The position numbers and the translations under genes were made by a program. From an uncultured Candidatus Saccharibacteria bacterium (lineage in GTDB: Bacteria; Patescibacteriota; Minisyncoccia; Phycocordibacterales; CAIZLB01), in NCBI GenBank assembly GCA_964467385.1, contig CAYXQC010000002.1, positions 1,625 to 65,624 of the forward strand: a stretch of 64,000 nt of DNA. The letters are read 5' to 3'. Position 1 is the first letter of the stretch. Every line of letters starts with the position of its first letter. The notes under the pieces are model-generated. The model searched no databases. It worked only from the letters and a program-made list of their open reading frames with translations, and was not told the origin of the DNA. Shown here piece by piece: positions 1 through 64,000 of the stretch.

Positions 1-135
1 CGCGTCGTTGAACTTCTTTACGAAATCACCGATCGGAATACCCGCCTGACCGAGTGCTGGACCAATAGGTGGAGCTGGATTAGCTTTTCCTGCAGGAATC
101 TGCAATTTCAGCTTCTTGATTATTTTTTTAGCCAT
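1..135 (-). CDS. rplK: 50S ribosomal protein L11, N-terminal part (gene continues past window start)
   Basis: Minus-strand translation from ATG at 135..133 gives [45 protein letters not shown], the conserved L11 N-terminus. It sits downstream of nusG in the canonical secE-nusG-rplK order. Confidence 0.85.
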
Positions 136-202
136 TTGATTTTGTTATAAGGACCCTTATTCCAGGCCTTGATATATTAATTTTTAACTTGGTTAGAGTA
201 CC

Positions 203-745
203 TTAAACTCTTTTAACTTGCAAGAAGTCGAGTTCAACCGGAGTTTCTCGACCGAACATTGATACAAGGACCTTAACCTTTCCTCGATCATGATCAACTT
301 CAGAAACCTTACCTTCGAGATCCTTAAATGGACCGTCAGTAATGCTGATGAGATCACCCTCTCCGAGATCAATCGTATGTTTGATGTTGTCAGTACTCAT
401 TCGCTTGAAGAGCGTATCAACTTCAGCCTTTTCGAGAGGCACAGGCACAGTTCCTGAACCAACGAAACCAGTTACTCGAGGAGTGTTTCGTACTACGTAC
501 CATGAATCATCAGTTACAATCATGTCTACAAGAACGTAACCAGGATAGATTTTCTCTTCTTCTTCGACTCGCTTACCTGCTTTGATTTTGATCTTCTTTT
601 CTGTTGGCACGATTACATTAAAAATTTTATCTTCCATACCAAGAGATTCAATTCGCTGCTTCAAGTTTCGAAGCACCGCGTTTTCGTATCCAGCATATGT
701 GTGAATTGCGTACCAATTTCTCTGACCTTCTACTTGTTTTGCCAT
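203..745 (-). CDS. nusG: transcription termination/antitermination factor NusG
   Basis: 180 aa with an NGN domain (WYAIHTYAGYENAV) and a C-terminal KOW motif (GDLISITDGPFKDLEGKV). Synteny with secE and rplK. Confidence 0.9.
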   Translation of the reverse strand: MAKQVEGQRNWYAIHTYAGYENAVLRNLKQRIESLGMEDKIFNVIVPTEKKIKIKAGKRVEEEEKIYPGYVLVDMIVTDDSWYVVRNTPRVTGFVGSGTVPVPLEKAEVDTLFKRMSTDNIKHTIDLGEGDLISITDGPFKDLEGKVSEVDHDRGKVKVLVSMFGRETPVELDFLQVKRV

Positions 746-781
746 TGCGTTTTATTTTAAATTAATAATTTCTAATGTTCC

Positions 782-970
782 TTAGTTTAATGACGGAATA
801 ATCATCTTGAGACCTGCACCAAAGACTGAATCGAGAAGGCCGAGATAAATTGCTACAAAAACTGAAATACCAACAACAAGGAGTGAGTACATAAGTGCTT
901 GCTTTCGAGTAGCCCATGTTACGTGGTTCATTTCTGCTCTTGTTTCTTGAATGTATTGTTTTAAAGCCAT
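782..970 (-). CDS. secE: preprotein translocase subunit SecE
   Basis: 62 aa with a single C-terminal TM helix, directly upstream of nusG. Confidence 0.8.
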   Translation of the reverse strand: MALKQYIQETRAEMNHVTWATRKQALMYSLLVVGISVFVAIYLGLLDSVFGAGLKMIIPSLN

Positions 971-1005
971 ATATTTGGTGTTAGCTTATTAAGATTTTTG
1001 TATTT

Positions 1006-1030
1006 AAAAACACCCTTTCGGGTGCTTTTA
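1006..1030. terminator. hairpin CACCC-loop-GGGTG flanked by A/T runs (bidirectional terminator-like)
   Basis: Sequence aaaaacaccctttcgggtgctttta, lying between the 1112..1999 ORF and secE. Confidence 0.45.
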
Positions 1031-1111
1031 TATATGCCACTATTGTAGCCTTCAGGCTGGTTTTGTCAACCCTTGTAAACCTTGGTGTCCAAGGTGACGA
1101 AACCCTCCAAA

Positions 1112-1999
1112 CTAACGAATCTCGTAGGTAATAGTAACTTCTGAAGTCACTTTATTCGTACCAGTTGGCATTTCAGGTGCAATCGCAGCTTTTTCGGCCA
1201 TTGCCGGTCGAGCAGAAATATAGTCCATAGCATATGGATACCCACCCATACCATTTTCGTTGAACGAAGTAATCTTCACGAGTTTTACACCAAGTGCCTT
1301 CGCTAGTCGCTCAGCCTCTCGTCGAGCCTTGATAATAGCCTCATCTCGTACAACTTTCTTGTACTCTTCAATATTGTCGATTGTACTTCCTTGAAGTGAG
1401 GCTGTCACACCAATTTGTCCGAGACCTGCCACTATTTCGCTGGCAAGTTTTGGATTTTTATCGATATCTCGAATCTTCACTGTAACCGACTGATTCGTCG
1501 TGTAACCGGTGATCACTGAACCTGATGTACATGGAGGATAGATCGCTGGTTCAATCGCAGGTCGAACAGAAGAAACTCCAGACGCAGAAGTTATACCTGG
1601 GCAATTTTTGTAAGACTGTTCATATCGTGGATATGTATTATATGAATCAGTCTTAATATCCGCCTCTTTGATTCCCTTCTCTTTTACAAAAGCAATCGCT
1701 TTGTTGTTCATTTCGGCAGATTTATCCTGAGCATCTTCAGCGGTTTTTCCTGTACCTTCAGAAGAAAACGTTAGTACAGTAAGATCCGGCTTCACATCCA
1801 TTTCAGATTTTCCTGAAACAGAGATAACATTCTGAATACCGTTCTTATTAGCATCAGTAGTTGCAAAGATCTTCACTTCAGTCATCGTTTTTACAATAAG
1901 AAGTAGTGTAAGAACTGTTAGACAAATTGCACCAGCTCCTTTAAGAAAGGCGTTTTGCTGTTCAGGGGTATAATTAAAATGAAATTTTTCTGGATTCAT
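1112..1999 (-). CDS. SIMPL/DUF541 (YggE-like) domain protein with N-terminal TM
   Basis: 295 aa with an N-terminal hydrophobic helix. The overall composition and length resemble SIMPL-family periplasmic proteins; the assignment is by similarity recall only. Confidence 0.5.
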   Translation of the reverse strand: MNPEKFHFNYTPEQQNAFLKGAGAICLTVLTLLLIVKTMTEVKIFATTDANKNGIQNVISVSGKSEMDVKPDLTVLTFSSEGTGKTAEDAQDKSAEMNNKAIAFVKEKGIKEADIKTDSYNTYPRYEQSYKNCPGITSASGVSSVRPAIEPAIYPPCTSGSVITGYTTNQSVTVKIRDIDKNPKLASEIVAGLGQIGVTASLQGSTIDNIEEYKKVVRDEAIIKARREAERLAKALGVKLVKITSFNENGMGGYPYAMDYISARPAMAEKAAIAPEMPTGTNKVTSEVTITYEIR

Positions 2000-2195
2000 A
2001 TGTTAATGGTTAATTTATTATTTTATCGAAGCGCTAAATATACCGTTAGTAATATAGACATAGTATAACACGCCCATTTTAGGGCGTACTTAGTTGTAAG
2101 CCGCTGATTATTCCAAACTATTACTGAGCGTAGGAACTAAGAGTAAATTCAGACGGTTTTATTTAGCTATTCTTTAGTCGTTATTGAAATTTTTT

Positions 2196-3065
2196 CTAGT
2201 TTTTCTTCAACGAATTTTCATAGGCCTCATAAACGTTTTGGAAAAGTGAACACACAGTGAGCGGCCCTACTCCACCAGGAACTGGAGAAATCGCTGCAAC
2301 AATTTCTGATACCGGACCAAAATCAACATCGCCATATAGTTTTTGCACTGCTTCATCTTTTAGAAAAGTAATACCGACATCGACAACTACCTGTCCTGCG
2401 CGAACCATGCTCGGTGTAATAAGATATTTCGAACCAGTTGCTGTGATAATAATATCCGCTTCTAGCGTTTGTTCGTTCAATTTTTCAGTATTCGAATGAC
2501 AGACCGTCACAGTTGCTCCACTGTTTATAAGTGCCATAGCTGTAGGTTTACCCACAAGCGTAGAACGACCAATAATAACGACTTTTTTACTCTTAACCTC
2601 GATTCCATAGTACGAAAGCATAGTGAGTACGCCTCTTGTGGTCGCTGGTAAAAAGTAAGGTGGCGTGTTGATCCACAAGCCTCGGATGCTTGTTGAGGTT
2701 AGACCGTCGACATCTTTTTTTGCCGAAACAGCTTCGATAAGTACTTCGCGGTCAATATGTTTCGGTAGAGGAAGTTGAATAATAATCCCATGAACCGTAT
2801 CATCGGTATTGAGATTTGAAATTTCCTCGAGAACTTCTTCAGTACCAATAGTGTCAGGTAGATGAATATGTCGCACTTCTGCACCAACCGAGTGGCCGAA
2901 TTTTTTCTTATGATTAATATAACTTTCTGTTTCGCGATTATTTCCTATTTGAATAATAGCTAGGCACGGCTTCAGAAAACCCTCCTCTGCACGAATAGCA
3001 ATCTTTGTTTTAAGATCGTGCATAATTTCCGTATTTATTTTTTTACCATCAAGAATAAGAGCCAT
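2196..3065 (-). CDS. folD: bifunctional methylenetetrahydrofolate dehydrogenase/cyclohydrolase FolD
   Basis: 289 aa starting MALILDGKK, with a GIIIQLPLP motif and a Rossmann GRSTLVGKP motif. Confidence 0.9.
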   Translation of the reverse strand: MALILDGKKINTEIMHDLKTKIAIRAEEGFLKPCLAIIQIGNNRETESYINHKKKFGHSVGAEVRHIHLPDTIGTEEVLEEISNLNTDDTVHGIIIQLPLPKHIDREVLIEAVSAKKDVDGLTSTSIRGLWINTPPYFLPATTRGVLTMLSYYGIEVKSKKVVIIGRSTLVGKPTAMALINSGATVTVCHSNTEKLNEQTLEADIIITATGSKYLITPSMVRAGQVVVDVGITFLKDEAVQKLYGDVDFGPVSEIVAAISPVPGGVGPLTVCSLFQNVYEAYENSLKKN

Positions 3066-3105
3066 ATATGTATTGCTCCTGTTATATCACATATTTTACA
3101 AATAG

Positions 3106-3885
3106 CTAAAAGTAATAGAGTGCACCAAAAAAGATAAGTGCCAGTATCATTCGGTAGATACCGAAAGCAGTAAACGAGTGTTTCTGTACATAGGCCAAGA
3201 ATGACTTAATGGCAATAATTGCCACGATAAATGCAATAATAAACCCAATACCAAGCAGTTGCCAATTTTCACCACTGAAAATATCGTGATGCTTATACAG
3301 GTCAAGCAAAGTTGCAGATAACATCACAGGAACAGCAAGGAGAAATGAAAATTCAACAATATTCTTCCGTGACAGACCAACTATCTCCCCTCCTATTATA
3401 GTGGCTGCAGATCTTGAAATACCAGGAATAATAGCAATCGCTTGGAATAGTCCAATGGCGATGGCCTGCTTGTACGTTATTTGCTCGACTGTCGTATCCT
3501 GCACCATTTCTATCTTTCGATACTTACGTTCAAAAAGAATAATAATAATTCCGCCGAAAAAGAGTGAGCTAATTACAATCAATACATTGCCAAGCAAATA
3601 ATTTTTTACAAAAGAATACAAAGCCAAACCGATCACAGCAGTTGGAACGAATGAAGTAATCACTTTTGACATCAGCTTCATATCTTTAAAAATCAAGTCT
3701 CGATACAAAAGAACAACAGCTAGGATAGCCCCGAGCTGAATAATAATTTCAAAACTTTTCGTAAATGAATCCTCGGCAATACCAAGAATCTGACTAGTAA
3801 GAATCATATGCCCTGTTGAAGATACAGGTAAAAACTCAGTTAGACCTTCGATTATTCCTAAAATTAGTGCATCAAATACGTTCAT
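3106..3885 (-). CDS. uppP: undecaprenyl-diphosphatase UppP/BacA
   Basis: 259 aa multi-TM protein carrying the EGLTEFLPVSSTGH signature. Confidence 0.9.
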   Translation of the reverse strand: MNVFDALILGIIEGLTEFLPVSSTGHMILTSQILGIAEDSFTKSFEIIIQLGAILAVVLLYRDLIFKDMKLMSKVITSFVPTAVIGLALYSFVKNYLLGNVLIVISSLFFGGIIIILFERKYRKIEMVQDTTVEQITYKQAIAIGLFQAIAIIPGISRSAATIIGGEIVGLSRKNIVEFSFLLAVPVMLSATLLDLYKHHDIFSGENWQLLGIGFIIAFIVAIIAIKSFLAYVQKHSFTAFGIYRMILALIFFGALYYF

Positions 3886-4429
3886 GGTGTTTCATATACA
3901 GTAGCACGGAAATACCTGATATTATAAGGCCAATAAGAAAGCCTGCAATCACATCGGTTAGATAATGTACACCTAGGTAGACACGACTTATCCCTATCAT
4001 GAGGGTAATAACCATTAGTAAAACACCAAAACTCATACGTCCAAGTTTGGAATTGAAACGATCTTTATATGAGAAAAAAATAAGTGAAAAGAAAACAGTA
4101 GCAATCAATGTGTGACCACTAGCGAAACCATATCCGTACTCTTTTATAAGTCCATAATCAGGTCGCGGTAATTGAATAATTAATTTTGTAAGAATGGTAA
4201 CCAAGCCCGCAGTACCAAGTGTTAAAATAAACTGAGTAGCATGATCGTACTTTTTATGAAGCCACATGAACATAAGGAGGACTAAGCAGCACAGAGCAAT
4301 ACTATTCGGACTACCGATATCAGTAATTGCATACATGATTTCAGTTAACCGATCATTGCGAATTAATCCAATCACATAAGCAGCGAAAGAGTTGATGCTA
4401 TTTAGGTGATTGAGATAAAGAAAGTTCAT
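3872..4429 (-). CDS. PAP2-family phosphatase (second putative undecaprenyl/lipid phosphate phosphatase)
   Basis: PAP2 motifs PRP..., SGH and SRVYLGVHYLTDV in a multi-TM protein. Confidence 0.75.
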   Translation of the reverse strand: MNFLYLNHLNSINSFAAYVIGLIRNDRLTEIMYAITDIGSPNSIALCCLVLLMFMWLHKKYDHATQFILTLGTAGLVTILTKLIIQLPRPDYGLIKEYGYGFASGHTLIATVFFSLIFFSYKDRFNSKLGRMSFGVLLMVITLMIGISRVYLGVHYLTDVIAGFLIGLIISGISVLLYMKHHERI

Positions 4430-4430
4430 T

Positions 4431-5045
4431 CTACTTTTTCACAAATACAAGTGATTTACCATTCCCTACTCTGTACATTAAGGTCATGCGAGCTTCATCA
4501 AGATATTGAATTTCGTATGTATAGATTTCACCTTTATGACCATACTCGTACTGCATTTTTTCAAAAAGATATAGAGTCTTAAGAATATCATTACTCTCCA
4601 AAGTTGATGTACCTTGAAATGGATAGCTTTCGGAACGTGGATAGACTTTCCATGTCCCAAAACCTTCTTTTTTATCATCATAGTATTCTGCAAATTCTCC
4701 ATTTACATCAATATACAGTTTATACCGTCCATCTTGCGCACTGTACCATTCTCCAGAAATAAAACTCTTAATACGACTGATTGTGTTTTTTTGTTCTTTA
4801 GTGAACACCTCTCCGTTATTTGATAAATCGAAAGAAGTACCATTTCCCGTTTCTTCTGAAAATTTTGCAATCTGGTTGGCTTTTTGCTCGACAAGCCCAG
4901 AAGCTTTTTCTTCGTATATATTAAAAAAATGTACCACAATATATGGACCACCCATAAGAACCAAAACAAAAAATATGAATTTAACGATTGGACCTATCGT
5001 ACTTTCGTTTTCACCAGATCGTCCCTGTGATTTTGTAGCAACCAT
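4431..5045 (-). CDS. hypothetical membrane-anchored protein
   Basis: 204 aa with an N-terminal TM helix and no recognisable domain. Confidence 0.45.
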   Translation of the reverse strand: MVATKSQGRSGENESTIGPIVKFIFFVLVLMGGPYIVVHFFNIYEEKASGLVEQKANQIAKFSEETGNGTSFDLSNNGEVFTKEQKNTISRIKSFISGEWYSAQDGRYKLYIDVNGEFAEYYDDKKEGFGTWKVYPRSESYPFQGTSTLESNDILKTLYLFEKMQYEYGHKGEIYTYEIQYLDEARMTLMYRVGNGKSLVFVKK

Positions 5046-5088
5046 AATATACCTACAAGTATATCACTCCAAAGAGTAGGGTCTGAGT

Positions 5089-5748
5089 TTAGACCTTATG
5101 TTTGTTTTTAATATGTTGTACAAAAAACCAAATACCAGAAAGCATGATTGTACCAGCAAGAGTTAAGCCAATGGTCGAAACCACGAGAGAGGATTTTGAA
5201 TCGCCTATATATGAACCAATAAATACAAGCATGCCTGCAGCAATCGATGATGCGGGCCATAAAATAGAGATGAACTTCCAATACGGAAGTTTACTCAAAC
5301 CAGTTCCATAGGAAATAAGTTCCGGTAAAGCAAAGCAGGTCATGCACATATGTAGAAATCCTCTAGTAGTACTCACATGTTCAACAATCATAGAGAGCAA
5401 ACCTTTTTCATTTTGAGAAATCATACGTTCGATGAACGGCCGCCCAAATGTTCGACTCATTAGAAAAGCACAGGAATATCCAATAAAGTCACCAATAATC
5501 ACATATAGAAAACCTTTTTGAAATCCAAAGAAGACACCAGCGAGAGGATAAATAGGTGCACCAGAAAGCGGGGCGACAATAATCGTTGTAACTTTTGCCA
5601 GGATGATTACAAAAGGTGCCCAAACACCAGCACGCGCAACCATTTCTTTGAGTGAACTTAGGTCGAAAAAAGATACAGCGAGGATTATCAAAATAATAGT
5701 AATAATGCCACCGGAAAGCTGAATATTGTCTGTGAATTTTCTGAGCAT
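5089..5748 (-). CDS. DedA/TVP38 family membrane protein
   Basis: Multi-TM protein with the layout typical of the SNARE-associated/DedA fold. Confidence 0.7.
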   Translation of the reverse strand: MLRKFTDNIQLSGGIITIILIILAVSFFDLSSLKEMVARAGVWAPFVIILAKVTTIIVAPLSGAPIYPLAGVFFGFQKGFLYVIIGDFIGYSCAFLMSRTFGRPFIERMISQNEKGLLSMIVEHVSTTRGFLHMCMTCFALPELISYGTGLSKLPYWKFISILWPASSIAAGMLVFIGSYIGDSKSSLVVSTIGLTLAGTIMLSGIWFFVQHIKNKHKV

Positions 5749-5842
5749 GTTTTTGTGGTTTATAGGTATGATTACATTATACTAGACGTTTGAAATATTT
5801 GGAGGTATGAAAATAGAGGTTTTAAAATGCTAGAATAAGCCA

Positions 5843-6415
5843 ATGAAAGATTTTATCGCCATAATAGCCACGCTCCTCGCATTTATCGGAAACACTTCAT
5901 ATCTCAAAGATGTATTCAAAGGACGAATTCAACCACATCCATACACGTGGTTCATCTGGTCTATCGTTTCCATGACAACTTTTTTTGGAGGACTTGCAAA
6001 AGGTGCAGGCATTGGAGCACTTCCAACAGGTGTCGCCGAAGGGTTCACGATTGTTATTTTTCTGTTCTCACTCAAACATCTTTTTAGGGGGAAAGTTGGG
6101 CACATTCGAACAATAGACAACTATTTTCTTTTAATCTGCCTATTCGGACTTATCCCTTGGGTAATTACAAAAGATCCAACCATATCAGTCATTATCGTTG
6201 TATTGATAGATATAGTTGCCTTTATCCCGACACTTCGTAAAACATGGCAACATCCCAAAACCGAAAAACCAACTCTTTATGAAATGAATGTCGCACGACA
6301 CATACTGACGCTTTTTTCATTAAACACATATAATATCGCTACCACATTCCATTCGGTTGCGATGATATGCACCAATACGATCATGACGATTTTTATACAA
6401 CGTAAAAAGAAATAG
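5843..6415 (+). CDS. hypothetical integral membrane protein
   Basis: 190 aa with several TM helices. Confidence 0.45.
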   Translation: MKDFIAIIATLLAFIGNTSYLKDVFKGRIQPHPYTWFIWSIVSMTTFFGGLAKGAGIGALPTGVAEGFTIVIFLFSLKHLFRGKVGHIRTIDNYFLLICLFGLIPWVITKDPTISVIIVVLIDIVAFIPTLRKTWQHPKTEKPTLYEMNVARHILTLFSLNTYNIATTFHSVAMICTNTIMTIFIQRKKK

Positions 6416-6427
6416 TATAATAAGGGT

Positions 6428-6940
6428 ATGGCATACAATATTCATCCGTTATTTGTTCATTTTCCTATAGCATTCCTGCTTTTGTATTCTCTCTTGAAAA
6501 CACTTCCCTTTGAACGTCTGGTGCCGAGGTTTGCGTGGCGAGAAGTGCAACTCGTTGTACTAGTTTTTGGTGTACTTGGTGCAATAGTGGCAAGCGCTAC
6601 AGGAGAAATTTCTGAACACCTTATTCAACCAGATCGACAGATTGTTGAAATGCATTCATTATTTGCTGCTACCTCAACTTGGATATACGGACTACTTCTC
6701 CTTGGTGAACTGCTTACGCGCATGAATCCATGGATTACACGAAAGTTTCCTAGCATGGGTTTACCAAGACTCTTCCGTTTTCTTGAAAGTACCCTTACCA
6801 ATCGAGTGCTCTCTGTGGTTTTTGCTATAGTTGGTCTACTTACCATTTCGCTGATCGGTCTTCTGGGTGGCGTCATGGTATATGGGGCATCTGCAGATCC
6901 ACTTGTGCCAAGTATTTTAAAATTACTAGGGATTAAGTAG
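6428..6940 (+). CDS. DUF2231-like membrane protein
   Basis: N-terminal HPLFVHFPIAF motif and four TM segments. Confidence 0.5.
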   Translation: MAYNIHPLFVHFPIAFLLLYSLLKTLPFERLVPRFAWREVQLVVLVFGVLGAIVASATGEISEHLIQPDRQIVEMHSLFAATSTWIYGLLLLGELLTRMNPWITRKFPSMGLPRLFRFLESTLTNRVLSVVFAIVGLLTISLIGLLGGVMVYGASADPLVPSILKLLGIK

Positions 6941-7185
6941 AGGATTCTAAATGATTCCTTCCAGGGTGGTAAGTATAGGAATTTTGTTGTACCTGCTGAA
7001 AATACTCAAACCTAGATCAACACTTCCAATCGAATTCAGAATATATTTCCTGCCAGATAGCTATCGATCGCAGCTTTTATCTTCGGTACCATATTTTGAG
7101 GAAATGTTTCGAGTAAGGATAATTTTTCCATCTTTGATTAATAAGATATTTACAGTAGCTAGAAGTTGAAATCTTTCTATTTTTA

Positions 7186-7298
7186 GATTATATCAGTTCA
7201 ATTCTCTTTAGTCCTCACATAACAAAACCACCCTTTATTTACAAGGTGGTTTTGTATAAGTCGTTTTTCAGGGGTCACTGTCCGTCTTTTGTTATACC
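7186..7298. repeat. copy A of a ~110-bp structured intergenic repeat (conserved flanks + variable hairpin + extended -10-like TGATATAAT on minus strand)
   Basis: Aligns with 8226..8341 in three blocks: ttatatcagttc.att, a hairpin followed by ttttgtataag, and ggggtca.t.tcc. Confidence 0.75.
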
Positions 7299-7300
7299 CT

Positions 7301-8218
7301 CTAGATCCGAATCTCTTTAGCTGAAGCATATATTTGCCTAGTAGAATCTGCTCCGTTCTTGCTTTCTAGAAAAATCCTGCCGTGAGGAGCGTGGAGCGCG
7401 GCAAGCTCAATGGACTTCTTATATTTGTGAGCAAAGCTGTCAGTCTCGCCTGAAGGCATGTATACGTGAACTACCCTGATATGCTTCCCGAGTCTTGCAA
7501 ACCACTCTCCCAGAATGAAATCGGCCGCTTTCTCATCTTCTACGCCATGAAGTGCGTGGTTAATGTCAAAAGTCATGCCGACATGCTCAAGAACCTCTTC
7601 GGTGCCGATACCCAGTTCAGACGAGACCACTTCAGACACTGTAGAAATCAGCAGTTCCAATTCCTCAGGTGACTGACCCCACGCACCGTCGGACCCCTTC
7701 GTAGGCATATTCTCAATGGCAATCGAAAAGTCTGTCCCGTCATCGATTGATGCCTTGAGGCTTTGGGTAAAAAGCCGCGCGTAGTTTTCAACGACAGTTC
7801 TTCTGACTTCTTCAGGGGCATGTTCAAATACGCCGCTCGAAACATTCGGGGGATGAATTGTGTGAGATTCGCCGCCTAGGGAGCGCGTAAGCTCAAGTTC
7901 CTTTTTAATCCGCTCTCCGTTTGATATCTCAAGAGTCGAATGATCGATCTTCGGGGTTTCACCGTGCATTGAAATTGAGCTTTCGGCATTCTGCTCGCGG
8001 AAGCTTTTTAAACGATCAAGGGAGGACATTACCTCTTCGTCCGTTCTGTTCCTCAGATCAAATTGAACTGCGGGTAAATGCATCTCGTGAGCGAGACCAA
8101 CCTGCTGATCAAGCGGTGCGTTCTCAGCATCCTTCTGCCTCGTACACAGCACAAGACCTAGGCCATCCCTAAGCCTCTCTTTCCGCTCTGAGATATTGGC
8201 AAAACTCTCGTATTTCAT
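7301..8218 (-). CDS. xylose-isomerase-like TIM-barrel (sugar phosphate isomerase/epimerase family) protein; GC-rich, likely horizontally acquired
   Basis: 305 aa with IENMP and FDINHA motifs. GC is clearly higher than in the flanks. The ORF is bracketed by direct repeats A and B. Confidence 0.4.
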   Translation of the reverse strand: MKYESFANISERKERLRDGLGLVLCTRQKDAENAPLDQQVGLAHEMHLPAVQFDLRNRTDEEVMSSLDRLKSFREQNAESSISMHGETPKIDHSTLEISNGERIKKELELTRSLGGESHTIHPPNVSSGVFEHAPEEVRRTVVENYARLFTQSLKASIDDGTDFSIAIENMPTKGSDGAWGQSPEELELLISTVSEVVSSELGIGTEEVLEHVGMTFDINHALHGVEDEKAADFILGEWFARLGKHIRVVHVYMPSGETDSFAHKYKKSIELAALHAPHGRIFLESKNGADSTRQIYASAKEIRI

Positions 8219-8225
8219 ACTGTTG

Positions 8226-8341
8226 AATTATATCAGTTCGATTCCCGTTAGTCCCCTTTCAGCAAAAAGAGCCTTCGTTTCCGGGGCTCTTTTTGTATAA
8301 GCAACTTATCTTGGGGTCAGTATCCAAATTTAATTATACCT
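8226..8341. repeat. copy B of the ~110-bp structured repeat; minus-strand TGATATAAT 9 nt before the ATG of 7301..8218 (leaderless-type promoter)
   Basis: The stem differs from copy A (agagcc/ggctct here, accacc/ggtggt in A) but base pairing is kept, i.e. compensatory change. Confidence 0.75.
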
Positions 8342-8355
8342 ATAGATAAAGGCTA

Positions 8356-9507
8356 CTAATCTCTCCAATCAGTTTTACCCAAAGTCACATAATAGAAAGA
8401 TTTACGCACAATTATAGACAGCACGATCACAACCACAAAAAGCCAGAAACCTGAATCAGCATCCTCAGCCATAAAAATGAATGAGAGCAATAGACCAAGC
8501 GATAAGGTAAGCACATAGATAACCTTAGCCAACCTAAACCACGGCTTAGATTCGAGTGGATTTTGTTTTGTTATTACAGTTTTCGGTACTTCATTATTTG
8601 TAGTGCCGAAATCCATATATGTATCAGGGCTACCATAAAGATCTTCGGCAATTTTTGATCTCTTCTCACCGATGTCCTTTTCAGCGTTATTCGCCTCAGT
8701 GATCTGTCGAACAACCCTCTTCCCTTTGATTCCTAATTCGACACCTGAAACATTCTTTGAAATATCTCCATTATTTTCTATTACAAATGTAGGTAAAATC
8801 TCATCTAAATCGATATCTTCTGATACTGCATTTATTGCTTTTTGTCGGTATGGCAACAACTCTTTCGATAGATTCAACCATTTTGAAAATTGAACTTTCA
8901 AATGTTCAGCTGCTTCATTACCATCTTGGCTTTCCGAATAAATACCAAAATCTGTCTTGTTAAACAAATTTTCAAACGTCTGTATCAAAGCAGACATTAT
9001 CTCTTGTTTTGTTACAATATCAGATTCCATTTTGCTTCGATAAGCTTTTGTTATTTCAATAACATTTTTTGCTTTCGACACCCTGTCTGCGCTAGAAACA
9101 TCATTTTTTTCTACAATTTGATCAGTTAGATTTCTTGTTGCTGTAAAATAATAATTTTCTCCAGTCTTATTAAAGTGGTGTACTAAGTATGCACTCTGCC
9201 AGACAAAGTTTTTTTCTATCTCCTTCCCTAACTCAAACAGTTTATTTAGATTAGTCTGAAATTGATTAACTTTCTCCACCCTATTCCTTTTTTGATCAAA
9301 CTCTCTTTTTGAATCTTCCCCTAGAACTTTTTCAATTTGTTCATCAAAAGTAAAATATAATATTTTTCTAGCTTGTTCTTCGACTGTAAGTTCGTTGTCA
9401 GGTTTTTCGAAGTCGACTTCTTTTTTAATACTATCTTGTATGCGAACAATGTCAGCTATGCTGATATTATCTTTTGATTCATTGAGAGAGTCTTTATTTG
9501 AGGACAT
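8356..9507 (-). CDS. hypothetical protein, Lys/Glu-rich cytoplasmic domain with two C-terminal TM helices
   Basis: 383 aa ORF with no recognisable domain. Confidence 0.45.
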   Translation of the reverse strand: MSSNKDSLNESKDNISIADIVRIQDSIKKEVDFEKPDNELTVEEQARKILYFTFDEQIEKVLGEDSKREFDQKRNRVEKVNQFQTNLNKLFELGKEIEKNFVWQSAYLVHHFNKTGENYYFTATRNLTDQIVEKNDVSSADRVSKAKNVIEITKAYRSKMESDIVTKQEIMSALIQTFENLFNKTDFGIYSESQDGNEAAEHLKVQFSKWLNLSKELLPYRQKAINAVSEDIDLDEILPTFVIENNGDISKNVSGVELGIKGKRVVRQITEANNAEKDIGEKRSKIAEDLYGSPDTYMDFGTTNNEVPKTVITKQNPLESKPWFRLAKVIYVLTLSLGLLLSFIFMAEDADSGFWLFVVVIVLSIIVRKSFYYVTLGKTDWRD

Positions 9508-9692
9508 ATAATATTCATATCTGATAAGTAGTAATTAAATCAATTATCTAACACACAGACAAGTTTGTCTATTTATTACAGTCTTCGAAAAATGATAAAA
9601 ATCTCTAGAAATAGAGGTGGTGTTGATTTTATAAATGACCCATTACATGGTGCACGACTCACTAGTAAAGCTTACTCCTCGCACATATCAAT

Positions 9693-9775
9693 TGGCTGCT
9701 ATAAAAAAATTGACACGGGAGTGTCGTCTTTTTTATCAACTGATCAGGGTCACTGTCCATCTTTTGTCAGGCCAC
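9693..9775. repeat. diverged copy C of the repeat family (hairpin GACAC-GGGA-GTGTC + box GGGTCACTGTCCATCTTTTGT)
   Basis: Carries the box acaaaagatggacagtgaccc (minus sense) shared with copy A; lies just 3' of ORF 9796..10512. Confidence 0.6.
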
Positions 9776-9795
9776 GCTAACCTCCCAGAGAAACC

Positions 9796-10512
9796 CTAGC
9801 TTCTAAATGTTTTTCTATTTAACGCACGACTGTCATCATCCGGCAAAAAACGAAAATGCTCGCTGAAATATGGGTTTTTAGGATATCCGTCATGATTACT
9901 TAGCCTACCAATTAATGGTCTCATTATCCTTGCGGCATACATTACGTAATACTTGGAAGCGTGCTCAACTAGCTGGGTATGGACCGCTAAGTCACTAAGA
10001 CTATTTATCGCTGACAAATCTTCACGATTGTGAAGCACGTGTCCTAATTCATCAATATTGGGTGCAAGCCAAACTCTATGAGGAGGATGGGTTTCGAGAA
10101 TATCTTTTATAATAGTGCTGTAAAATTTTACAACAGGCTCATTTGCAAGCCGACGTTTATCTCCACGAGATAAGAAATCTACAATACTGTATCTATCACC
10201 TTCAGCAAAATCATTTAGAAAAGATATCAACTTAGCTTCGATACTATCGTCATTGAAATTAATTCCCAAGACATTAATCAAATCTTTTAGTTTATGTCCG
10301 TGTGTTTTAAGGTTAACCCCAGACTGCTCAACATTGAGTATTAATTTCATTAGTCTTTCTAATCCCATACTTAGAGCATAAAAGGACTGATAATAGTAGG
10401 CATGACTGGATGATATTTTACGGCTATTTTCAAGACCATTAGTAAGCAGTTCGGCAACAATTGACGCTTCTCTATTGAGTATCTTAAAACGCTCTGTTTT
10501 TAGCGGATCCAT
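9796..10512 (-). CDS. hypothetical protein
   Basis: 238 aa and mostly helical by composition; no confident domain. Confidence 0.45.
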   Translation of the reverse strand: MDPLKTERFKILNREASIVAELLTNGLENSRKISSSHAYYYQSFYALSMGLERLMKLILNVEQSGVNLKTHGHKLKDLINVLGINFNDDSIEAKLISFLNDFAEGDRYSIVDFLSRGDKRRLANEPVVKFYSTIIKDILETHPPHRVWLAPNIDELGHVLHNREDLSAINSLSDLAVHTQLVEHASKYYVMYAARIMRPLIGRLSNHDGYPKNPYFSEHFRFLPDDDSRALNRKTFRS

Positions 10513-10599
10513 ATTACTGAGAATTATATGCTCAACTTTTCTAAATAGCCAATAAAAACTAGCCCGACTGACAACTTATTTAAGTTTTTTTGACCACTA

Positions 10600-11283
10600 C
10601 TATTGGACTCTTATGACGGCCTTTACCTGTCCACATATTCTAAAACCAGTATCTTCATTATCAATTTCCTCATCTTCAAATTCAGCGTTCATTGATCTCA
10701 ATAAATACTTTGAAGAATCACCCAACTCAAATTTGACAATCTTTTTTATTTTAGGCATGCCTTCGTGGACAATAACTGCAACCTGGCCACTTTCAACATT
10801 TACCTGTTTCCGTGCTAAAACTAAATCACCCTCCTTAATCATTGGCTCCATTGAGGCACCTTTAGGTTTTATTAAAAAGTAATCTTTTGGATTTGTGATT
10901 CCGAATGTTTTAGAAGACAAAGGAACACGCTCCATTATTCGATCATCACCCAAAAAGCCATCTGGACCACATTGTGCAGTCGTTCGGTACAAATCAACAT
11001 ATACAACCTCGGATGCAGGGTTATCCAATACTTCAAAAATTCTTTTATCTGGCTGATATCTACGAAGAAAACCTTTATTCTCCAATTGTTCGAGATGGTG
11101 GGCTACCACTTGAGCCCTGTCTTCAATACCCATCTCAGTTCCTATCACTCTTAAGGAAAGCCCTTCTATATTTCCATTATGAGCCTTAATAACCTCTAGC
11201 AGTTTTCTCTGGTGAGGATGTAATTTCATATTGATTCTATTATGCCCTAGACAAGGCAGTATTGCAAATAATATTGTGGACAA
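10600..11283 (-). CDS. LexA/CI-like repressor, S24 peptidase family
   Basis: C-terminal GASMEPMIKEGDLV (Ser nucleophile) and PKIKKI (Lys), with an N-terminal winged-helix HTH. The real start is probably the internal MKLHPHQRKLLEV. Confidence 0.8.
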   Translation of the reverse strand: MSTILFAILPCLGHNRINMKLHPHQRKLLEVIKAHNGNIEGLSLRVIGTEMGIEDRAQVVAHHLEQLENKGFLRRYQPDKRIFEVLDNPASEVVYVDLYRTTAQCGPDGFLGDDRIMERVPLSSKTFGITNPKDYFLIKPKGASMEPMIKEGDLVLARKQVNVESGQVAVIVHEGMPKIKKIVKFELGDSSKYLLRSMNAEFEDEEIDNEDTGFRICGQVKAVIRVQ

Positions 11284-11370
11284 ATGCTATATCGTCCAGA
11301 AATACTTGACAAAGAATTTTAGAGGTATATTCTTGCAGTAACACGTTCCTGCGCTAAAAGCAAAAGCCTC

Positions 11371-11778
11371 GTGACAATATTAACAAATAAATACAAAACA
11401 ATGGGAGGAAAATCATCAGCATCAGGAAAAAGAATAAGAAAGGATAACGACAGTATTGAGTTGGTACCACTATCTCGAATGAATTCGTCAGGTGGAGGGT
11501 CTGGAACAAATAAATCAGACGAAAAACTTCAGCCTGTGTGCACACTGTCTTTTGAAACAGAACTGCCTCAGGAAAAGTCTTTACTTGCAGGTACCCCTCT
11601 CCTTCTCAAGGAAGAGGATGGTATATGGAAAATTACACACCAAGGAAAAGTTATTGCAAACCTCAAGAGAGCACGGTCTGCAATGTTGAAACACTGTCTT
11701 GAAGAAGGTTATCATTACAAAGGAAAGGTAAAAGTAAAAGAAGACACCAAATATGGAGAATTTCGAAGATCATCCTAG
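11371..11778 (+). CDS. hypothetical protein
   Basis: 135 aa, divergent from the repressor gene; overlaps the next ORF by 26 nt, suggesting an operon. Confidence 0.35.
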   Translation: MTILTNKYKTMGGKSSASGKRIRKDNDSIELVPLSRMNSSGGGSGTNKSDEKLQPVCTLSFETELPQEKSLLAGTPLLLKEEDGIWKITHQGKVIANLKRARSAMLKHCLEEGYHYKGKVKVKEDTKYGEFRRSS

Positions 11779-12838
11779 AACGCTGTCTTTTGCAAGCCTT
11801 GAGTGTAATGTCAACAATAAAGACTGGGAGCCATTTGTGTCTCCTACTGAAACCTCACAAATACAAGAAGTTTGCTCTGAGGAATCCGTCAATCACATCA
11901 GTTGTAAAAATCCAGATGTCGCTCTCTACATTGAAGACGTACAGGGTTTAGAACTTGATGTTAATTTTGATCAAACTCTTCTTCCAAAGCTACCCAAAAT
12001 GATTCATACTTTGGAAAAAAGCTTCATCTGGTCAGACCCATCAAATATCGAGGGTGACGCCATCAGTATCTCTTTGGGAGATATATTCACCAACCCTCCA
12101 AGAAAAGTTAGTGGTATATTGCGTGCTCCAAAAAGATTGAATTTAAATAAAAAAATACTTCAATCTCCAATGTTCCTGCAGAAAACTGTAATTTTAAACA
12201 TGTCTGCCCAAGACGTTTTAATAGAAAGCTTGTGGATGCAACAAAATAATATATCTATATATTCATCTCTGTACCAATTAGGTTTTAGGTTCGCAACAAC
12301 TCCAAACTTTTCAGTTTTTGCTGGCGAATGTCCGTTAGGACATAGGATAAACCAAAAGAAGAGTCTTGTTTTTGGAAAAGGATTACAAAAAGCTGGTATT
12401 ACAGCAATACCTCACGTATACATAATAAATGACAGTCACCTTGAAGCATACATCACATACTTAAAAAGATTTCCGACAATCAAAACAATTATAATGAACT
12501 GTACACTGCAACGAAAAAGCCCGCTCGAGATTCAACATGTACATAAGATTATTTCGAGATTGATTTTAGAAAGAAAAGATCTTCATATAATTCTGCAAGG
12601 TATAAACATTAAGGATGCAAGGTATTTTTGCGAGTTTGAAGAAAATTTACACTATATGGTTTCAACCGCACACTACAATGCTGTCGTACGAAATGAGAAC
12701 AAATACGGTAATGGAAAATTAGAAACGATCAGAGGTTCTTCTAAAAATAGAGGTGACTTGATAAAAGCAAATACTCATGCGTATGCGGAATTCATTGAAA
12801 ATGTCTGTGTCCCTATTTACCGAAACAATATAGGTTGA
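11753..12838 (+). CDS. hypothetical protein (island cargo)
   Basis: 361 aa, no recognised domain. Confidence 0.45.
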   Translation: MENFEDHPRTLSFASLECNVNNKDWEPFVSPTETSQIQEVCSEESVNHISCKNPDVALYIEDVQGLELDVNFDQTLLPKLPKMIHTLEKSFIWSDPSNIEGDAISISLGDIFTNPPRKVSGILRAPKRLNLNKKILQSPMFLQKTVILNMSAQDVLIESLWMQQNNISIYSSLYQLGFRFATTPNFSVFAGECPLGHRINQKKSLVFGKGLQKAGITAIPHVYIINDSHLEAYITYLKRFPTIKTIIMNCTLQRKSPLEIQHVHKIISRLILERKDLHIILQGINIKDARYFCEFEENLHYMVSTAHYNAVVRNENKYGNGKLETIRGSSKNRGDLIKANTHAYAEFIENVCVPIYRNNIG

Positions 12839-12848
12839 GCGGAAAACT

Positions 12849-13352
12849 CTACTTCAAAAAGTCCCACCTTCCTTTGTAATCTTCCGCTATCGGCATATCA
12901 AGCTTGTATTCACAGCCTTTTTTACCGAGCATGAAAGACCTCAACTTAGAATCATTACGAGTATCCTTTCCGCTCAACCAGTATTTGTGAGACTCCTGAA
13001 TGAACTTGGCTACAACCGCACTAGGCACGATATAGAAGTCAAAAGAGTGAGTGCTTTGCAGGATACTTACAAAGCAGTAGAAGAGGGTTGGATCATTAAT
13101 TGCTTCGTGTTTATCTCCCATTCTCCAATGAGCCTCTACATGACCAAAATCTGCAGATATATATGAATGGTTGTCGTAATGAGTCTTAACCTCAAGTTTG
13201 TACATGTTCTTCGTTTCAGGGTGCGAAAGGAGTATGTCTACACTTTTTGTATTTCCTAAGGTCATGTTTGCGTCGTACCCTCGAAGTGCGAGCTGGGACA
13301 GTACAGCAAACTCACCTGCAAGCCCTATTTGATTTTTAGATATGAATGACAT
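12849..13352 (-). CDS. PD-(D/E)xK nuclease-fold protein (Hjc/NERD-like)
   Basis: Motif string GLAGEFAVLSQLALRGY...VDILL...KLEVKT, which reads as a D...E-x-K arrangement. Confidence 0.45.
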   Translation of the reverse strand: MSFISKNQIGLAGEFAVLSQLALRGYDANMTLGNTKSVDILLSHPETKNMYKLEVKTHYDNHSYISADFGHVEAHWRMGDKHEAINDPTLFYCFVSILQSTHSFDFYIVPSAVVAKFIQESHKYWLSGKDTRNDSKLRSFMLGKKGCEYKLDMPIAEDYKGRWDFLK

Positions 13353-13386
13353 GGAGATATTTTATCATGCTCTAACACTTTTGAAT

Positions 13387-13965
13387 TTACCGCGTGCTTC
13401 CGTTCCAATACCTCGCATTTACTTCACCTTGGTTACAAATAACAACCGAATTATTAACTGTGTGAGTAATCGGGCTAAAAGCCGTACCATCATCGGTTGT
13501 AACCTTGGACCATGAGATTATTACTACCTGTCCAGCTTTAACATCAAATGGATTCCTTGTTCTAAATGGTGGTTTATTAAAATTCCATCCATTTCCACCA
13601 TTAACTCCCACCATGCAGTTACTCCAATCTGTGCTCTCAAGGTTTGTTATGTGAATTCCACTACCCCCAGTCTGAACGCGAACTTTTAAGTCGGAAGTAC
13701 TTGAATTTGAAGAAGGGACAGAAGAATGACTTGATGAGCCGGATTTTGAGCCTGAAGCTGAGAAGAGTCCTAAAAGCAGGAATGATCCAAATATTACAGC
13801 AAATGCTGTAAGGACAAGTCTTTTACTATCGTTCTTTGGTCGACTTCCATGTAAAGAGAAGCTCCTCATCGGTATTTTGATAGTTGATTGACAATAAGGA
13901 CACTTAGTCGCAAGCGCAGATATTTCCTTTATGCAAAATGGACACTTTTTCGTCTCTTCGTTCAT
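13387..13965 (-). CDS. zinc-ribbon (CPFC...CPYC) membrane protein with Ser-rich linker and extracytoplasmic domain
   Basis: N-terminal CxxC x2, one TM helix, then an SGSKSGSSSHSS linker. Confidence 0.5.
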   Translation of the reverse strand: MNEETKKCPFCIKEISALATKCPYCQSTIKIPMRSFSLHGSRPKNDSKRLVLTAFAVIFGSFLLLGLFSASGSKSGSSSHSSVPSSNSSTSDLKVRVQTGGSGIHITNLESTDWSNCMVGVNGGNGWNFNKPPFRTRNPFDVKAGQVVIISWSKVTTDDGTAFSPITHTVNNSVVICNQGEVNARYWNGSTR

Positions 13966-14240
13966 GGTTTTAAAATTTAGCGTTTAAAACCTAGAGTGTA
14001 GGAAACAGAAATCCTACCCCTAGGTGACCACGAGGGTCTGCGCCAGTTTCCCGATGCAACGCTGAATAACGTCCTAAGAGTAGGGTTTCTGTTATTCAGC
14101 GATTTTATGACCATACCTAGAGCCGAAGCAGTAGGGTTAGGTCGCCTATTTAGTTGTAGCTATACTTTACTGTATTTTAAGATAATAGTGAAGGATCTTA
14201 ATATACAGAGAAATTTAATATTGGTAATATTTAATTACCA

Positions 14241-15257
14241 ATGAATCAAAACACATATAAAAGTTTGGAAGATTTTATTAATGGTTTCAAAAGAGAATTT
14301 GGAAGCATCTATAATGATGAAATAAAACATATCAGAGCAATCAATATAAAGCCAAAAAGAAATGGCCTTTACTACCAAAGCCAGTTTCTGGATCTAACCA
14401 ATATACTTGAAAAAGAAAAGTCAAAGACGAGTAAATCAATGATTTTTATGAACATTGATGATGTTATTGCTGAAGAAATTCCAACACTAAATATTGAACC
14501 ATTAAAGAGCGCAGGGAGAAAAATGAGAATTGAAGCTAGTAATTTTTCGATTCTACTCTTAACAGATAAGTTTCAAGAGTTTACTAAACTTTCAAGAAAA
14601 CTACTGAATCTACCTGACGGGGGTTGCAAAGATATAGACGAGCGAGAAACTTATTTTAAGAAATGGGCGTCACACCTATTTCAAGTCAAAATTTTGAAAA
14701 CAGAACATGATATGGCAAGTACATACAAATTATTCAATCTTCCATTAAGATTATTTCTTTCTAGAAATTCTGACTTTGATCACAAAACTTTCGAACAACA
14801 ATTTATGTTGGAAAGAATGGCTTATGACTATATAACACTGGATAAACCTTTTTATTCAGCTGAACTTTTTAATGATAGAAACCAAGATTCTTGTGAACTG
14901 AGACTACCGTCATTAAAACCAGAAAAAATGTTTAATGCAGGAGTTGGGATTGGATTAGTTGCATACCACGAGACAACTAAAGCGGATCTGAAACTTCAAA
15001 TAGACAAAGTCTGGCCAACAATTGAAAATTACCTTAAAAGAACACCTGATAGACCAAAAGAGCAGAAAGAACCTGATCTTGATTCCATGAAAGATAGATG
15101 GACAGCTTACCAACTGCACAAATTACACAGAATGAACTATCAGAAAATTGCCACGATACTAGGAAAAAGCGTCTCTCATTGCCGTAAAATGGCTTCAGAC
15201 TTGAGCAAAGAAGTTAAAAAACTTACAAACAAAAACGCTACTACAAGCAAAAAATAA
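14241..15257 (+). CDS. hypothetical protein with C-terminal HTH (sigma-70 region-4/resolvase-like)
   Basis: 338 aa; the C-terminal stretch YQKIATILGKSVSHCRKMASDL looks like an HTH. Confidence 0.45.
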   Translation: MNQNTYKSLEDFINGFKREFGSIYNDEIKHIRAINIKPKRNGLYYQSQFLDLTNILEKEKSKTSKSMIFMNIDDVIAEEIPTLNIEPLKSAGRKMRIEASNFSILLLTDKFQEFTKLSRKLLNLPDGGCKDIDERETYFKKWASHLFQVKILKTEHDMASTYKLFNLPLRLFLSRNSDFDHKTFEQQFMLERMAYDYITLDKPFYSAELFNDRNQDSCELRLPSLKPEKMFNAGVGIGLVAYHETTKADLKLQIDKVWPTIENYLKRTPDRPKEQKEPDLDSMKDRWTAYQLHKLHRMNYQKIATILGKSVSHCRKMASDLSKEVKKLTNKNATTSKK

Positions 15258-15405
15258 ACTCTCACCAAAAATACTCCATCTTTTGTCATGATGCCCTCAT
15301 GGTATTTCCATACCATGATTATGTCTTCTAAATCCCCAATCGAAACAATAAATATAGCAACGGAAAAAGCAGTCGAACTGCTTGCGGATATTTTTATTGC
15401 GCTGA

Positions 15406-15726
15406 TTGACCACAAGCACAGGCAAAATCTTAATACTAAAAATAAAACGAATAATGAAAACGAAAATCCAACAAACGAATAATGAATTTATTCCAAAAGA
15501 AGATACGACCTACTATTGCACTAGCGATATTGGTCTTACTGCATATTTGATCTACAAGGACCACAAACTTTCCTGTATTCAATACAGCGATGAAAAGCTC
15601 ATTTTTATACTTGAAAGCAATATGTGCACCTATGACGACATCGAGATTTACAAAGGAGAAAAAGAACAGCAAGAAATAATTGACTATATTAAAAACATAA
15701 ACGCTATACATGCACATGCAGAATAA
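15406..15726 (+). CDS. small hypothetical protein
   Basis: 106 aa ORF directly upstream of, and overlapping, the AAA ATPase gene. Confidence 0.3.
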   Translation: MTTSTGKILILKIKRIMKTKIQQTNNEFIPKEDTTYYCTSDIGLTAYLIYKDHKLSCIQYSDEKLIFILESNMCTYDDIEIYKGEKEQQEIIDYIKNINAIHAHAE

Positions 15727-16822
15727 CCCTGATGACAACACTGTAAAACCTATGGAAAAGTTAGTAGGTGAACTTACAGATAATCTAGTTGATACAGACT
15801 CAAGAAACACGGCAATAATCGACTATAAACTTACGTCCTTGAAAGAACTTATGGAAACCGAGTTTGACGCAATTCAATGGGTAGTAGACAGACTTATCCC
15901 CGCTTCAGGTTTAATTGCTTTGTCGGGGGCACCTGCCTCATACAAGACGTGGTTAGTTCTAGATATGGCACAGAAAATTGCTTCTGGTACCCCTTTGTTT
16001 AATAGATTCCAAACAAAGCAGACAGGTGTTCTTTTGGTAGACGAAGAAAATGGTGACCGACTACTTCAAATAAGATTCAAAAAGATTGGAGATAGATTTG
16101 ATTTGCCTATTTATACACTTTCATTTAAATACTTCAAACTAACAAATGACAATGTGAAGAAAATAATACGAGTCGCCAAGAAAAAAGAAATCGGACTGAT
16201 TATATTTGATTCTCTGGTTCGAATTCACGAAGAGGATGAGAACAGTGCAATAGCAATGGCTAGCGTCTTCAGCCTACTACGAAAAATTACAAATGAAGGA
16301 ATAACCGTCATATTCACCCACCACCATAGAAAGAAAGGAAATAATCAGTCTGGTGGATCACAGGAAATGAGAGGATCTTCAGATATCTTAGCTTCTCTAG
16401 ATTGTCACCTGTCAGTAGATAGCGAAAAGGGAGAAAACTCTGTTAAGGTTACTCAGAACAAATCTCGTTATGCGGAAGAAATTGGCAGTTTCACCTTAAA
16501 TGTTATCAAAGACGGAGAGAATTTAAGTTTTGAAATTGATGGAGATATTGAAGAACAGCAAAGTAACAAATCAATCGTTGAAGAAGCTATTGTACACGCA
16601 CTTGCTCTCAATACCGAGCTTTGCAAGACAGACATCCTGAGACTACTGAAACAGGACGGTATAAAAGTCGGAAACTCAACACTTCTAAACACAATAAAAA
16701 GAATGGTAAAGAAAGGTGTCATACAAGAGAAACAAGGAGAGAAGAATACAACTTTATGTTCATTGGTAAAGCCCGAAGAATCACAGCCAAAACAGTCAGT
16801 TAAAAATACCAACACTATATAG
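15710..16822 (+). CDS. RepA-like AAA_25/RecA-fold ATPase with C-terminal winged helix (mobile-element replication/primase-helicase loader type)
   Basis: Degenerate Walker A SGAPASYKT, Walker B LLVDEE, and a C-terminal wHTH-like region. Confidence 0.65.
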   Translation: MHMQNNPDDNTVKPMEKLVGELTDNLVDTDSRNTAIIDYKLTSLKELMETEFDAIQWVVDRLIPASGLIALSGAPASYKTWLVLDMAQKIASGTPLFNRFQTKQTGVLLVDEENGDRLLQIRFKKIGDRFDLPIYTLSFKYFKLTNDNVKKIIRVAKKKEIGLIIFDSLVRIHEEDENSAIAMASVFSLLRKITNEGITVIFTHHHRKKGNNQSGGSQEMRGSSDILASLDCHLSVDSEKGENSVKVTQNKSRYAEEIGSFTLNVIKDGENLSFEIDGDIEEQQSNKSIVEEAIVHALALNTELCKTDILRLLKQDGIKVGNSTLLNTIKRMVKKGVIQEKQGEKNTTLCSLVKPEESQPKQSVKNTNTI

Positions 16823-16946
16823 GGGAGAATTTTAACTCACTCATATACAAAGGGGGTGCATAACCTCTGTTGGTTTAAGTGTGCCTTGAAAGGACGCTTA
16901 AAGAGAAAGGTTACTTAATTATAAGTCAGTAAAAAACATTAAATAT

Positions 16947-18551
16947 ATGAAAAATAAAAATATTGGATTGGCATACTGCCGAGTTTCTACAGAGGATCAG
17001 ACAGATGGTATCTCACTCGACTATCAAGAACAGGAGTGTAAAAAAGCCGCCTACGCAGACGGGTACACAGATGTAATAGTTATTAGAGACGAAGGAAAAA
17101 GTGGTAAAGATCTATTTAGAAAAGGAATACAAGAAGTGATTGAACTAGCAAAGAAAAGAGAGTTCTCAACTATGTATGTTACCAACTCGGACCGCCTTGC
17201 TCGTAGCGTAGAGGCTCACGCTTTTGTTAGAACCATACTTAAAAATAATGATGTAAAACTCAAATACTTAAACGGTCAATCTTCAGGAGAAGATGCCAGT
17301 TCTATATTGACCGATAACATGTTTGCAACTATTAACCAGTTTTACAGTGATACAACCCGAGAGAAAACGATTCAAGCAGTAGACACAAAAGCACGAGCAG
17401 GCTACTTCCCTGCCAATGTACCCGCAGGATATATGAACGTAGAAAACCCAGACAAGAACTGTGAGAAAGTTGCGAAGAGAATTATTGTTCCACACCCAAA
17501 GACTGCCCATCTTGTAACGGAAGCTTTTAAGTTATATGCAACAGGTCAGTACAATGTATTTCAGTTAAATGATATGTTACACGACAAAGGCTTAGTGAGT
17601 AGTTCGGGTAAAAAATTAGTCCCTGCCATGTTCTATAAGATGCTCAAGAACAGACTGTATCTTGGAGAAATTCATTGGAGAGACATACACGTAAAAGGAA
17701 AGCATCAACCACTTATTGATGAAGCAACTTTTGATCAGGTACAGAAAATTGCAAACAACAATACAAACGGACGTTGCCGAAGACGTAAGTATAAGTGGCT
17801 TCTGAACGGGTATATCTTCTGCCCTATTCACAATAGAAAATTTACTGCAGAGTGGCACTTAGGAAAGCGTATTGCTTACTACCACTGTACTAATCCAGGA
17901 GGATGCGGAAAATATATTGAGAAGTCCAACTTAGAAGGACAAGTTGCAGACAAGTTTAGACTACTAGAATTTAGTGACGACTTTGTAGAATCAATCGTTG
18001 CAAAGGTTAAACAGGTTTATCAAGACAGGAAAGATAATTATCAATCTGAATACAGAGGTCTATTAAACAAAAGAAATGCATGTGAGATTAAGATTAGATC
18101 TGCTGAAGATAGATTAGTTGACGGATCACTTAGTAGCGAAGCCTGTAAAAGAATCACGGACGACATGAGAACATCTATTTCTAAAGTAGATTCACAGATA
18201 AACAAACTGCAAACTGTGCAGGATATAAACATAGACGTATTAGGCGAAATTCTGGCGTTTACGAAGAATTTATACAAAACATATATTCAGGCACCGGAAG
18301 ACTATCAAAAGCACATGATTGGATGTTTCTTTGATGGTTTTGAAGTAAAGGATGGAGTTATAATAAAAGAGCGATTGACCCCACTATTTCAGGTTTTATT
18401 GGATGCAAATACCATGTTTATGAAAGGTGTCAAAAACAAAATATCCCCTGAAATAAAGGGATATTCTGAAGTTATAATAACTAATTTAATGGGTGCCCAG
18501 AGAGGATCGAACTCTCGTAACCGGATCCACAGACCGGGGCTTTACCACTAA
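16947..18551 (+). CDS. large serine recombinase (integrase)
   Basis: N-terminal resolvase domain YCRVSTEDQ...SLDYQ, a recombinase domain, and a zinc ribbon (CPIHNRKF...HCTNPGGCGKY). The last ~60 nt are antisense to tRNA-His. Confidence 0.85.
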   Translation: MKNKNIGLAYCRVSTEDQTDGISLDYQEQECKKAAYADGYTDVIVIRDEGKSGKDLFRKGIQEVIELAKKREFSTMYVTNSDRLARSVEAHAFVRTILKNNDVKLKYLNGQSSGEDASSILTDNMFATINQFYSDTTREKTIQAVDTKARAGYFPANVPAGYMNVENPDKNCEKVAKRIIVPHPKTAHLVTEAFKLYATGQYNVFQLNDMLHDKGLVSSSGKKLVPAMFYKMLKNRLYLGEIHWRDIHVKGKHQPLIDEATFDQVQKIANNNTNGRCRRRKYKWLLNGYIFCPIHNRKFTAEWHLGKRIAYYHCTNPGGCGKYIEKSNLEGQVADKFRLLEFSDDFVESIVAKVKQVYQDRKDNYQSEYRGLLNKRNACEIKIRSAEDRLVDGSLSSEACKRITDDMRTSISKVDSQINKLQTVQDINIDVLGEILAFTKNLYKTYIQAPEDYQKHMIGCFFDGFEVKDGVIIKERLTPLFQVLLDANTMFMKGVKNKISPEIKGYSEVIITNLMGAQRGSNSRNRIHRPGLYH

Positions 18552-18563
18552 GCTATGGGCACC
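18490..18563 (-). tRNA. tRNA-His (anticodon GTG) with encoded G-1
   Basis: Cloverleaf read by hand: G-1 + GTGCCCA, D-arm GCTT/AAGC, anticodon loop CTGTGGA, T-arm GAGAG-TTCGATC-CTCTC, acceptor TGGGCAC + C73. Position 31:39 is a T:T. Confidence 0.8.
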
Positions 18564-18637
18564 ATATGTATGCGCCGAGGCGCAATTTACGCCAAGAAAA
18601 TACTGAGCGTGCACACAGTTATATCAGATAAATGCAC

Positions 18638-19504
18638 TTATTTCAACCAAGACTTATCAGCAAGTGAACCAGCAATTTCTACAAAGGGGATCTTTACATT
18701 CATTTCACCAAAAACATATGGAGCGACCTGATATGGACTAAATGCCCAGCGAATGAAACCATCCTCAACATAAAATACACTAAAATTTTCAGCCGTTGGC
18801 GCAGTACCTGTCGGCTCAAATATATCATCAACTGTCTGTTTTTCCGATCCCGAATCACCGGTCTGTTTAACTGAGTCCAGATATGACTGCAAATTTTTTT
18901 TCACTTTTACGGTGGCAACCTCAGAAATTTTCTTAAGCGGAGCTGGATCATTTTTACTTAAAATAGAATCAAGAGAGATCAATTCCCCACTCTGTGTTAT
19001 GAAGTTCATAACCACTTTGTATGAGAGAGGGTGTGCAGCGCCAGAGTAATATGAACCGACCGAAATCTCTATGTAAAATGTTTTATCAGTTACTGCAACA
19101 GGCTGTCCGGCTTCAATACTCAATTGATGTTTCTGATCTTCAGAAATTAATTTCACACCTGAAACATCAGCAATAAATGCCTCTTGAATTTCAAAAATCT
19201 TTTCGCGAACTTGTTCATTGACTGCTTTGTTGAGTGTTGATGATAAGCCAGTTACATCATGTCCACTAATTTGAATGGTGTACGTACTTTTCTCAATTGT
19301 GTTTGTGTACTCAGTTGAATTTATAGGCTCAGCAGATTTTAACAGAGAAACATTTTCCCCTTGCCTTATAAAAGTATCCTCTGGAGACTTTTTGAAAAAT
19401 GAGATGCAGAGATCAATACAGATAAAAACAATAACTATTAGTAGTAGAATTTTGAGGGTCTTTTTCATAGATATATTGTAGCACCGTCGATACAAGTCGC
19501 CCAT
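18638..19504 (-). CDS. secreted/membrane-anchored DUF4163/DUF3298 (RsiV-like) domain protein
   Basis: Signal/TM MKKTLKILLLIVIVF, then a YYSGAAHP motif. Confidence 0.45.
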   Translation of the reverse strand: MGDLYRRCYNISMKKTLKILLLIVIVFICIDLCISFFKKSPEDTFIRQGENVSLLKSAEPINSTEYTNTIEKSTYTIQISGHDVTGLSSTLNKAVNEQVREKIFEIQEAFIADVSGVKLISEDQKHQLSIEAGQPVAVTDKTFYIEISVGSYYSGAAHPLSYKVVMNFITQSGELISLDSILSKNDPAPLKKISEVATVKVKKNLQSYLDSVKQTGDSGSEKQTVDDIFEPTGTAPTAENFSVFYVEDGFIRWAFSPYQVAPYVFGEMNVKIPFVEIAGSLADKSWLK

Positions 19505-19508
19505 CTAC

Positions 19509-19540
19509 GAAAAAAGACTGCAGCAGTGCAGTCTTTTTTG
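19509..19540 (-). terminator. rho-independent terminator after tRNA-Leu
   Basis: Sequence aaaaaagactgcagcagtgcagtctttttt. Same element, in the same relative orientation, as 52575..52606. Confidence 0.7.
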
Positions 19541-19619
19541 TCGTGTGCGCAGGAGAGGACTTGAACCTCCATGCCCTTGCGGGCGCTACCACCTCAAGGT
19601 AGTACGTCTACCAGTTTCG
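19535..19619 (-). tRNA. tRNA-Leu (anticodon GAG), type II with long variable arm
   Basis: Acceptor GCGCAGG/CCTGCGC, anticodon stem CTACC/GGTAG with loop TTGAGGT, and variable arm CGCCCGCAAGGGCAT. Confidence 0.85.
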
Positions 19620-19737
19620 CCACCTGCGCATGTAGACGACATACTACCTAATATTTCGTTTATTTTCAACTTCTTAACGCAAACACCACCCCGCAAGGAG
19701 TGGTGTTTTTACTTATCTTTTTGAACCGAGGAGAAAT

Positions 19738-20214
19738 TTAGGCAGTAGCCTCAGTTACTTCAGTAGCAGCTTCTACCGGGGCTTCGGCGTCTGCTATTGC
19801 AGATCGTGAGCTATCTACTCGCATCATTTCCATTTTCATTCGCTTGCTAATTTCTTTAGCAGCTTTTGCTCGAATGTAGTATAACTTAGCTCGTCGAACT
19901 TTGGCTCGTCTTACTACTTCGATCTTATCAATAATAGGTGAAAATAGAGGGAAAATTCGTTCTACACCGTAACCCATAGAGTTCTTTCGAACTGTGAAGG
20001 TGGCACCTTTTTCAGTACCATGGTTTCGAGAAAGGACCATACCTTCAAATACCTGGAGCCGAGTCTTGCCTTTTTCCTGAATTTTCTGATGAACACGAAC
20101 CGTGTCACCAACCTGCATATCAAAATCCTTAAGATTCTTGTTTACATTCTTAACAATCTTGACCTCTTTTACTGTTTTTGTTGTTGTTTTAGCTGCTGCC
20201 ATATGGAAAGACAA
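19738..20214 (-). CDS. rplS: 50S ribosomal protein L19 (with C-terminal low-complexity extension)
   Basis: Conserved L19 core: [13 protein letters not shown]...TFTVRK...[11 protein letters not shown]. Confidence 0.85.
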
Positions 20215-20255
20215 TATAGCAGACCTTGTATTAATAGTAAAGACCCAGTAGGCAA

Positions 20256-20633
20256 TTATTCACTGGCCAAAAGATTCATAATCTCGTCTTTTTGAGCCTT
20301 TGAAACATTCGAGCTTGGCTTAATAAGCTTGAGAATACTAATCCTGGTCTCATCTGACACTTCAGGTCGTTTTCCTTCTAAATCAGCGATAACCTGGTCT
20401 TTTTGTACAACTGGCTGGACAACTTGTTGATTTGCAAGCTGAGCGGGTGGAGTTATGAGCTTGAGAGATATCTGAAACGTAAAATAGATAGAGATAACGA
20501 TTACAATCACCAAAACCCCACCCACTGATACTTTTTTTGCCAATTCATAGAGACTATCTTTATTGGCACCATTGCTATAGTTGCCATTGTCCGGATATGA
20601 ATTTAAGGGTTGATTAGGTTGATTTGGATTCAT
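20256..20633 (-). CDS. hypothetical membrane protein
   Basis: 125 aa with an N/Q/P-rich N-terminus and one TM helix. Confidence 0.4.
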
Positions 20634-20690
20634 GTCATTTTATTCGGCTGAATATTTGTACAAGAAAGTTAAGATCGAGTATTAATTAGA

Positions 20691-21713
20691 TTATCGTTCT
20701 TGGAAACTTGGATTCCTTGTACACTTAAGGTACTTGTGTGCAGTGTCTACCTGCTCATTGTTATCCAAGAATACACCATCTGTACAAGTAAGTTCTGCTT
20801 GTATTGATTCACAAGTTTCCGTCCTACCTGTTGTAAGTGATTTGGTATAGAAAACACCTTTTTGTTTGTTTTCAAATGTTTTACCTCCTCGTGTACACTG
20901 ATTCTTTTCTCTACATCCTAATTCCGTGAGTGTTCCCTTTGAGAGGACACCGTTTGTACAAGTCCGTGTCTCTGAAGCACAAGAACCATCAGCGTCTGGC
21001 TTGCTGTAGAACGTAAAGTTTGAACCGTCAGGAATCACAGTATTGTAAGGGCCAGTACACGAAGCCTGCTTGTAGTTTGTTTGAACACCTGCAAAATCAA
21101 CCCAACCCACCACTGTTGAGCCCCATGCGCATCCATTTTTACAAGGTGTACCAAAAGTCGGAGATGCTGCTCCGGCAGGATTAATTTTCACTCCATTAAG
21201 ATCAATCCACCCGTCCCATCCTCCTCTGTTATCAAGAGGTGTTACGCCATTTTTTGCAACTGGAGGAAATCCGGCAACTGCTCGTACCCATCCTGTCGCT
21301 ATACCATTTACAAGCTTCGCGTTTGTACCACGAGAAGTATCAGGGAAATCCGAAAGGCCACCGAATTGTACCCAGCCAATGTTCTCTGACCATGCGTATC
21401 CGTTCATGTCTCCATTTGAAGCCACAATTACAGGCTTATTTCCGTCCGTAAAAGAAATCCAACCAATATTCTCTGACCACGCATATCCAACAAGACGAAT
21501 GGTAGGGGTTGAAGTAGCCGCACCAGAAGATTGTGCATCTACACTTTGAGGAAATATACCGAGACTAAACTGTGCTGCAAGAATTATGAAAATAAAACAT
21601 ACAGCTAAGGCCGATAATCGTGTAAGAGAAATTTTTGAATGCATGGATTTTAATTTTGCTAATTTCAAAGCGTTAGTCATACACATAAGTATATCAGAAA
21701 TGTGTACATACAA
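20691..21713 (-). CDS. secreted repeat protein (tandem GYAWSENIGW[IV]xF motif, Cys-rich C-terminus)
   Basis: Signal/TM, then two near-identical ~40-aa repeats, then about 14 cysteines. Confidence 0.5.
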   Translation of the reverse strand: MYVHISDILMCMTNALKLAKLKSMHSKISLTRLSALAVCFIFIILAAQFSLGIFPQSVDAQSSGAATSTPTIRLVGYAWSENIGWISFTDGNKPVIVASNGDMNGYAWSENIGWVQFGGLSDFPDTSRGTNAKLVNGIATGWVRAVAGFPPVAKNGVTPLDNRGGWDGWIDLNGVKINPAGAASPTFGTPCKNGCAWGSTVVGWVDFAGVQTNYKQASCTGPYNTVIPDGSNFTFYSKPDADGSCASETRTCTNGVLSKGTLTELGCREKNQCTRGGKTFENKQKGVFYTKSLTTGRTETCESIQAELTCTDGVFLDNNEQVDTAHKYLKCTRNPSFQER

Positions 21714-21828
21714 TTATTTATACACAAAAAACTGTGACTAACTTTTACACCCCTATATTTTAGTGTTCAATTTAACCATCAGAGCCGTAATTATACAGCT
21801 AAAATCTCAAAAAAATCTAACCAACTAT

Positions 21829-22578
21829 TTAATCTGTAATCTTTGCAGCCGCTTGAAAGTCTTCAGGAAGTAATGCTTCTACTTCTATGACCTCACCGTT
21901 GATTCCCTTAAATGAGATCTTAGAAGCATGGAGCGCGTGTCGTTTGAACCCAAGTGCCTGTGGATGATTTGGTGCATACAAGACGTCTGCTACCACTGGG
22001 TGATTTATAGCCTTCATGTGCACACGAATCTGATGAGTACGTCCTGTTTTAGGCTTAATCTCAAGAAATGTGAATTGTTGAGGAATTTTCAAGGTTTTAT
22101 TCATACTCGAATTGAGCGAAAATCTTTTCAAAACTCTATATTCAGTAATCGCCTCACGAAGTTCACCTCGCGCAAATCGCTCAGCTGACCATTTTCTGAA
22201 ATCACTTTTACTTCTCCCAATAGGTCGCAAGATAATTCCCTTATCCTCTTTCACTGTCCCCCATACATGCGCATAGTATGTTTTTTGGATTTTATGTTCT
22301 TGAAATAATTTCTTTAAAAATTCAAAACTTGTTTGATTTTTAGCAACAACAAGTACACCTGATGTATCTTTATCGAGCCTGTGTACAATACCAGGTCTAT
22401 CCAGAACTGTACCATCTTGAAATTTGGCAGGCTCACCTACACCAGTTAAATTTGGGTGATGTTCATGAATCCAGTCACTTACCGTATACTCTTTTGATCG
22501 ACCATCACCATGAACCATTATTCCTGCTGGTTTATTGAGTACAAGAAGATCTTCATTTTCGAAGAGTATAGAGATCAT
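21829..22578 (-). CDS. RluA-family pseudouridine synthase
   Basis: Catalytic-Asp motif HRLDKDTSGVLVVAKN. Confidence 0.85.
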   Translation of the reverse strand: MISILFENEDLLVLNKPAGIMVHGDGRSKEYTVSDWIHEHHPNLTGVGEPAKFQDGTVLDRPGIVHRLDKDTSGVLVVAKNQTSFEFLKKLFQEHKIQKTYYAHVWGTVKEDKGIILRPIGRSKSDFRKWSAERFARGELREAITEYRVLKRFSLNSSMNKTLKIPQQFTFLEIKPKTGRTHQIRVHMKAINHPVVADVLYAPNHPQALGFKRHALHASKISFKGINGEVIEVEALLPEDFQAAAKITD

Positions 22579-22661
22579 ATACCACTCAATCTACCACGTG
22601 AATGTAGGATGGTAAAATTTGATACAAAATCTATTTTAGGTTATAGTAGCAACCACACATT

Positions 22662-22737
22662 GGGAGATTAGCTCAGTTGGTAGAGCAACTCATTTACACT
22701 GAGAAGGTCACAGGTTCGAGTCCTGTATCTCCCACCA
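22662..22737 (+). tRNA. tRNA-Val (anticodon TAC), CCA encoded
   Basis: GGGAGAT-TA-GCTC-AGTTGGTA-GAGC, anticodon loop TTTACAC, T-arm ACAGG-TTCGAGT-CCTGT, then ATCTCCC-A-CCA. Confidence 0.9.
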
Positions 22738-22740
22738 AAT

Positions 22741-22775
22741 AAAATAGTCCAACTTCTGTTGGGCTATTTTATTTC
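22741..22775 (+). terminator. terminator hairpin after tRNA-Val
   Basis: aatagtccaac-ttctg-ttgggctatt followed by a T-run. Confidence 0.6.
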
Positions 22776-22887
22776 TCATGGATATAAGGACGAGAAAGCC
22801 GGAGCGAAGCTGCTATATGAGCGGAGCGAATTGCAGCAAGCGAGGCGGGGTCGACAGGAAAATTGTGTAGCAATTTTAACTGGTGAC

Positions 22888-22908
22888 CGAGTCCTGTATC
22901 TCCCACCA
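22888..22908 (+). repeat. 21-nt exact direct repeat of tRNA-Val 3' end (cgagtcctgtatctcccacca), att-like scar
   Basis: Identical to 22717..22737. A GC-rich non-coding fragment lies between the two copies. Confidence 0.8.
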
Positions 22909-22910
22909 TA

Positions 22911-22947
22911 AAAGAAAAGTCCCTTTAGACAGGGACTTTTCTTTTAT
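22911..22947 (+). terminator. terminator hairpin after the duplicated tRNA end
   Basis: aaaagtccctttagacagggactttt followed by a T-run. Confidence 0.6.
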
Positions 22948-22997
22948 CTCAAGACTGACATGATACTAAGTGGTTAAGCTGGTGGAACAAGACTCCA

Positions 22998-23621
22998 CTA
23001 ATTTCCACTCTGCACCTGACTAATACTCTTACCCCTACAAGTCTCCATCACTGTAGTATATTTTGGACCAGCAGTTCCTGGGTGTATCAATTCCGCAAAT
23101 GAACCATTTGAAAAATTATATGCGATTCCTAGATTACTTCCATTTCCATCATTACCTGCAAAATAGTACACGTGATCTCTTCCGTCTGCATACCCATAAT
23201 CACCACGAGAAGCAAGATCAAGATATACTTCAAAATTTCCATTTTTACACTTTACCCAATTAGGCCAACCTGCAAGTTTTTGTTCCCCAGTAGAACTTCC
23301 CCCTCCAATAACCGTATTTACTCCCCCTGTACCTCCTGAGAACGTACTCCATGTTGCCTTACCTTCAGCATCAGAAATAAGTACTTTACCAGCACCTTCA
23401 GAGCCATCAATGAGTTGGAATTTTCCAAACACTGCCAATCCTCCAAGACCAAGTTTACCTAATTTGTTTTGATTACTGATAGACACGTTGAGTGGTGCAG
23501 GAGTGTTGTTTGAAGGAGGATTTGAAGGAGCAGCAGTCCACGCCAGTGCTACAGGCACACCCGCAAAGAGTACGAGGGATGTGATGATTGTTTTGATGTT
23601 GTTTGAGTTAATAAATTTCAT
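22998..23621 (-). CDS. secreted protein, paralog 1 (conserved N-terminal W.AAPSNPPSNN...GGLAVFG module)
   Basis: Signal peptide plus N-terminal module shared with 23633..24355; Gly/Asn-rich. Confidence 0.5.
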   Translation of the reverse strand: MKFINSNNIKTIITSLVLFAGVPVALAWTAAPSNPPSNNTPAPLNVSISNQNKLGKLGLGGLAVFGKFQLIDGSEGAGKVLISDAEGKATWSTFSGGTGGVNTVIGGGSSTGEQKLAGWPNWVKCKNGNFEVYLDLASRGDYGYADGRDHVYYFAGNDGNGSNLGIAYNFSNGSFAELIHPGTAGPKYTTVMETCRGKSISQVQSGN

Positions 23622-23632
23622 ATTGGTTTTTA

Positions 23633-24355
23633 TTAGAATTTAGTAAATGCAGGATCATTGATAGACTTACCAATATCAAAGCATGGTGCATATTCTTTAG
23701 GAATTTGACCACCGCTCATATAGTCGCCGTTTCCGTGGACGATAAGTGATTTCTTTGTTGATGCATCAAAGAAGATAGAAATAAGTCCGCCAATCTGACC
23801 ATAAATATATCCAGGCTGAGAAGAGTATCTTTCTTGCCCCTTCGGGAAATACCCAACAAGTGGGAGCATGTATTTTCGTCCTGTTGTAGCATTACACATG
23901 ATTACATTTGGCCAACCACTAATATACTGACCACCACTTGATACACTTGACGCATTACTTGTAACTGTATTTACTCCAGGACCACCAAGTGTAGTTACAC
24001 AATTTGTGCCAAACTGATCACAGTACTCAGCTGCACCGACCGCACCGTTTACACCAAGGAGAAAGTTCGTCTTACCAGCAGGAGCTGTATACGTAGTATC
24101 TTTGGAGAAAGTTCCGATACCAGTAAAAACACTTGAACCAAAGACTGCAAGACCTCCAACCCCAAGTACACCGTCTTTTGCCTGACTTACATTACTGACA
24201 TTTACTGGTGGTTGTACATTGTTTGATGGTGGATTAGCTGGCGCAGGTTTCCATGTTGAAGCTGCATTTGTGTAAACAATATTGATTCCGAATGCTACTA
24301 ACAAAATTGCAGCGATCGATGTGATTTGTTTTATTCTTGGTGTGGTGTAATTCAT
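23633..24355 (-). CDS. secreted protein, paralog 2
   Basis: N-terminal module shared with 22998..23621: WKPAPANPPSNNVQPPVNVS...GVGGLAVFG. Confidence 0.5.
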   Translation of the reverse strand: MNYTTPRIKQITSIAAILLVAFGINIVYTNAASTWKPAPANPPSNNVQPPVNVSNVSQAKDGVLGVGGLAVFGSSVFTGIGTFSKDTTYTAPAGKTNFLLGVNGAVGAAEYCDQFGTNCVTTLGGPGVNTVTSNASSVSSGGQYISGWPNVIMCNATTGRKYMLPLVGYFPKGQERYSSQPGYIYGQIGGLISIFFDASTKKSLIVHGNGDYMSGGQIPKEYAPCFDIGKSINDPAFTKF

Positions 24356-24479
24356 GTGTATGGATATGTATATATCACCATTTTATCATGATTATTTTTT
24401 GCGTGTAGAATTTTATACACTTTTAGTCGTTACCTTTCATCTTTACATATCCTCTATCGTTTATTTTCAAATTTTCATA

Positions 24480-25793
24480 CTACCGTCTATCATCACGTAC
24501 TTTTGAGAGCACATAGAGGCCTATCAAAATAAAAACGGTGATGACGAGTATAGCGATTCGGTAGCGAAGACTACCTAAAGAAATCAATCCGGTCACTACC
24601 CCACCCCATACAAGTGGGCCGAGAAGTGACGATGCTCGCTCAACCAATCCAAAATATGCAAAAGTTAAATTTCGATCTCGTTCAGGTGCAAGATAAGACA
24701 TCACAGACCGAGACACTGTCCAATTGGCACCAAACCAAAATCCCATAAACACAGTAGCCATGAAGAATACATAAAAAATATTTAAAAAACCTATAGTAGG
24801 TAATAAAAATACCCACCCCGCCAGAATCCAAAACAATGTCCTCCGATGACCAAACCTATCAGCGATATATCCAGAAACAAGCCCTCCTATTGCTGATGAG
24901 ATAACGATTCCGGCCAAAATTCCCGTCTTCACAGTGTCTGATACACCCCAAACCTGTTCCAGAAAAATTGGAAAATTATTTGCAGCAGTTACAATTGCAT
25001 CATTGAAAAGAAAATATGCGAGCATAAATAAACCAACACCTTGAACTTTTAGAAGTTCTTTAGTTTTTATATATGTATTTTTGAAAATTTCTTGAGCATT
25101 AAAATTGTTTGAATTGTGTAATATACCTAGACCATTCGAGTTATTCAACTTAACCATTTCATCTGCATCACTTTTTTCCTCTTTTAAGAACAGGAGCACA
25201 GGTAGTGCACATAGCATGAAGATAAGGGTTGCAGGAAGAAACGTTTCGACTCGTGCAGAAATTGCCATTTCCTCTGAAAACAATCCGATGATCTTCCATA
25301 CACCTCTAGCAAATGGCAGAGCCAGAACCAGACCAACAAACTGACCTAGATAATTTGCCGCGATTCCATATCCGGAAACTCTACCAATATTTTCCTTTGT
25401 GGATACACTATAGATAAGTGGTGTATAGAAAGTGAATGATAAAAGGTATGTAAAAAATCCAACCGTGTACGTTACCAACGAATACTCTACATTCCCCATT
25501 GCAGCAAAATAAACAGTAAGAAGATAAAATAAAATTGTAAACCCTGTACTATATCTAAGCCCACTCAATCGCGAATATCCTTTATCCAGAAAAACTCCAG
25601 TAAACGGTACTGTACAGAGAAGCAACAAGGCTGTTATGGTAAAAATAAGATTAAAAGAAAGATCAGACAATCCCTTTTCTACAACAATCCATTGCGTAAA
25701 ATAGAGAAAAAACACAATAGAAACAATAGAGTTCGCAAAATCATAGAGAACCCACAAGATCATGTTTCGTCGCATCACTTTGTCGTTATTCAT
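24480..25793 (-). CDS. MFS transporter, UMF1/Atg22-like family
   Basis: N-terminal WVLYDFANS hallmark and about 12 TM helices. Confidence 0.7.
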   Translation of the reverse strand: MNNDKVMRRNMILWVLYDFANSIVSIVFFLYFTQWIVVEKGLSDLSFNLIFTITALLLLCTVPFTGVFLDKGYSRLSGLRYSTGFTILFYLLTVYFAAMGNVEYSLVTYTVGFFTYLLSFTFYTPLIYSVSTKENIGRVSGYGIAANYLGQFVGLVLALPFARGVWKIIGLFSEEMAISARVETFLPATLIFMLCALPVLLFLKEEKSDADEMVKLNNSNGLGILHNSNNFNAQEIFKNTYIKTKELLKVQGVGLFMLAYFLFNDAIVTAANNFPIFLEQVWGVSDTVKTGILAGIVISSAIGGLVSGYIADRFGHRRTLFWILAGWVFLLPTIGFLNIFYVFFMATVFMGFWFGANWTVSRSVMSYLAPERDRNLTFAYFGLVERASSLLGPLVWGGVVTGLISLGSLRYRIAILVITVFILIGLYVLSKVRDDRR

Positions 25794-25810
25794 GCAAACC
25801 TATTATAACG

Positions 25811-27022
25811 CTACTTATTAAGCTCCGATCTTGTCTTTGGACCTACCGTCCCTGTTTGCAAGATCTTGTATTTCTTTTGAAACGCTTTTACACCCGCTTG
25901 AGTCTGGGATCCAAAAGTCCCAGTTACTGGACCTGAGTACACTCCAGCTACGGTTAATCTCTTTTGTAGCTCAGTGACAGCCATACCTTTTGATCCAATT
26001 TTTAAATCTGTTGTAAATGTGTATTTTTTTACACCCACACTAGTAGTATTTGAAGTTGTGGCAACACGAATAACAGTAGGCGTGGTAGCCTGTACACTAT
26101 TTGATATACCACTTGATACCGTAATAGAAAAAGTTGTTTCCGAAACATTCGATCCTTCAGTTGTCATAACCGTTACTATGTGGTGGCCAACATCTACCCT
26201 CTCTGGTTTCCATACAAAGTTATTGTCTTCTATTTTTGCTGAATCAATCGTATTTCCTCGAAACGAGTCGCGAATACTGTATGTTGGTGATGATATTCCG
26301 TATATTTTAAAAGGAATTCTGATTATGGTTTCTGCTTCAACTGACCCTGGAACTGATTCAAACTTAATACCATTTACCGTGATTGTCTGATAGACAGTAT
26401 CTCTTCTACCTTGTGAATTAGTTACAGTTATTTGAATATTATGTACACCAACATCGTTCTTTGTTGGTTTCCAATTGAAATTACCATACGCATCTATATT
26501 TGCATTTGAAATACTTGTACCACTGAAAGAATCATACACATAGTAGTTTGGTGAGGTATACCCAAGGGCAGCCACACCAAAAGAGACACTTTCATCCGGG
26601 AATGCACTTGTGCGAGAAATGTTTTTAATAGACACCGACGAGGCTTGTACAATGGTAAAGTTTTGAGTGAGCGTTGTCTTTGTATTGTTTTGGTCAATTA
26701 CGGTAAATATAAGAGTATGAGTTCCAATATCTTGTTCTTGTGGCGTCCAATTAAAATATCCAGCTTGTGTAATATTTGAATTTGAAACAGTACTCTGTGG
26801 GGAGTCATCAAATATGGTGTATTTGAGGCCATATGCTTCAGTATCAAACTTAAAGGAAACAGTTGTACCTACCGGAATCGTAGTACTTGGAGAAATGATA
26901 CCAATTTTTACAGTAGCAGCATTAACACAAAAAGGATTAAGCAGGAATAGACCAAAGATAAAGAGTAAGGCGAACTTCATTCTAAATTTAAGAAATTTTG
27001 AAGTTTTTTTCATACACAACAT
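25811..27022 (-). CDS. secreted Ig-like repeat protein with C-terminal peptidoglycan-binding (PGBD_1) domain
   Basis: Four repeats of about 75 aa (DSF.G..I..A.I...F.WKP...D.G.H), then KGMAVTELQKRL...GPVTGTFGSQTQAGVKAFQKKY. Confidence 0.6.
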   Translation of the reverse strand: MLCMKKTSKFLKFRMKFALLFIFGLFLLNPFCVNAATVKIGIISPSTTIPVGTTVSFKFDTEAYGLKYTIFDDSPQSTVSNSNITQAGYFNWTPQEQDIGTHTLIFTVIDQNNTKTTLTQNFTIVQASSVSIKNISRTSAFPDESVSFGVAALGYTSPNYYVYDSFSGTSISNANIDAYGNFNWKPTKNDVGVHNIQITVTNSQGRRDTVYQTITVNGIKFESVPGSVEAETIIRIPFKIYGISSPTYSIRDSFRGNTIDSAKIEDNNFVWKPERVDVGHHIVTVMTTEGSNVSETTFSITVSSGISNSVQATTPTVIRVATTSNTTSVGVKKYTFTTDLKIGSKGMAVTELQKRLTVAGVYSGPVTGTFGSQTQAGVKAFQKKYKILQTGTVGPKTRSELNK

Positions 27023-27073
27023 TATATACTATGCAATTTTTATTTTTCTGTTTGTGCTATTATTTAGATAACT

Positions 27074-27409
27074 ATGGAACCAATAAACGAAATACCACGG
27101 TCGCAAGATTTTTCTAAAATTATTAACAGGGTAATTGTAGGTATACTACTTTTAGTCGTTATTGCTATGACAGCGACATATGCGTTTTTTGGTGCAAAAG
27201 ATTATTTTAAGAAGCCTGAACCAATCGCAGAGATACCTACGTCAAAAGACTGGAGTGCTGAAGAAAGAGAAGTCGTAATCGGAGACCTCGAATCATTGCC
27301 TGACCCTGTTACCGACGATGAGGCACTAAAGAAACTAAAAGTTCTTCCTGAGGCTTCGGGCAGCACAAAGACACCACAGGAGAGAGAGGATATCTTACGG
27401 AATTTATAA
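27074..27409 (+). CDS. small membrane protein
   Basis: 111 aa with a single TM helix. Confidence 0.35.
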   Translation: MEPINEIPRSQDFSKIINRVIVGILLLVVIAMTATYAFFGAKDYFKKPEPIAEIPTSKDWSAEEREVVIGDLESLPDPVTDDEALKKLKVLPEASGSTKTPQEREDILRNL

Positions 27410-27430
27410 TCACTTTCAGTTTTTTTTATC

Positions 27431-27505
27431 TGGTGCCCCCGGTTGGAATCGAACCAACATTGACGGCTTAGAAGTCCGCAGTTCTATCCATTGAACTACA
27501 GGGGC
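27431..27505 (-). tRNA. tRNA-Arg (anticodon TCT), CCA encoded
   Basis: GCCCCTG-TA-GTTC-AATGGATA-GAAC, anticodon loop CTTCTAA, T-arm GTTGG-TTCGATT-CCAAC. Position 31:39 is A:G. Confidence 0.75.
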
Positions 27506-27588
27506 ATATTCTTGCACATATACTATATTACTTGCGCGAAGCCGATTGTATCACGGCTTTAGACCATCTTCCACTCATGACAAAAATA

Positions 27589-27933
27589 CTACTTTGTAGC
27601 AGTGGATGAAGCGAGGTTGGGCTGAGATCGTACTGTTCCGTTTAGGTAACCAGCATTCTTCTTTGAGCGAATATCAAAGTTATTTAGAATCTTGTTAATC
27701 TGCTGATCTTTACTCTGGTTTGCACCTTCAACACTTTGTGGAGAAGAACTATCACCTGTAGAAACTATACTTTTTTCAGCATCAAAGAAAAACAGAACAC
27801 TAAGAAGTACACCAACAATCATACAAGTTACCAGTCCAAAAAAAACCCTTTCCCAGTCGACTTCAGGATTTGTTGTGAAGATTGAAATTTTCTTTGAGAA
27901 TTTTTTTAATTTTTCTTTAAATGTTTCGTTCAT
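27589..27933 (-). CDS. small membrane protein in pilMNO operon (possible PilP-like)
   Basis: 114 aa with one TM helix, immediately downstream of the pilO-like gene. Confidence 0.35.
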   Translation of the reverse strand: MNETFKEKLKKFSKKISIFTTNPEVDWERVFFGLVTCMIVGVLLSVLFFFDAEKSIVSTGDSSSPQSVEGANQSKDQQINKILNNFDIRSKKNAGYLNGTVRSQPNLASSTATK

Positions 27934-27938
27934 GTGTA

Positions 27939-28460
27939 TTACTTAAATTTTACAATTGAAAAAACAACTCCCAATCTCCACACTCCCCCATTTTCCACGA
28001 TCTCCGCACGCTCAATATTCACAGCAAATGGAAGCGATTCAAGATATCCAACAAACCGAAGCACGTTCGACCATGAGCCAGAGACAGTCATATCAAGTTT
28101 AAGTAAATCCTTATTTTGTGTTGCAAGTGAATCGACATCAATAGTGTCTATCGAGTTTGTGACATACTGAAGTGACAATCTGCTCGCAGAGTTTTCAATA
28201 ATAGATACAACATCAATAGCACCATCTTTTGTAACAAAAAACTTGCTGAGTTTTTTCTTGTCTTCAGATGTAGTATCAGCTGATTTTGTAAGGTCTTGCT
28301 CGTGAGCCAGTCGAAGCTCTTTTGTTCGAAGTTCATCTTTTAGGGTATTAGTTCTATCAATCAAACCAAAAATCTGATCATACGCATAAGCATATCCACC
28401 TATCGTAACCAGTGCGATAATAATAGAGAGTGTAAGTGATGTTGAGGTCTTAAGATTCAT
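27939..28460 (-). CDS. pilO: type IV pilus assembly protein PilO-like
   Basis: 173 aa with an N-terminal TM and a coiled coil, in the third position of the pilM/N/O order. Confidence 0.55.
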   Translation of the reverse strand: MNLKTSTSLTLSIIIALVTIGGYAYAYDQIFGLIDRTNTLKDELRTKELRLAHEQDLTKSADTTSEDKKKLSKFFVTKDGAIDVVSIIENSASRLSLQYVTNSIDTIDVDSLATQNKDLLKLDMTVSGSWSNVLRFVGYLESLPFAVNIERAEIVENGGVWRLGVVFSIVKFK

Positions 28461-29031
28461 GTGATTTTGTTGTAGTGCTTACAATCAATTTCATTGAAAA
28501 AGTAATATCTTTATCTTTGGCAAAATTAGACAAAGGGACCGTCACACTGCTGAAAAAAGTGTCGATCTTCATTTTTTCCTGAAAAGAGACAAGGTCTTTT
28601 CTAGTTTTTGCCACACCTGAAAGGTCGATAATCAAGGGAGATACAGGAATTTCAGCAGAAACAGTCTGGCTTGGTGTAAAAACTAAACCCCGGAGAGCAA
28701 TACCGTCTGGCTTCGCTGCCACAATACCTTCGATTATCGGCAAAATTGGTTTTTGGTTAGCAAAGAGATTGAGTGCGGATATTGAATCAGAAATATCACG
28801 AAGATCTGCAACTGAAGTATCTGTATTTTTGGCACCCAATTCACTTTCAACAACAGCCAGTCGACTATGGATTTCGCTATATTTTCCGTAAGAAATAATA
28901 AAAGTTGGCAACAAAAGAACTGCACTTATGAAAATAATAGCTGCGAGACCTAAGAGTGAAACGACAAGAATCCGTTTTCGGTATTCCTTAACAATTTTTT
29001 GTCGATGTTCTTCAGTTAAAAGATGGAGCAT
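28450..29031 (-). CDS. pilN: type IV pilus assembly protein PilN-like
   Basis: 193 aa with a single N-terminal TM, directly after pilM. Confidence 0.6.
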   Translation of the reverse strand: MLHLLTEEHRQKIVKEYRKRILVVSLLGLAAIIFISAVLLLPTFIISYGKYSEIHSRLAVVESELGAKNTDTSVADLRDISDSISALNLFANQKPILPIIEGIVAAKPDGIALRGLVFTPSQTVSAEIPVSPLIIDLSGVAKTRKDLVSFQEKMKIDTFFSSVTVPLSNFAKDKDITFSMKLIVSTTTKSHES

Positions 29032-29068
29032 GTGTGTGAATTATATCATGCCTGTCGATTAACTATTT

Positions 29069-30163
29069 CTAATGTCGAGTTCTCGGGAGAGCGAGACCTA
29101 TAGCGGTCGCGTAATTTAATGAATCAAGCTGCTCAATTGGTGGAATCTCATCATCAAAAGACAACACATTAACCCAGACGTTCCCTACTTCAACGGGTAC
29201 TTTCAAAGAGAGGGCCATGTATTCTCTAAAACCAATGATCGACGAATCTCTACCTGCAAGTAAAACTTTAAACGCCTGCGCAGCAGCTTCACCTTTATTG
29301 TTTTTATCAACATGAGACAGCCAGTACATATATAAACGCTGAATCTCATCACGGAGAGCAGAAGCTACGTTTATAAGTGACATAAAGAATGTATTGTTCT
29401 CTTCCGTACGAACAAAACCTTTGTCTTGAATCATTTTTTCAGCATCATTTTTTGAGATAGAGTATTCTTTCGCAATTGCATTAGCAAAGTCATCACCACC
29501 TATATTTACTGTTGAAGTAAATTGTACAGCCTGATCATTTACAATTGATAGAACTGTTTTGTCTTTACCAATATTTACCACCAGATATGTCGAAGGGTCT
29601 CCTAAATCTATGATAGTTCGTGAGACTGCCTGATTTTCAATCAAAAATGAGACGGGGGTCATGCTACACTTTTCGAACAATTTGATTCGATCTTCGATTA
29701 CATTTCTTGGCACAACCGAAACCGAGGCAAAGTCTATCCCCTTTCGTACCTCACGTTTAATAATATGAAAATCAAAAACCGCATCAGCAAGTGCAATCGG
29801 TACATTTTCTTCAAGATGGAATTCGATATGATTCCGAGCTGCTTCAGGATCACCCGAAGGAATCTCTGTAGTAAACAAATAGGCTTTCTCTTCAGGTATA
29901 GAAACTTCCACGAAGTTAAATCTGTTTTCCGCTTGTACTGTTCGTAAGATACGTATAATTTCCTGATTGTCAGCCAAATGATCATCGACTGTGATAGGTG
30001 TTTTAAGTTCAACTGTTCCAAAACGTCCAAGCCTTAAGCCTTTGGCAGATTTTGTAAGTTCAACAAAACGAATTGCGTTAGTTGAAATATCAAATCCAAC
30101 ATGCGGCATGCCGATGTATCGAGGTGTTGGGAAATATCGGAGAACTGACTGAAGCAAATTCAT
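29069..30163 (-). CDS. pilM: type IV pilus assembly protein PilM (actin-like ATPase fold)
   Basis: 364 aa; an FtsA/PilM-like sequence heading the pilM/N/O order. Confidence 0.75.
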   Translation of the reverse strand: MNLLQSVLRYFPTPRYIGMPHVGFDISTNAIRFVELTKSAKGLRLGRFGTVELKTPITVDDHLADNQEIIRILRTVQAENRFNFVEVSIPEEKAYLFTTEIPSGDPEAARNHIEFHLEENVPIALADAVFDFHIIKREVRKGIDFASVSVVPRNVIEDRIKLFEKCSMTPVSFLIENQAVSRTIIDLGDPSTYLVVNIGKDKTVLSIVNDQAVQFTSTVNIGGDDFANAIAKEYSISKNDAEKMIQDKGFVRTEENNTFFMSLINVASALRDEIQRLYMYWLSHVDKNNKGEAAAQAFKVLLAGRDSSIIGFREYMALSLKVPVEVGNVWVNVLSFDDEIPPIEQLDSLNYATAIGLALPRTRH

Positions 30164-30210
30164 TGCTCACATTTTATCACAGGTTTATACAATGTCGCGA
30201 CGAAAAAAAA

Positions 30211-30663
30211 TTATCCAAGAATCGCACCTGGCTGAATATCAACAGATGGAGAAAAGAGTGCAAGCTTTTTTGAAGATGCATCTAAAGTTGAGCTTTCATT
30301 TGTTGAGAGGACATCTGCAGCAAGAATCATGGCCTGACTTTCCATACCGAGAATTGGCCGAGGTAAGAGATTTGTAACAAACACAAAGGAATTGTTAATC
30401 ATTTCCTCAGGAGAATAGGACTTTGCAATACCCGAGAGCACTTGTCGTGGAGCAGATTCACCAAAATCAACAGACAGCTTTAGGAGTTTTGGCGACTGTT
30501 CAACTTTTTCAGCTGATAGTATCTTCCCTACTCTCATTTCAACTTTGGTAAAATCATCAATTGAAATTTTAGGCTCTACCGATGGTGTCGCTGTTAGCGT
30601 CGTATTTTCATTATTAATATCTGTGTTATTTGTGCTATTTGTTTGATTTTGTTCAGTGTTCAT
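30211..30663 (-). CDS. tRNA-binding (CsaA/EMAP-like OB-fold) domain protein
   Basis: Motif string MRVGKILSAEKV...KLLKLSVDFG...VLSGI...Y.PEE. Confidence 0.65.
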   Translation of the reverse strand: MNTEQNQTNSTNNTDINNENTTLTATPSVEPKISIDDFTKVEMRVGKILSAEKVEQSPKLLKLSVDFGESAPRQVLSGIAKSYSPEEMINNSFVFVTNLLPRPILGMESQAMILAADVLSTNESSTLDASSKKLALFSPSVDIQPGAILG

Positions 30664-30697
30664 ATTTTTGAGTTTTTTATAAAATTTTGATGATAAT

Positions 30698-31159
30698 TTA
30701 ATGATTCATACGGTCTAAATAGCTTTGGAGGATAATAGCGGCGGCAGATGCATCTATCTTTTCATGTTCACCCTGAAATCGTGACGCCTGCATTGTACTC
30801 ATAACTTCCGGCTCAAAAGTAGTTTCAATACCAAATTCATCTTCGAGAAACTGTTTGAACTCGAACACATCTTTCATAATTTCATTATCTTCATTTTTAT
30901 AATTCTTAGAATACCCAACAACCACGAGCTCAATAAAATTTTCATCGCAGATTTTTCGAACCTCATAACAAGCGGTTTCTTTTGCTTTTTCTGATTCCCC
31001 ATTCTGAATAGTAGTGAGTGGAAAAGCAAACTTCTTGTTTTCATCAGAGATGGACACACCAATCCTTTTGGTGCCATAGTCTATACCCAGGTATTTATAT
31101 ACTCTATTTTCATTGTTTTCTTGCATATTGATGTGATTGTATTGCCTAGTGATCTGCAC
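30698..31159 (-). CDS. ruvX: Holliday-junction resolvase-like putative pre-16S rRNA nuclease RuvX/YqgF
   Basis: YKYLGIDYGTKRIGVSISD motif. The true start is probably the internal Met (MQENNEN...). Confidence 0.8.
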   Translation of the reverse strand: MQITRQYNHINMQENNENRVYKYLGIDYGTKRIGVSISDENKKFAFPLTTIQNGESEKAKETACYEVRKICDENFIELVVVGYSKNYKNEDNEIMKDVFEFKQFLEDEFGIETTFEPEVMSTMQASRFQGEHEKIDASAAAIILQSYLDRMNH

Positions 31160-31207
31160 TATATCATACAGTTGAAAAAATATCGGCTTTACTATATAGT
31201 CTTACGC

Positions 31208-31292
31208 GGAGGAGTCGCATAGTGGTTTAGTGCACCCGTCTTGAAAACGGGAGTGCCGCAAGGTACCGCGAGTTCGAATCTCGCCTCCTCCG
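31208..31292 (+). tRNA. tRNA-Ser (anticodon TGA), type II
   Basis: GGAGGAG acceptor, anticodon stem CCCGT/ACGGG with loop CTTGAAA, long variable arm, T-arm GCGAG-TTCGAAT-CTCGC, discriminator G. Confidence 0.85.
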
Positions 31293-31365
31293 CATTGACA
31301 ACCTGTTAGTAACGTGTTCTCATGTGCCTGACGTTTCAGTGCGACTCACGTGCCTACATGTTGTA

Positions 31366-31398
31366 CAAAATACCAGCAATTTCGCTGGTATTTTGTTT
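31366..31398 (+). terminator. terminator hairpin downstream of tRNA-Ser
   Basis: aaataccagc-aatttc-gctggtatttt. Confidence 0.55.
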
Positions 31399-31438
31399 GT
31401 ATAAACGATAAAAGCTTTTAAAGCCTAAAAATGATAAG

Positions 31439-33214
31439 ATGCCTATTAATATGGATGGAAAACAAATTTATCAATCAAAATACTCCAATAGTTGGGCACT
31501 AGTTATAGGCATCAATAAATATCATCATGCCTCTCCTTTGGGTTATGCTACCAATGATGCCACAGCCGTAGCTGAAACATTAGAAAAGAAATTCGGTTTT
31601 CCAAAAGAAAACATAACACTCTTGTTGGACGATAATGCGACAAAAGATGAGATTATAAAATCTTTTCTTGAATACACAAATAAAACTAGCTCTGATGATC
31701 GCATATTAGTTTTCTATGCAGGCCACGGACACACACTTCTTGGTAAGCGTGGAGAAGTTGGCTTTCTCGTTCCAGTTGATGGCAGACCAACTGAAATGGA
31801 AAGTTTAATGAGATGGGATGAATTTACCCGAAATGCAGATTTGGTTCCTGCAAAACATATTTTCTTTTTGATGGATGCTTGTTATGGAGGTCTGGCATTT
31901 TTAAGAAGTCCGGCCTTCGGTAATATGCGTTTTCTTGGCGATATGCTCCAGCGTTATGCTCGCCAAGTATTGACCGCAGGTAAAGCTGATGAGACTGTTG
32001 CTGACGGAAATGGCGTCCGTCCTGGACATTCAATTTTTACTGCACACCTACTCGATGCCCTTGAAGGTGCTGCTGCAACTCAAGAAGGAATTATCACCGC
32101 TAACGGTGTCATGGCCTACGTATACGATCGAGTTGGACGGGATGAATACTCTCATCAAACTCCGCATTACGGTTTCATCGAAGGTGATGGTGATTTTATT
32201 TTCGACACCTCAGTTTTGGATAAATTGAGAACTTCTGATACCGAATCATCTTCTGAGGCAAAGGAGGGTGAGAAAGGAGAAAAAGATATTCTTATCAATA
32301 CTTCTCCTGAATTGGTGATTAAAGACAAAGCGGAATCAAAAGTTTCTGTGGCTGAAACGATGAAAGATCTCCTGTCTGATCCATCAAAAAAAATAAAGCT
32401 TGATGATTACGTATCTTTTCATGTTAGAAAATTTTTAGACGCAACCGATCTTCGACATTTTCCTGTTCAAGGCTCAGGGGTACAAAAGGAAGAATTTATT
32501 GAGCGTTTGAATAAATATGAGGAGCTTTCAAAAGATCTTCAGCAGATTGTGATTCTGCTTTCAAAATGGGGCAACAAGGATCAATTGCAGTTGCTTGAAA
32601 AAATATTTACAAGATTGGCGGAGACTGATAAGGGTTCTTCAGGCTTGGTTTTGTGGCTCAACTTCAGCTGGTATCCTATACAACTATTGATGTATTGTGT
32701 GGGAATTGCCGCTCTCGGATCAAAAAATTATGAAGCATTGAAGGTATCATTATTGACCCTTGTTAAAGAAGAAAATTTAGAAAAGCAGGTTCCGATAATC
32801 ATTCCGATGGGAAGCAACATGTCGAGGATTCATGATAGTTTCAAGTGGCTTCCCGGGCATGATCGACATTACGTTCCACGAAGCGAATACCTCTTTAAGG
32901 CTTTACAGCCCGTGATAGAAGATTTATTATTTGTTGGCAAAAGTTACGAAGCTTTATTCGATAAATTCGAGATTATCGTGGCACTTACATATGCAGATGT
33001 TATGAATAGCGATTGGGGTCCTGTCGGTAGATTCGGATGGAAACACAGTAGAGGCTATGGAATAAGTCCAGTCGCAGCTCTCATAGAAGAAGCAAAAAAT
33101 GATAAAGATAATTGGGACCTGTTAAAGGCAGGAATGTTCAATAAGTCCTCATCGAGATTTATTGAAATCGCTGAAAAATATCAAGAGAGATTAAATAAAC
33201 TAGGTTGGTGGTAA
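31439..33214 (+). CDS. caspase-like (peptidase C14) protease fused to ~330-aa uncharacterised C-terminal domain
   Basis: N-terminal ALVIGINKY, a catalytic His in VFYAGHGH (nt ~31724) and a catalytic Cys in LMDACYGG (nt ~31880). The C-terminal half has no recognisable domain. Confidence 0.75.
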   Translation: MPINMDGKQIYQSKYSNSWALVIGINKYHHASPLGYATNDATAVAETLEKKFGFPKENITLLLDDNATKDEIIKSFLEYTNKTSSDDRILVFYAGHGHTLLGKRGEVGFLVPVDGRPTEMESLMRWDEFTRNADLVPAKHIFFLMDACYGGLAFLRSPAFGNMRFLGDMLQRYARQVLTAGKADETVADGNGVRPGHSIFTAHLLDALEGAAATQEGIITANGVMAYVYDRVGRDEYSHQTPHYGFIEGDGDFIFDTSVLDKLRTSDTESSSEAKEGEKGEKDILINTSPELVIKDKAESKVSVAETMKDLLSDPSKKIKLDDYVSFHVRKFLDATDLRHFPVQGSGVQKEEFIERLNKYEELSKDLQQIVILLSKWGNKDQLQLLEKIFTRLAETDKGSSGLVLWLNFSWYPIQLLMYCVGIAALGSKNYEALKVSLLTLVKEENLEKQVPIIIPMGSNMSRIHDSFKWLPGHDRHYVPRSEYLFKALQPVIEDLLFVGKSYEALFDKFEIIVALTYADVMNSDWGPVGRFGWKHSRGYGISPVAALIEEAKNDKDNWDLLKAGMFNKSSSRFIEIAEKYQERLNKLGWW

Positions 33215-33216
33215 GT

Positions 33217-34563
33217 TTATTCATTTTCTTTTTCTTCTTTTAGTAAGGTAATCTTCTTGTCGTTCAGCACGAGCCTTGAGCGCAGATGTCCCATGAGCTC
33301 TCGTTTTTCTATCGCCGTTCCTTCACGTAGCACATACTTGGCATACTCCCTCGTCGCCACTTCATTCTCGTCGATCTTGAACTTCGGACTGCCTTTGCTC
33401 GCAAGTCTCTGCAGTCTGTTGAACTTCTTAATTTCTTCCTCTAGCTTCATCCTCATGCCAAGCTCGTTGATGTTCACGATATCGATCACTTTCAGTAGTT
33501 CCTCGATTAGCTCCTCCTCTCTTACGTATTTATTCTTGCAGTTTCGATCTTTCGACTTCGAGCAGGAGTAGTAGATGTATTTGGCGTTGGTGCCGTCTTT
33601 CAGTTCCTTGTATTTCTCCTGCGCCGTGATGCCCGACTCACACATCCCACAGGTGAAAAGCTTGGTGAAAGCGAACTCTCGGTTTTCTCGCACGATCTTG
33701 TCTCGCTTCAATCGCTCCTGCACTTTCTTGAAGAGTTCCTCGGATATGATCGGCTCGTGCTTTCCGTGGTAGAAGAGTCCACTGTTTCTCGGAAACTCAA
33801 AGATACCGTAGTAGAAGGGATTTTGGAGCGTGCGATATACGCCCGCAAGAGTGAGTGACTTGTTTCCTCTGGTGTAGAAATTCAAATCGAACTTGAGCCA
33901 GTTGTATACCTTTCTTCCGCTCCACTCATCGTATGCTACTTTCTCGAATATCTGCTTCATGATCGGCGCACGATCTGGGTCGACCGCCACTTGGCATTTC
34001 TTGTCGAACTGTTTCTGATTGAGATATCCCAAAGGTGCCATTCCAGGCCAGAGTCCCATCTCCACTCTTGTTCTAAGTCCTCGCTTGACGTTGATGCCTC
34101 GGTTGTCATTCTCCAACTTTGCTTGGCTACACAAAATCATCAGCATGAACTTGTCATTTGGGGAGTTTGTGAATTGCTGACCGTACGTTCGTATGTCCTT
34201 CAGCACGTTCGCATCCATGAGGTCGATCACTTTTCCGAGGTCTCCTGCATTTCTAGATATTCGGTCTGGTGCCCATGTCAGAATCCCATTGAACTTCTTC
34301 TGCTTGATCTCCTCGACGATCTCGTTGAAGACTGGTCGTTGCCCAGTTTCCTTTGCCGAGTGTGATTCTCGCTTCATCGTCACGATCTCCAACCCCTCTC
34401 GTTCGGCAAGTTTCAGCATCTCACTGATCTGGCTGTCGATCGAGAGGACTTGTCGTTCCTCCGATTCCGTTGATTTTCTCGCGTAAAGGCAGTACTTCAC
34501 TGGCACTACCTTTGCCGGAGCCTTTTGGGGCAGCTCCGAAGGCCCTTGTGGTGCTTGATACAT
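33217..34563 (-). CDS. large serine recombinase (integrase), GC-rich
   Basis: Resolvase domain YARKSTESEERQ..SIDSQ, a recombinase domain, and a zinc ribbon (CGMCES...YYSCSK). Its stop is 2 nt from the caspase gene stop. Confidence 0.85.
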   Translation of the reverse strand: MYQAPQGPSELPQKAPAKVVPVKYCLYARKSTESEERQVLSIDSQISEMLKLAEREGLEIVTMKRESHSAKETGQRPVFNEIVEEIKQKKFNGILTWAPDRISRNAGDLGKVIDLMDANVLKDIRTYGQQFTNSPNDKFMLMILCSQAKLENDNRGINVKRGLRTRVEMGLWPGMAPLGYLNQKQFDKKCQVAVDPDRAPIMKQIFEKVAYDEWSGRKVYNWLKFDLNFYTRGNKSLTLAGVYRTLQNPFYYGIFEFPRNSGLFYHGKHEPIISEELFKKVQERLKRDKIVRENREFAFTKLFTCGMCESGITAQEKYKELKDGTNAKYIYYSCSKSKDRNCKNKYVREEELIEELLKVIDIVNINELGMRMKLEEEIKKFNRLQRLASKGSPKFKIDENEVATREYAKYVLREGTAIEKRELMGHLRSRLVLNDKKITLLKEEKENE

Positions 34564-34640
34564 TGGTTTCCTTGTTATTTATCTATTAATCCCTACAAAC
34601 ACAAGGAATGACGCAAGTCGCCGAGGAAGTCTAGGGCGTC

Positions 34641-34976
34641 TCATGTCCTATCTGTTGGCAACTCAAAAGGGTCGAAGGTTGCTATTTCTTTCCTCATTTT
34701 CTCGAAGTCTCTGAAAACCCTGTTGTATATCCTGATCACTTTTCCCTTACGCTTCTTGGTGTCACCACTTTCAAGAAAATCGACGAGATCGTCGTCGATG
34801 AAGGAGGCGAGGGAAATATATGAAGCGACCAGTAATCTGATCCGCTCCTTGATTGCCATCTTTAAATGTAGCTTGGATTCAGGCAGTTTCGACATACGGT
34901 TAAAAGGCGTAGAGCCTGTCGGCTCATGATATTTGAAATGCTTTGAGGCATCTATGATTGCTTCGATGTCGTCCAC
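34641..34976 (-). CDS. small hypothetical protein upstream of recombinase (possible regulator/RDF)
   Basis: 111 aa ORF with elevated GC, co-oriented with the recombinase gene. Confidence 0.35.
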   Translation of the reverse strand: MDDIEAIIDASKHFKYHEPTGSTPFNRMSKLPESKLHLKMAIKERIRLLVASYISLASFIDDDLVDFLESGDTKKRKGKVIRIYNRVFRDFEKMRKEIATFDPFELPTDRT

Positions 34977-35102
34977 CCTTTAATTGATGACGCTGATACC
35001 CGAGGGAGTCTAGCTATTGGTAAGTCGGACTACACAAAAAATCGAATGTAAGCTAGGGTTCAAACAGCTTCGAATAAAGCCATTTTATGTTAAAATCATT
35101 TT

Positions 35103-36083
35103 ATGAATGAAAAAGCTCCAGAAATACTACCGACCATGGAATTACCTAGCATTTTGCCGGAAGAGCAAGCGGAGGAGTATTTAGTTCGAATCACTGATCT
35201 TATCTATAAAGAAAAGTATGGCGGAGAAGCGACGTTTATTTTTGAAAAAGGAATGAATATTCATGCCGACCCTCTTTATCAAGAACATTTGAAATTGGCT
35301 TTGCAAATGGTGGCAACAGCGTCTTTACAGCCAAAAGAAAAGTTTTCTGATGAAAAAAATCAACAGACGTTAGAATCGATTAAAAAAATACTTACTTCCG
35401 CAGCAAATGTATCAATGATAAAAGAGGAAGGAAGAATTTCTTTTGGGCATACCAATACAGAACGGCCATTTTCCGGAAAAACTACAAAAACTGACAATAT
35501 CCCTTATTCTCATTCATTATTCGGTGTGGGAGTTGACTCGCATGAAGCGATAGAATATCTCAAAGGCCTTGTGAAAAATAAAGTAGTGTATCTTTTGGGC
35601 GGGGGCAATTCTGTCCAAGATATTCTCCATTCGGAGGATCTTGCCCCTAAACAGGTGGTGAACATTGATCCCTTTATTGAAGTAGAGCCGATGAGTAAAG
35701 GAAAAAATAATAATTACATTTCAATTGGCACTAATGCTGAGGATCCAGTATCTGTACGCAATGAGCTTAAAAAACATCAAATTGAACAGGCTGATGAAAT
35801 TTGGGCTTCTTATTCTGTACCATATTACCTAAGTACCCCTGAAGAAATTGCTGGCTTGTTTGATACGATAAAGCAATCGCTCGCAGAAAATGGTATTGCA
35901 CGGATCACTCCTATCGCCATGCAGGGCAACGACAAAGAATTATTTGAAAAATCAAAAGAGGAATTCATGAATCAAATACAATCGCTTTTATCGTCTCCTG
36001 AATATAATGTCTATGTAACTTCTAGCACCGCAGGATCAACTTTATTTATTGAAAAGCTGCCTCAAAAAACACATGAAGAATAA
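35103..36083 (+). CDS. hypothetical protein
   Basis: 326 aa ORF whose 3' end overlaps the ATPase gene start. Confidence 0.4.
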   Translation: MNEKAPEILPTMELPSILPEEQAEEYLVRITDLIYKEKYGGEATFIFEKGMNIHADPLYQEHLKLALQMVATASLQPKEKFSDEKNQQTLESIKKILTSAANVSMIKEEGRISFGHTNTERPFSGKTTKTDNIPYSHSLFGVGVDSHEAIEYLKGLVKNKVVYLLGGGNSVQDILHSEDLAPKQVVNIDPFIEVEPMSKGKNNNYISIGTNAEDPVSVRNELKKHQIEQADEIWASYSVPYYLSTPEEIAGLFDTIKQSLAENGIARITPIAMQGNDKELFEKSKEEFMNQIQSLLSSPEYNVYVTSSTAGSTLFIEKLPQKTHEE

Positions 36084-38541
36084 ATATGCGCATTTAAGCA
36101 TCCAAGAAATCCTTACCCATTTAAAAACTCAATTCTCGGGTCTTTCGAGTGAAGATGTTTCTACTAGACTTAAGGAAAAAGGATATAACGAATTGTCTTC
36201 CAAGCGGACGAGTGTCGTGAGGAAATTCATTGAGCAATATTCAAATTTTTTGATGGCACTTCTCATCTGCGGATCCCTCGTCTCCTTCGTCCTCGGAGAA
36301 GCGACTGATGGCACGGTCATCCTACTTATCTTGTTAGTAAACGGAATATTGGGTACCTATCAGGAATATCGAGCTGAGCGATTAGCTGAAGTGCTTCAAT
36401 CACATATACCCCAGAGAGTACGAGTAAGAAGGAACGGGGCTGAGGAAACAATAGACAGAAAGAATCTGGTATACGGAGACGTTATTCTTCTTACAAGCGG
36501 ACAGCTAGTACCAGCGGATGCGTGCGTTATCGATACTAAAGGAGTAATTGTTGATGAGTCTATCCTGACAGGGGAATCAATTGGGGTTTCGAAAGAGCTT
36601 AAAGGAATTGTATACAGCAGTACTCTTGTATGTGACGGAGCATGTGAAGCCGTAGTGACTGCTACTGCTTCCGAGACCGAGTTTGGGCAGATCGTTTCTT
36701 TCACTCATCATTCAAAAAAGAGAAGTTCTTTCTTGAAGCAGATCAATGAGCTTTCCAATTTCCTTTTTAAGATTACGATATTTATCACCGCACTTTTGTT
36801 CATTGCGCTTGAGATCTTTCGTCCCGAATTAGGCATCAATCATATCTTTCTTTTTACGGTTGCTATGGCTATTGCCATCGTGCCTGAGATGCTTCCACTT
36901 ATCTCAACACTTGCTCTTACACGTGCATCCCTAGCTTTGGTTAAAAAAGGAGTGCTCATCAAAAGATTGTCTTCGCTTGAGGATATGGGAGGGGTGGAAA
37001 TCATATGCACCGACAAGACAGGAACACTCACCAAGAACCTACTTTCGGTAACTGATATCGTTTCTGCTGACTCTGAAAGATGTTTGGCAGCGGCCCTTGT
37101 CGCTTCGGAGGAAATTCAAAACACTGAGACATTCTTTTCTGGATCATTTGATGTGGCGCTGTGGAATTATGCTACCGAAAGCCTGCAGCAAAAAGCGAGA
37201 GAAATGAAAAAGATATTCAGCAGTTCATTTGATTTTAACTATAAATGGCGTTTTACTGTCTCTTCTAATGACAATCATAATATTCGCTTGTTCATCAAAG
37301 GTGCTCCAGAGAGCGTCCTTAGTCAATGTCTCGTTTCAGAAGATGATAAAAAGAAGCACTTGGAGGATATAAAAAGATTAGGTGAACGAGGTCTTAGAAC
37401 CTTGGTGATAGCGGAGAAAAAAATTGAAGTGAAGGAAGAATATACTAGTGCGGAGGTATCAGGCTTAGAATATCTCGGCTATGTTGTTTTCGAGGATCCA
37501 GTAAAAGAAAGTGCCTCTATCACTCTTGCACGATCGGAAGAGTTGGGCCTTAAGATTAAAATTATTACTGGGGATGCTTCGGAAGTTGCCCTTCATGTTG
37601 CTGAAAAAGTAGGCATGAAAGTATTATCTGAGGAAATAATGCTTGGTTCTGATGTCGAAGAGATTGAGGAATCCAGAAGATACGATGCCTTGAAGCATAT
37701 AAAGATATTCGCGCGGGTAAGTCCCAAGGAAAAATTTGAGATCATCAGGGTTCTTTCGCTACATCATGCCGTCCTTTTCCTGGGGGAAGGGGTGAATGAT
37801 GCGCCAGCGCTTAAAAGCGCGGATGTAGGAATGGTCGTTCAGGAGGCTTCGGATATCGCAAAAGAAAGTGCTGATATTATTCTTACCAAACCTGATCTTT
37901 CTGTAGTTATCGAAGCAATCTATCTTGGAAGACAAATCATGAATAATATTAGCAAGTACATCCTCATTACCCTGACGGGAAATTTCGGTAGTCTTTATTC
38001 TCTTTCTCTCATATCGATCGTTTCAAAAACATTACCTCTTTTACCAACTCAAGTTTTGCTTGAAAACATTCTGACTGATGTCCCTATGATAAGCACCGTT
38101 AACTCTCCCATTTCAAAAAGTGAAGAAAGCAAGCCTGTGCGTCAGCATATAAAGGATATCTGTATTGCATCATCAATCTTCGGATTTGCTATTCTTCTTA
38201 TCCAATTTGTCTTCTATAATCTATTTTCACATTTGCCTGAGGATCTTTTCAGAACTATTTGGCTCATAGAGATCATCCTATTTGAATTCATGCTTATTGT
38301 CTCACTTCGGACTACTTTCTGGTTTTGGAAAGCACCTCCCCTCAGACCTGGGACGAGTGTCTTCTTTTTATTTGTTGTAGCGTTCACGGTCTTAATGCCT
38401 TTCATTCCTTACATAAACAACGCATTTCATCTACAGCCATTCGGGTTTGAATACGTATTTCCAATCGTGGCAACCATCATCTCTGGATTTATCATTATTG
38501 AAATAATGAAAAGAATGGTATTCGCAAAATCACTTCGTTGA
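36049..38541 (+). CDS. cation-transporting P-type ATPase (P2-like); true start probably ATG 36073
   Basis: Cation_ATPase_N at the N-terminus, then ICTDKTGTLT, TGDASEVA and GEGVNDAPAL, plus TM helices. Confidence 0.85.
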   Translation: MKSCLKKHMKNKYAHLSIQEILTHLKTQFSGLSSEDVSTRLKEKGYNELSSKRTSVVRKFIEQYSNFLMALLICGSLVSFVLGEATDGTVILLILLVNGILGTYQEYRAERLAEVLQSHIPQRVRVRRNGAEETIDRKNLVYGDVILLTSGQLVPADACVIDTKGVIVDESILTGESIGVSKELKGIVYSSTLVCDGACEAVVTATASETEFGQIVSFTHHSKKRSSFLKQINELSNFLFKITIFITALLFIALEIFRPELGINHIFLFTVAMAIAIVPEMLPLISTLALTRASLALVKKGVLIKRLSSLEDMGGVEIICTDKTGTLTKNLLSVTDIVSADSERCLAAALVASEEIQNTETFFSGSFDVALWNYATESLQQKAREMKKIFSSSFDFNYKWRFTVSSNDNHNIRLFIKGAPESVLSQCLVSEDDKKKHLEDIKRLGERGLRTLVIAEKKIEVKEEYTSAEVSGLEYLGYVVFEDPVKESASITLARSEELGLKIKIITGDASEVALHVAEKVGMKVLSEEIMLGSDVEEIEESRRYDALKHIKIFARVSPKEKFEIIRVLSLHHAVLFLGEGVNDAPALKSADVGMVVQEASDIAKESADIILTKPDLSVVIEAIYLGRQIMNNISKYILITLTGNFGSLYSLSLISIVSKTLPLLPTQVLLENILTDVPMISTVNSPISKSEESKPVRQHIKDICIASSIFGFAILLIQFVFYNLFSHLPEDLFRTIWLIEIILFEFMLIVSLRTTFWFWKAPPLRPGTSVFFLFVVAFTVLMPFIPYINNAFHLQPFGFEYVFPIVATIISGFIIIEIMKRMVFAKSLR

Positions 38542-38616
38542 CTTTCGTCCCGCCAAAGTGTTTTATGTTCATAATAATTAAATTATAAGCTTAATTTTGC
38601 TACAATACTCTATATT

Positions 38617-39894
38617 ATGGAAAAACAGCCTCTTAGCGGATCAGAGCAAAAAATTCAAGAATATGTCGCCAGAATTAAGGGTGGTGAGTCGAAAGATTCA
38701 ATCCTGCAAGGTTTACCGCCTTCCTTTGTTGCTGGTATTGAAGCAGGTATTAATGAATCAGAAAGTACTACGGAATCGAAAACGGAGAAGGTTGACATGA
38801 GTGAACAAAAAGACGAACCTTCTGTTCCGCCACAGTATGAAGGTTTGGATGCTGATACCCTTGATTTCATTTGGACTATTCCTGAATACATAGATACCGA
38901 AAAAACCAAGCGGGAAAAAGACAGAAAACAAAAAATTATAGATACTCTCAGAAAAAAAGAATTGGGCGGAACAGAAATACAGGAAAAAAAACTTGTCGAT
39001 GAAGTAAAAGTGGAACAGATCCGAAAAGACCTTGGTATTGGTTCTGATGAAGCATTAGTGTCAAAACAGCAAGAGCTTGCCGCGATTCAAAATAATGAAG
39101 GAGAGGAAAATCATCTTATCTCTGGTTTAGTAAAACTTGTCTCTCAAGGAAGAAAGCAAGCTGTCATAGATTTGTATAAAAATCTTTTTGATAATATCGA
39201 TGATCCAGATTCTCGCAAAAAACTAGCCTCTGGATTATTTCAAGATGTCTACAATAGATACAGAATTGCAGAATACCCAACTGACCCAGTCGAAGAGCAG
39301 ACATGGGAGGATGCACTCAAAAGCACAAAAGTGGGTATAAATAACAAGAAAAGTGAATGGATGTATCGTGGGGTTTTTCCGAAAAATGGTGAGGAGACTA
39401 CCACTCGCGGATCGTTCAATGTTAATGTCACACCTGAATTAATTGATAGTCTCGATGATATGATCGCGAGCGGAAAGATAAAAGCAAATTATAAATTTGG
39501 ACAACCTGGAACAACCGCATCGCCAACAGAACGGCACGACTCGATCAGTATTTATTTCCTAGAACAGCCGAGCGACGAAGCACTTCAAGAATTAGCGACA
39601 ACAATAAAGCCATATGTCCGTGGCGACAATCTGCTTGGTAAGAAAATAGAAGATGGATTTTTCATGTCAGAGGTTGGTTCTGTAGAAACTGAACACATAG
39701 AATCTTTTATCGAGGAACTAAAATCAAAAGATCCCGCTTTTGCCGAAGCGGTGAAAGGATACACCTCACCGCAACCAGGAAGAGGTAATTCACTTAAGAT
39801 GTCAGAAGCTCAATTCTATGCTGTTAAAGATGTCGCTCGGGCTTTTGGATACGGCATTTCTTACGACAAAGATAAAGGATTTCAGATTTCTTAA
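38617..39894 (+). CDS. hypothetical protein
   Basis: 425 aa ORF with no recognised domain. Confidence 0.45.
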   Translation: MEKQPLSGSEQKIQEYVARIKGGESKDSILQGLPPSFVAGIEAGINESESTTESKTEKVDMSEQKDEPSVPPQYEGLDADTLDFIWTIPEYIDTEKTKREKDRKQKIIDTLRKKELGGTEIQEKKLVDEVKVEQIRKDLGIGSDEALVSKQQELAAIQNNEGEENHLISGLVKLVSQGRKQAVIDLYKNLFDNIDDPDSRKKLASGLFQDVYNRYRIAEYPTDPVEEQTWEDALKSTKVGINNKKSEWMYRGVFPKNGEETTTRGSFNVNVTPELIDSLDDMIASGKIKANYKFGQPGTTASPTERHDSISIYFLEQPSDEALQELATTIKPYVRGDNLLGKKIEDGFFMSEVGSVETEHIESFIEELKSKDPAFAEAVKGYTSPQPGRGNSLKMSEAQFYAVKDVARAFGYGISYDKDKGFQIS

Positions 39895-39907
39895 TGAATA
39901 ATTTTCT

Positions 39908-40438
39908 TTGCCTACAACGACAGAAGATCAAAATTACGTATATCACGGCTCGCCAGTAAGATCGTTTGAAGTCGTCACTCCGAAACGAAACAAGCGAGTT
40001 CAGATATCCAACAAGACAGGCGAACACGAAGTCATTTTCGATGACATTTCTTTCCATGCCACTCCGTACAAATGGATCGGCATCGCATATACCTATCATT
40101 CAAAACCATACGAAATCGATGGCAAGCAAGCCCATTACAATATGGGAGTGAGTCTCTATGTTCACGAGAAAAAGCTCACCATTTATGGTTTTGAATCCTT
40201 GGAAAAAAGTCTGGAAAAACTCTATGGCGACGGAGGATATCTATACGTATTCGACAAGAAAGATTTTTTCCATACGAAAGGGTTAGGAAATCTTGAGGTC
40301 ATCACTAAAGAAGCCATCAAGCCCGTTTCAATTGAAAGGATTACTGATCCAGTCAAAAAGCTCAAAGAATTAGGAGTAGAGTTTGAATTTATTGATTTAT
40401 CCAAACCTGAGAATGAAAGGGACAGAAATTATTATTAA
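39908..40438 (+). CDS. hypothetical protein
   Basis: 176 aa ORF. Confidence 0.4.
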   Translation: MPTTTEDQNYVYHGSPVRSFEVVTPKRNKRVQISNKTGEHEVIFDDISFHATPYKWIGIAYTYHSKPYEIDGKQAHYNMGVSLYVHEKKLTIYGFESLEKSLEKLYGDGGYLYVFDKKDFFHTKGLGNLEVITKEAIKPVSIERITDPVKKLKELGVEFEFIDLSKPENERDRNYY

Positions 40439-40443
40439 CTCTT

Positions 40444-42579
40444 TCAATAAATCCCGATATCTCGGTACTGTGAAGGCTCGTCGTAATAAGGATCTAAGAA
40501 GTCATCCTCAAATTGTCTCCTGTCAGACATCTTCTTCACTTCTTTCACCATTGTCATCGCAAGCGCACTCGGAATGGAAGAATCAGTGCCGTAATCTGCA
40601 AGAGTTTCTCTGTCGATGATCTTCATCTTGTTTCCACTCTCTGCCCATACGATCGATAGAAGGTCATCGAATATCGGCCTGCCGAATAGCTTGCCACCTC
40701 TTCGGAGCCAATCAGCTAATTTCGCATAGCTTCGTGTGTAATTGTCCGTGTAAAGATTTGAGTCAAACTGCGGTGATTCGTTCATATCAATTCCATACCT
40801 CTGACGATCCACATATTTACCTATGAGAAAATGACCTGGGGCAAACTGTCGCAACAGCTTGCATAATTCCTGTCCTCTGTCGCCTTTGTCCACGAAGATA
40901 TTTGTATCCGATATTGGTACGTCATAGACGTGCGCTAACTCGATGATCTTCATTGCCACTTTCGCCGTATCTTCAGTTGGTTCGTGATACACAACCTCGG
41001 CTGCATTGTCTGATCGAAGCACTATTGTCGAGTGAGTCATGTTTCTTCCCGCTAGAACTACGCCGAATCTTTTGTCACCGACATGAGAAATCTTCTCGTG
41101 GTAGCTGTCGTTCAGTAACCGCTCCTCGAAGAGGGAGTGATGGCCTTTGATCACCTTCGAGTCCTGCTCAACGATACTGAGTACGAGGATGCAGAACGCA
41201 TCACAGAGGTCATCGTGACTTTCTGTGCCGAATCCTGTGAGCTGTGACATCAATTTCTCCGCACCGACTTCAGGAAACACCACCGTACCTGCTTGTATGT
41301 GTCCTGATGCCAAGGCGAGCCTCGCTCGTTTGTCCGTTCCGTGCAGTTTCCATTCCTTTGCGGGGAATCCGTCTGATACTAGCTGATCGACCAATGATTT
41401 CTGGTATGCCACAGTCTCTATCCACATTCCAGTCGGAATGCCGTTACCGAGCCCATTTGATACCGACTTAATCCTCTCGATGCTTTTTGGAAAGTCCATC
41501 CTCTCATTCACTGGATTGGCCATGATATATATCTTCAAGGATTTTCTTCTGCCATGTACTCTCCCCGATACCATTGCTGTATAGTCCGCCGTATCTTTTT
41601 CAGAGATAGCAGGATCTACTCCACTTGCTGCATATCTGAATGTCTCCACGGGAGGAAGAACTTTGTATGTCTGTATCCATTCAGGTCTGACAACCTGATC
41701 ATCATCGGCGATAATCTGCAACATATACTCGCGTTGCCATGCTTGAGAACTCGGCACCGACTTACGGAAAGTATCAATTTCCGTTTGAGTGGAAAACTTT
41801 TCAGGCCATAATGATTTACCGTCTGTGTCGAGGAACGGATATGCACGAGTGGTACCCGGCATCTCATTCTTAAATATTGCTGTCTTTAACTTCATGATAA
41901 GTGACTCGTTGTGGAGCTTGGTACCGATGACTATGAGACGGGTATCTATGTCTCCCAACGGCATAATATCTCCTGTCAGCCAGTCAAACATTTTCTTCCT
42001 GCTTTCTGCCGTTTTTACGATATCCAAATCTTCCAAGTCGTCGCAGATGATGAGGTCGGGGCGGTGGGGTCCGTGCTTGATTCCTCTAATCGAGTTATCT
42101 ATCGAAGCAACCGTGATTCGTGCGCCATAATTTGGAAGGACGATTGAGACAGCACGCCATTCGTCATTTGGTTCCTCGAACGGTCCGAGGTCAGCCTTAA
42201 GGAGTTTGTTTGACTCAAGCTCTATCTTGATATTTGCAAGATATTGTTTTGCCTGACTTTCTGTCTTGGCGATGATGAGGACGAATTTCTTTTGTTGTAC
42301 CCCGAGAATCGACCAGATGGAATACGAGGTACCCATGATGGTGGTCTTGCTTGATCCTCGGAATGCTTCGACTACGACATTCTTCTGCGTCGTATCCTCC
42401 GTCAACTCGAATAATTCCTTCTGGAAAGGCGCGCTCTTGTATTTCATGTAATGGGTGAAATATATCTGAAAGAACCAGTAGTGACATTCTCGGGTCAGAT
42501 TGCTGCGGGTAACTTGGTCTTTGATGATTCTGTTCAGTTCTTCGGGTTCTATGTCTTGATTATGATTGTGTATAGTCAT
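40444..42579 (-). CDS. phage terminase large subunit-like protein with ~230-aa C-terminal extension
   Basis: Walker A AFRGSSKTT and Walker B LIICDDLED, then an RNase-H-like nuclease region (ESHDDLCDAF), then extra C-terminal sequence. Confidence 0.6.
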   Translation of the reverse strand: MTIHNHNQDIEPEELNRIIKDQVTRSNLTRECHYWFFQIYFTHYMKYKSAPFQKELFELTEDTTQKNVVVEAFRGSSKTTIMGTSYSIWSILGVQQKKFVLIIAKTESQAKQYLANIKIELESNKLLKADLGPFEEPNDEWRAVSIVLPNYGARITVASIDNSIRGIKHGPHRPDLIICDDLEDLDIVKTAESRKKMFDWLTGDIMPLGDIDTRLIVIGTKLHNESLIMKLKTAIFKNEMPGTTRAYPFLDTDGKSLWPEKFSTQTEIDTFRKSVPSSQAWQREYMLQIIADDDQVVRPEWIQTYKVLPPVETFRYAASGVDPAISEKDTADYTAMVSGRVHGRRKSLKIYIMANPVNERMDFPKSIERIKSVSNGLGNGIPTGMWIETVAYQKSLVDQLVSDGFPAKEWKLHGTDKRARLALASGHIQAGTVVFPEVGAEKLMSQLTGFGTESHDDLCDAFCILVLSIVEQDSKVIKGHHSLFEERLLNDSYHEKISHVGDKRFGVVLAGRNMTHSTIVLRSDNAAEVVYHEPTEDTAKVAMKIIELAHVYDVPISDTNIFVDKGDRGQELCKLLRQFAPGHFLIGKYVDRQRYGIDMNESPQFDSNLYTDNYTRSYAKLADWLRRGGKLFGRPIFDDLLSIVWAESGNKMKIIDRETLADYGTDSSIPSALAMTMVKEVKKMSDRRQFEDDFLDPYYDEPSQYRDIGIY

Positions 42580-43003
42580 TTTCGTTTTCTGTTATTGGTT
42601 CTTGTAATACTGTTGTTTCCTGTATGCCGAGCACCTTTCGTATGAGTGCCTCCTGCTCGAGAGTCATAGGATCTTCCTTCTCGATCGTCGCCCTCACATC
42701 AAGCCTGTTGCTGTAGTCAGGGTGGTGCTGGCGGAGCCAGAGCTGAATTGCAGGGAAATTCTTTTCCTTAATCAAAGTAATGAGCTGGCTTTCGCTCAAG
42801 TCATTGATGAGTTCCACGCCATCTTTCATCGCTTCATCGGAATTCTTCTTGAATTCGGCATCGTCCTGCCTCCACCTGTAGTAGGTACTCTTGCCGACAT
42901 TACATCTGTCGCAGACAAGCTGAATAATCGGCGTTTTCTTCAACTGCTCGATAATCAATTTCTTGTCAGTATCTATTCTTTTTTGTGTGTTTTCATTGGT
43001 CAT
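42560..43003 (-). CDS. phage terminase small subunit-like HTH protein
   Basis: CDRCNVGKSTYYRWRQDD HTH; its 3' end overlaps the TerL start. Confidence 0.5.
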   Translation of the reverse strand: MTNENTQKRIDTDKKLIIEQLKKTPIIQLVCDRCNVGKSTYYRWRQDDAEFKKNSDEAMKDGVELINDLSESQLITLIKEKNFPAIQLWLRQHHPDYSNRLDVRATIEKEDPMTLEQEALIRKVLGIQETTVLQEPITENENDYTQS

Positions 43004-43279
43004 ATTTTTGAGTTTTCCACAGTTAGCTTGTAATACTAGGTTTCTCTTTCTTTCTCTTAGTTTTGTGTGTTAACTTACTTAACCAGTTTCGGTAAAGTAG
43101 GTTTACTGCTTTCGGTTAACTTGCTTTACCACCCCTCTCAGTTATCCACAGCCCGCGCATCACTTTTTCCTAAGACTTTGTTTCTCTTTGTTTCCTAGAT
43201 TTTGTGTGTCTACCTAGTAGACCACTATTGGTCTAGGAAATAGACTACTTCTGGTCTACTAAGTAGACTGGTCTATCTG
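43004..43279. repeat. repeat-rich non-coding region: two ~30-bp direct repeats (gtttctcttt..ttttgtgtgt) and an array of TAGACC..GGTCTA palindromes
   Basis: Direct copies at ~43027..43058 and ~43178..43210. Palindromes include tagaccactattggtcta, tagactacttctggtcta and tagactggtcta. Confidence 0.6.
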
Positions 43280-44041
43280 CTAGACTAGTTTTTCCACAGC
43301 CTTGCCAGTCAGTTTCTCCCATCGACTTATTGCCGTCTGTACATACTCAGGATCAAGCTCGATTGCGATGCAGATACGCTTGGTCTGCTCACAGGCTAGG
43401 AGACATGTTCCCGAGCCGAGGAAGGCATCGTAGACCGTGTCGCCAATGCGGGTGCTGTTGAGGATGAGATGACGAAGGAGCGGCACAGGTTTGGTCGTCG
43501 GATGGAAAGGGCTTTTGCTCGGCTTCGGATGGACGATGACGCTCTTGTCCTTCGATTTCAGGAATTCGTGAGTTCCATGCCAACCATATGCGATTAACTC
43601 GTGCATCGGGGCATAGTCCATTCTTCCGACGACAGCTTGTGTCTTTACCCAGACAATGAGTTGAGCGAATTTGCATCCGATACTTTTCATTCCATCACGA
43701 AGAGCGAATATCATCTTGTCCGAGTTGAAGATGTACAGGGCATTTTTCTTTTCAAGATGTGGTGTGACCACACCAAGCCAGTCTTCAGTGAACTTTTTGT
43801 ATTCCTCGTCGCTTTGCAAGTGATCATTCTCGATTTTCTTGTCCTTAAGCAATGCTTTGAAATTCTGTTTGCTCTCAGCGACCGCCACGCCATATGGAGG
43901 ATCGGAAATGATCGCCTTGATTTTTCTCTTGCCGATTACTTTCGCCACGAATTCCTTGTCCCTCGAATCGCCACAGGCAATCGTATGTTCGCCAAGCTGA
44001 AAAACATCGCCGACCTTAATTGAGTTTGGTGACTTTTTCAT
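43280..44041 (-). CDS. DNA methyltransferase (N6-adenine/N4-cytosine, DPPY motif)
   Basis: ISDPPYGV (motif IV) plus a C-terminal FLGSGTCLLA (motif I). Confidence 0.8.
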   Translation of the reverse strand: MKKSPNSIKVGDVFQLGEHTIACGDSRDKEFVAKVIGKRKIKAIISDPPYGVAVAESKQNFKALLKDKKIENDHLQSDEEYKKFTEDWLGVVTPHLEKKNALYIFNSDKMIFALRDGMKSIGCKFAQLIVWVKTQAVVGRMDYAPMHELIAYGWHGTHEFLKSKDKSVIVHPKPSKSPFHPTTKPVPLLRHLILNSTRIGDTVYDAFLGSGTCLLACEQTKRICIAIELDPEYVQTAISRWEKLTGKAVEKLV

Positions 44042-45434
44042 TTGGAGAGAGTTGCTTAAAGCGGTTGATAATGAGCTGGCAGAATATTGGCTCTATCTCG
44101 CAGAGATATGCGGTGCGTTTCAGCTGTTCACAGGCAGACAAGATACTTCCTGATCCTGCGGTCAGATCAAGAACAATGTCATTAGGCTTTGAGCATCTTC
44201 GCAATGCTTTCTCGTGCAAAGTCGGTGGCTTCTGCGTTGGGTGAGCATATTCTTGTGATGGCAATCTTTTGACCAACCAGATATTGAGCATGTCCATGAT
44301 GTCCTCGGTGAGACGATTGCCCGTGGTCATCTCTTTGTTCAGAATCTCATGCAGGTTTTTTACCTTGTCAGAAAGGTATGGTTTACCTCTTGTTCCGTAC
44401 ACGCAGTACTCGGTCACTTTGTTGAAAGCGATATTAGGAGTGGGATTCGCTGTGGACTTTACCCATAGGCATAATCTCTTTGAATCGATATCGAGTTCTT
44501 TGTAGAGTTCTTGGAGAAGATACACATACCGTTCGTCGCACCAGAAGAAAACATGTATATCAAGCTTTGAAACTGACAGCGCATTTTGCATCAGCGTTTT
44601 TAAGAATGTCCGGTACTCGTTTTCGCTTTTGCTATCATCGGTCGTACCACCATACCTTGCTTTGTTGCCGACGCCTTTGCTGTAATCGAGAGAAATATTG
44701 TAGGGCGGATCCGTATCTACCATATCCGCAAGCTTTCCGTTCATTATTTTTTTCACCACCTCGGGATCAAGCGAACTTCCGCATATCAATCGATGTCTTC
44801 CTAGAGAAAAGTAGTCTCCAGTCTTGATATCGGTTTCCTTAATCTTCTCCAATTCCTTTTCCTCGTCGAAGTTGTCATCGGTCACTTCAAGATTGTCGTC
44901 GAAGATATTGGTGAGGTCTGCGGAGTCGAATCCTGCCGTGAGCAGGGTGTCGATATCAAAATCACTCGCCAATATCTCCCAATCCCACGATCCGCCCGAG
45001 CGGTTACTTGTGAGAAGGTATTGTTTGAACTCACTTGGCGTGAGTTTGCGATTCGGGGTTCTGACTTCGATTTCTTCTTCGCCTCGGCCAAGAAGCTGTA
45101 AAGCTTTGATACGTTGATGGCCTGCCGCGATTTTTCCATCAAGATTTATTGCAGGCAACTCAGCAAGATTGAATTTCTTGAGGCTTTCTTTTAAATCTTC
45201 CATTTGTTTGTCTGTGATCTTACGGGGGTTCTTCTCGTATGGAAGCAGATCATTGACTCGGCGCTTTTCGGTGCGCCATACTAGTGGTTGTAGTTTTGAC
45301 ATTGTTATTATTGCTAAATTGATAATGGTCGCAGTATGTACTGCGTGTTGTGCACAAGTATGGGAATTACTTTTGCACAGGCTAATCGTAATGGCAGAAA
45401 AAAGTAAAACAGGGTGGATTACTTTTTCTCCCAT
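44016..45434 (-). CDS. ParB-like nuclease domain-DNA methyltransferase fusion
   Basis: ParB N-domain, then DTDPPYNISL, then LDLTAGSGSIL. The true start is probably the internal MSKLQPLVW. Confidence 0.8.
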   Translation of the reverse strand: MGEKVIHPVLLFSAITISLCKSNSHTCAQHAVHTATIINLAIITMSKLQPLVWRTEKRRVNDLLPYEKNPRKITDKQMEDLKESLKKFNLAELPAINLDGKIAAGHQRIKALQLLGRGEEEIEVRTPNRKLTPSEFKQYLLTSNRSGGSWDWEILASDFDIDTLLTAGFDSADLTNIFDDNLEVTDDNFDEEKELEKIKETDIKTGDYFSLGRHRLICGSSLDPEVVKKIMNGKLADMVDTDPPYNISLDYSKGVGNKARYGGTTDDSKSENEYRTFLKTLMQNALSVSKLDIHVFFWCDERYVYLLQELYKELDIDSKRLCLWVKSTANPTPNIAFNKVTEYCVYGTRGKPYLSDKVKNLHEILNKEMTTGNRLTEDIMDMLNIWLVKRLPSQEYAHPTQKPPTLHEKALRRCSKPNDIVLDLTAGSGSILSACEQLKRTAYLCEIEPIFCQLIINRFKQLSPNEKVTKLN

Positions 45435-45900
45435 GACTTAAGGGTAATTCCCGAAAAGTGATTTTCCTGTTGCATTACTTTTGCCTTGCACAATGGTACT
45501 CGCTTAAAATCGCAAAAAGGTGTGCATTACTTTTGCTACTCAGAATCGTATGCTGGCCAACGCATCCAATTAGTGGGTATTGAAAATGCTACTGGATATA
45601 AAATGTGAAAAACACTGTGCAATCAAATCGTAGCGGACCCGAATAGTTCTGTCTGGAGGAATTACCTGGCCGAGAATAGATATTGAAATTAGTCCAGAAA
45701 TACGGGATCAGGTATGAAAAAGTAAATGAGACACCGTATTTTGAAGTGTCCCATTTACTATTTTCCATTTCTACCCTTATTTTACTTGGTCTTTTTGCTC
45801 CTCACTTTTCAAAATACCCCTATTTGGGATACCCCGTATATGTGTCTCAAATGTCCCATTTGCAAGAAGTCAGACCGTGACTCACAAGCCTCAAACGGCC
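45350..45900. repeat. iteron-like repeat cluster (4x GNATTACTTTTGC; 2x CCGTAT..TGTCCCATTT) in non-coding DNA
   Basis: Copies at ~45372, ~45416, ~45473 and ~45527; tgtcccattt at ~45738 and ~45850. Confidence 0.55.
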
Positions 45901-46441
45901 GAGTCGGAATATGCTAAAATACCCTTACAAGGCCTCAAGGTGTGGGTACCGTACCCACGACGCCCGCACGGTTGTACACACAAACACAAGTAAAGACCCG
46001 CCGAAAGGTGTGTTTTTGTTTTGGGTTTTTAATTGCAAAGATATAAAATACTTAATTGACTTTTAGTTGTAGTCCATATCTCCCTATGCTACAGTCTTGA
46101 TATCTCAGTCAACCCGCCACACTGCTATCCAATGAAAAAGTTCAAAAAATTGATAACAAGACTCATTCTCGGGCGCTCGATCATTCGTCGGATACGAACA
46201 AATCGAAAACTGCGACATCAATACAAACATGCTGTTGCCAATAAAACAATGCGCATCAGTATCAAACGCCAAGGAGTGACCATCTCCGCTCGCGTCCATC
46301 ACTTCTCGGATCTCCTGAGTATTCAACACATCCTCAAGGTGGCCCGAGAGAATTATCGAGCAATCAAAAGGCTTCGCGCTACGCGCAAATGGATACTCGC
46401 TTAGGGCTCATGCCAACGAACAGCTTCAGTGTCCTACTCAC

Positions 46442-46474
46442 AAACCGCAGGTCCACCCCGCCTGCGGTTTTTTT
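46442..46474 (+). terminator. rho-independent terminator
   Basis: aaaccgcagg-tccacccc-gcctgcggttttttt. Confidence 0.65.
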
Positions 46475-46573
46475 ATTTACCCCTGCTCAAATTCTCCAAA
46501 GGGAGTACTATTAGTATGTATGAAACAGGCCACAATCTGTTTTTGCTTAAAAAATAACCCGATCCTTCTTGGA

Positions 46574-46999
46574 ATGAAGAAGGTTAATTTTGGTACTAGC
46601 AAGTGGAATGGGTACGGAGGCAAAGTTGGAGACGAGGTGCCAGGATAAACCCCGAGAGCTGCGGCCGTTCGAGAACTCAAAGAAGAATGCGGCCTTACAG
46701 CTACTGAAAAAGATATGACGCATGTAGCAATTGTGCGTTTCTATTTTGAGGACAAACCGATCTTTGAATGCTTCGTCTACACGTGCAACAACTGGCAAGG
46801 TGAACCAGTTGAAACAGATGAGATGAGACCAGAATGGTTTCCACTCGAACAAATTCCATACGAACACATGTGGGATGCAGATAAAAGGTGGCTGCCGATG
46901 ATTTTGAAAGGAGAAACTTTTGAGGCGACAGTTGTATTTAATGCTGACGGATCTGCGTTGAAAAAATTTGAATCAAAGCCTGTGATTTTTGAGAGATAA
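46574..46999 (+). pseudogene. MTH1/NUDT1-like NUDIX hydrolase pseudogene (N-terminally truncated, in-frame TAA at 46636..46638 inside the Nudix box)
   Basis: Reads MKKVNFGTSKWNGYGGKVGDEVPG*TPRAAAVRELKEECGL ... ETDEMRPEWFPLEQIPYEHMWDADKRWLPMIL. Confidence 0.6.
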
Positions 47000-47106
47000 T
47001 GACAAAACCGGACACCCTTCACAAATATTTATACCCATTGTACCATTCTTTTAACCTTGGATAGCCCAGGGTAGTTCAAATCCAACAGAACCAATCTATT
47101 GAGCCC

Positions 47107-47349
47107 ATGAAAACATTGCTTCTTCTTGTTGTGGCAATTCTCGCCACTACCCCATCCTGCTCGTACCAGTACGTTCCACCAACCCAAACGGCGGTGGATA
47201 CCTACGAGGCAAAGATCAAGTCTGGCCATCAAGCACTCGCCCCGCACGGTCACCTGTATCAGACAAATCAATCTACTGATCTGGTCAGCTACAGCAGCCC
47301 CGACCATCGCACCGAAAACATTGGAGCGCTCGTTACCATCCGGCGATAA
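47107..47349 (+). CDS. small secreted/lipoprotein-like protein (GC-rich)
   Basis: Signal peptide MKTLLLLVVAILATTPSC, with a terminator at 47379..47412. Confidence 0.4.
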   Translation: MKTLLLLVVAILATTPSCSYQYVPPTQTAVDTYEAKIKSGHQALAPHGHLYQTNQSTDLVSYSSPDHRTENIGALVTIRR

Positions 47350-47378
47350 CAAGTCGTCATCGAATCAAAAACACCCAC

Positions 47379-47412
47379 GGCCAGAGGTTCATCCCTCTGG
47401 CTTGTTTTTTAT
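47379..47412 (+). terminator. rho-independent terminator
   Basis: ggccagagg-ttcatcc-ctctggc followed by a T-run. Confidence 0.65.
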
Positions 47413-47511
47413 TTATTTTTAAAAAATCGCAACTTTTTCAAACTCTTTTGCCAAGCATTCACAGAGTGTTTTCGTACCATTTAGTCAAATGTATGCTAAA
47501 ATATTTTCAAC

Positions 47512-47982
47512 ATGGGTAAGGATCCTTTTATCTGGGAAGCGCACGAATATTATTTTCAGGAAAAATCTGCTGATTGGTATTGGATCGTAGGTATCATCGG
47601 TGGATCAATTGGTGTGATCGCTATTATTTTCGGTAATATTTTATTTGCACTTCTTATATTCTTGAGCACGATTGTACTATCTATCTTTGCCTCAAAAGAA
47701 CCTTTGCTTGTCCGATTTGAAATTAACAAAAGTGGCGTAATTATTCACAAGACCCTCTACCCTTTCGGTACGCTTGAATCTTTTTGGGTCGAAGACAATA
47801 GACATATCGGTCACCCATCTCAACTTTTTATCAAATCTCGAAAATTCATCGTACCCCTTATCGCTATTCCACTTGAAGGCATCAACCCTGAAGACATTAG
47901 AGATTTTCTTCTCGATCACTTACTTGAAGATGAACACGTAGAACCGGTTGGTCAAAAACTCCTAGAGTACTTTGGTTTTTAA
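47512..47982 (+). CDS. hypothetical membrane protein
   Basis: 156 aa with two TM helices. Confidence 0.45.
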   Translation: MGKDPFIWEAHEYYFQEKSADWYWIVGIIGGSIGVIAIIFGNILFALLIFLSTIVLSIFASKEPLLVRFEINKSGVIIHKTLYPFGTLESFWVEDNRHIGHPSQLFIKSRKFIVPLIAIPLEGINPEDIRDFLLDHLLEDEHVEPVGQKLLEYFGF

Positions 47983-48008
47983 ACTTTTTGTGCTAGTTAT
48001 ATGTGAAA

Positions 48009-48080
48009 GCTCTCGTCGTTCAATGGATAGGACGTAACTTTGCGGAAGTTATGATACAGGTTCGATTCCTGTCGAGAGCA
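48009..48080 (+). tRNA. tRNA-Arg (anticodon read as GCG; unusual, verify)
   Basis: GCTCTCG-TC-GTTC-AATGGATA-GGAC, anticodon stem TAACT/AGTTA with loop TTGCGGA, T-arm ACAGG-TTCGATT-CCTGT, then CGAGAGC-A. Confidence 0.7.
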
Positions 48081-48126
48081 CAAGTATCGCGAAATTCAAA
48101 CTGCTTTGGATTTCGCGATACTTGTG
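48079..48126 (+). terminator. 17-bp perfect inverted repeat (cacaagtatcgcgaaat / atttcgcgatacttgtg) directly after tRNA-Arg
   Basis: Perfect 17-bp stem with a 14-nt loop. Confidence 0.55.
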
Positions 48127-48270
48127 CTGGCCAGAACAATGTTTTGTCAGTAGACAAAACACGCGAGGTGAGGTCGACAGTTCTGAGCTGCGCGAAAAAA
48201 CTGGTGACCACTAGATTAACCATTTATAAATTCTTTATAGTTCCCCTTCCCTGCAATTTTCCCGAAAAAG

Positions 48271-48507
48271 GTGTATCATATTTCTATGTCATTTTTATCA
48301 GATACAAAAGGCTTCGTCACCTTTGTTTACGCATTTTTTATGCTCATATACTGGACTGGAGCATTTGTGATTCTCTATCACCTCATTCGTTTCGGCGTAG
48401 GTAGTCAACCCAAGAAGATCGCAATGGTATTCTTGGCCGGATCGCTTATCTTATCAATCATCGCAAGCCTGTTTTTTGGACAAATTATCCTAAACACAGC
48501 AGCGTAA
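48271..48507 (+). CDS. small membrane protein
   Basis: 78 aa with two TM helices. Confidence 0.3.
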   Translation: MYHISMSFLSDTKGFVTFVYAFFMLIYWTGAFVILYHLIRFGVGSQPKKIAMVFLAGSLILSIIASLFFGQIILNTAA

Positions 48508-48520
48508 ACCCACAAAAACC

Positions 48521-49234
48521 ATGTTTGATTTTTTAAAGAAAACATCTTACACATTTGAAGGAAAGAAGGAGCGAGAGGACGTTATTCTTTTCCTTCATCA
48601 GCACTGGTTTGTTTTGGTAAACAAAGTCACGGTAGCCATGATCCTTGGGCTCCTTCCTTTTCTTTTGTTAGTCATATTCGGACAATTCATTCTTGCCCAC
48701 AACCTCATCCCGATGTTCACTTTCATATGGGCAGGTGAACTTATGGCCCTTTGGTTTTATCTTTTCTATACACTTACTATGTATACCCTTGATTACTGGA
48801 TTGTAACCAACGAGCGTGTAGTTGATAATACACAAAGAGGTTTTTTCAATAGACAAATCTCGGAACTAAGCATACATATGATTCAAGATGTTTCAGTAAA
48901 ACTGGTTGGATTTATGCCTACTTTTCTGAATTATGGTTCAGTTGAAATTCAAACAGCAGCGATTGACAAACATTTTCTTTTGGAGCGAGTACCAAATCCT
49001 CAGTCAGTCAAAGACAAAGTAATGGAGATTATCGAGAAGACAGAAGACGAACTTGGCCCACGAATGCACGGTATGACTCAGCGCCACCATTTTCATCCAG
49101 ACAAATATGTTATTAGCAGGATTAGCAGTGAAACAAAAGATGCTTTTTCTAAAGACGCAGATATAGGAACTAATCCGACAGCTACAAACAATCAAAACCC
49201 TGAAACGTTTCCTCCAGAAAATTTACCGGTTTAA
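48521..49234 (+). CDS. membrane protein with bacterial PH (bPH_2/YdbT-like) domain
   Basis: Two TM helices followed by DYWIVTNERVV. Confidence 0.5.
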   Translation: MFDFLKKTSYTFEGKKEREDVILFLHQHWFVLVNKVTVAMILGLLPFLLLVIFGQFILAHNLIPMFTFIWAGELMALWFYLFYTLTMYTLDYWIVTNERVVDNTQRGFFNRQISELSIHMIQDVSVKLVGFMPTFLNYGSVEIQTAAIDKHFLLERVPNPQSVKDKVMEIIEKTEDELGPRMHGMTQRHHFHPDKYVISRISSETKDAFSKDADIGTNPTATNNQNPETFPPENLPV

Positions 49235-49249
49235 AGTTTAAATTTACAA

Positions 49250-49292
49250 AAATAAAAACCCGACTGCGAATATGCATATCGGGTTTTTATTT
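49250..49292. terminator. bidirectional terminator between bPH gene and rpsT
   Basis: aaaaacccgactgcgaatatgcatatcgggttttt. Confidence 0.65.
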
Positions 49293-49316
49293 TACTTTTG
49301 TTTACTAAATGTCAGC

Positions 49317-49580
49317 TTACGCGTTTCTCTTGATAAGAGCGACGATCCGAGACTTCTTTCGATCTGCTGCACCCTTCTTGATTGTTCCAGCTTTCGCTGC
49401 TTTATCGAGCGCAGAGTACGCAAGTGAAACAGCCTTTGTAGCTTCTTTTACTTTCTTTTCAGAAACTAACTTCTTGATTTCTCTAAGAACAGCATCCACC
49501 TTCTTCTGTCGTCGAATGTTATACACTCGCTTTCGCTGTGAACCTCGTAGAGCTTTTTTTGCTGATTTGATAATTGGCAT
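49317..49580 (-). CDS. rpsT: 30S ribosomal protein S20
   Basis: MPIIKSAKKALRGSQRKRVYNIRRQK... Confidence 0.85.
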   Translation of the reverse strand: MPIIKSAKKALRGSQRKRVYNIRRQKKVDAVLREIKKLVSEKKVKEATKAVSLAYSALDKAAKAGTIKKGAADRKKSRIVALIKRNA

Positions 49581-49690
49581 ATGTATACAAGAATGTACCA
49601 AAGAATCGTGCTTTTAGCAAATTTTTGCAAAAAGGGGGATTTTGCCCGAAACTCTAAGATAATTTCGGTAGAATTTGATAGAATATCGGC

Positions 49691-50284
49691 ATGATTTCCT
49701 ACCTAAAAGGCACCGTTCTCCAGAAGGGTATAAAATACTCGACCATCATGACTACCGGGGGTGTAGGTTATAAAGTCTACACCACCCTTGAAACTCTTGG
49801 GCATGCCACCGAAGGCCAAGAAGTAGAACTTTGGATTCATACAGTAGTGCGAGAGGACACTCTCGACCTATATGGCTTTGAAAATAGGCGTTCTTTAGAG
49901 TTTTTTGAGCTTCTCATCACCATATCTGGCATTGGACCGAAATCAGCACTTGGAATCCTTAACGCCACTACAATAGACACCATCATTGAAGCTGTCCTGA
50001 CAGGCGAAACAGGTTATCTCACAAAGATCTCAGGTATTGGAAAAAAAGTAGCAGAAAAGATCGTACTCGAACTCAAAGGCAAAGTAAGCAAAGATTCAGC
50101 CGACGACTTTGGCGGCCTCGGCCGAAACAAAGGAACAGATGACGTTGAAGCCGTTGAAGCTCTCAAAGCACTTGGTTACACTCTCAAAGAATCAAAAGAA
50201 GCAATCGAAACAATCTCAAAAGAGACGAACGGCAAAGATGTAACAACTAAAATCAAGGCAGCGCTTAAGGTGCTCGCACGATAG
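49691..50284 (+). CDS. ruvA: Holliday junction DNA helicase RuvA
   Basis: MISYLKGTV.. N-terminus, then the HhH pair LLITISGIGPKSALGIL and ISGIGKKVAEKIVLEL. Confidence 0.9.
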   Translation: MISYLKGTVLQKGIKYSTIMTTGGVGYKVYTTLETLGHATEGQEVELWIHTVVREDTLDLYGFENRRSLEFFELLITISGIGPKSALGILNATTIDTIIEAVLTGETGYLTKISGIGKKVAEKIVLELKGKVSKDSADDFGGLGRNKGTDDVEAVEALKALGYTLKESKEAIETISKETNGKDVTTKIKAALKVLAR

Positions 50285-50365
50285 TCTAGGAATCGATCGC
50301 AGAGCTGAGTTCTGAAAATCGCGCAACTTGCATACCAAACAAGAAAGACTATACTCCTCTTTAAG

Positions 50366-51325
50366 ATGCCCGAACTTCCAGAGGTACAGACTACAGTGGA
50401 CGGAATAAACAAAGTCGCCAAAGGTCGAACTATTGTTGATGTGTGGACAAATTACAATAGCGCACACTATGCAAATAGAGACGAGATTAAAAACCCTTTA
50501 TTTTTTTCGAAATTCAAGAGAAAGATTATTGGGGCGAAAATTGTACAAGCCGAAAGACGAGCAAAAAATATTTTATTATTCACAGAAAAAAGCAAAAGTG
50601 CAAAAGGCCAATCCGTGATTCTCATTCACATGAAAATGACTGGTCACATCATGTACGGTTCATATATTTTTAATAAAAAGAATATGAAGGATCCGTGGAG
50701 TGCAAACGAAGATGGACCACTCAGAGACCCGTTCAACAGGCATATTCGTCTGGTTTTTACATTTGATAATGGGAAATATTTAGTACTTTCTGATATGCGA
50801 AAGTTCGCTAAAGTGACACTCATCGAAAGTCCACAGCATGTCCACGCAAGTCCTCACCTTGCCAATATCGGACCAGAACCTCTTGATAACTCTTTCACCT
50901 TCTTTTTATTCAAAGAAAGACTATTTTCACGGGTAAAATTAGGTAATAAAAGCAGCCCTAAAATTAAAGCTCTTTTGCTGGATCAGACTGTTTTGGCTGG
51001 TGTTGGAAATATTTATTCTGATGAAAGTCTCTGGCGAGCAGGAATACACCCTGAGCAACCAGTACACACTGTACCTTCAGAAAAACTCAAGAAATTATAT
51101 ACAAGCATTAAAGAAGTTCTAAAATCTGGAATTAATTTCGGTGGTGATTCAATGTCTGATTATAGAAATATTTACGGTGAACGTGGAGGATTTCAAGAAA
51201 AACATAATGCCTACAGAAAAACCGGAAAGCTTTGTAGCAAGAAAGGATGTGCAGGAAAAATTTCTCGTAAGGTTGTTGTAGGAAGAGGCTCACATTTCTG
51301 CAACGTACATCAAAAACTCATTTGA
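50366..51325 (+). CDS. mutM: formamidopyrimidine-DNA glycosylase (Fpg/Nei family)
   Basis: N-terminal MPELPEVQT and a C-terminal zinc finger. Confidence 0.85.
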   Translation: MPELPEVQTTVDGINKVAKGRTIVDVWTNYNSAHYANRDEIKNPLFFSKFKRKIIGAKIVQAERRAKNILLFTEKSKSAKGQSVILIHMKMTGHIMYGSYIFNKKNMKDPWSANEDGPLRDPFNRHIRLVFTFDNGKYLVLSDMRKFAKVTLIESPQHVHASPHLANIGPEPLDNSFTFFLFKERLFSRVKLGNKSSPKIKALLLDQTVLAGVGNIYSDESLWRAGIHPEQPVHTVPSEKLKKLYTSIKEVLKSGINFGGDSMSDYRNIYGERGGFQEKHNAYRKTGKLCSKKGCAGKISRKVVVGRGSHFCNVHQKLI

Positions 51326-51365
51326 CTTTTAATACCAAAAAAATCTTAGGTGAATATCTATCAAA

Positions 51366-52004
51366 TTACAAGAGTTCGTACAGCACAATTCCTGTTGCAA
51401 CCGAGACATTGAGTGACTCTTTCTCCCCTCTCATAGAAATATCAATATGATAATTAGCAACATTCAGAAGTTTTTCTGGTACACCCTCGACTTCATTTCC
51501 CGCTATCAAACAAATTTTTATATTTCGCGAACCTCTCATATCGCCTTTCCCATTTTTTTGCAATAAATCCATCTTGATTATTTTTAGAATTTTTTTATAA
51601 GAAATTGATTTTTTAGTTTGTTCTAATGCAATAATTACATATCCATCTTTTTTCAATTTTTTTATCTCCTTAGTTGCGTCCACTTCGTACATCCATGGGA
51701 CACTTTTCTCAGCACCGAGGGCAGTCTTCGCAATTTCCGGCTGAAGTCTTTGAAACTTGTCTACAGGACATGGACTGTGACCAGCAAGAATAATACGCGA
51801 AACACCAGCTCCATCAGCAGTCCGAAAAATCGCGCCCACATTATGAGAACTTCGAATATCTGGAAGTACGAGCACAACTTCATTTTTTACTCTCCGCTTT
51901 TTTACCTTCACTTGTGTGTTTATTTTTGAGTCCATTTTGTTTGACTGTACCTTCATTTTGCTGTTTATATCACAAAGACAAATTTCAAGATACTGTGGTA
52001 CCAT
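51366..52004 (-). CDS. SpoU/TrmH-family RNA 2'-O-methyltransferase
   Basis: LIAGNEVEGVPE...SLNVSVATGIVLYEL. Confidence 0.8.
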   Translation of the reverse strand: MVPQYLEICLCDINSKMKVQSNKMDSKINTQVKVKKRRVKNEVVLVLPDIRSSHNVGAIFRTADGAGVSRIILAGHSPCPVDKFQRLQPEIAKTALGAEKSVPWMYEVDATKEIKKLKKDGYVIIALEQTKKSISYKKILKIIKMDLLQKNGKGDMRGSRNIKICLIAGNEVEGVPEKLLNVANYHIDISMRGEKESLNVSVATGIVLYELL

Positions 52005-52013
52005 GTTCTTTAT

Positions 52014-52418
52014 ATGATAAATCCATTTCCTGAACTTCTAACATTTAGCCTTCTTGGCCCAACTATTTTGCGAATAACACTTGCTATCTATGTCATCAAG
52101 ATGGGTTCAAAAAAAATTAAAAACACCGATCACAGACTTGCCTCTTTTTTTGAATCACTAAGTTTCAAACCAAGCCATTTATATATTAAAGTTCTTGCTA
52201 TTGTTGAAATTCTTATGGGTATCGCACTCCTTGTAGGACTACTTACTCAGATCGCAGCACTTGTGATTGCTATTATTACTTTCATTTCCATCATCGTCAC
52301 TGTTCGACACCCTGAAGTGGGTCTTCAAAAATCTTCCGATTATACCCTCCTCTTTATTATCGCCATTTCACTTGTTTTGACAGGAGCAGGACTTGTAGCA
52401 ATCGATCTACCCCTCTGA
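52014..52418 (+). CDS. DoxX-like small membrane protein
   Basis: 134 aa with four TM helices. Confidence 0.45.
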   Translation: MINPFPELLTFSLLGPTILRITLAIYVIKMGSKKIKNTDHRLASFFESLSFKPSHLYIKVLAIVEILMGIALLVGLLTQIAALVIAIITFISIIVTVRHPEVGLQKSSDYTLLFIIAISLVLTGAGLVAIDLPL

Positions 52419-52495
52419 TTCATCTGGTATTTACTGGTTAATTTAAATATCAATGAGTTGCTGTTTTGTATTTTTCTGATATATTTCTACGGTAT

Positions 52496-52568
52496 GCGCC
52501 CGTAGCTCAGTTGGTAGAGCAGCTCCCTTTTAAGGAGACGGTCGTAGGTTCGATTCCTACCGGGCGCA
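52496..52568 (+). tRNA. tRNA-Lys (anticodon TTT)
   Basis: GCGCCCG-TA-GCTC-AGTTGGTA-GAGC, anticodon loop CTTTTAA, T-arm GTAGG-TTCGATT-CCTAC, then CGGGCGC-A. Confidence 0.9.
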
Positions 52569-52574
52569 CTAGAT

Positions 52575-52606
52575 AAAAAAAGACTGCACTGCTGCAGTCT
52601 TTTTTT
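52575..52606 (+). terminator. terminator after tRNA-Lys (same hairpin element as after tRNA-Leu)
   Basis: aaaaaaagactgcactgctgcagtcttttttt. Confidence 0.7.
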
Positions 52607-52841
52607 GTACATGGGCGAGACGGAGCTATGTCGAGTCAGTAGACGAGACAAGTGAGTCGGGGTCGCGGAAATTCCTGAGCGACGGCGAAGGAATTATCTG
52701 TGACCACAAACACTACAACCCACCTATTAAATTGTTACCCTGGACATAAAAGGAATCAATCATTCTCCTTTAAAAACTCCCGCCGATGAATTTCTTCAAA
52801 GACGGGAGATGAAGTCACCAACATGGCAGAGGGCCAATAGA

Positions 52842-53339
52842 TTAATTCAACCAAGCTGGAGTTGAGGGACGCTCAGCAGACTTGTTGACAACGTATCCAC
52901 CTGGCGAACATATCCCAGCTAACCATGCATAGAGGGCATAAATAAACTGGATGTTTCTGGTGTGGCCATTTTGAATTAAATCAATGGTTTTACCAACGAA
53001 TGGATTTCCAGTTTCCTCAGGTGAAAAACGTAAGGAGATTAGATCTGCCCTCACAGCAATATCGAAACAAACCTTATCATCTGGTCTCCCCAGATCAATC
53101 CATACAGGAACATCGTCAACAGGGAGAAAAGTGGACGAGACACTTTGCAAATACAATCTGAAATGTTCTGTCGACTTGGGAATGAAATAGATCACCGAGC
53201 AACGCTCCAGGACCTTGGTACACTGAACTACATCACTCCACGAAGCTGTCATGAAATCAGATTTCTCAAACTGGGATTTGTAAAAACCAGCAAACTGATT
53301 TCCAAGAGGGGTATCCACCCCGATAATTCCAACTTTCAT
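52842..53339 (-). CDS. hypothetical protein (GC-rich, possibly truncated Rossmann-like)
   Basis: N-terminal MKVGIIGVDTPLG; about 45% GC; lies next to the scar fragment downstream of tRNA-Lys. Confidence 0.35.
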   Translation of the reverse strand: MKVGIIGVDTPLGNQFAGFYKSQFEKSDFMTASWSDVVQCTKVLERCSVIYFIPKSTEHFRLYLQSVSSTFLPVDDVPVWIDLGRPDDKVCFDIAVRADLISLRFSPEETGNPFVGKTIDLIQNGHTRNIQFIYALYAWLAGICSPGGYVVNKSAERPSTPAWLN

Positions 53340-53409
53340 TGAACAAATTCCCTTCTACGTTAAAGGTTAACTAACGTGCGTAGAGTATCACACCGTTTAG
53401 TTTTGTAAA

Positions 53410-54159
53410 TTATCCTAAACAAACCTTCTCCAATTCACACATAAAATCAATCTCACCTCGGTGCGCCTTGTGATACATACCTACCAACTCATCTATAAAA
53501 TTTTCTACCTCTTTCTTTTCCCAATTCTTTTTAAATCCAGAACATTTTGAAAAAACATAAGGATTAAGATCAGCTTCTTTGGCACTCTTGAATTCAAATG
53601 TTAAATAGAGGGATTTAAACTGCCACCACAAAACTCCATGAATCTCCTCTGCCGCAACCTCATCGTGTGCCAACTCCTGAAAAACTGTCCAAGCTTTTAC
53701 CTTATTCTTACTCACCAAGGCATCAGCAAGTGTAAAAGTTTTTGGCGTTTCTCTTTTAGTACTCGAGCTTGCACTGGCACCACTTCCCTCACTAGCAGCA
53801 TCACGCACATTATGCTCCTCAATTTTTTCAGCATGTTTTTCAAGTTTCTTCAGTTTTTCTTTAGAAATTTTTGACTCTATCATCACGCACACATGTTCTG
53901 ATGCGCCCATATCTTTCAATCGATCCTCGATATAATCTTCTGCTTCAGGATGAGCAAACAAAGAATCAAGGACAATAATATTTTTTGGTGCGAACAAGTT
54001 CATTCCTGAAAGAGTTTCATCGAGAAATCCAGAATTCCAGTTAGATTCGTTGAGACGGGTCAAAATAGCATCCGGCCGTTTTGACTGCAAAACCGTAAGC
54101 ATGTTCTGCATCTTTTTTCGAGCTTTTGCCGTATCAGTTCCGTAGATTACATACAACAT
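53410..54159 (-). CDS. DNA polymerase III delta subunit-like (HolA-like)
   Basis: N-terminal YVIYGTD...LF..KNIIVLD pattern, directly upstream of polA. Confidence 0.45.
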   Translation of the reverse strand: MLYVIYGTDTAKARKKMQNMLTVLQSKRPDAILTRLNESNWNSGFLDETLSGMNLFAPKNIIVLDSLFAHPEAEDYIEDRLKDMGASEHVCVMIESKISKEKLKKLEKHAEKIEEHNVRDAASEGSGASASSSTKRETPKTFTLADALVSKNKVKAWTVFQELAHDEVAAEEIHGVLWWQFKSLYLTFEFKSAKEADLNPYVFSKCSGFKKNWEKKEVENFIDELVGMYHKAHRGEIDFMCELEKVCLG

Positions 54160-54173
54160 AGGTCTATCATAGC

Positions 54174-56759
54174 TTATACCTCCATTGCTTCAAGGGCATT
54201 CCAGTTTTTACCAACATTACAAGAAGTTACAATTGGCACCCCTAGAGATTGCTCAGTTGTAAGAACACTTTCCATAGTCTGTTTGATCATTTTTGCAGCT
54301 TTTTTCACTTCAGGAGTGCGGATCTCGAACACCAATTCATCATGCACTTGCATCAAAAGTCGCACCGAGTCGAGTTGCCCCAAAGCTTTAAGCTTGGCAT
54401 GGATAATATTCATACTGAGTTTCACCATGTCCGCTGTGGCAGTTCCTTGGATCGGTGCATTGATGGCCATTCGTTCAGCCGCCGCTCGAATAAAAGGCAG
54501 CTTCGAGTTAATTCCCTCAAAATACCTTCGTCTACCAAAAAGTGTTTCTGTATAGCCGTTTTTTGATGCTTCAAACTTTACACGGTTTAAATATTCAGCA
54601 ATTTTTGGGAAATTTTTGAAATATTGCTCATAAAAAGCCCGCGCTTCAGATTGTGTACTGCCAAGATTTGCTTTCAAAGCATTCACTCCCATTCCATATA
54701 AAATGCCGAAGTTGATCACCTTAGCCTGTCGACGCATTTCTTTGGTAACATCTTTTTCTGCTACACCAAAAACTTCTGCCGCCACACCAGTATGAACATC
54801 AACACCGGTTTTAAAAATCTCCATAAGTTTTTCATCACCTGAAAGAATAGCAGCAATACGGAGTTCAACCTGTGAGTAATCGAAAGACGCGAGCGTGTAC
54901 CCATCTTCGCATACAAATGCTTCACGAATCGCTCTACCCTGTTCTGTTTTGATTGGAATGTTTTGGATACTCGGATTCACAGTCGCCATTCGCCCAGTTG
55001 CAGCACCTATTTGTAAAAAATGTGGATGAATTCTACTCTTACTATCAACAAGTGTTGGTAATGGATCAATATACGTACCAAGAAGCTTTGCGAGTTCACG
55101 ATGCTCGAGAACCAAACCAATGATTGGATGTGTATCTCGCATTTTTTCAAGCTCAGATTCTTTTGTTGATCGCGCACCAGATGCTGTTTTTTTAATATTT
55201 TTTCCACCAAGAGCAAGCTTTGTAAACAAGATTTCGCCCAATTGCTTCGGTGAGGCGACGTTAAATTCTTCGCCCGCAAGTTCCCAAATCTTTTTCTCAA
55301 GAGTAGAAATTTTTTTATGATACTCGCGACTAAGATTTTTTAGGAAATCTACATTTATTTTCACACCGTTTTTCTCCATAGTTTCAACAACTTCTATCAG
55401 AGGTAATTCAATTTGCTCTAAAACAACTTGCATACCCTTATCTTTAGCCATATTTTTGAGTATTTCAAAAGCCTCTACTGCATTTTCTGTCTTCGCAAGA
55501 TCATATACATCCTCTGTTGTTGGATCAGAGATATTTGAATTCAAAACAGAAACAGCCACTTTCATCTTTTTTAAAAGTTCAGGATCAACATCTTTGTAAT
55601 ATTCAATCACTTGTACAGCTTCGCTATTGTCGTTTGAATTTTTATCTGTTGATGTTGAACTTTTTGCAAGATTCTTATTCTCTTTTTTGTCTGAATTTTT
55701 ATCACTTGTATTACCAGTATCACCCGAACCAGACCCTCCGCTTAGGCTTTGACCTTGGGTTTTCATTACCGTACCCGTCACAAGCTGGCGTACTCGAGGA
55801 ACAAGTGACCGGAATTCATATTCTTTAAAAAGAGCCTCCACTCTATCAAGCTCAATATTTTTCTTCCATTCTAGAGGTAACGTGAATTTAATTGGCGCAT
55901 CGCGTCGAATTGTAGCGAGCATTTTACTAAAGAGCGCTTCTTCTTTTCCTTTCTCAAGAAGTTCAATCATTCGATCCGAGATGCCAGCTTTTTTCAAAAG
56001 ATTAGAATCTTTTTCGAGTGCTTCGTAAATTCCTTCAATAGTTCCAAAATGTGTAATCAAAGTTGTAGCTGTTTTTTCACCAATACCGGCAATACCAATG
56101 ATGTTGTCGGAAGGATCCCCTCGTAGACCTTTGAAATCAATAAGTTGCGCTGGAGAAAAACCATATCTTTCTTTTACAGAATCCTCATCATACATAATCG
56201 TATCTTTGATTCCTTTTTTCAAAGTAAACACCCGCACGCGAGTTCCGGTTACAAGCTGAAGCGTATCCATATCCCCCGAAGCGACGATAACCTGCAAATC
56301 TTTGTATGAAGAATCCTTCAAAATAGTCTCAACAATTGTACCGAGCATATCATCAGCTTCAAAACCAGGATGGTCATACATTGGGATACCAAAACTTTCA
56401 AAAATTCGTCGAGACGACTTAAGTTGCTCAACCAGAGCATCGTCGGTCTTTTTTCGTCCTGCTTTGTAGCCATCATATGCCTGGTGTCTATATGTAGGCT
56501 GAGGTAAATCGTAACAAGCGACTACATAGTCTGGCTTACACTTTTCCAAAATACCCATAAGCATGGTCGAGAGACCATAGAGAGCACCTGTCGGCACACC
56601 AGCTGAGGACATGAAATCAGGCAAAGCGTGGTAGGCCCGATGAATAATCGCATGTGAATCAAGCAAAACAAGGGTTTTTTGCTCATACGCTTCGGTTTTT
56701 GCGACTTTTGTAGCTGCTGAAAGAACAGCCTTTGTAGAAGCTTTTTTAGGTTCGGCCAT
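54174..56759 (-). CDS. polA: DNA polymerase I (5'-nuclease + polymerase; low-complexity linker insertion)
   Basis: 5'-3' exonuclease domain (LVLLDSHAIIHRAYHA) and family-A polymerase motifs (RRQAKVINFGILYGM, QVHDELVFE). Confidence 0.9.
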   Translation of the reverse strand: MAEPKKASTKAVLSAATKVAKTEAYEQKTLVLLDSHAIIHRAYHALPDFMSSAGVPTGALYGLSTMLMGILEKCKPDYVVACYDLPQPTYRHQAYDGYKAGRKKTDDALVEQLKSSRRIFESFGIPMYDHPGFEADDMLGTIVETILKDSSYKDLQVIVASGDMDTLQLVTGTRVRVFTLKKGIKDTIMYDEDSVKERYGFSPAQLIDFKGLRGDPSDNIIGIAGIGEKTATTLITHFGTIEGIYEALEKDSNLLKKAGISDRMIELLEKGKEEALFSKMLATIRRDAPIKFTLPLEWKKNIELDRVEALFKEYEFRSLVPRVRQLVTGTVMKTQGQSLSGGSGSGDTGNTSDKNSDKKENKNLAKSSTSTDKNSNDNSEAVQVIEYYKDVDPELLKKMKVAVSVLNSNISDPTTEDVYDLAKTENAVEAFEILKNMAKDKGMQVVLEQIELPLIEVVETMEKNGVKINVDFLKNLSREYHKKISTLEKKIWELAGEEFNVASPKQLGEILFTKLALGGKNIKKTASGARSTKESELEKMRDTHPIIGLVLEHRELAKLLGTYIDPLPTLVDSKSRIHPHFLQIGAATGRMATVNPSIQNIPIKTEQGRAIREAFVCEDGYTLASFDYSQVELRIAAILSGDEKLMEIFKTGVDVHTGVAAEVFGVAEKDVTKEMRRQAKVINFGILYGMGVNALKANLGSTQSEARAFYEQYFKNFPKIAEYLNRVKFEASKNGYTETLFGRRRYFEGINSKLPFIRAAAERMAINAPIQGTATADMVKLSMNIIHAKLKALGQLDSVRLLMQVHDELVFEIRTPEVKKAAKMIKQTMESVLTTEQSLGVPIVTSCNVGKNWNALEAMEV

Positions 56760-56789
56760 TGCGACATATATAGTACACCGAAAGTCGAG

Positions 56790-57257
56790 CTAGGACGATA
56801 CTTGGTAACTTATTTTCCGTGTGTTTTGATCAATAGTTTCAAATTCGAGGAAAATAGTGCTCGCGGGTAGTAAATTAGCGATCTTTGATGGCCATTCTAT
56901 AAAAAGCAAATTTCCAGAATCCACCAAAAGCTCAATAAATTTTAAAACCTCCATTTCTTTTTCCTCTTCTATTCTGTACGCATCAATATGTATAAATCGA
57001 GGAAAATCAGAATCTGCAGTTATATATGTTTTTTGAATTGCAAAAGTTGGGCTATTTACCACTTCTTCAATACCCAGTTCTCGAGCAATCGCTTGTGAAA
57101 ACGTAGTCTTCCCTGCTCCAAGATCTCCACTGAGACCAACAACCACAGCTCGATCGGTATTATTTTTTTTAAAGGTATGCAAAAAAACCAAAAACTCTTT
57201 GGCGAAATCTACTAAATCTTCTTTCTTTATGTTTTTTTGAATTTTTATTGAATCCAC
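56790..57257 (-). CDS. tsaE: tRNA t6A biosynthesis ATPase TsaE
   Basis: VVGLSGDLGAGKTTFSQAIA...VNSPTFAIQKTY. Confidence 0.8.
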   Translation of the reverse strand: MDSIKIQKNIKKEDLVDFAKEFLVFLHTFKKNNTDRAVVVGLSGDLGAGKTTFSQAIARELGIEEVVNSPTFAIQKTYITADSDFPRFIHIDAYRIEEEKEMEVLKFIELLVDSGNLLFIEWPSKIANLLPASTIFLEFETIDQNTRKISYQVSS

Positions 57258-57318
57258 AATAAAACCACTATATACAGAGTATCAGTTTAGTGCAATAATT
57301 ATCTATACAAACACATCT

Positions 57319-59181
57319 ATGACAATTCATTTTGATGAAGATAAACAGAATCAGAAACTAAAAGTTTTACGTGCTGAGGAAGAAGAAAAATCTATAGAGC
57401 TAGCCTCTGAACGGCTAGGTCTTGGGTATATCGATCTTTCACGAGTACCAATCAATACAGACGGACTTCGACTCATACCCGAACAAGAAGCTCGGGAAAA
57501 TAAAATGGCGGTTTTTGATATTATTGGTAAAAAGATTTCTATCGCCATCCACTCACCACAAAACAGCGATACCTTAAATTCTATTCGAGCACTACAAAAT
57601 AAAGGCTACATAGTAGCTATCTATATGGCCTCACTTCATAGTCTTGAAAAAGCTTGGGACAGATACAAAGATCTTTCTTTTGCTTTTGAAACTGAAGCAG
57701 GTTCCCTTGATATCTCAAATGATGAAATTGAAACATTGATCGAAAAAGCACGGAAACTTCCTGACATTTCAGTACTTGTAAACGAAGCACTCACAATCAA
57801 GAAAAGCCATAAAATATCACGTCTTATTGCTATCATTATGGCCGGAGGTCTTTCAACCAAAGCGTCGGATATTCACATCGAGTCAGAAGCAGAGTTTGCA
57901 CGTATCCGTTATCGACTCGATGGTGTACTTATCGAAGTGGCGAAGTTTGATCTTGAAACGTACCGACTCCTTCTCTCTCGATTAAAGCTTCTTTCGGGTT
58001 TGAAACTTAACCTAAAAGACGTTGCCCAAGATGGTCGCTTTACTGTGAAAATTTACATGAGTGATATTGAAATTCGTACCTCAACTGTACCAGGTGCTTA
58101 TGGTGAATCCGTGGTAATGCGTATCTTGAATCCAAAAAGTATTTCTACTCCGATCGAGGATCTCGGTTTCCCTCCTCGCCTCTTGAAGATTCTCATGGAT
58201 GAAATCGCTCGACCAAACGGACTCCTTCTCACAACTGGACCAACCGGTTCTGGTAAGACGACAACTTTGTATTCATTCCTCCGAAAATCTCAGAGTCCTG
58301 AAATGAAAATTATCACGATCGAAGATCCGATTGAATATCACCTTGAAGGAATTGTGCAAACACAGGTAGAAGAAAAGAAAGGGTACACATTTGAATCCGG
58401 ACTTCGAGCTGCACTTCGACAAGACCCTGACGTGATTATGGTGGGAGAAATTCGAGATGGTGAAACTGCATCTACCGCTATTCAAGCTGCGCTTACAGGT
58501 CACCTTGTATTCTCTACTCTTCACACCAACAATGCAGCGGGAACATTCACCCGTCTAATTGATCTTGGTGTTGATCCAAAAGTTCTTACTTCTGCCATTC
58601 GTGTAGCTATGGCACAGCGACTTATCCGAACATTATGTAAAGAATGTAAAAAGAAAATTCCAATTCCTGCTGAAAAGCAAGCATATGTTGATGGTCTTTT
58701 TGAATCATTGAAGGGTTATGAAGAAGAGAAAGAATTCACTTCAAAGCCAACTGAGGTATACACTGCAGTAGGTTGTGAAGCTTGTAACAAAACTGGTTAC
58801 AAAGGGCGAATCGGTGTGTATGAAGCAATTTTGGCAGACAAAGCTATTGAAAATATTATCCGAGAAAATCCATCAGAACGAGAAATTCGTGAAGCTGCTC
58901 TCCCTCAAAGGATTCTTTCAATGAAACAAGATGGACTTATTAAAGTGTTGCACGGGATCACCTCATTTGATGAACTTGAACGTGTTGTTGATATGGCAGA
59001 AGAATTTATCAAAGCAAAACCTATTGAAAACACAGCGAGTAACTTTGTTGATCCGTTTATTGCACAACAAGACTCATCAATAAGCGAAAATTTGGGGCGA
59101 CCACTAACGGAAAATCTTGACCTTACCCCTACTTCAGGTCTTAACACAGAAATTAACCCAAATCCTGCACAAAACGTGTAA
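57319..59181 (+). CDS. pilB: type IV pilus assembly ATPase PilB (GspE family)
   Basis: N-terminal T2SSE_N domain, Walker A LLTTGPTGSGKTTT, then GEIRD, plus the tetracysteine motif CKEC...CEAC. Confidence 0.85.
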   Translation: MTIHFDEDKQNQKLKVLRAEEEEKSIELASERLGLGYIDLSRVPINTDGLRLIPEQEARENKMAVFDIIGKKISIAIHSPQNSDTLNSIRALQNKGYIVAIYMASLHSLEKAWDRYKDLSFAFETEAGSLDISNDEIETLIEKARKLPDISVLVNEALTIKKSHKISRLIAIIMAGGLSTKASDIHIESEAEFARIRYRLDGVLIEVAKFDLETYRLLLSRLKLLSGLKLNLKDVAQDGRFTVKIYMSDIEIRTSTVPGAYGESVVMRILNPKSISTPIEDLGFPPRLLKILMDEIARPNGLLLTTGPTGSGKTTTLYSFLRKSQSPEMKIITIEDPIEYHLEGIVQTQVEEKKGYTFESGLRAALRQDPDVIMVGEIRDGETASTAIQAALTGHLVFSTLHTNNAAGTFTRLIDLGVDPKVLTSAIRVAMAQRLIRTLCKECKKKIPIPAEKQAYVDGLFESLKGYEEEKEFTSKPTEVYTAVGCEACNKTGYKGRIGVYEAILADKAIENIIRENPSEREIREAALPQRILSMKQDGLIKVLHGITSFDELERVVDMAEEFIKAKPIENTASNFVDPFIAQQDSSISENLGRPLTENLDLTPTSGLNTEINPNPAQNV

Positions 59182-59626
59182 AACTGCGTTGACTTTGCAT
59201 AAAATAAGCCTATCCTAAAGAGTGTAAGCGAGTATGTTTGTAGTATGAAAATACCGCAAGAAAAAGAGTATTTTGAAATAATGAAGCGCGAAGTGGCGCA
59301 AAATAAGACAAAAGAAAAAACAGCCGATTAAATCTCCAAGCAATGCTTCCCATCCGGAGACAAGAAGCCCGATGTTTTCTTAAGGATAGCCCCAGTAACG
59401 GGACCGTGAAGACTCGAACCAGAGCGTCCTTTAAAAAACACCGATTAAAACTACGAGGTTTCTATTGCTTAGAGATTTAAGGGGCCGTTTACGACACTAT
59501 AATAGCACGTATTAACATGTTGTCAAGTACTTTCCTTTTCCCTCTTTTTGGGTTGGATTTAGGTTTGAGCTTTGTTTTTTAAGATATTTTGATGATATTT
59601 TTATCGAGATTTTATATACTAGTATT

Positions 59627-60679
59627 GTGAATTCTGACGAAACAAAAAACATTACAGCCGATGAAAACAGTGTCGCACAAATCGACACAGAAATTGAAGG
59701 AAAAAACTCTCCTGAAGAAGCTGTTTTGGATAAGACTCTTCGACCAAGTAGGTTTGATGAATACATTGGCCAACAAAATATCAAGGATAACCTGAAAATC
59801 CTCTTATCTGCAGCACATGAGCGAGGGCACCCACCTGAACACCTTCTTTTTTATGGGCCACCCGGTCTTGGAAAAACAACTCTTGCTCATCTTATTTCAA
59901 AAGAAATTGGTGCCCAAATTAAATCAACCTCAGGACCTGCCATTGAGCGTGTTGGAGATCTTGCTTCTATACTTACAAACCTTTCTGCGGGTGACATTCT
60001 TTTTATTGATGAGATCCATCGACTCAACAAAACCGTGGAAGAAGTTCTTTATCCCGCCATGGAATCTGGTCAGATCGACATCATTATTGGTAAAGGACCT
60101 TCTGCACGAAGTGTTCAACTAGACCTTCCACCATTCACCCTTGTATCTGCTACAACCAGAATCGCTATGGTTTCTTCACCACTTCGTTCGCGATTTTCTG
60201 GAGGAGTGTTTCGACTTGAATTCTATACCGAAAACGAGATTAAAAAAATTCTCGAGCGATCCGCGCGACTGCTTGGTGTTGAAGTTGATGACACTGCACT
60301 TAATGAAATAGCCAAGAGGAGCCGAAGTACCCCACGAACCGCAAACTATCTCTTAAAACGGTGTCGAGATTTCTCTCAAGTAAAGAAGACGAAACTTACT
60401 CGCGAAGCTGTGGATGTTGCTCTTGGTATGATTGGTATTGATGAAAAAGGTCTGACACATTCTGATCGGAAAATTCTGGAAACTATTATCAATAAATACA
60501 AAGGTGGGCCAGTTGGACTCAACACCATTGCAGCTTCCCTTTCAGAAGACGAAGCAACTATCGAAGAATTTAATGAGCCATATCTTATTCAACTTGGATT
60601 TATAGAAAGAACTCCACGAGGTCGAACAGTAACAGAACTCGGTTATAAACACATAGGTGAAGATTTCATCGCTAAATAA
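59627..60679 (+). CDS. ruvB: Holliday junction branch-migration ATPase RuvB
   Basis: LRPSRFDEYIGQ...LFYGPPGLGKTTLA. Confidence 0.9.
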   Translation: MNSDETKNITADENSVAQIDTEIEGKNSPEEAVLDKTLRPSRFDEYIGQQNIKDNLKILLSAAHERGHPPEHLLFYGPPGLGKTTLAHLISKEIGAQIKSTSGPAIERVGDLASILTNLSAGDILFIDEIHRLNKTVEEVLYPAMESGQIDIIIGKGPSARSVQLDLPPFTLVSATTRIAMVSSPLRSRFSGGVFRLEFYTENEIKKILERSARLLGVEVDDTALNEIAKRSRSTPRTANYLLKRCRDFSQVKKTKLTREAVDVALGMIGIDEKGLTHSDRKILETIINKYKGGPVGLNTIAASLSEDEATIEEFNEPYLIQLGFIERTPRGRTVTELGYKHIGEDFIAK

Positions 60680-60693
60680 TTTACACAAACTTC

Positions 60694-61185
60694 ATGCGCG
60701 TACTCGCAATTGATCCTGGATACGAACGACTTGGTGTTGCTATTATTGATAAAAATATCGGCCAAAAAGAAACTGTTGTTTTTTCTGAATGTTTCAAAAC
60801 TAATGCGAAGCTAACTTTTGAGGATCGACTCTGTCTTATTGGAGAACATGTTGAGCAAATTATTCTAGAATATAAACCAACTGCACTTTCCATTGAAAAT
60901 CTTTTTATTTCAAATAATCAAAAAACTGCTATGCGAGTCGCAGAGGTACGTGGAGTTATTATTTTTCTATCAAAAAAACATGAACTTTCTGTGAAAGAAT
61001 TCACACCTCTTCAAATTAAACTTTCTGTAACCGGTGATGGAAAAAGTACCAAAGGTCAAGTTATTAAGATGGTCAAAATGTTAGCGCAAAATACAAAACC
61101 AAAGGCAATTGATGACGAGTATGATGCAATCGCAATTGGTCTTGCTTATTTTGCCTACAATCCAGTTGTAAAAATGAAACTCTAG
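60694..61185 (+). CDS. ruvC: crossover junction endodeoxyribonuclease RuvC
   Basis: MRVLAIDPGYERLGVAII... with an RNase-H fold. Confidence 0.85.
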   Translation: MRVLAIDPGYERLGVAIIDKNIGQKETVVFSECFKTNAKLTFEDRLCLIGEHVEQIILEYKPTALSIENLFISNNQKTAMRVAEVRGVIIFLSKKHELSVKEFTPLQIKLSVTGDGKSTKGQVIKMVKMLAQNTKPKAIDDEYDAIAIGLAYFAYNPVVKMKL

Positions 61186-61334
61186 AAACTTACTGCAGAC
61201 TAAAACAACCATTAGCATGCAGCTTTTTTAGTTATCAACACCACTTCTCTTTTTTAAAAGTTGCATATTTTTTTTGATATGTTACATATATGTCCATACA
61301 TTAAATTGTTTAGAAATATATAGATAAACCAAAC

Positions 61335-61640
61335 ATGACTGACCACGACGACGATATTAAAGACAAAGATCAGGATGAGGCTGAAAATGAGCATGGTGAT
61401 GAACACGAACCTGGTGAAAACGAAGAACACACAGAACATGAGCCAGACTTTGCACCAACACCGTCAGCTCCAGCATTTGATGATACAGACGACGCTGATG
61501 CTGACCCTCACTCAAGTTTCGATCATGTAGGTGAATCTGAAGATCCTCACCAAGATATCTACGGAGACGCAGGAAACCCACTCGAGGAAGAAGAGGATGA
61601 AGAGGAAGATGAGTATGATGGTGATTCTGATTCGTACTAA
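61335..61640 (+). CDS. highly acidic low-complexity small protein
   Basis: 101 aa with more than 45% D/E, followed by a terminator at 61763..61790. Confidence 0.4.
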   Translation: MTDHDDDIKDKDQDEAENEHGDEHEPGENEEHTEHEPDFAPTPSAPAFDDTDDADADPHSSFDHVGESEDPHQDIYGDAGNPLEEEEDEEEDEYDGDSDSY

Positions 61641-61762
61641 ACAAAACATCCTCTTCGTTATATAAAAACAGAAAATTTCTACTAAAATTTCCTCTGCTCA
61701 CTACAGCTCGCAAGTTTCAAGTGACTCATTCAATGTTTTTATTTCACAGGAGTAAACCCACA

Positions 61763-61790
61763 AAAAACCGCAACAAGTGCGGATTTTTTG
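61763..61790 (+). terminator. rho-independent terminator
   Basis: aaaaaaccgcaacaagtgcggatttttt. Confidence 0.6.
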
Positions 61791-61858
61791 TTTGTAAATT
61801 TTCCTGGTAATAAAAATCTAACGAGAAAATATGTATACCCTGTGGAGTGTTTTTATTT

Positions 61859-63061
61859 TTACCCTTGCACTTTAATATCAACAAATCTTCGCTTACCAAC
61901 TTTAATAACAATTGGTTTTAAAATTGAATAGTTAAAATCTTCAATCTTCTCCCCTTCTGTTGTATTTATTGCACCTTCTTTTACAAGTCGTTTAAACTCA
62001 CCAGCGGATGCTACAATTTTTTCATTTTGCAAAATCATACCAAGCGGAGTACCTAAACCAACATAAATCTCTTGTATATCATCTGGAACTTCTCCTTTTG
62101 AAAAAGTTTTTTCAAAATTCGTAATAGCTTGATTCGCTTTCTCTTCTCCGTGATAAATTTTTACAATTTCACTTGCAAGCCGGACTTTCAAATCACGAGG
62201 GTTAAATCCGGTGTCTAGATTCGTTTGTGCTGCTTCAAATTTGTTTTTTATTTCAGCAAGTTCATCATCACTAACAAGTGTACAAAGTTCAAAACCATTT
62301 ACAATCATATCATCAGTCCAACTCATTACTTTTCCAAACATATCATACGGTGTATCGATAAGTGAGACCATATTCCCTTCACTCTTACCCATTTTCTTAC
62401 CTGTTGTATCAGCAAGAAGTTTTACTGTGATACACGTTTTTTCACGATTATTTATTTTTTTCTGAAGATCACGACCAACCATCATATTAAACATTTGATC
62501 ATTACCACCAATTTCAACATCAACATCCATAGCAACACTGTCATACCCTTGAAGTAATGGATACATAAATTCATGCATATAAATTGGTTTCCCCTCTTCC
62601 ATCCGTCGAGCAAACATATCACGCTTTAACATCTGATCAACCGTCATCAAAGACATGGTTTCTAGAGTGTTTTGCATATTCATTTTTCTAAGCCATTTTG
62701 AGTTGTGTACAATCTTTGCCCTGTTTCGTCCCCAGAAATTTAAAAACACAGAAGCTTGTTTTTTATACAACTTAAGATTCTGCTTTACCTCTCTCGCGGT
62801 TAGAACTTTTCTTACAGCAAGTTTATCCGTAGGGTCACCTATCATGGCCGTGAAATCACCAATCAAAAGGATTACCTGATGACCAAGTTCTTGAAACTCT
62901 TTCAGTTTTTTTATAGCTATCATGTGACCAATATGAAGGGTTGGACCTGTTGGATCAATCCCCATATATACCTTCAATCTTTTGCCACTTTCAAGTTGCT
63001 TCGTCAAAAAATCCTTTGATGGCAAGACCTCTTGCACCCCTCTGAAGATATTATGTTTCAT
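61859..63061 (-). CDS. tyrS: tyrosine--tRNA ligase
   Basis: HIGH (PTGPTLHIGH) and KMGKS (KMGKSEGN) motifs, plus a C-terminal S4-like domain. Confidence 0.9.
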   Translation of the reverse strand: MKHNIFRGVQEVLPSKDFLTKQLESGKRLKVYMGIDPTGPTLHIGHMIAIKKLKEFQELGHQVILLIGDFTAMIGDPTDKLAVRKVLTAREVKQNLKLYKKQASVFLNFWGRNRAKIVHNSKWLRKMNMQNTLETMSLMTVDQMLKRDMFARRMEEGKPIYMHEFMYPLLQGYDSVAMDVDVEIGGNDQMFNMMVGRDLQKKINNREKTCITVKLLADTTGKKMGKSEGNMVSLIDTPYDMFGKVMSWTDDMIVNGFELCTLVSDDELAEIKNKFEAAQTNLDTGFNPRDLKVRLASEIVKIYHGEEKANQAITNFEKTFSKGEVPDDIQEIYVGLGTPLGMILQNEKIVASAGEFKRLVKEGAINTTEGEKIEDFNYSILKPIVIKVGKRRFVDIKVQG

Positions 63062-63176
63062 AATTTATTTTATTAAGATTTTAAGCCAAATATTACATTC
63101 GCAAAAACGTATAATAAATCTAGCATATTTCCGTCGCCTTTGGTATTCTGTACTCTAGTATTAAGTTAAAAAATCT

Positions 63177-64000
63177 ATGAAAAACACCTTTAAAACCCTT
63201 GTTCGGATGGTTGATAGACTTGTCTCTATAACTGAGTGGAAATTTCAAAAATTGCTCCATAAAAAGGGTTCAAGGAAAACAGTTGGACAGATACTACGCG
63301 ACACTTTCCTAGTCTTACTTATCGTTGCGGTTTTCTCAGCTACCATTTTCCTTGTATGGGCAGCAAATCTTCACACCCCAGACCTTAATTCGTTTGAAGA
63401 TCGACTCCTCGGCCAATCAGCTAAAATCTATGATCGAACAGGAACGGTTCTTCTCTACGACCTAAGCCAGAAAGTACGACGAACTGTGGTTCCTTTTAAT
63501 ACAATTTCTCCATATATCAAACAGGCTACTATAGCAATCGAAGATATTGATTTCTATAATCACGGTGGTATTAAAGCCACCTCTATCATCCGAGCAGTTA
63601 TTGCAAACCTTTTTTCACTTAAATTCAGCCAAGGAGGGTCAACCATCACCCAGCAAGTTGTAAAAAACTCCCTGCTCACTAAACAGAAAGATATTTCACG
63701 TAAACTTAAAGAGTGGGTCTTAGCTATAAAACTAGAGCAAACGACAGACAAAGATACTATCTTAAACCTCTACCTCAACGAAACACCTTACGGTGGCAGT
63801 ATTTATGGTGTAGAAGAAGCCACTCAGGCATATTTTGCTAAAAAATCATCTGACGTAACTCTTGCAGAAGCTGCATATATTGCAGCTCTACCTCAGGCCC
63901 CTTCTCTATATTCTCCATACGGACAGAACAAGAACCTCCTAGAAGACCGAAAAAATCTTGTTCTAAAGAAAATGTATGAAAATGGTTTTATTAGAGAAGA
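63177..64000 (+). CDS. penicillin-binding protein 1A (transglycosylase domain), 3' end beyond window
   Basis: N-terminal TM, then the GT51 motifs EDIDFYNHGGI and GGSTITQQ. There is no stop codon before the window end. Confidence 0.8.
   Translation, partial: MKNTFKTLVRMVDRLVSITEWKFQKLLHKKGSRKTVGQILRDTFLVLLIVAVFSATIFLVWAANLHTPDLNSFEDRLLGQSAKIYDRTGTVLLYDLSQKVRRTVVPFNTISPYIKQATIAIEDIDFYNHGGIKATSIIRAVIANLFSLKFSQGGSTITQQVVKNSLLTKQKDISRKLKEWVLAIKLEQTTDKDTILNLYLNETPYGGSIYGVEEATQAYFAKKSSDVTLAEAAYIAALPQAPSLYSPYGQNKNLLEDRKNLVLKKMYENGFIRE

Follow-up and report, generated by a model that had tools for sequence, protein, structure and literature searches.

A caspase-like protease fused to a PDC-S65-type domain, encoded between a tRNA-Ser gene and a phage-type integrase: a candidate single-protein sensor-effector module

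A locus of an uncultured Candidatus Saccharibacteria bacterium raises the question of what a caspase-like protease, encoded between a tRNA gene and a serine recombinase, does for the cell or the element that carries it. The window, the whole stretch of DNA analysed, comprises 64,000 nucleotides. A preliminary description proposed that the gene is an undescribed, standalone defence or suicide module on a small integrative element. The features of the locus are as follows.

31208 to 31293, plus strand: tRNA-Ser (anticodon UGA), intact (ARAGORN; Rfam tRNA, 60.6 bits)
31370 to 31397, plus strand: hairpin ATACCAGC/GCTGGTAT followed by a T-run, between the tRNA-Ser and the caspase gene, read off the sequence
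31439 to 33214, plus strand: caspase/C-domain fusion gene (ORF, 591 aa)
31487 to 32206, plus strand: metacaspase-like Peptidase_C14 domain, residues ~17-256 (Pfam, Foldseek and PDB sequence matches)
32222 to 32338, plus strand: interdomain linker, disordered and acidic/Lys-rich, residues ~262-300 (pLDDT <50-60 in the full-length model)
32339 to 33211, plus strand: all-alpha C-terminal domain of PDC-S65 type, residues ~301-591, the constant partner of interchangeable effectors
33217 to 34563, minus strand: large serine recombinase, phage-type integrase (Pfam Resolvase, Recombinase and Zn_ribbon_recom)
34641 to 34976, minus strand: 111-aa ORF upstream of the recombinase, of foreign GC (ORF call; GC3 0.54)
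35103 to 40438, plus strand: variable slot of host-like GC with the ORFs orf326, P-type cation ATPase, orf425 and orf176
40444 to 45434, minus strand: second foreign-GC block (Pfam; GC3 0.48-0.57)

The layout agrees with the preliminary description. The 591-aa ORF starts just after the tRNA-Ser, with a gap of 145 nt to its ATG (150 nt had been given). Met5 at 31451 is likely the true start, yielding 587 aa; a 100%-identical protein in public assemblies is called at this length and from this Met. The hairpin in the gap is probably the tRNA terminator, and was not called by a consensus terminator scan. The caspase stop codon ends at 33214 and that of the recombinase occupies 33217-33219 on the opposite strand; the two convergent genes are indeed 2 nt apart. 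Synteny with a relative (L093), running through PilM, tRNA_bind, RuvX and tRNA-Ser, stops exactly at the tRNA-Ser. This relative shares the left flank, carries another gene after the tRNA-Ser and lacks the caspase gene at the syntenic site, so that syntenic conservation, which had been named as an argument against a mobile module, was not found there. The tRNA-Ser is the left landmark of the locus and probably an insertion hotspot.

The N-terminal domain matches Peptidase_C14 over residues 19-241 (Pfam, E=4.7e-18). The catalytic His96 (AGHGH) and Cys148 (DACYGG) are invariant across 42 homologues, as are Asp40 and Asp146 of the acidic S1 pocket, and the His/Cys motifs are kept in 40 of 41 more distant caspase fusions. 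The intact caspase fold and the dyad described earlier thus hold up, also among homologues, where loss of the dyad would have spoken against them. The best PDB sequence matches of the domain are the metacaspases MC4 (AtMC4) and MC9 (AtMC9) of Arabidopsis, Yca1 of yeast and TbMCA2 of Trypanosoma. In alignments its His and Cys motifs coincide with those of metacaspases, and Foldseek gave a probability of 1.0 to metacaspases and MALT1. The best NCBIfam match, 'caspase, EACC1-associated type', scored 78 bits, under the cutoff of 140 bits. Mean pairwise identity amounts to 66% for the caspase domain, 48% for the C-domain and 22% for the linker. By these measures the protease is intact and under constraint. 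The full-length model (pTM 0.56) gives no confident prediction of the interdomain geometry.

The C-terminal half had been described as assignable to no family. This did not hold: its last ~285-290 residues match both PADLOC profiles of PDC-S65 (E=7.4e-45 and 1.7e-33; PADLOC-DB v2.0.0). A search for solved relatives, as had been proposed, found none by sequence and recovered a generic alpha-solenoid as the only fold similarity. No Pfam family and no housekeeping family was matched either, a housekeeping match having been named earlier as evidence against a defence role, and neither a sequence nor a specific fold relationship to characterised sensors was found. The isolated domain was modelled with a pLDDT of 95.5 and a pTM of 0.93, and is predicted to be an autonomous, well-folded module. 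Its invariant charged residues are Asp508, Glu511 and Arg531. A hydrophobic central helix (residues 403-427) is conserved, and hydrophobicity stays below the transmembrane threshold (maximum 19-residue Kyte-Doolittle 1.33; only 6 of 48 homologues reach 1.6). The same domain occurs with other partners. It is fused to a ThsB-type TIR in P0195 (PADLOC ThsB, 5e-65), to PD-T4-6/mad6-type Ser/Thr kinases in P0122, P0170 and P0181, where PD-T4-6 models were matched directly, and to ParA/PDC-M28B-like NTPases in P0162 and P0267. As a standalone protein of ~300 aa it is encoded directly downstream of a TIR gene in two loci (L099 and L100), and in another (L101) it directly follows a Shedu SduA_C nuclease gene, which it overlaps by 4 nt; a DUF2188 gene precedes one standalone copy. 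An enzymatic effector plus the C-domain is the common denominator of these loci, with the C-domain as the constant module. This supports the sensor-like role given earlier to the C-terminal half, which by its partners resembles the regulatory or sensory part of a conflict system.

Homologues of the full-length fusion number at least 1,848, from many phyla, and are 43-74% identical across Patescibacteria, Proteobacteria, Acidobacteriota, Planctomycetota, Chloroflexota and Bacillota. A pattern scan, which gives a lower bound, found the fusion in at least 183 of ~185,600 species genomes. Such a patchy spread across phyla is typical of defence genes that move horizontally. Public annotation calls the protein only 'caspase family protein', a large family. 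The claim that the protease stands alone was borne out, since no conserved partner gene was found among 83 non-redundant homologue loci, and the recurring neighbours looked for at the suggestion of the preliminary description did not appear: no neighbour cluster lies beside the fusion in more than 11 of 87 loci, and no Pfam family occurs more than three times among 124 immediate neighbours. Gaps and orientations relative to the neighbours differ between loci. In 11 loci a tyrosine integrase is encoded no more than 9 kb away, one homologue adjoins reverse-transcriptase and AAA_5 genes, and many adjoin ordinary housekeeping genes, some being placed in core gene surroundings, e.g. the rpsF-ssb-rpsR-efp cluster or gyrA. 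Three viral contigs in IMG/VR carry a homologue, and the full-length protein is absent from the isolated phage genomes of INPHARED.

The gene had been placed on a small integrative element spanning 31208-35030. Its linkage to a mobile element whose serine integrase lies by a tRNA gene stands. The recombinase matches the phrog_95 integrase (PHROG, E=1.9e-65) and has the foreign, higher GC reported for it (48.1%; GC3 0.62 against a host background of 0.31 +/- 0.06). The 111-aa ORF, called at 72-84 aa in public assemblies, was matched by no family in Pfam, PADLOC, NCBIfam or PHROG, and a role as regulator or as directionality factor is a guess. The caspase gene itself is not compositionally foreign (GC3 0.32 against the same background); within 31208-35030 foreign composition is confined to the recombinase and the 111-aa ORF, and the sole further foreign sequence is the block at 40444-45434. 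This block encodes a TerL-like ORF of 711 aa, a 147-aa HTH_Tnp_1_2 protein (small-terminase-like, TerS-like) and two N6_N4 DNA methylases, one of 253 aa and one of 472 aa or, probably, 428 aa. The slot before it (GC3 0.31-0.41) holds the place of a DUF4352 gene in the Minisyncoccia contig L010, and its genes have no homologues in L010 or in a second such contig, L009; in the near-identical L087 the ATPase is called as an 822-aa gene with Cation_ATPase_N, E1-E2_ATPase, Hydrolase, Cation_ATPase and Cation_ATPase_C. It is uncertain whether the slot is part of the element. L009 and L010 share the caspase (59% identity), methylase (48%), HTH (40%), TerL-like (Terminase_6C, 47%) and serine recombinase genes with the window in one circular order; the recombinase is 66% identical to the copy of L010, the L009 contig showing none. 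Because this five-gene set and its circular order recur in these contigs, the vehicle of the caspase gene is probably a phage-like element of ~14 kb at the tRNA-Ser, reaching 45.4 kb, rather than an island of 3.8 kb; the small size proposed earlier probably does not hold, core genes lying beside the caspase homologue in both contigs. Its boundaries are putative. No att repeats were found and no capsid, portal or tail genes were identified in the element, the latter leaving its mobility presumed and the caspase gene a putative cargo. PADLOC identified no defence component among the other 67 ORFs of the window besides the methylases of the element; the window is not a defence island.

The protein can be compared with several known systems. 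The PADLOC system PDC-S65 is, like the present protein, a single unit lacking a conserved partner, and shares its C-terminal ~285 residues. Its 210-306 N-terminal profile positions, however, found no match here or in any of the architectures examined (caspase, TIR, kinase, ParA-like, standalone); therefore PDC-S65 as modelled has a different N-terminal domain. PDC systems are candidate predictions according to the PADLOC authors, and the name PDC-S65 was not found in the literature searched. Single-chain proteins such as DSR2 (SIR2 and sensor), the PD-T4-6 kinase and Avs proteins lacking an NTPase combine an N-terminal toxic enzyme with a C-terminal helical or repeat sensor, with swappable effectors. 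This logic is shared here, but the resemblance is architectural only; the C-domain has no sequence or specific fold tie to characterised sensors and a STAND NTPase is absent. Metacaspases and orthocaspases (MEROPS C14B) resemble the protease in fold, His/Cys dyad and DxC motif, and share its N-terminal Asp of the S1 pocket; the protease differs from them in lacking the type II p20/p10 linker architecture and an N-terminal prodomain. Fusion to a PDC-S65-type domain is unique to the bacterial caspase family studied here. Temperate phages and satellites that carry defence genes by integrase and att share the phrog_95 large serine integrase, the position next to a tRNA, genes of TerL and TerS type, methylases and the placing of an accessory gene where it separates integrase and chromosome junction; in contrast, the present element, of presumed mobility, is a compositional mosaic with no capsid, portal or tail genes and no att repeats identified. 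[quoted passage not shown] Here, however, the gene has no TIR gene beside it, none recurs beside homologues, and among PDB entries the caspase domain comes nearest to eukaryotic metacaspases. Gasdermin-activating proteases and the protease-effector modules EACC1, Pepco, MBL and alpha/beta-hydrolase (Evans et al. bioRxiv 2025) likewise place a caspase-like protease in a conflict system; these systems have a separate small effector gene beside a sensor-fused protease. Here no effector is adjacent, the attached C-domain also accompanies non-proteases and the NCBIfam score is sub-threshold.

With a probability of about 0.55, the protein is a single-polypeptide sensor-effector module of a conflict system, most likely for anti-phage abortive infection, and cargo of the phage-like element. 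The metacaspase-like protease would be the output, probably cleaving after Arg or Lys because of the His96/Cys148 dyad and the acidic S1 residues. The C-terminal domain would be input and switch, holding the protease inactive until it binds an infection-associated cue; candidates are a phage protein, a perturbed host factor and a small ligand. The bound cue would allow activation, probably via oligomerisation of the caspase domains, and the active protease may then cleave cellular or phage proteins broadly, resulting in arrest or death of the infected cell. Within the ~14-kb integrative element, the gene could act in superinfection exclusion or defence, serving both element and host. Against this main reading stand the lack of other defence components nearby, the housekeeping neighbours of homologues, the host-like GC of the caspase gene, unlike the element core, the missing att repeat, the lack of capsid, portal and tail genes and the low confidence of the interdomain geometry. 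So does the conservation of the C-domain: its 48% mean identity and its invariant Asp508, Glu511 and Arg531 are more in keeping with a conserved site for ligand binding or catalysis than with a quickly evolving receptor of phage proteins.

A role for the element itself, rather than in host defence, is unlikely but deserves some weight: the protease may serve addiction or post-segregational killing, processing of element proteins or degradation of host defences. In the window, L009 and L010 the gene sits amid integrase, terminase-like and methylase genes. Its place, with the integrase on one side and the probable att site on the other, is typical of accessory genes in prophages, and viral contigs carry homologues. 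Most homologues, however, are not accompanied by genes of the element (TerL, methylase and recombinase matches are confined to L009 and L010 among >90 homologue loci), isolated phages do not encode the full-length protein in INPHARED, and the partner effectors (TIR, Shedu nuclease, PD-T4-6-type kinase) belong to the host defence repertoire. Also unlikely is a Thoeris-like arrangement in which the C-domain binds a small-molecule second messenger, e.g. a TIR-derived ADPR derivative, and the fusion is a stand-alone effector as in type IV Thoeris, the messenger being made by a protein encoded elsewhere or, in split systems, by the partner TIR. Standalone C-domain genes right after TIR genes are in line with it, as are the DUF2188 gene and a set of invariant residues, charged and aromatic, that hint at a pocket, DUF2188 being listed as a putative TIR-associated effector. 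Yet the 124 genes immediately next to caspase fusions include no recurrent TIR family and no TIR was detected among the other 67 ORFs of the window, and fusion in cis to a ThsB-type TIR and pairing with a kinase, nuclease or ParA-like NTPase are unexpected for a dedicated receptor of a TIR signal.

It is quite improbable that the C-domain is itself a death effector, e.g. a membrane-active helical bundle, freed by a caspase cut in the linker as in EACC1, Pepco and MBL. Effectors unleashed by proteases are documented, the disordered, hypervariable, Lys-rich linker suits a metacaspase-type cut and the hydrophobic central helix is conserved. Nevertheless, the TIR, kinase, Shedu nuclease and ParA-like partners could not license the domain by cleavage, its hydrophobicity is below the transmembrane threshold, and the EACC1-associated caspase model stays below cutoff. 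Very improbable is a cellular protease of the ordinary orthocaspase or metacaspase kind, acting in housekeeping or in developmental regulation and lying next to a recombinase by coincidence. The rarity of the gene, its retained identity across phyla, its absence from the syntenic site of L093, the lack of a conserved neighbourhood and a C-domain common to defence-type effectors argue against this reading, although GC and GC3 are indistinguishable from the host, some homologues lie among core genes and annotation is generic.

To call the module undescribed was too strong, as the C-domain is already catalogued within the PADLOC candidate PDC-S65 and the full-length family is annotated. With its caspase N-terminus, the protein represents a variant form of a candidate family that is catalogued yet still uncharacterised. 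If the sensor-effector reading is true, it would be a one-protein anti-virus switch built from a swappable module.

The caspase gene of the window lies with tRNA-Ser and a RuvX gene on one side and a large serine recombinase gene on the other:

31208-31293: tRNA-Ser(UGA), 145 nt 5' of the caspase ATG
31439-33214, + strand: caspase fusion ORF, 591 aa
33217-34563, - strand: large serine recombinase, 448 aa, convergent with the caspase gene

The preliminary description had reported a 591-aa ORF downstream of tRNA-Ser, facing a convergent recombinase of foreign, higher GC content with a stop codon only 2 nt away, and this arrangement was confirmed in every respect. The caspase stop codon ends at 33214 and that of the recombinase begins at 33217, and the recombinase has a GC content of 48.1 % and a GC3 of 0.62, compared to a background GC3 of 0.31 ± 0.06 in 15 long host ORFs. 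A 100 % identical protein is called from Met5 in public assemblies, giving 587 aa. The caspase gene itself is host-like in composition (GC 39.4 %, GC3 0.32), and around it foreign composition is limited to the recombinase and a 111-aa ORF beyond the recombinase. All three Pfam domains defining large serine recombinases (Resolvase, Recombinase and the zinc ribbon Zn_ribbon_recom) were found above cutoff, and the protein matches the PHROG integrase family phrog_95 (E=1.9e-65). Just 3' of tRNA-Ser a perfect hairpin with an 8-bp stem is followed by a T-run (31370-31397, + strand). It is probably the tRNA terminator; the caspase gene would then be transcribed from a promoter of its own within the ~45 nt that remain.

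The N-terminal half of the fusion is a caspase-like protease, as had been proposed from its fold and His/Cys dyad. Pfam Peptidase_C14 (PF00656) spans aa 19-241 (E=4.7e-18, 66 bits vs a cutoff of 21.4). Foldseek searches with the full-length model matched only metacaspases, the MALT1 paracaspase and the Geobacter orthocaspase-like protein GSU0716, each with probability 1.0 and all within the N-terminal half. The nearest solved structures by sequence are eukaryotic metacaspases (Arabidopsis MC4 and MC9, yeast Yca1, Trypanosoma MCA2), and PDB profile searches returned nothing else for the protease. His96 and Cys148 do not vary among 42 aligned homologues, and the His/Cys motifs are kept in 40 of 41 distant fusions; GHG of the query falls on SGHG of metacaspases and DAC on DSC of the DSCHSG motif. 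Also invariant among the 42 homologues are Asp40 and Asp146. Alignment with AtMC4 places Asn39-Asp40 on the metacaspase VND and Asp146-Ala147-Cys148 on DSC, and we take the two aspartates to occupy positions aligned with the acidic S1-pocket residues of published metacaspase structures. On this basis the protease is predicted to cut behind Arg or Lys.

The C-terminal domain (C-domain), an all-alpha region of ~290 aa (aa ~301-591), had been considered not assignable to any family. This does not hold: the PADLOC-DB models PDLC05061 and PDLC05060, both PDC-S65, match aa 304-590 with E-values of 7.4e-45 and 1.7e-33, covering positions 307-591 of 592 and 214-503 of 503, respectively. The caspase fusion thus shares the C-terminal ~285 positions of the models, but their N-terminal half is unmatched by the caspase half, so that the domain architecture differs and the models carry another N-terminal half. 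PDC systems comprise, according to their authors, 145 untested candidates for phage defence found by guilt-by-embedding in BREX, DISARM and type I RM loci. Judging from its name PDC-S65 is one of these candidates; 'PDC-S65' is named in no paper or supplement of the literature searched. The protein can likewise not be called undescribed, as was suggested earlier, since PADLOC would flag it as PDC-S65 and NCBI names it 'caspase family protein'.

A Pfam search with 48 diverse C-domain members gave no consistent family, and a PDB profile search with the C-domain returned a chance match only (E=0.24). An AlphaFold model of the C-domain, built on 48 standalone homologues, consists of about 17 helices and one small hairpin (pLDDT 95.5, pTM 0.93), a fold that may be without a characterised relative. 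The domain is predicted to be soluble; its maximum 19-residue hydropathy, at a conserved central helix, is 1.33. Residues kept in fused as well as standalone C-domains include Lys309, Arg356, Tyr360, Trp377, Trp411-Tyr412-Pro413, Ser482, Asp508, Glu511, Gly530-Arg531 and Lys535.

Partners of the C-domain were collected with HMMER: aa 260-591 were searched exhaustively against 1.84 billion cluster representatives, yielding 1,791 proteins.

Architectures among the best 150 of the 1,791 C-domain proteins
Standalone size, about 290-345 aa, starting at the domain boundary: 86
Complete caspase fusions: 41
N-terminally truncated caspase fusions: 13
Other N-termini: 10

Three kinds of non-caspase N-terminus occur: Ser/Thr protein kinases matching the PADLOC PD-T4-6 and mad6 models (P0122, P0170 and P0181), a ThsB-type TIR domain (P0195, PADLOC ThsB at 5e-65) and ParA/MinD-like NTPases (P0162 and P0267; PDC-M28B). 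Standalone C-domain genes were found immediately downstream of, and in the same orientation as, separate effector genes. On two contigs (L099 3991-5897, L100 1044-2950) the C-domain gene lies directly 3' of a 310-aa TIR gene with a 78-nt gap, on a third (L101 123-2131) it follows a 373-aa Shedu SduA_C nuclease gene with a 4-nt overlap, and on a fourth (L005 521-1655) it is preceded by a DUF2188 gene. DUF2188 is a putative TIR-associated effector family according to a recent preprint. These gene pairs are candidate two-gene versions of the system. What recurs is the combination of one toxic enzyme with the C-domain, fused or split; such a pattern is the hallmark of a regulatory or sensor component that stays constant while its outputs are exchanged.

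The caspase fusion itself belongs to a large family. At least 1,848 proteins match it over the full length, and the best 120 of these share 50-74 % identity with it at lengths of about 580-590 aa. A pattern scan with one genome per species located relatives in at least 183 genomes of Patescibacteria, Alpha-, Beta-, Gamma- and Deltaproteobacteria, Acidobacteriota, Planctomycetota, Chloroflexota, Bacillota and other phyla. Mean pairwise identity is 66 % for the caspase domain, 48 % for the C-domain and 22 % for the disordered linker. The fusion is carried by three IMG/VR contigs, and no full-length homologue was found in isolated phages. The 1.3-Mb chromid of Pseudoalteromonas piscicida encodes a full-length homologue (NZ_CP074588.1 507115-508851; 46 % identity, 99 % coverage) at a position where the gene table of PLSDB, which is incomplete, shows no gene.

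Neighbouring genes were compared by all-vs-all clustering of the ORFs from 87 homologue loci. No neighbour cluster occurs in more than 11 of these loci, and the largest one, present in 11, consists of tyrosine integrases within 9 kb. In a Pfam scan of 124 immediate up- and downstream genes no family appeared more than three times, and TIR, gasdermin, trypsin-like and NTPase families were not among the recurrent ones. Gasdermin, TIR, trypsin and NTPase partners were rejected on these grounds, including the three kinds (gasdermin, trypsin-like, NTPase) named as possible conserved neighbours in the preliminary description. Gap lengths and orientations of the neighbours differ from locus to locus, and some homologues sit among housekeeping genes. 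The lack of recurrent neighbours and the variable gaps and orientations indicate that the caspase gene works alone, in agreement with the standalone protease proposed before. Of the features seen in the window, a serine recombinase has a clear match only in the Minisyncoccia contig L010 and a weak one in L042, so that it is not a family-wide companion; adjacency to a tRNA gene is not a general trait either, as only four loci have one within 2 kb. The closest non-identical homologue (74 %) is followed by genes for an RVT_1 reverse transcriptase and an AAA_5 (McrB-like) ATPase (L001 12308-15650), which together may form a small defence cluster.

The best-supported model, with a probability of about 0.55, is a single-chain sensor-effector. 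The helical C-domain would restrain the metacaspase-like domain until an infection cue is detected. From the trigger onward we infer each step: the released protease would cleave cellular or phage proteins behind basic residues, resulting in growth arrest or abortive infection, and when carried by a temperate element the protein would thereby exclude superinfection. The moderate conservation of the C-domain, together with its invariant charged residues, suggests a conserved ligand or a guarded host factor as its target rather than a fast-evolving phage-protein surface.

Other readings can be compared with known systems. The C-domain could be the receptor of a messenger, as in type IV Thoeris. 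That system has an adjacent TIR (ThsB) gene, whereas the caspase gene has none: no TIR was found among the families listed (25 of 32) for the other 67 ORFs of the window. The lack of recurrent TIR partners next to caspase fusions weakens this proposal, as does the occurrence of the C-domain in cis fusion with TIR itself. Alternatively, the C-domain might be a latent toxin licensed by the protease, like EACC1 or Pepco. The best NCBIfam match of the fusion is indeed 'caspase, EACC1-associated type' (NF047832), but at 78.3 bits it stays below the cutoff of 140, and no small gene conserved beside the fusion, as EACC1 is, was found. This explanation is weakened further because the C-domain also accompanies non-proteases and is not membrane-like. 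Gasdermin-activating proteases have a neighbouring gasdermin gene, while no neighbour family recurs here. CHAT and Craspase proteases are characterized by a CHAT domain and a CRISPR/TPR association; in the fusion Pfam reports Peptidase_C14 only and no CHAT domain (PF12770), and no CRISPR-associated context was seen in the window around the gene. A housekeeping orthocaspase is contradicted by the rarity and patchiness of the family and its lack of synteny. An element-selfish or counter-defence role stands as a rival to the sensor-effector model.

Beyond the recombinase, a group of genes with host-like GC separates the foreign-GC block of the recombinase from a second one:

35103-40438, + strand: orf326, P-type cation ATPase, orf425 and orf176, host-like GC
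40444-45434, - strand: second foreign-GC block, GC 44-48 %, GC3 0.48-0.57

The second block encodes a TerL-like 711-aa ORF, a 147-aa HTH_Tnp_1_2 protein of the small-terminase type and two N6_N4 DNA methylases. For the 472-aa methylase ORF at 44016-45434 (- strand), homology to the methylase of L010 begins at residue 38-48; the first 44 residues look non-genic and the gene probably starts at Met45 (45302). In the Minisyncoccia contigs L009 and L010 a caspase homologue of 59 % identity is flanked by methylase, HTH and Terminase_6C genes (48, 40 and 47 % identical to those of the window), and L010 has in addition a serine recombinase (66 %). Window and contigs have a circular gene order in common: recombinase, caspase (opposite strand), methylase(s), HTH, TerL-like and a variable slot (opposite strand). 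This slot holds a DUF4352 gene in L010 and the four genes at 35103-40438 in the window. Pfam and PHROGs gave no family for three of these four; the four genes may be cargo of the element or chromosomal genes that a rearrangement has trapped.

On the simplest reading, an integrated phage-like or satellite-like element of ~14 kb occupies the stretch from tRNA-Ser to about 45.4 kb. Its circle would have been opened between the promoters of the caspase and methylase genes, and the caspase gene would be accessory cargo beside the integrase; that the caspase gene is cargo of the element has somewhat better than even odds. In the metagenomic relative L093 (PilM 66 % identical) the order PilM, tRNA_bind, RuvX, tRNA-Ser is kept, and tRNA-Ser is directly followed by a 428-aa membrane-protein gene without counterpart in the window. 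The different occupation of the site further supports an element at tRNA-Ser. The small integrative element of the preliminary description is therefore probably part of a larger phage-like element of ~14 kb, whose gene set recurs in L009 and L010 and whose site is differently occupied in L093.

No direct or inverted repeats suitable as att sites were found at 30.9-36.5 kb, and the k-mers shared between the tRNA side and 45.4-48.1 kb are at most 11 nt. Serine integrases need only very short att cores, so that the absence of such repeats is uninformative. The element is mosaic in composition and no capsid, portal or tail genes were found in it. Exact-protein look-ups of RuvX and the methylase gave no empty site or circular junction on record, and those of the caspase and recombinase gave only the same arrangement in other assemblies of the same organism. 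Apart from the caspase fusion, PADLOC hits in the window are confined to methylases, one protein resembling PolA and a weak match to DolB; the window is not a defence island.

Adjacent to the methylase, about 2.2 kb (45303-47511) lack an intact ORF of more than 107 aa, in contrast to the dense coding of the rest of the genome. No Rfam match to a structured RNA and no tandem repeat was found in this stretch, which may be DNA in decay at the right-hand end of the element. It includes a NUDIX/MutT-like gene (46520-46999, + strand) with a single in-frame stop at 46646-46648 inside the NUDIX box (GGKVGDEVPG*TPRAAAVRELKEECG); the stop marks a pseudogene, stems from a sequencing error or is a site of readthrough. 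Elsewhere in the window, a match to the LOOT RNA family (Rfam RF03000) lies at 14026-14143 (- strand; 63.5 bits vs a gathering score of 46.4).

The finding is more interesting for the C-domain than for the caspase itself. Neither the modular picture of this domain nor its phage-like carrier in Patescibacteria was found in the literature searched, and the DefensePredictor paper does not mention caspases. The C-domain may drive at least five outputs, namely a metacaspase, a ThsB-type TIR, a PD-T4-6-type kinase, a Shedu nuclease and a ParA-like NTPase. It is a tentative proposal, with the odds somewhat against it, that the domain is an unrecognised universal switch or sensor defining a superfamily of one- and two-gene immune systems, the caspase version of which is spread among ultra-small Patescibacteria by a serine-integrase phage- or satellite-like element. 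Should the C-domain prove to be a sensor or switch, it would be a new input module for bacterial immunity controlling a eukaryote-like death protease in one polypeptide, and a compact system to study a licensing of caspase-type proteases that needs neither adaptor NTPases nor second messengers. The family is large and phylogenetically broad: its full-length members number at least 1,800, and the C-domain has about 1,800 cluster representatives. Its proteobacterial and Bacillota homologues would be easy to examine in model hosts. The local context documents a serine-integrase phage-like element with such a gene in Patescibacteria, which bears on the movement of defence genes in minimal genomes. 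If true, the universal-switch proposal would open a first way into the immunity and the mobile elements of these poorly known bacteria.
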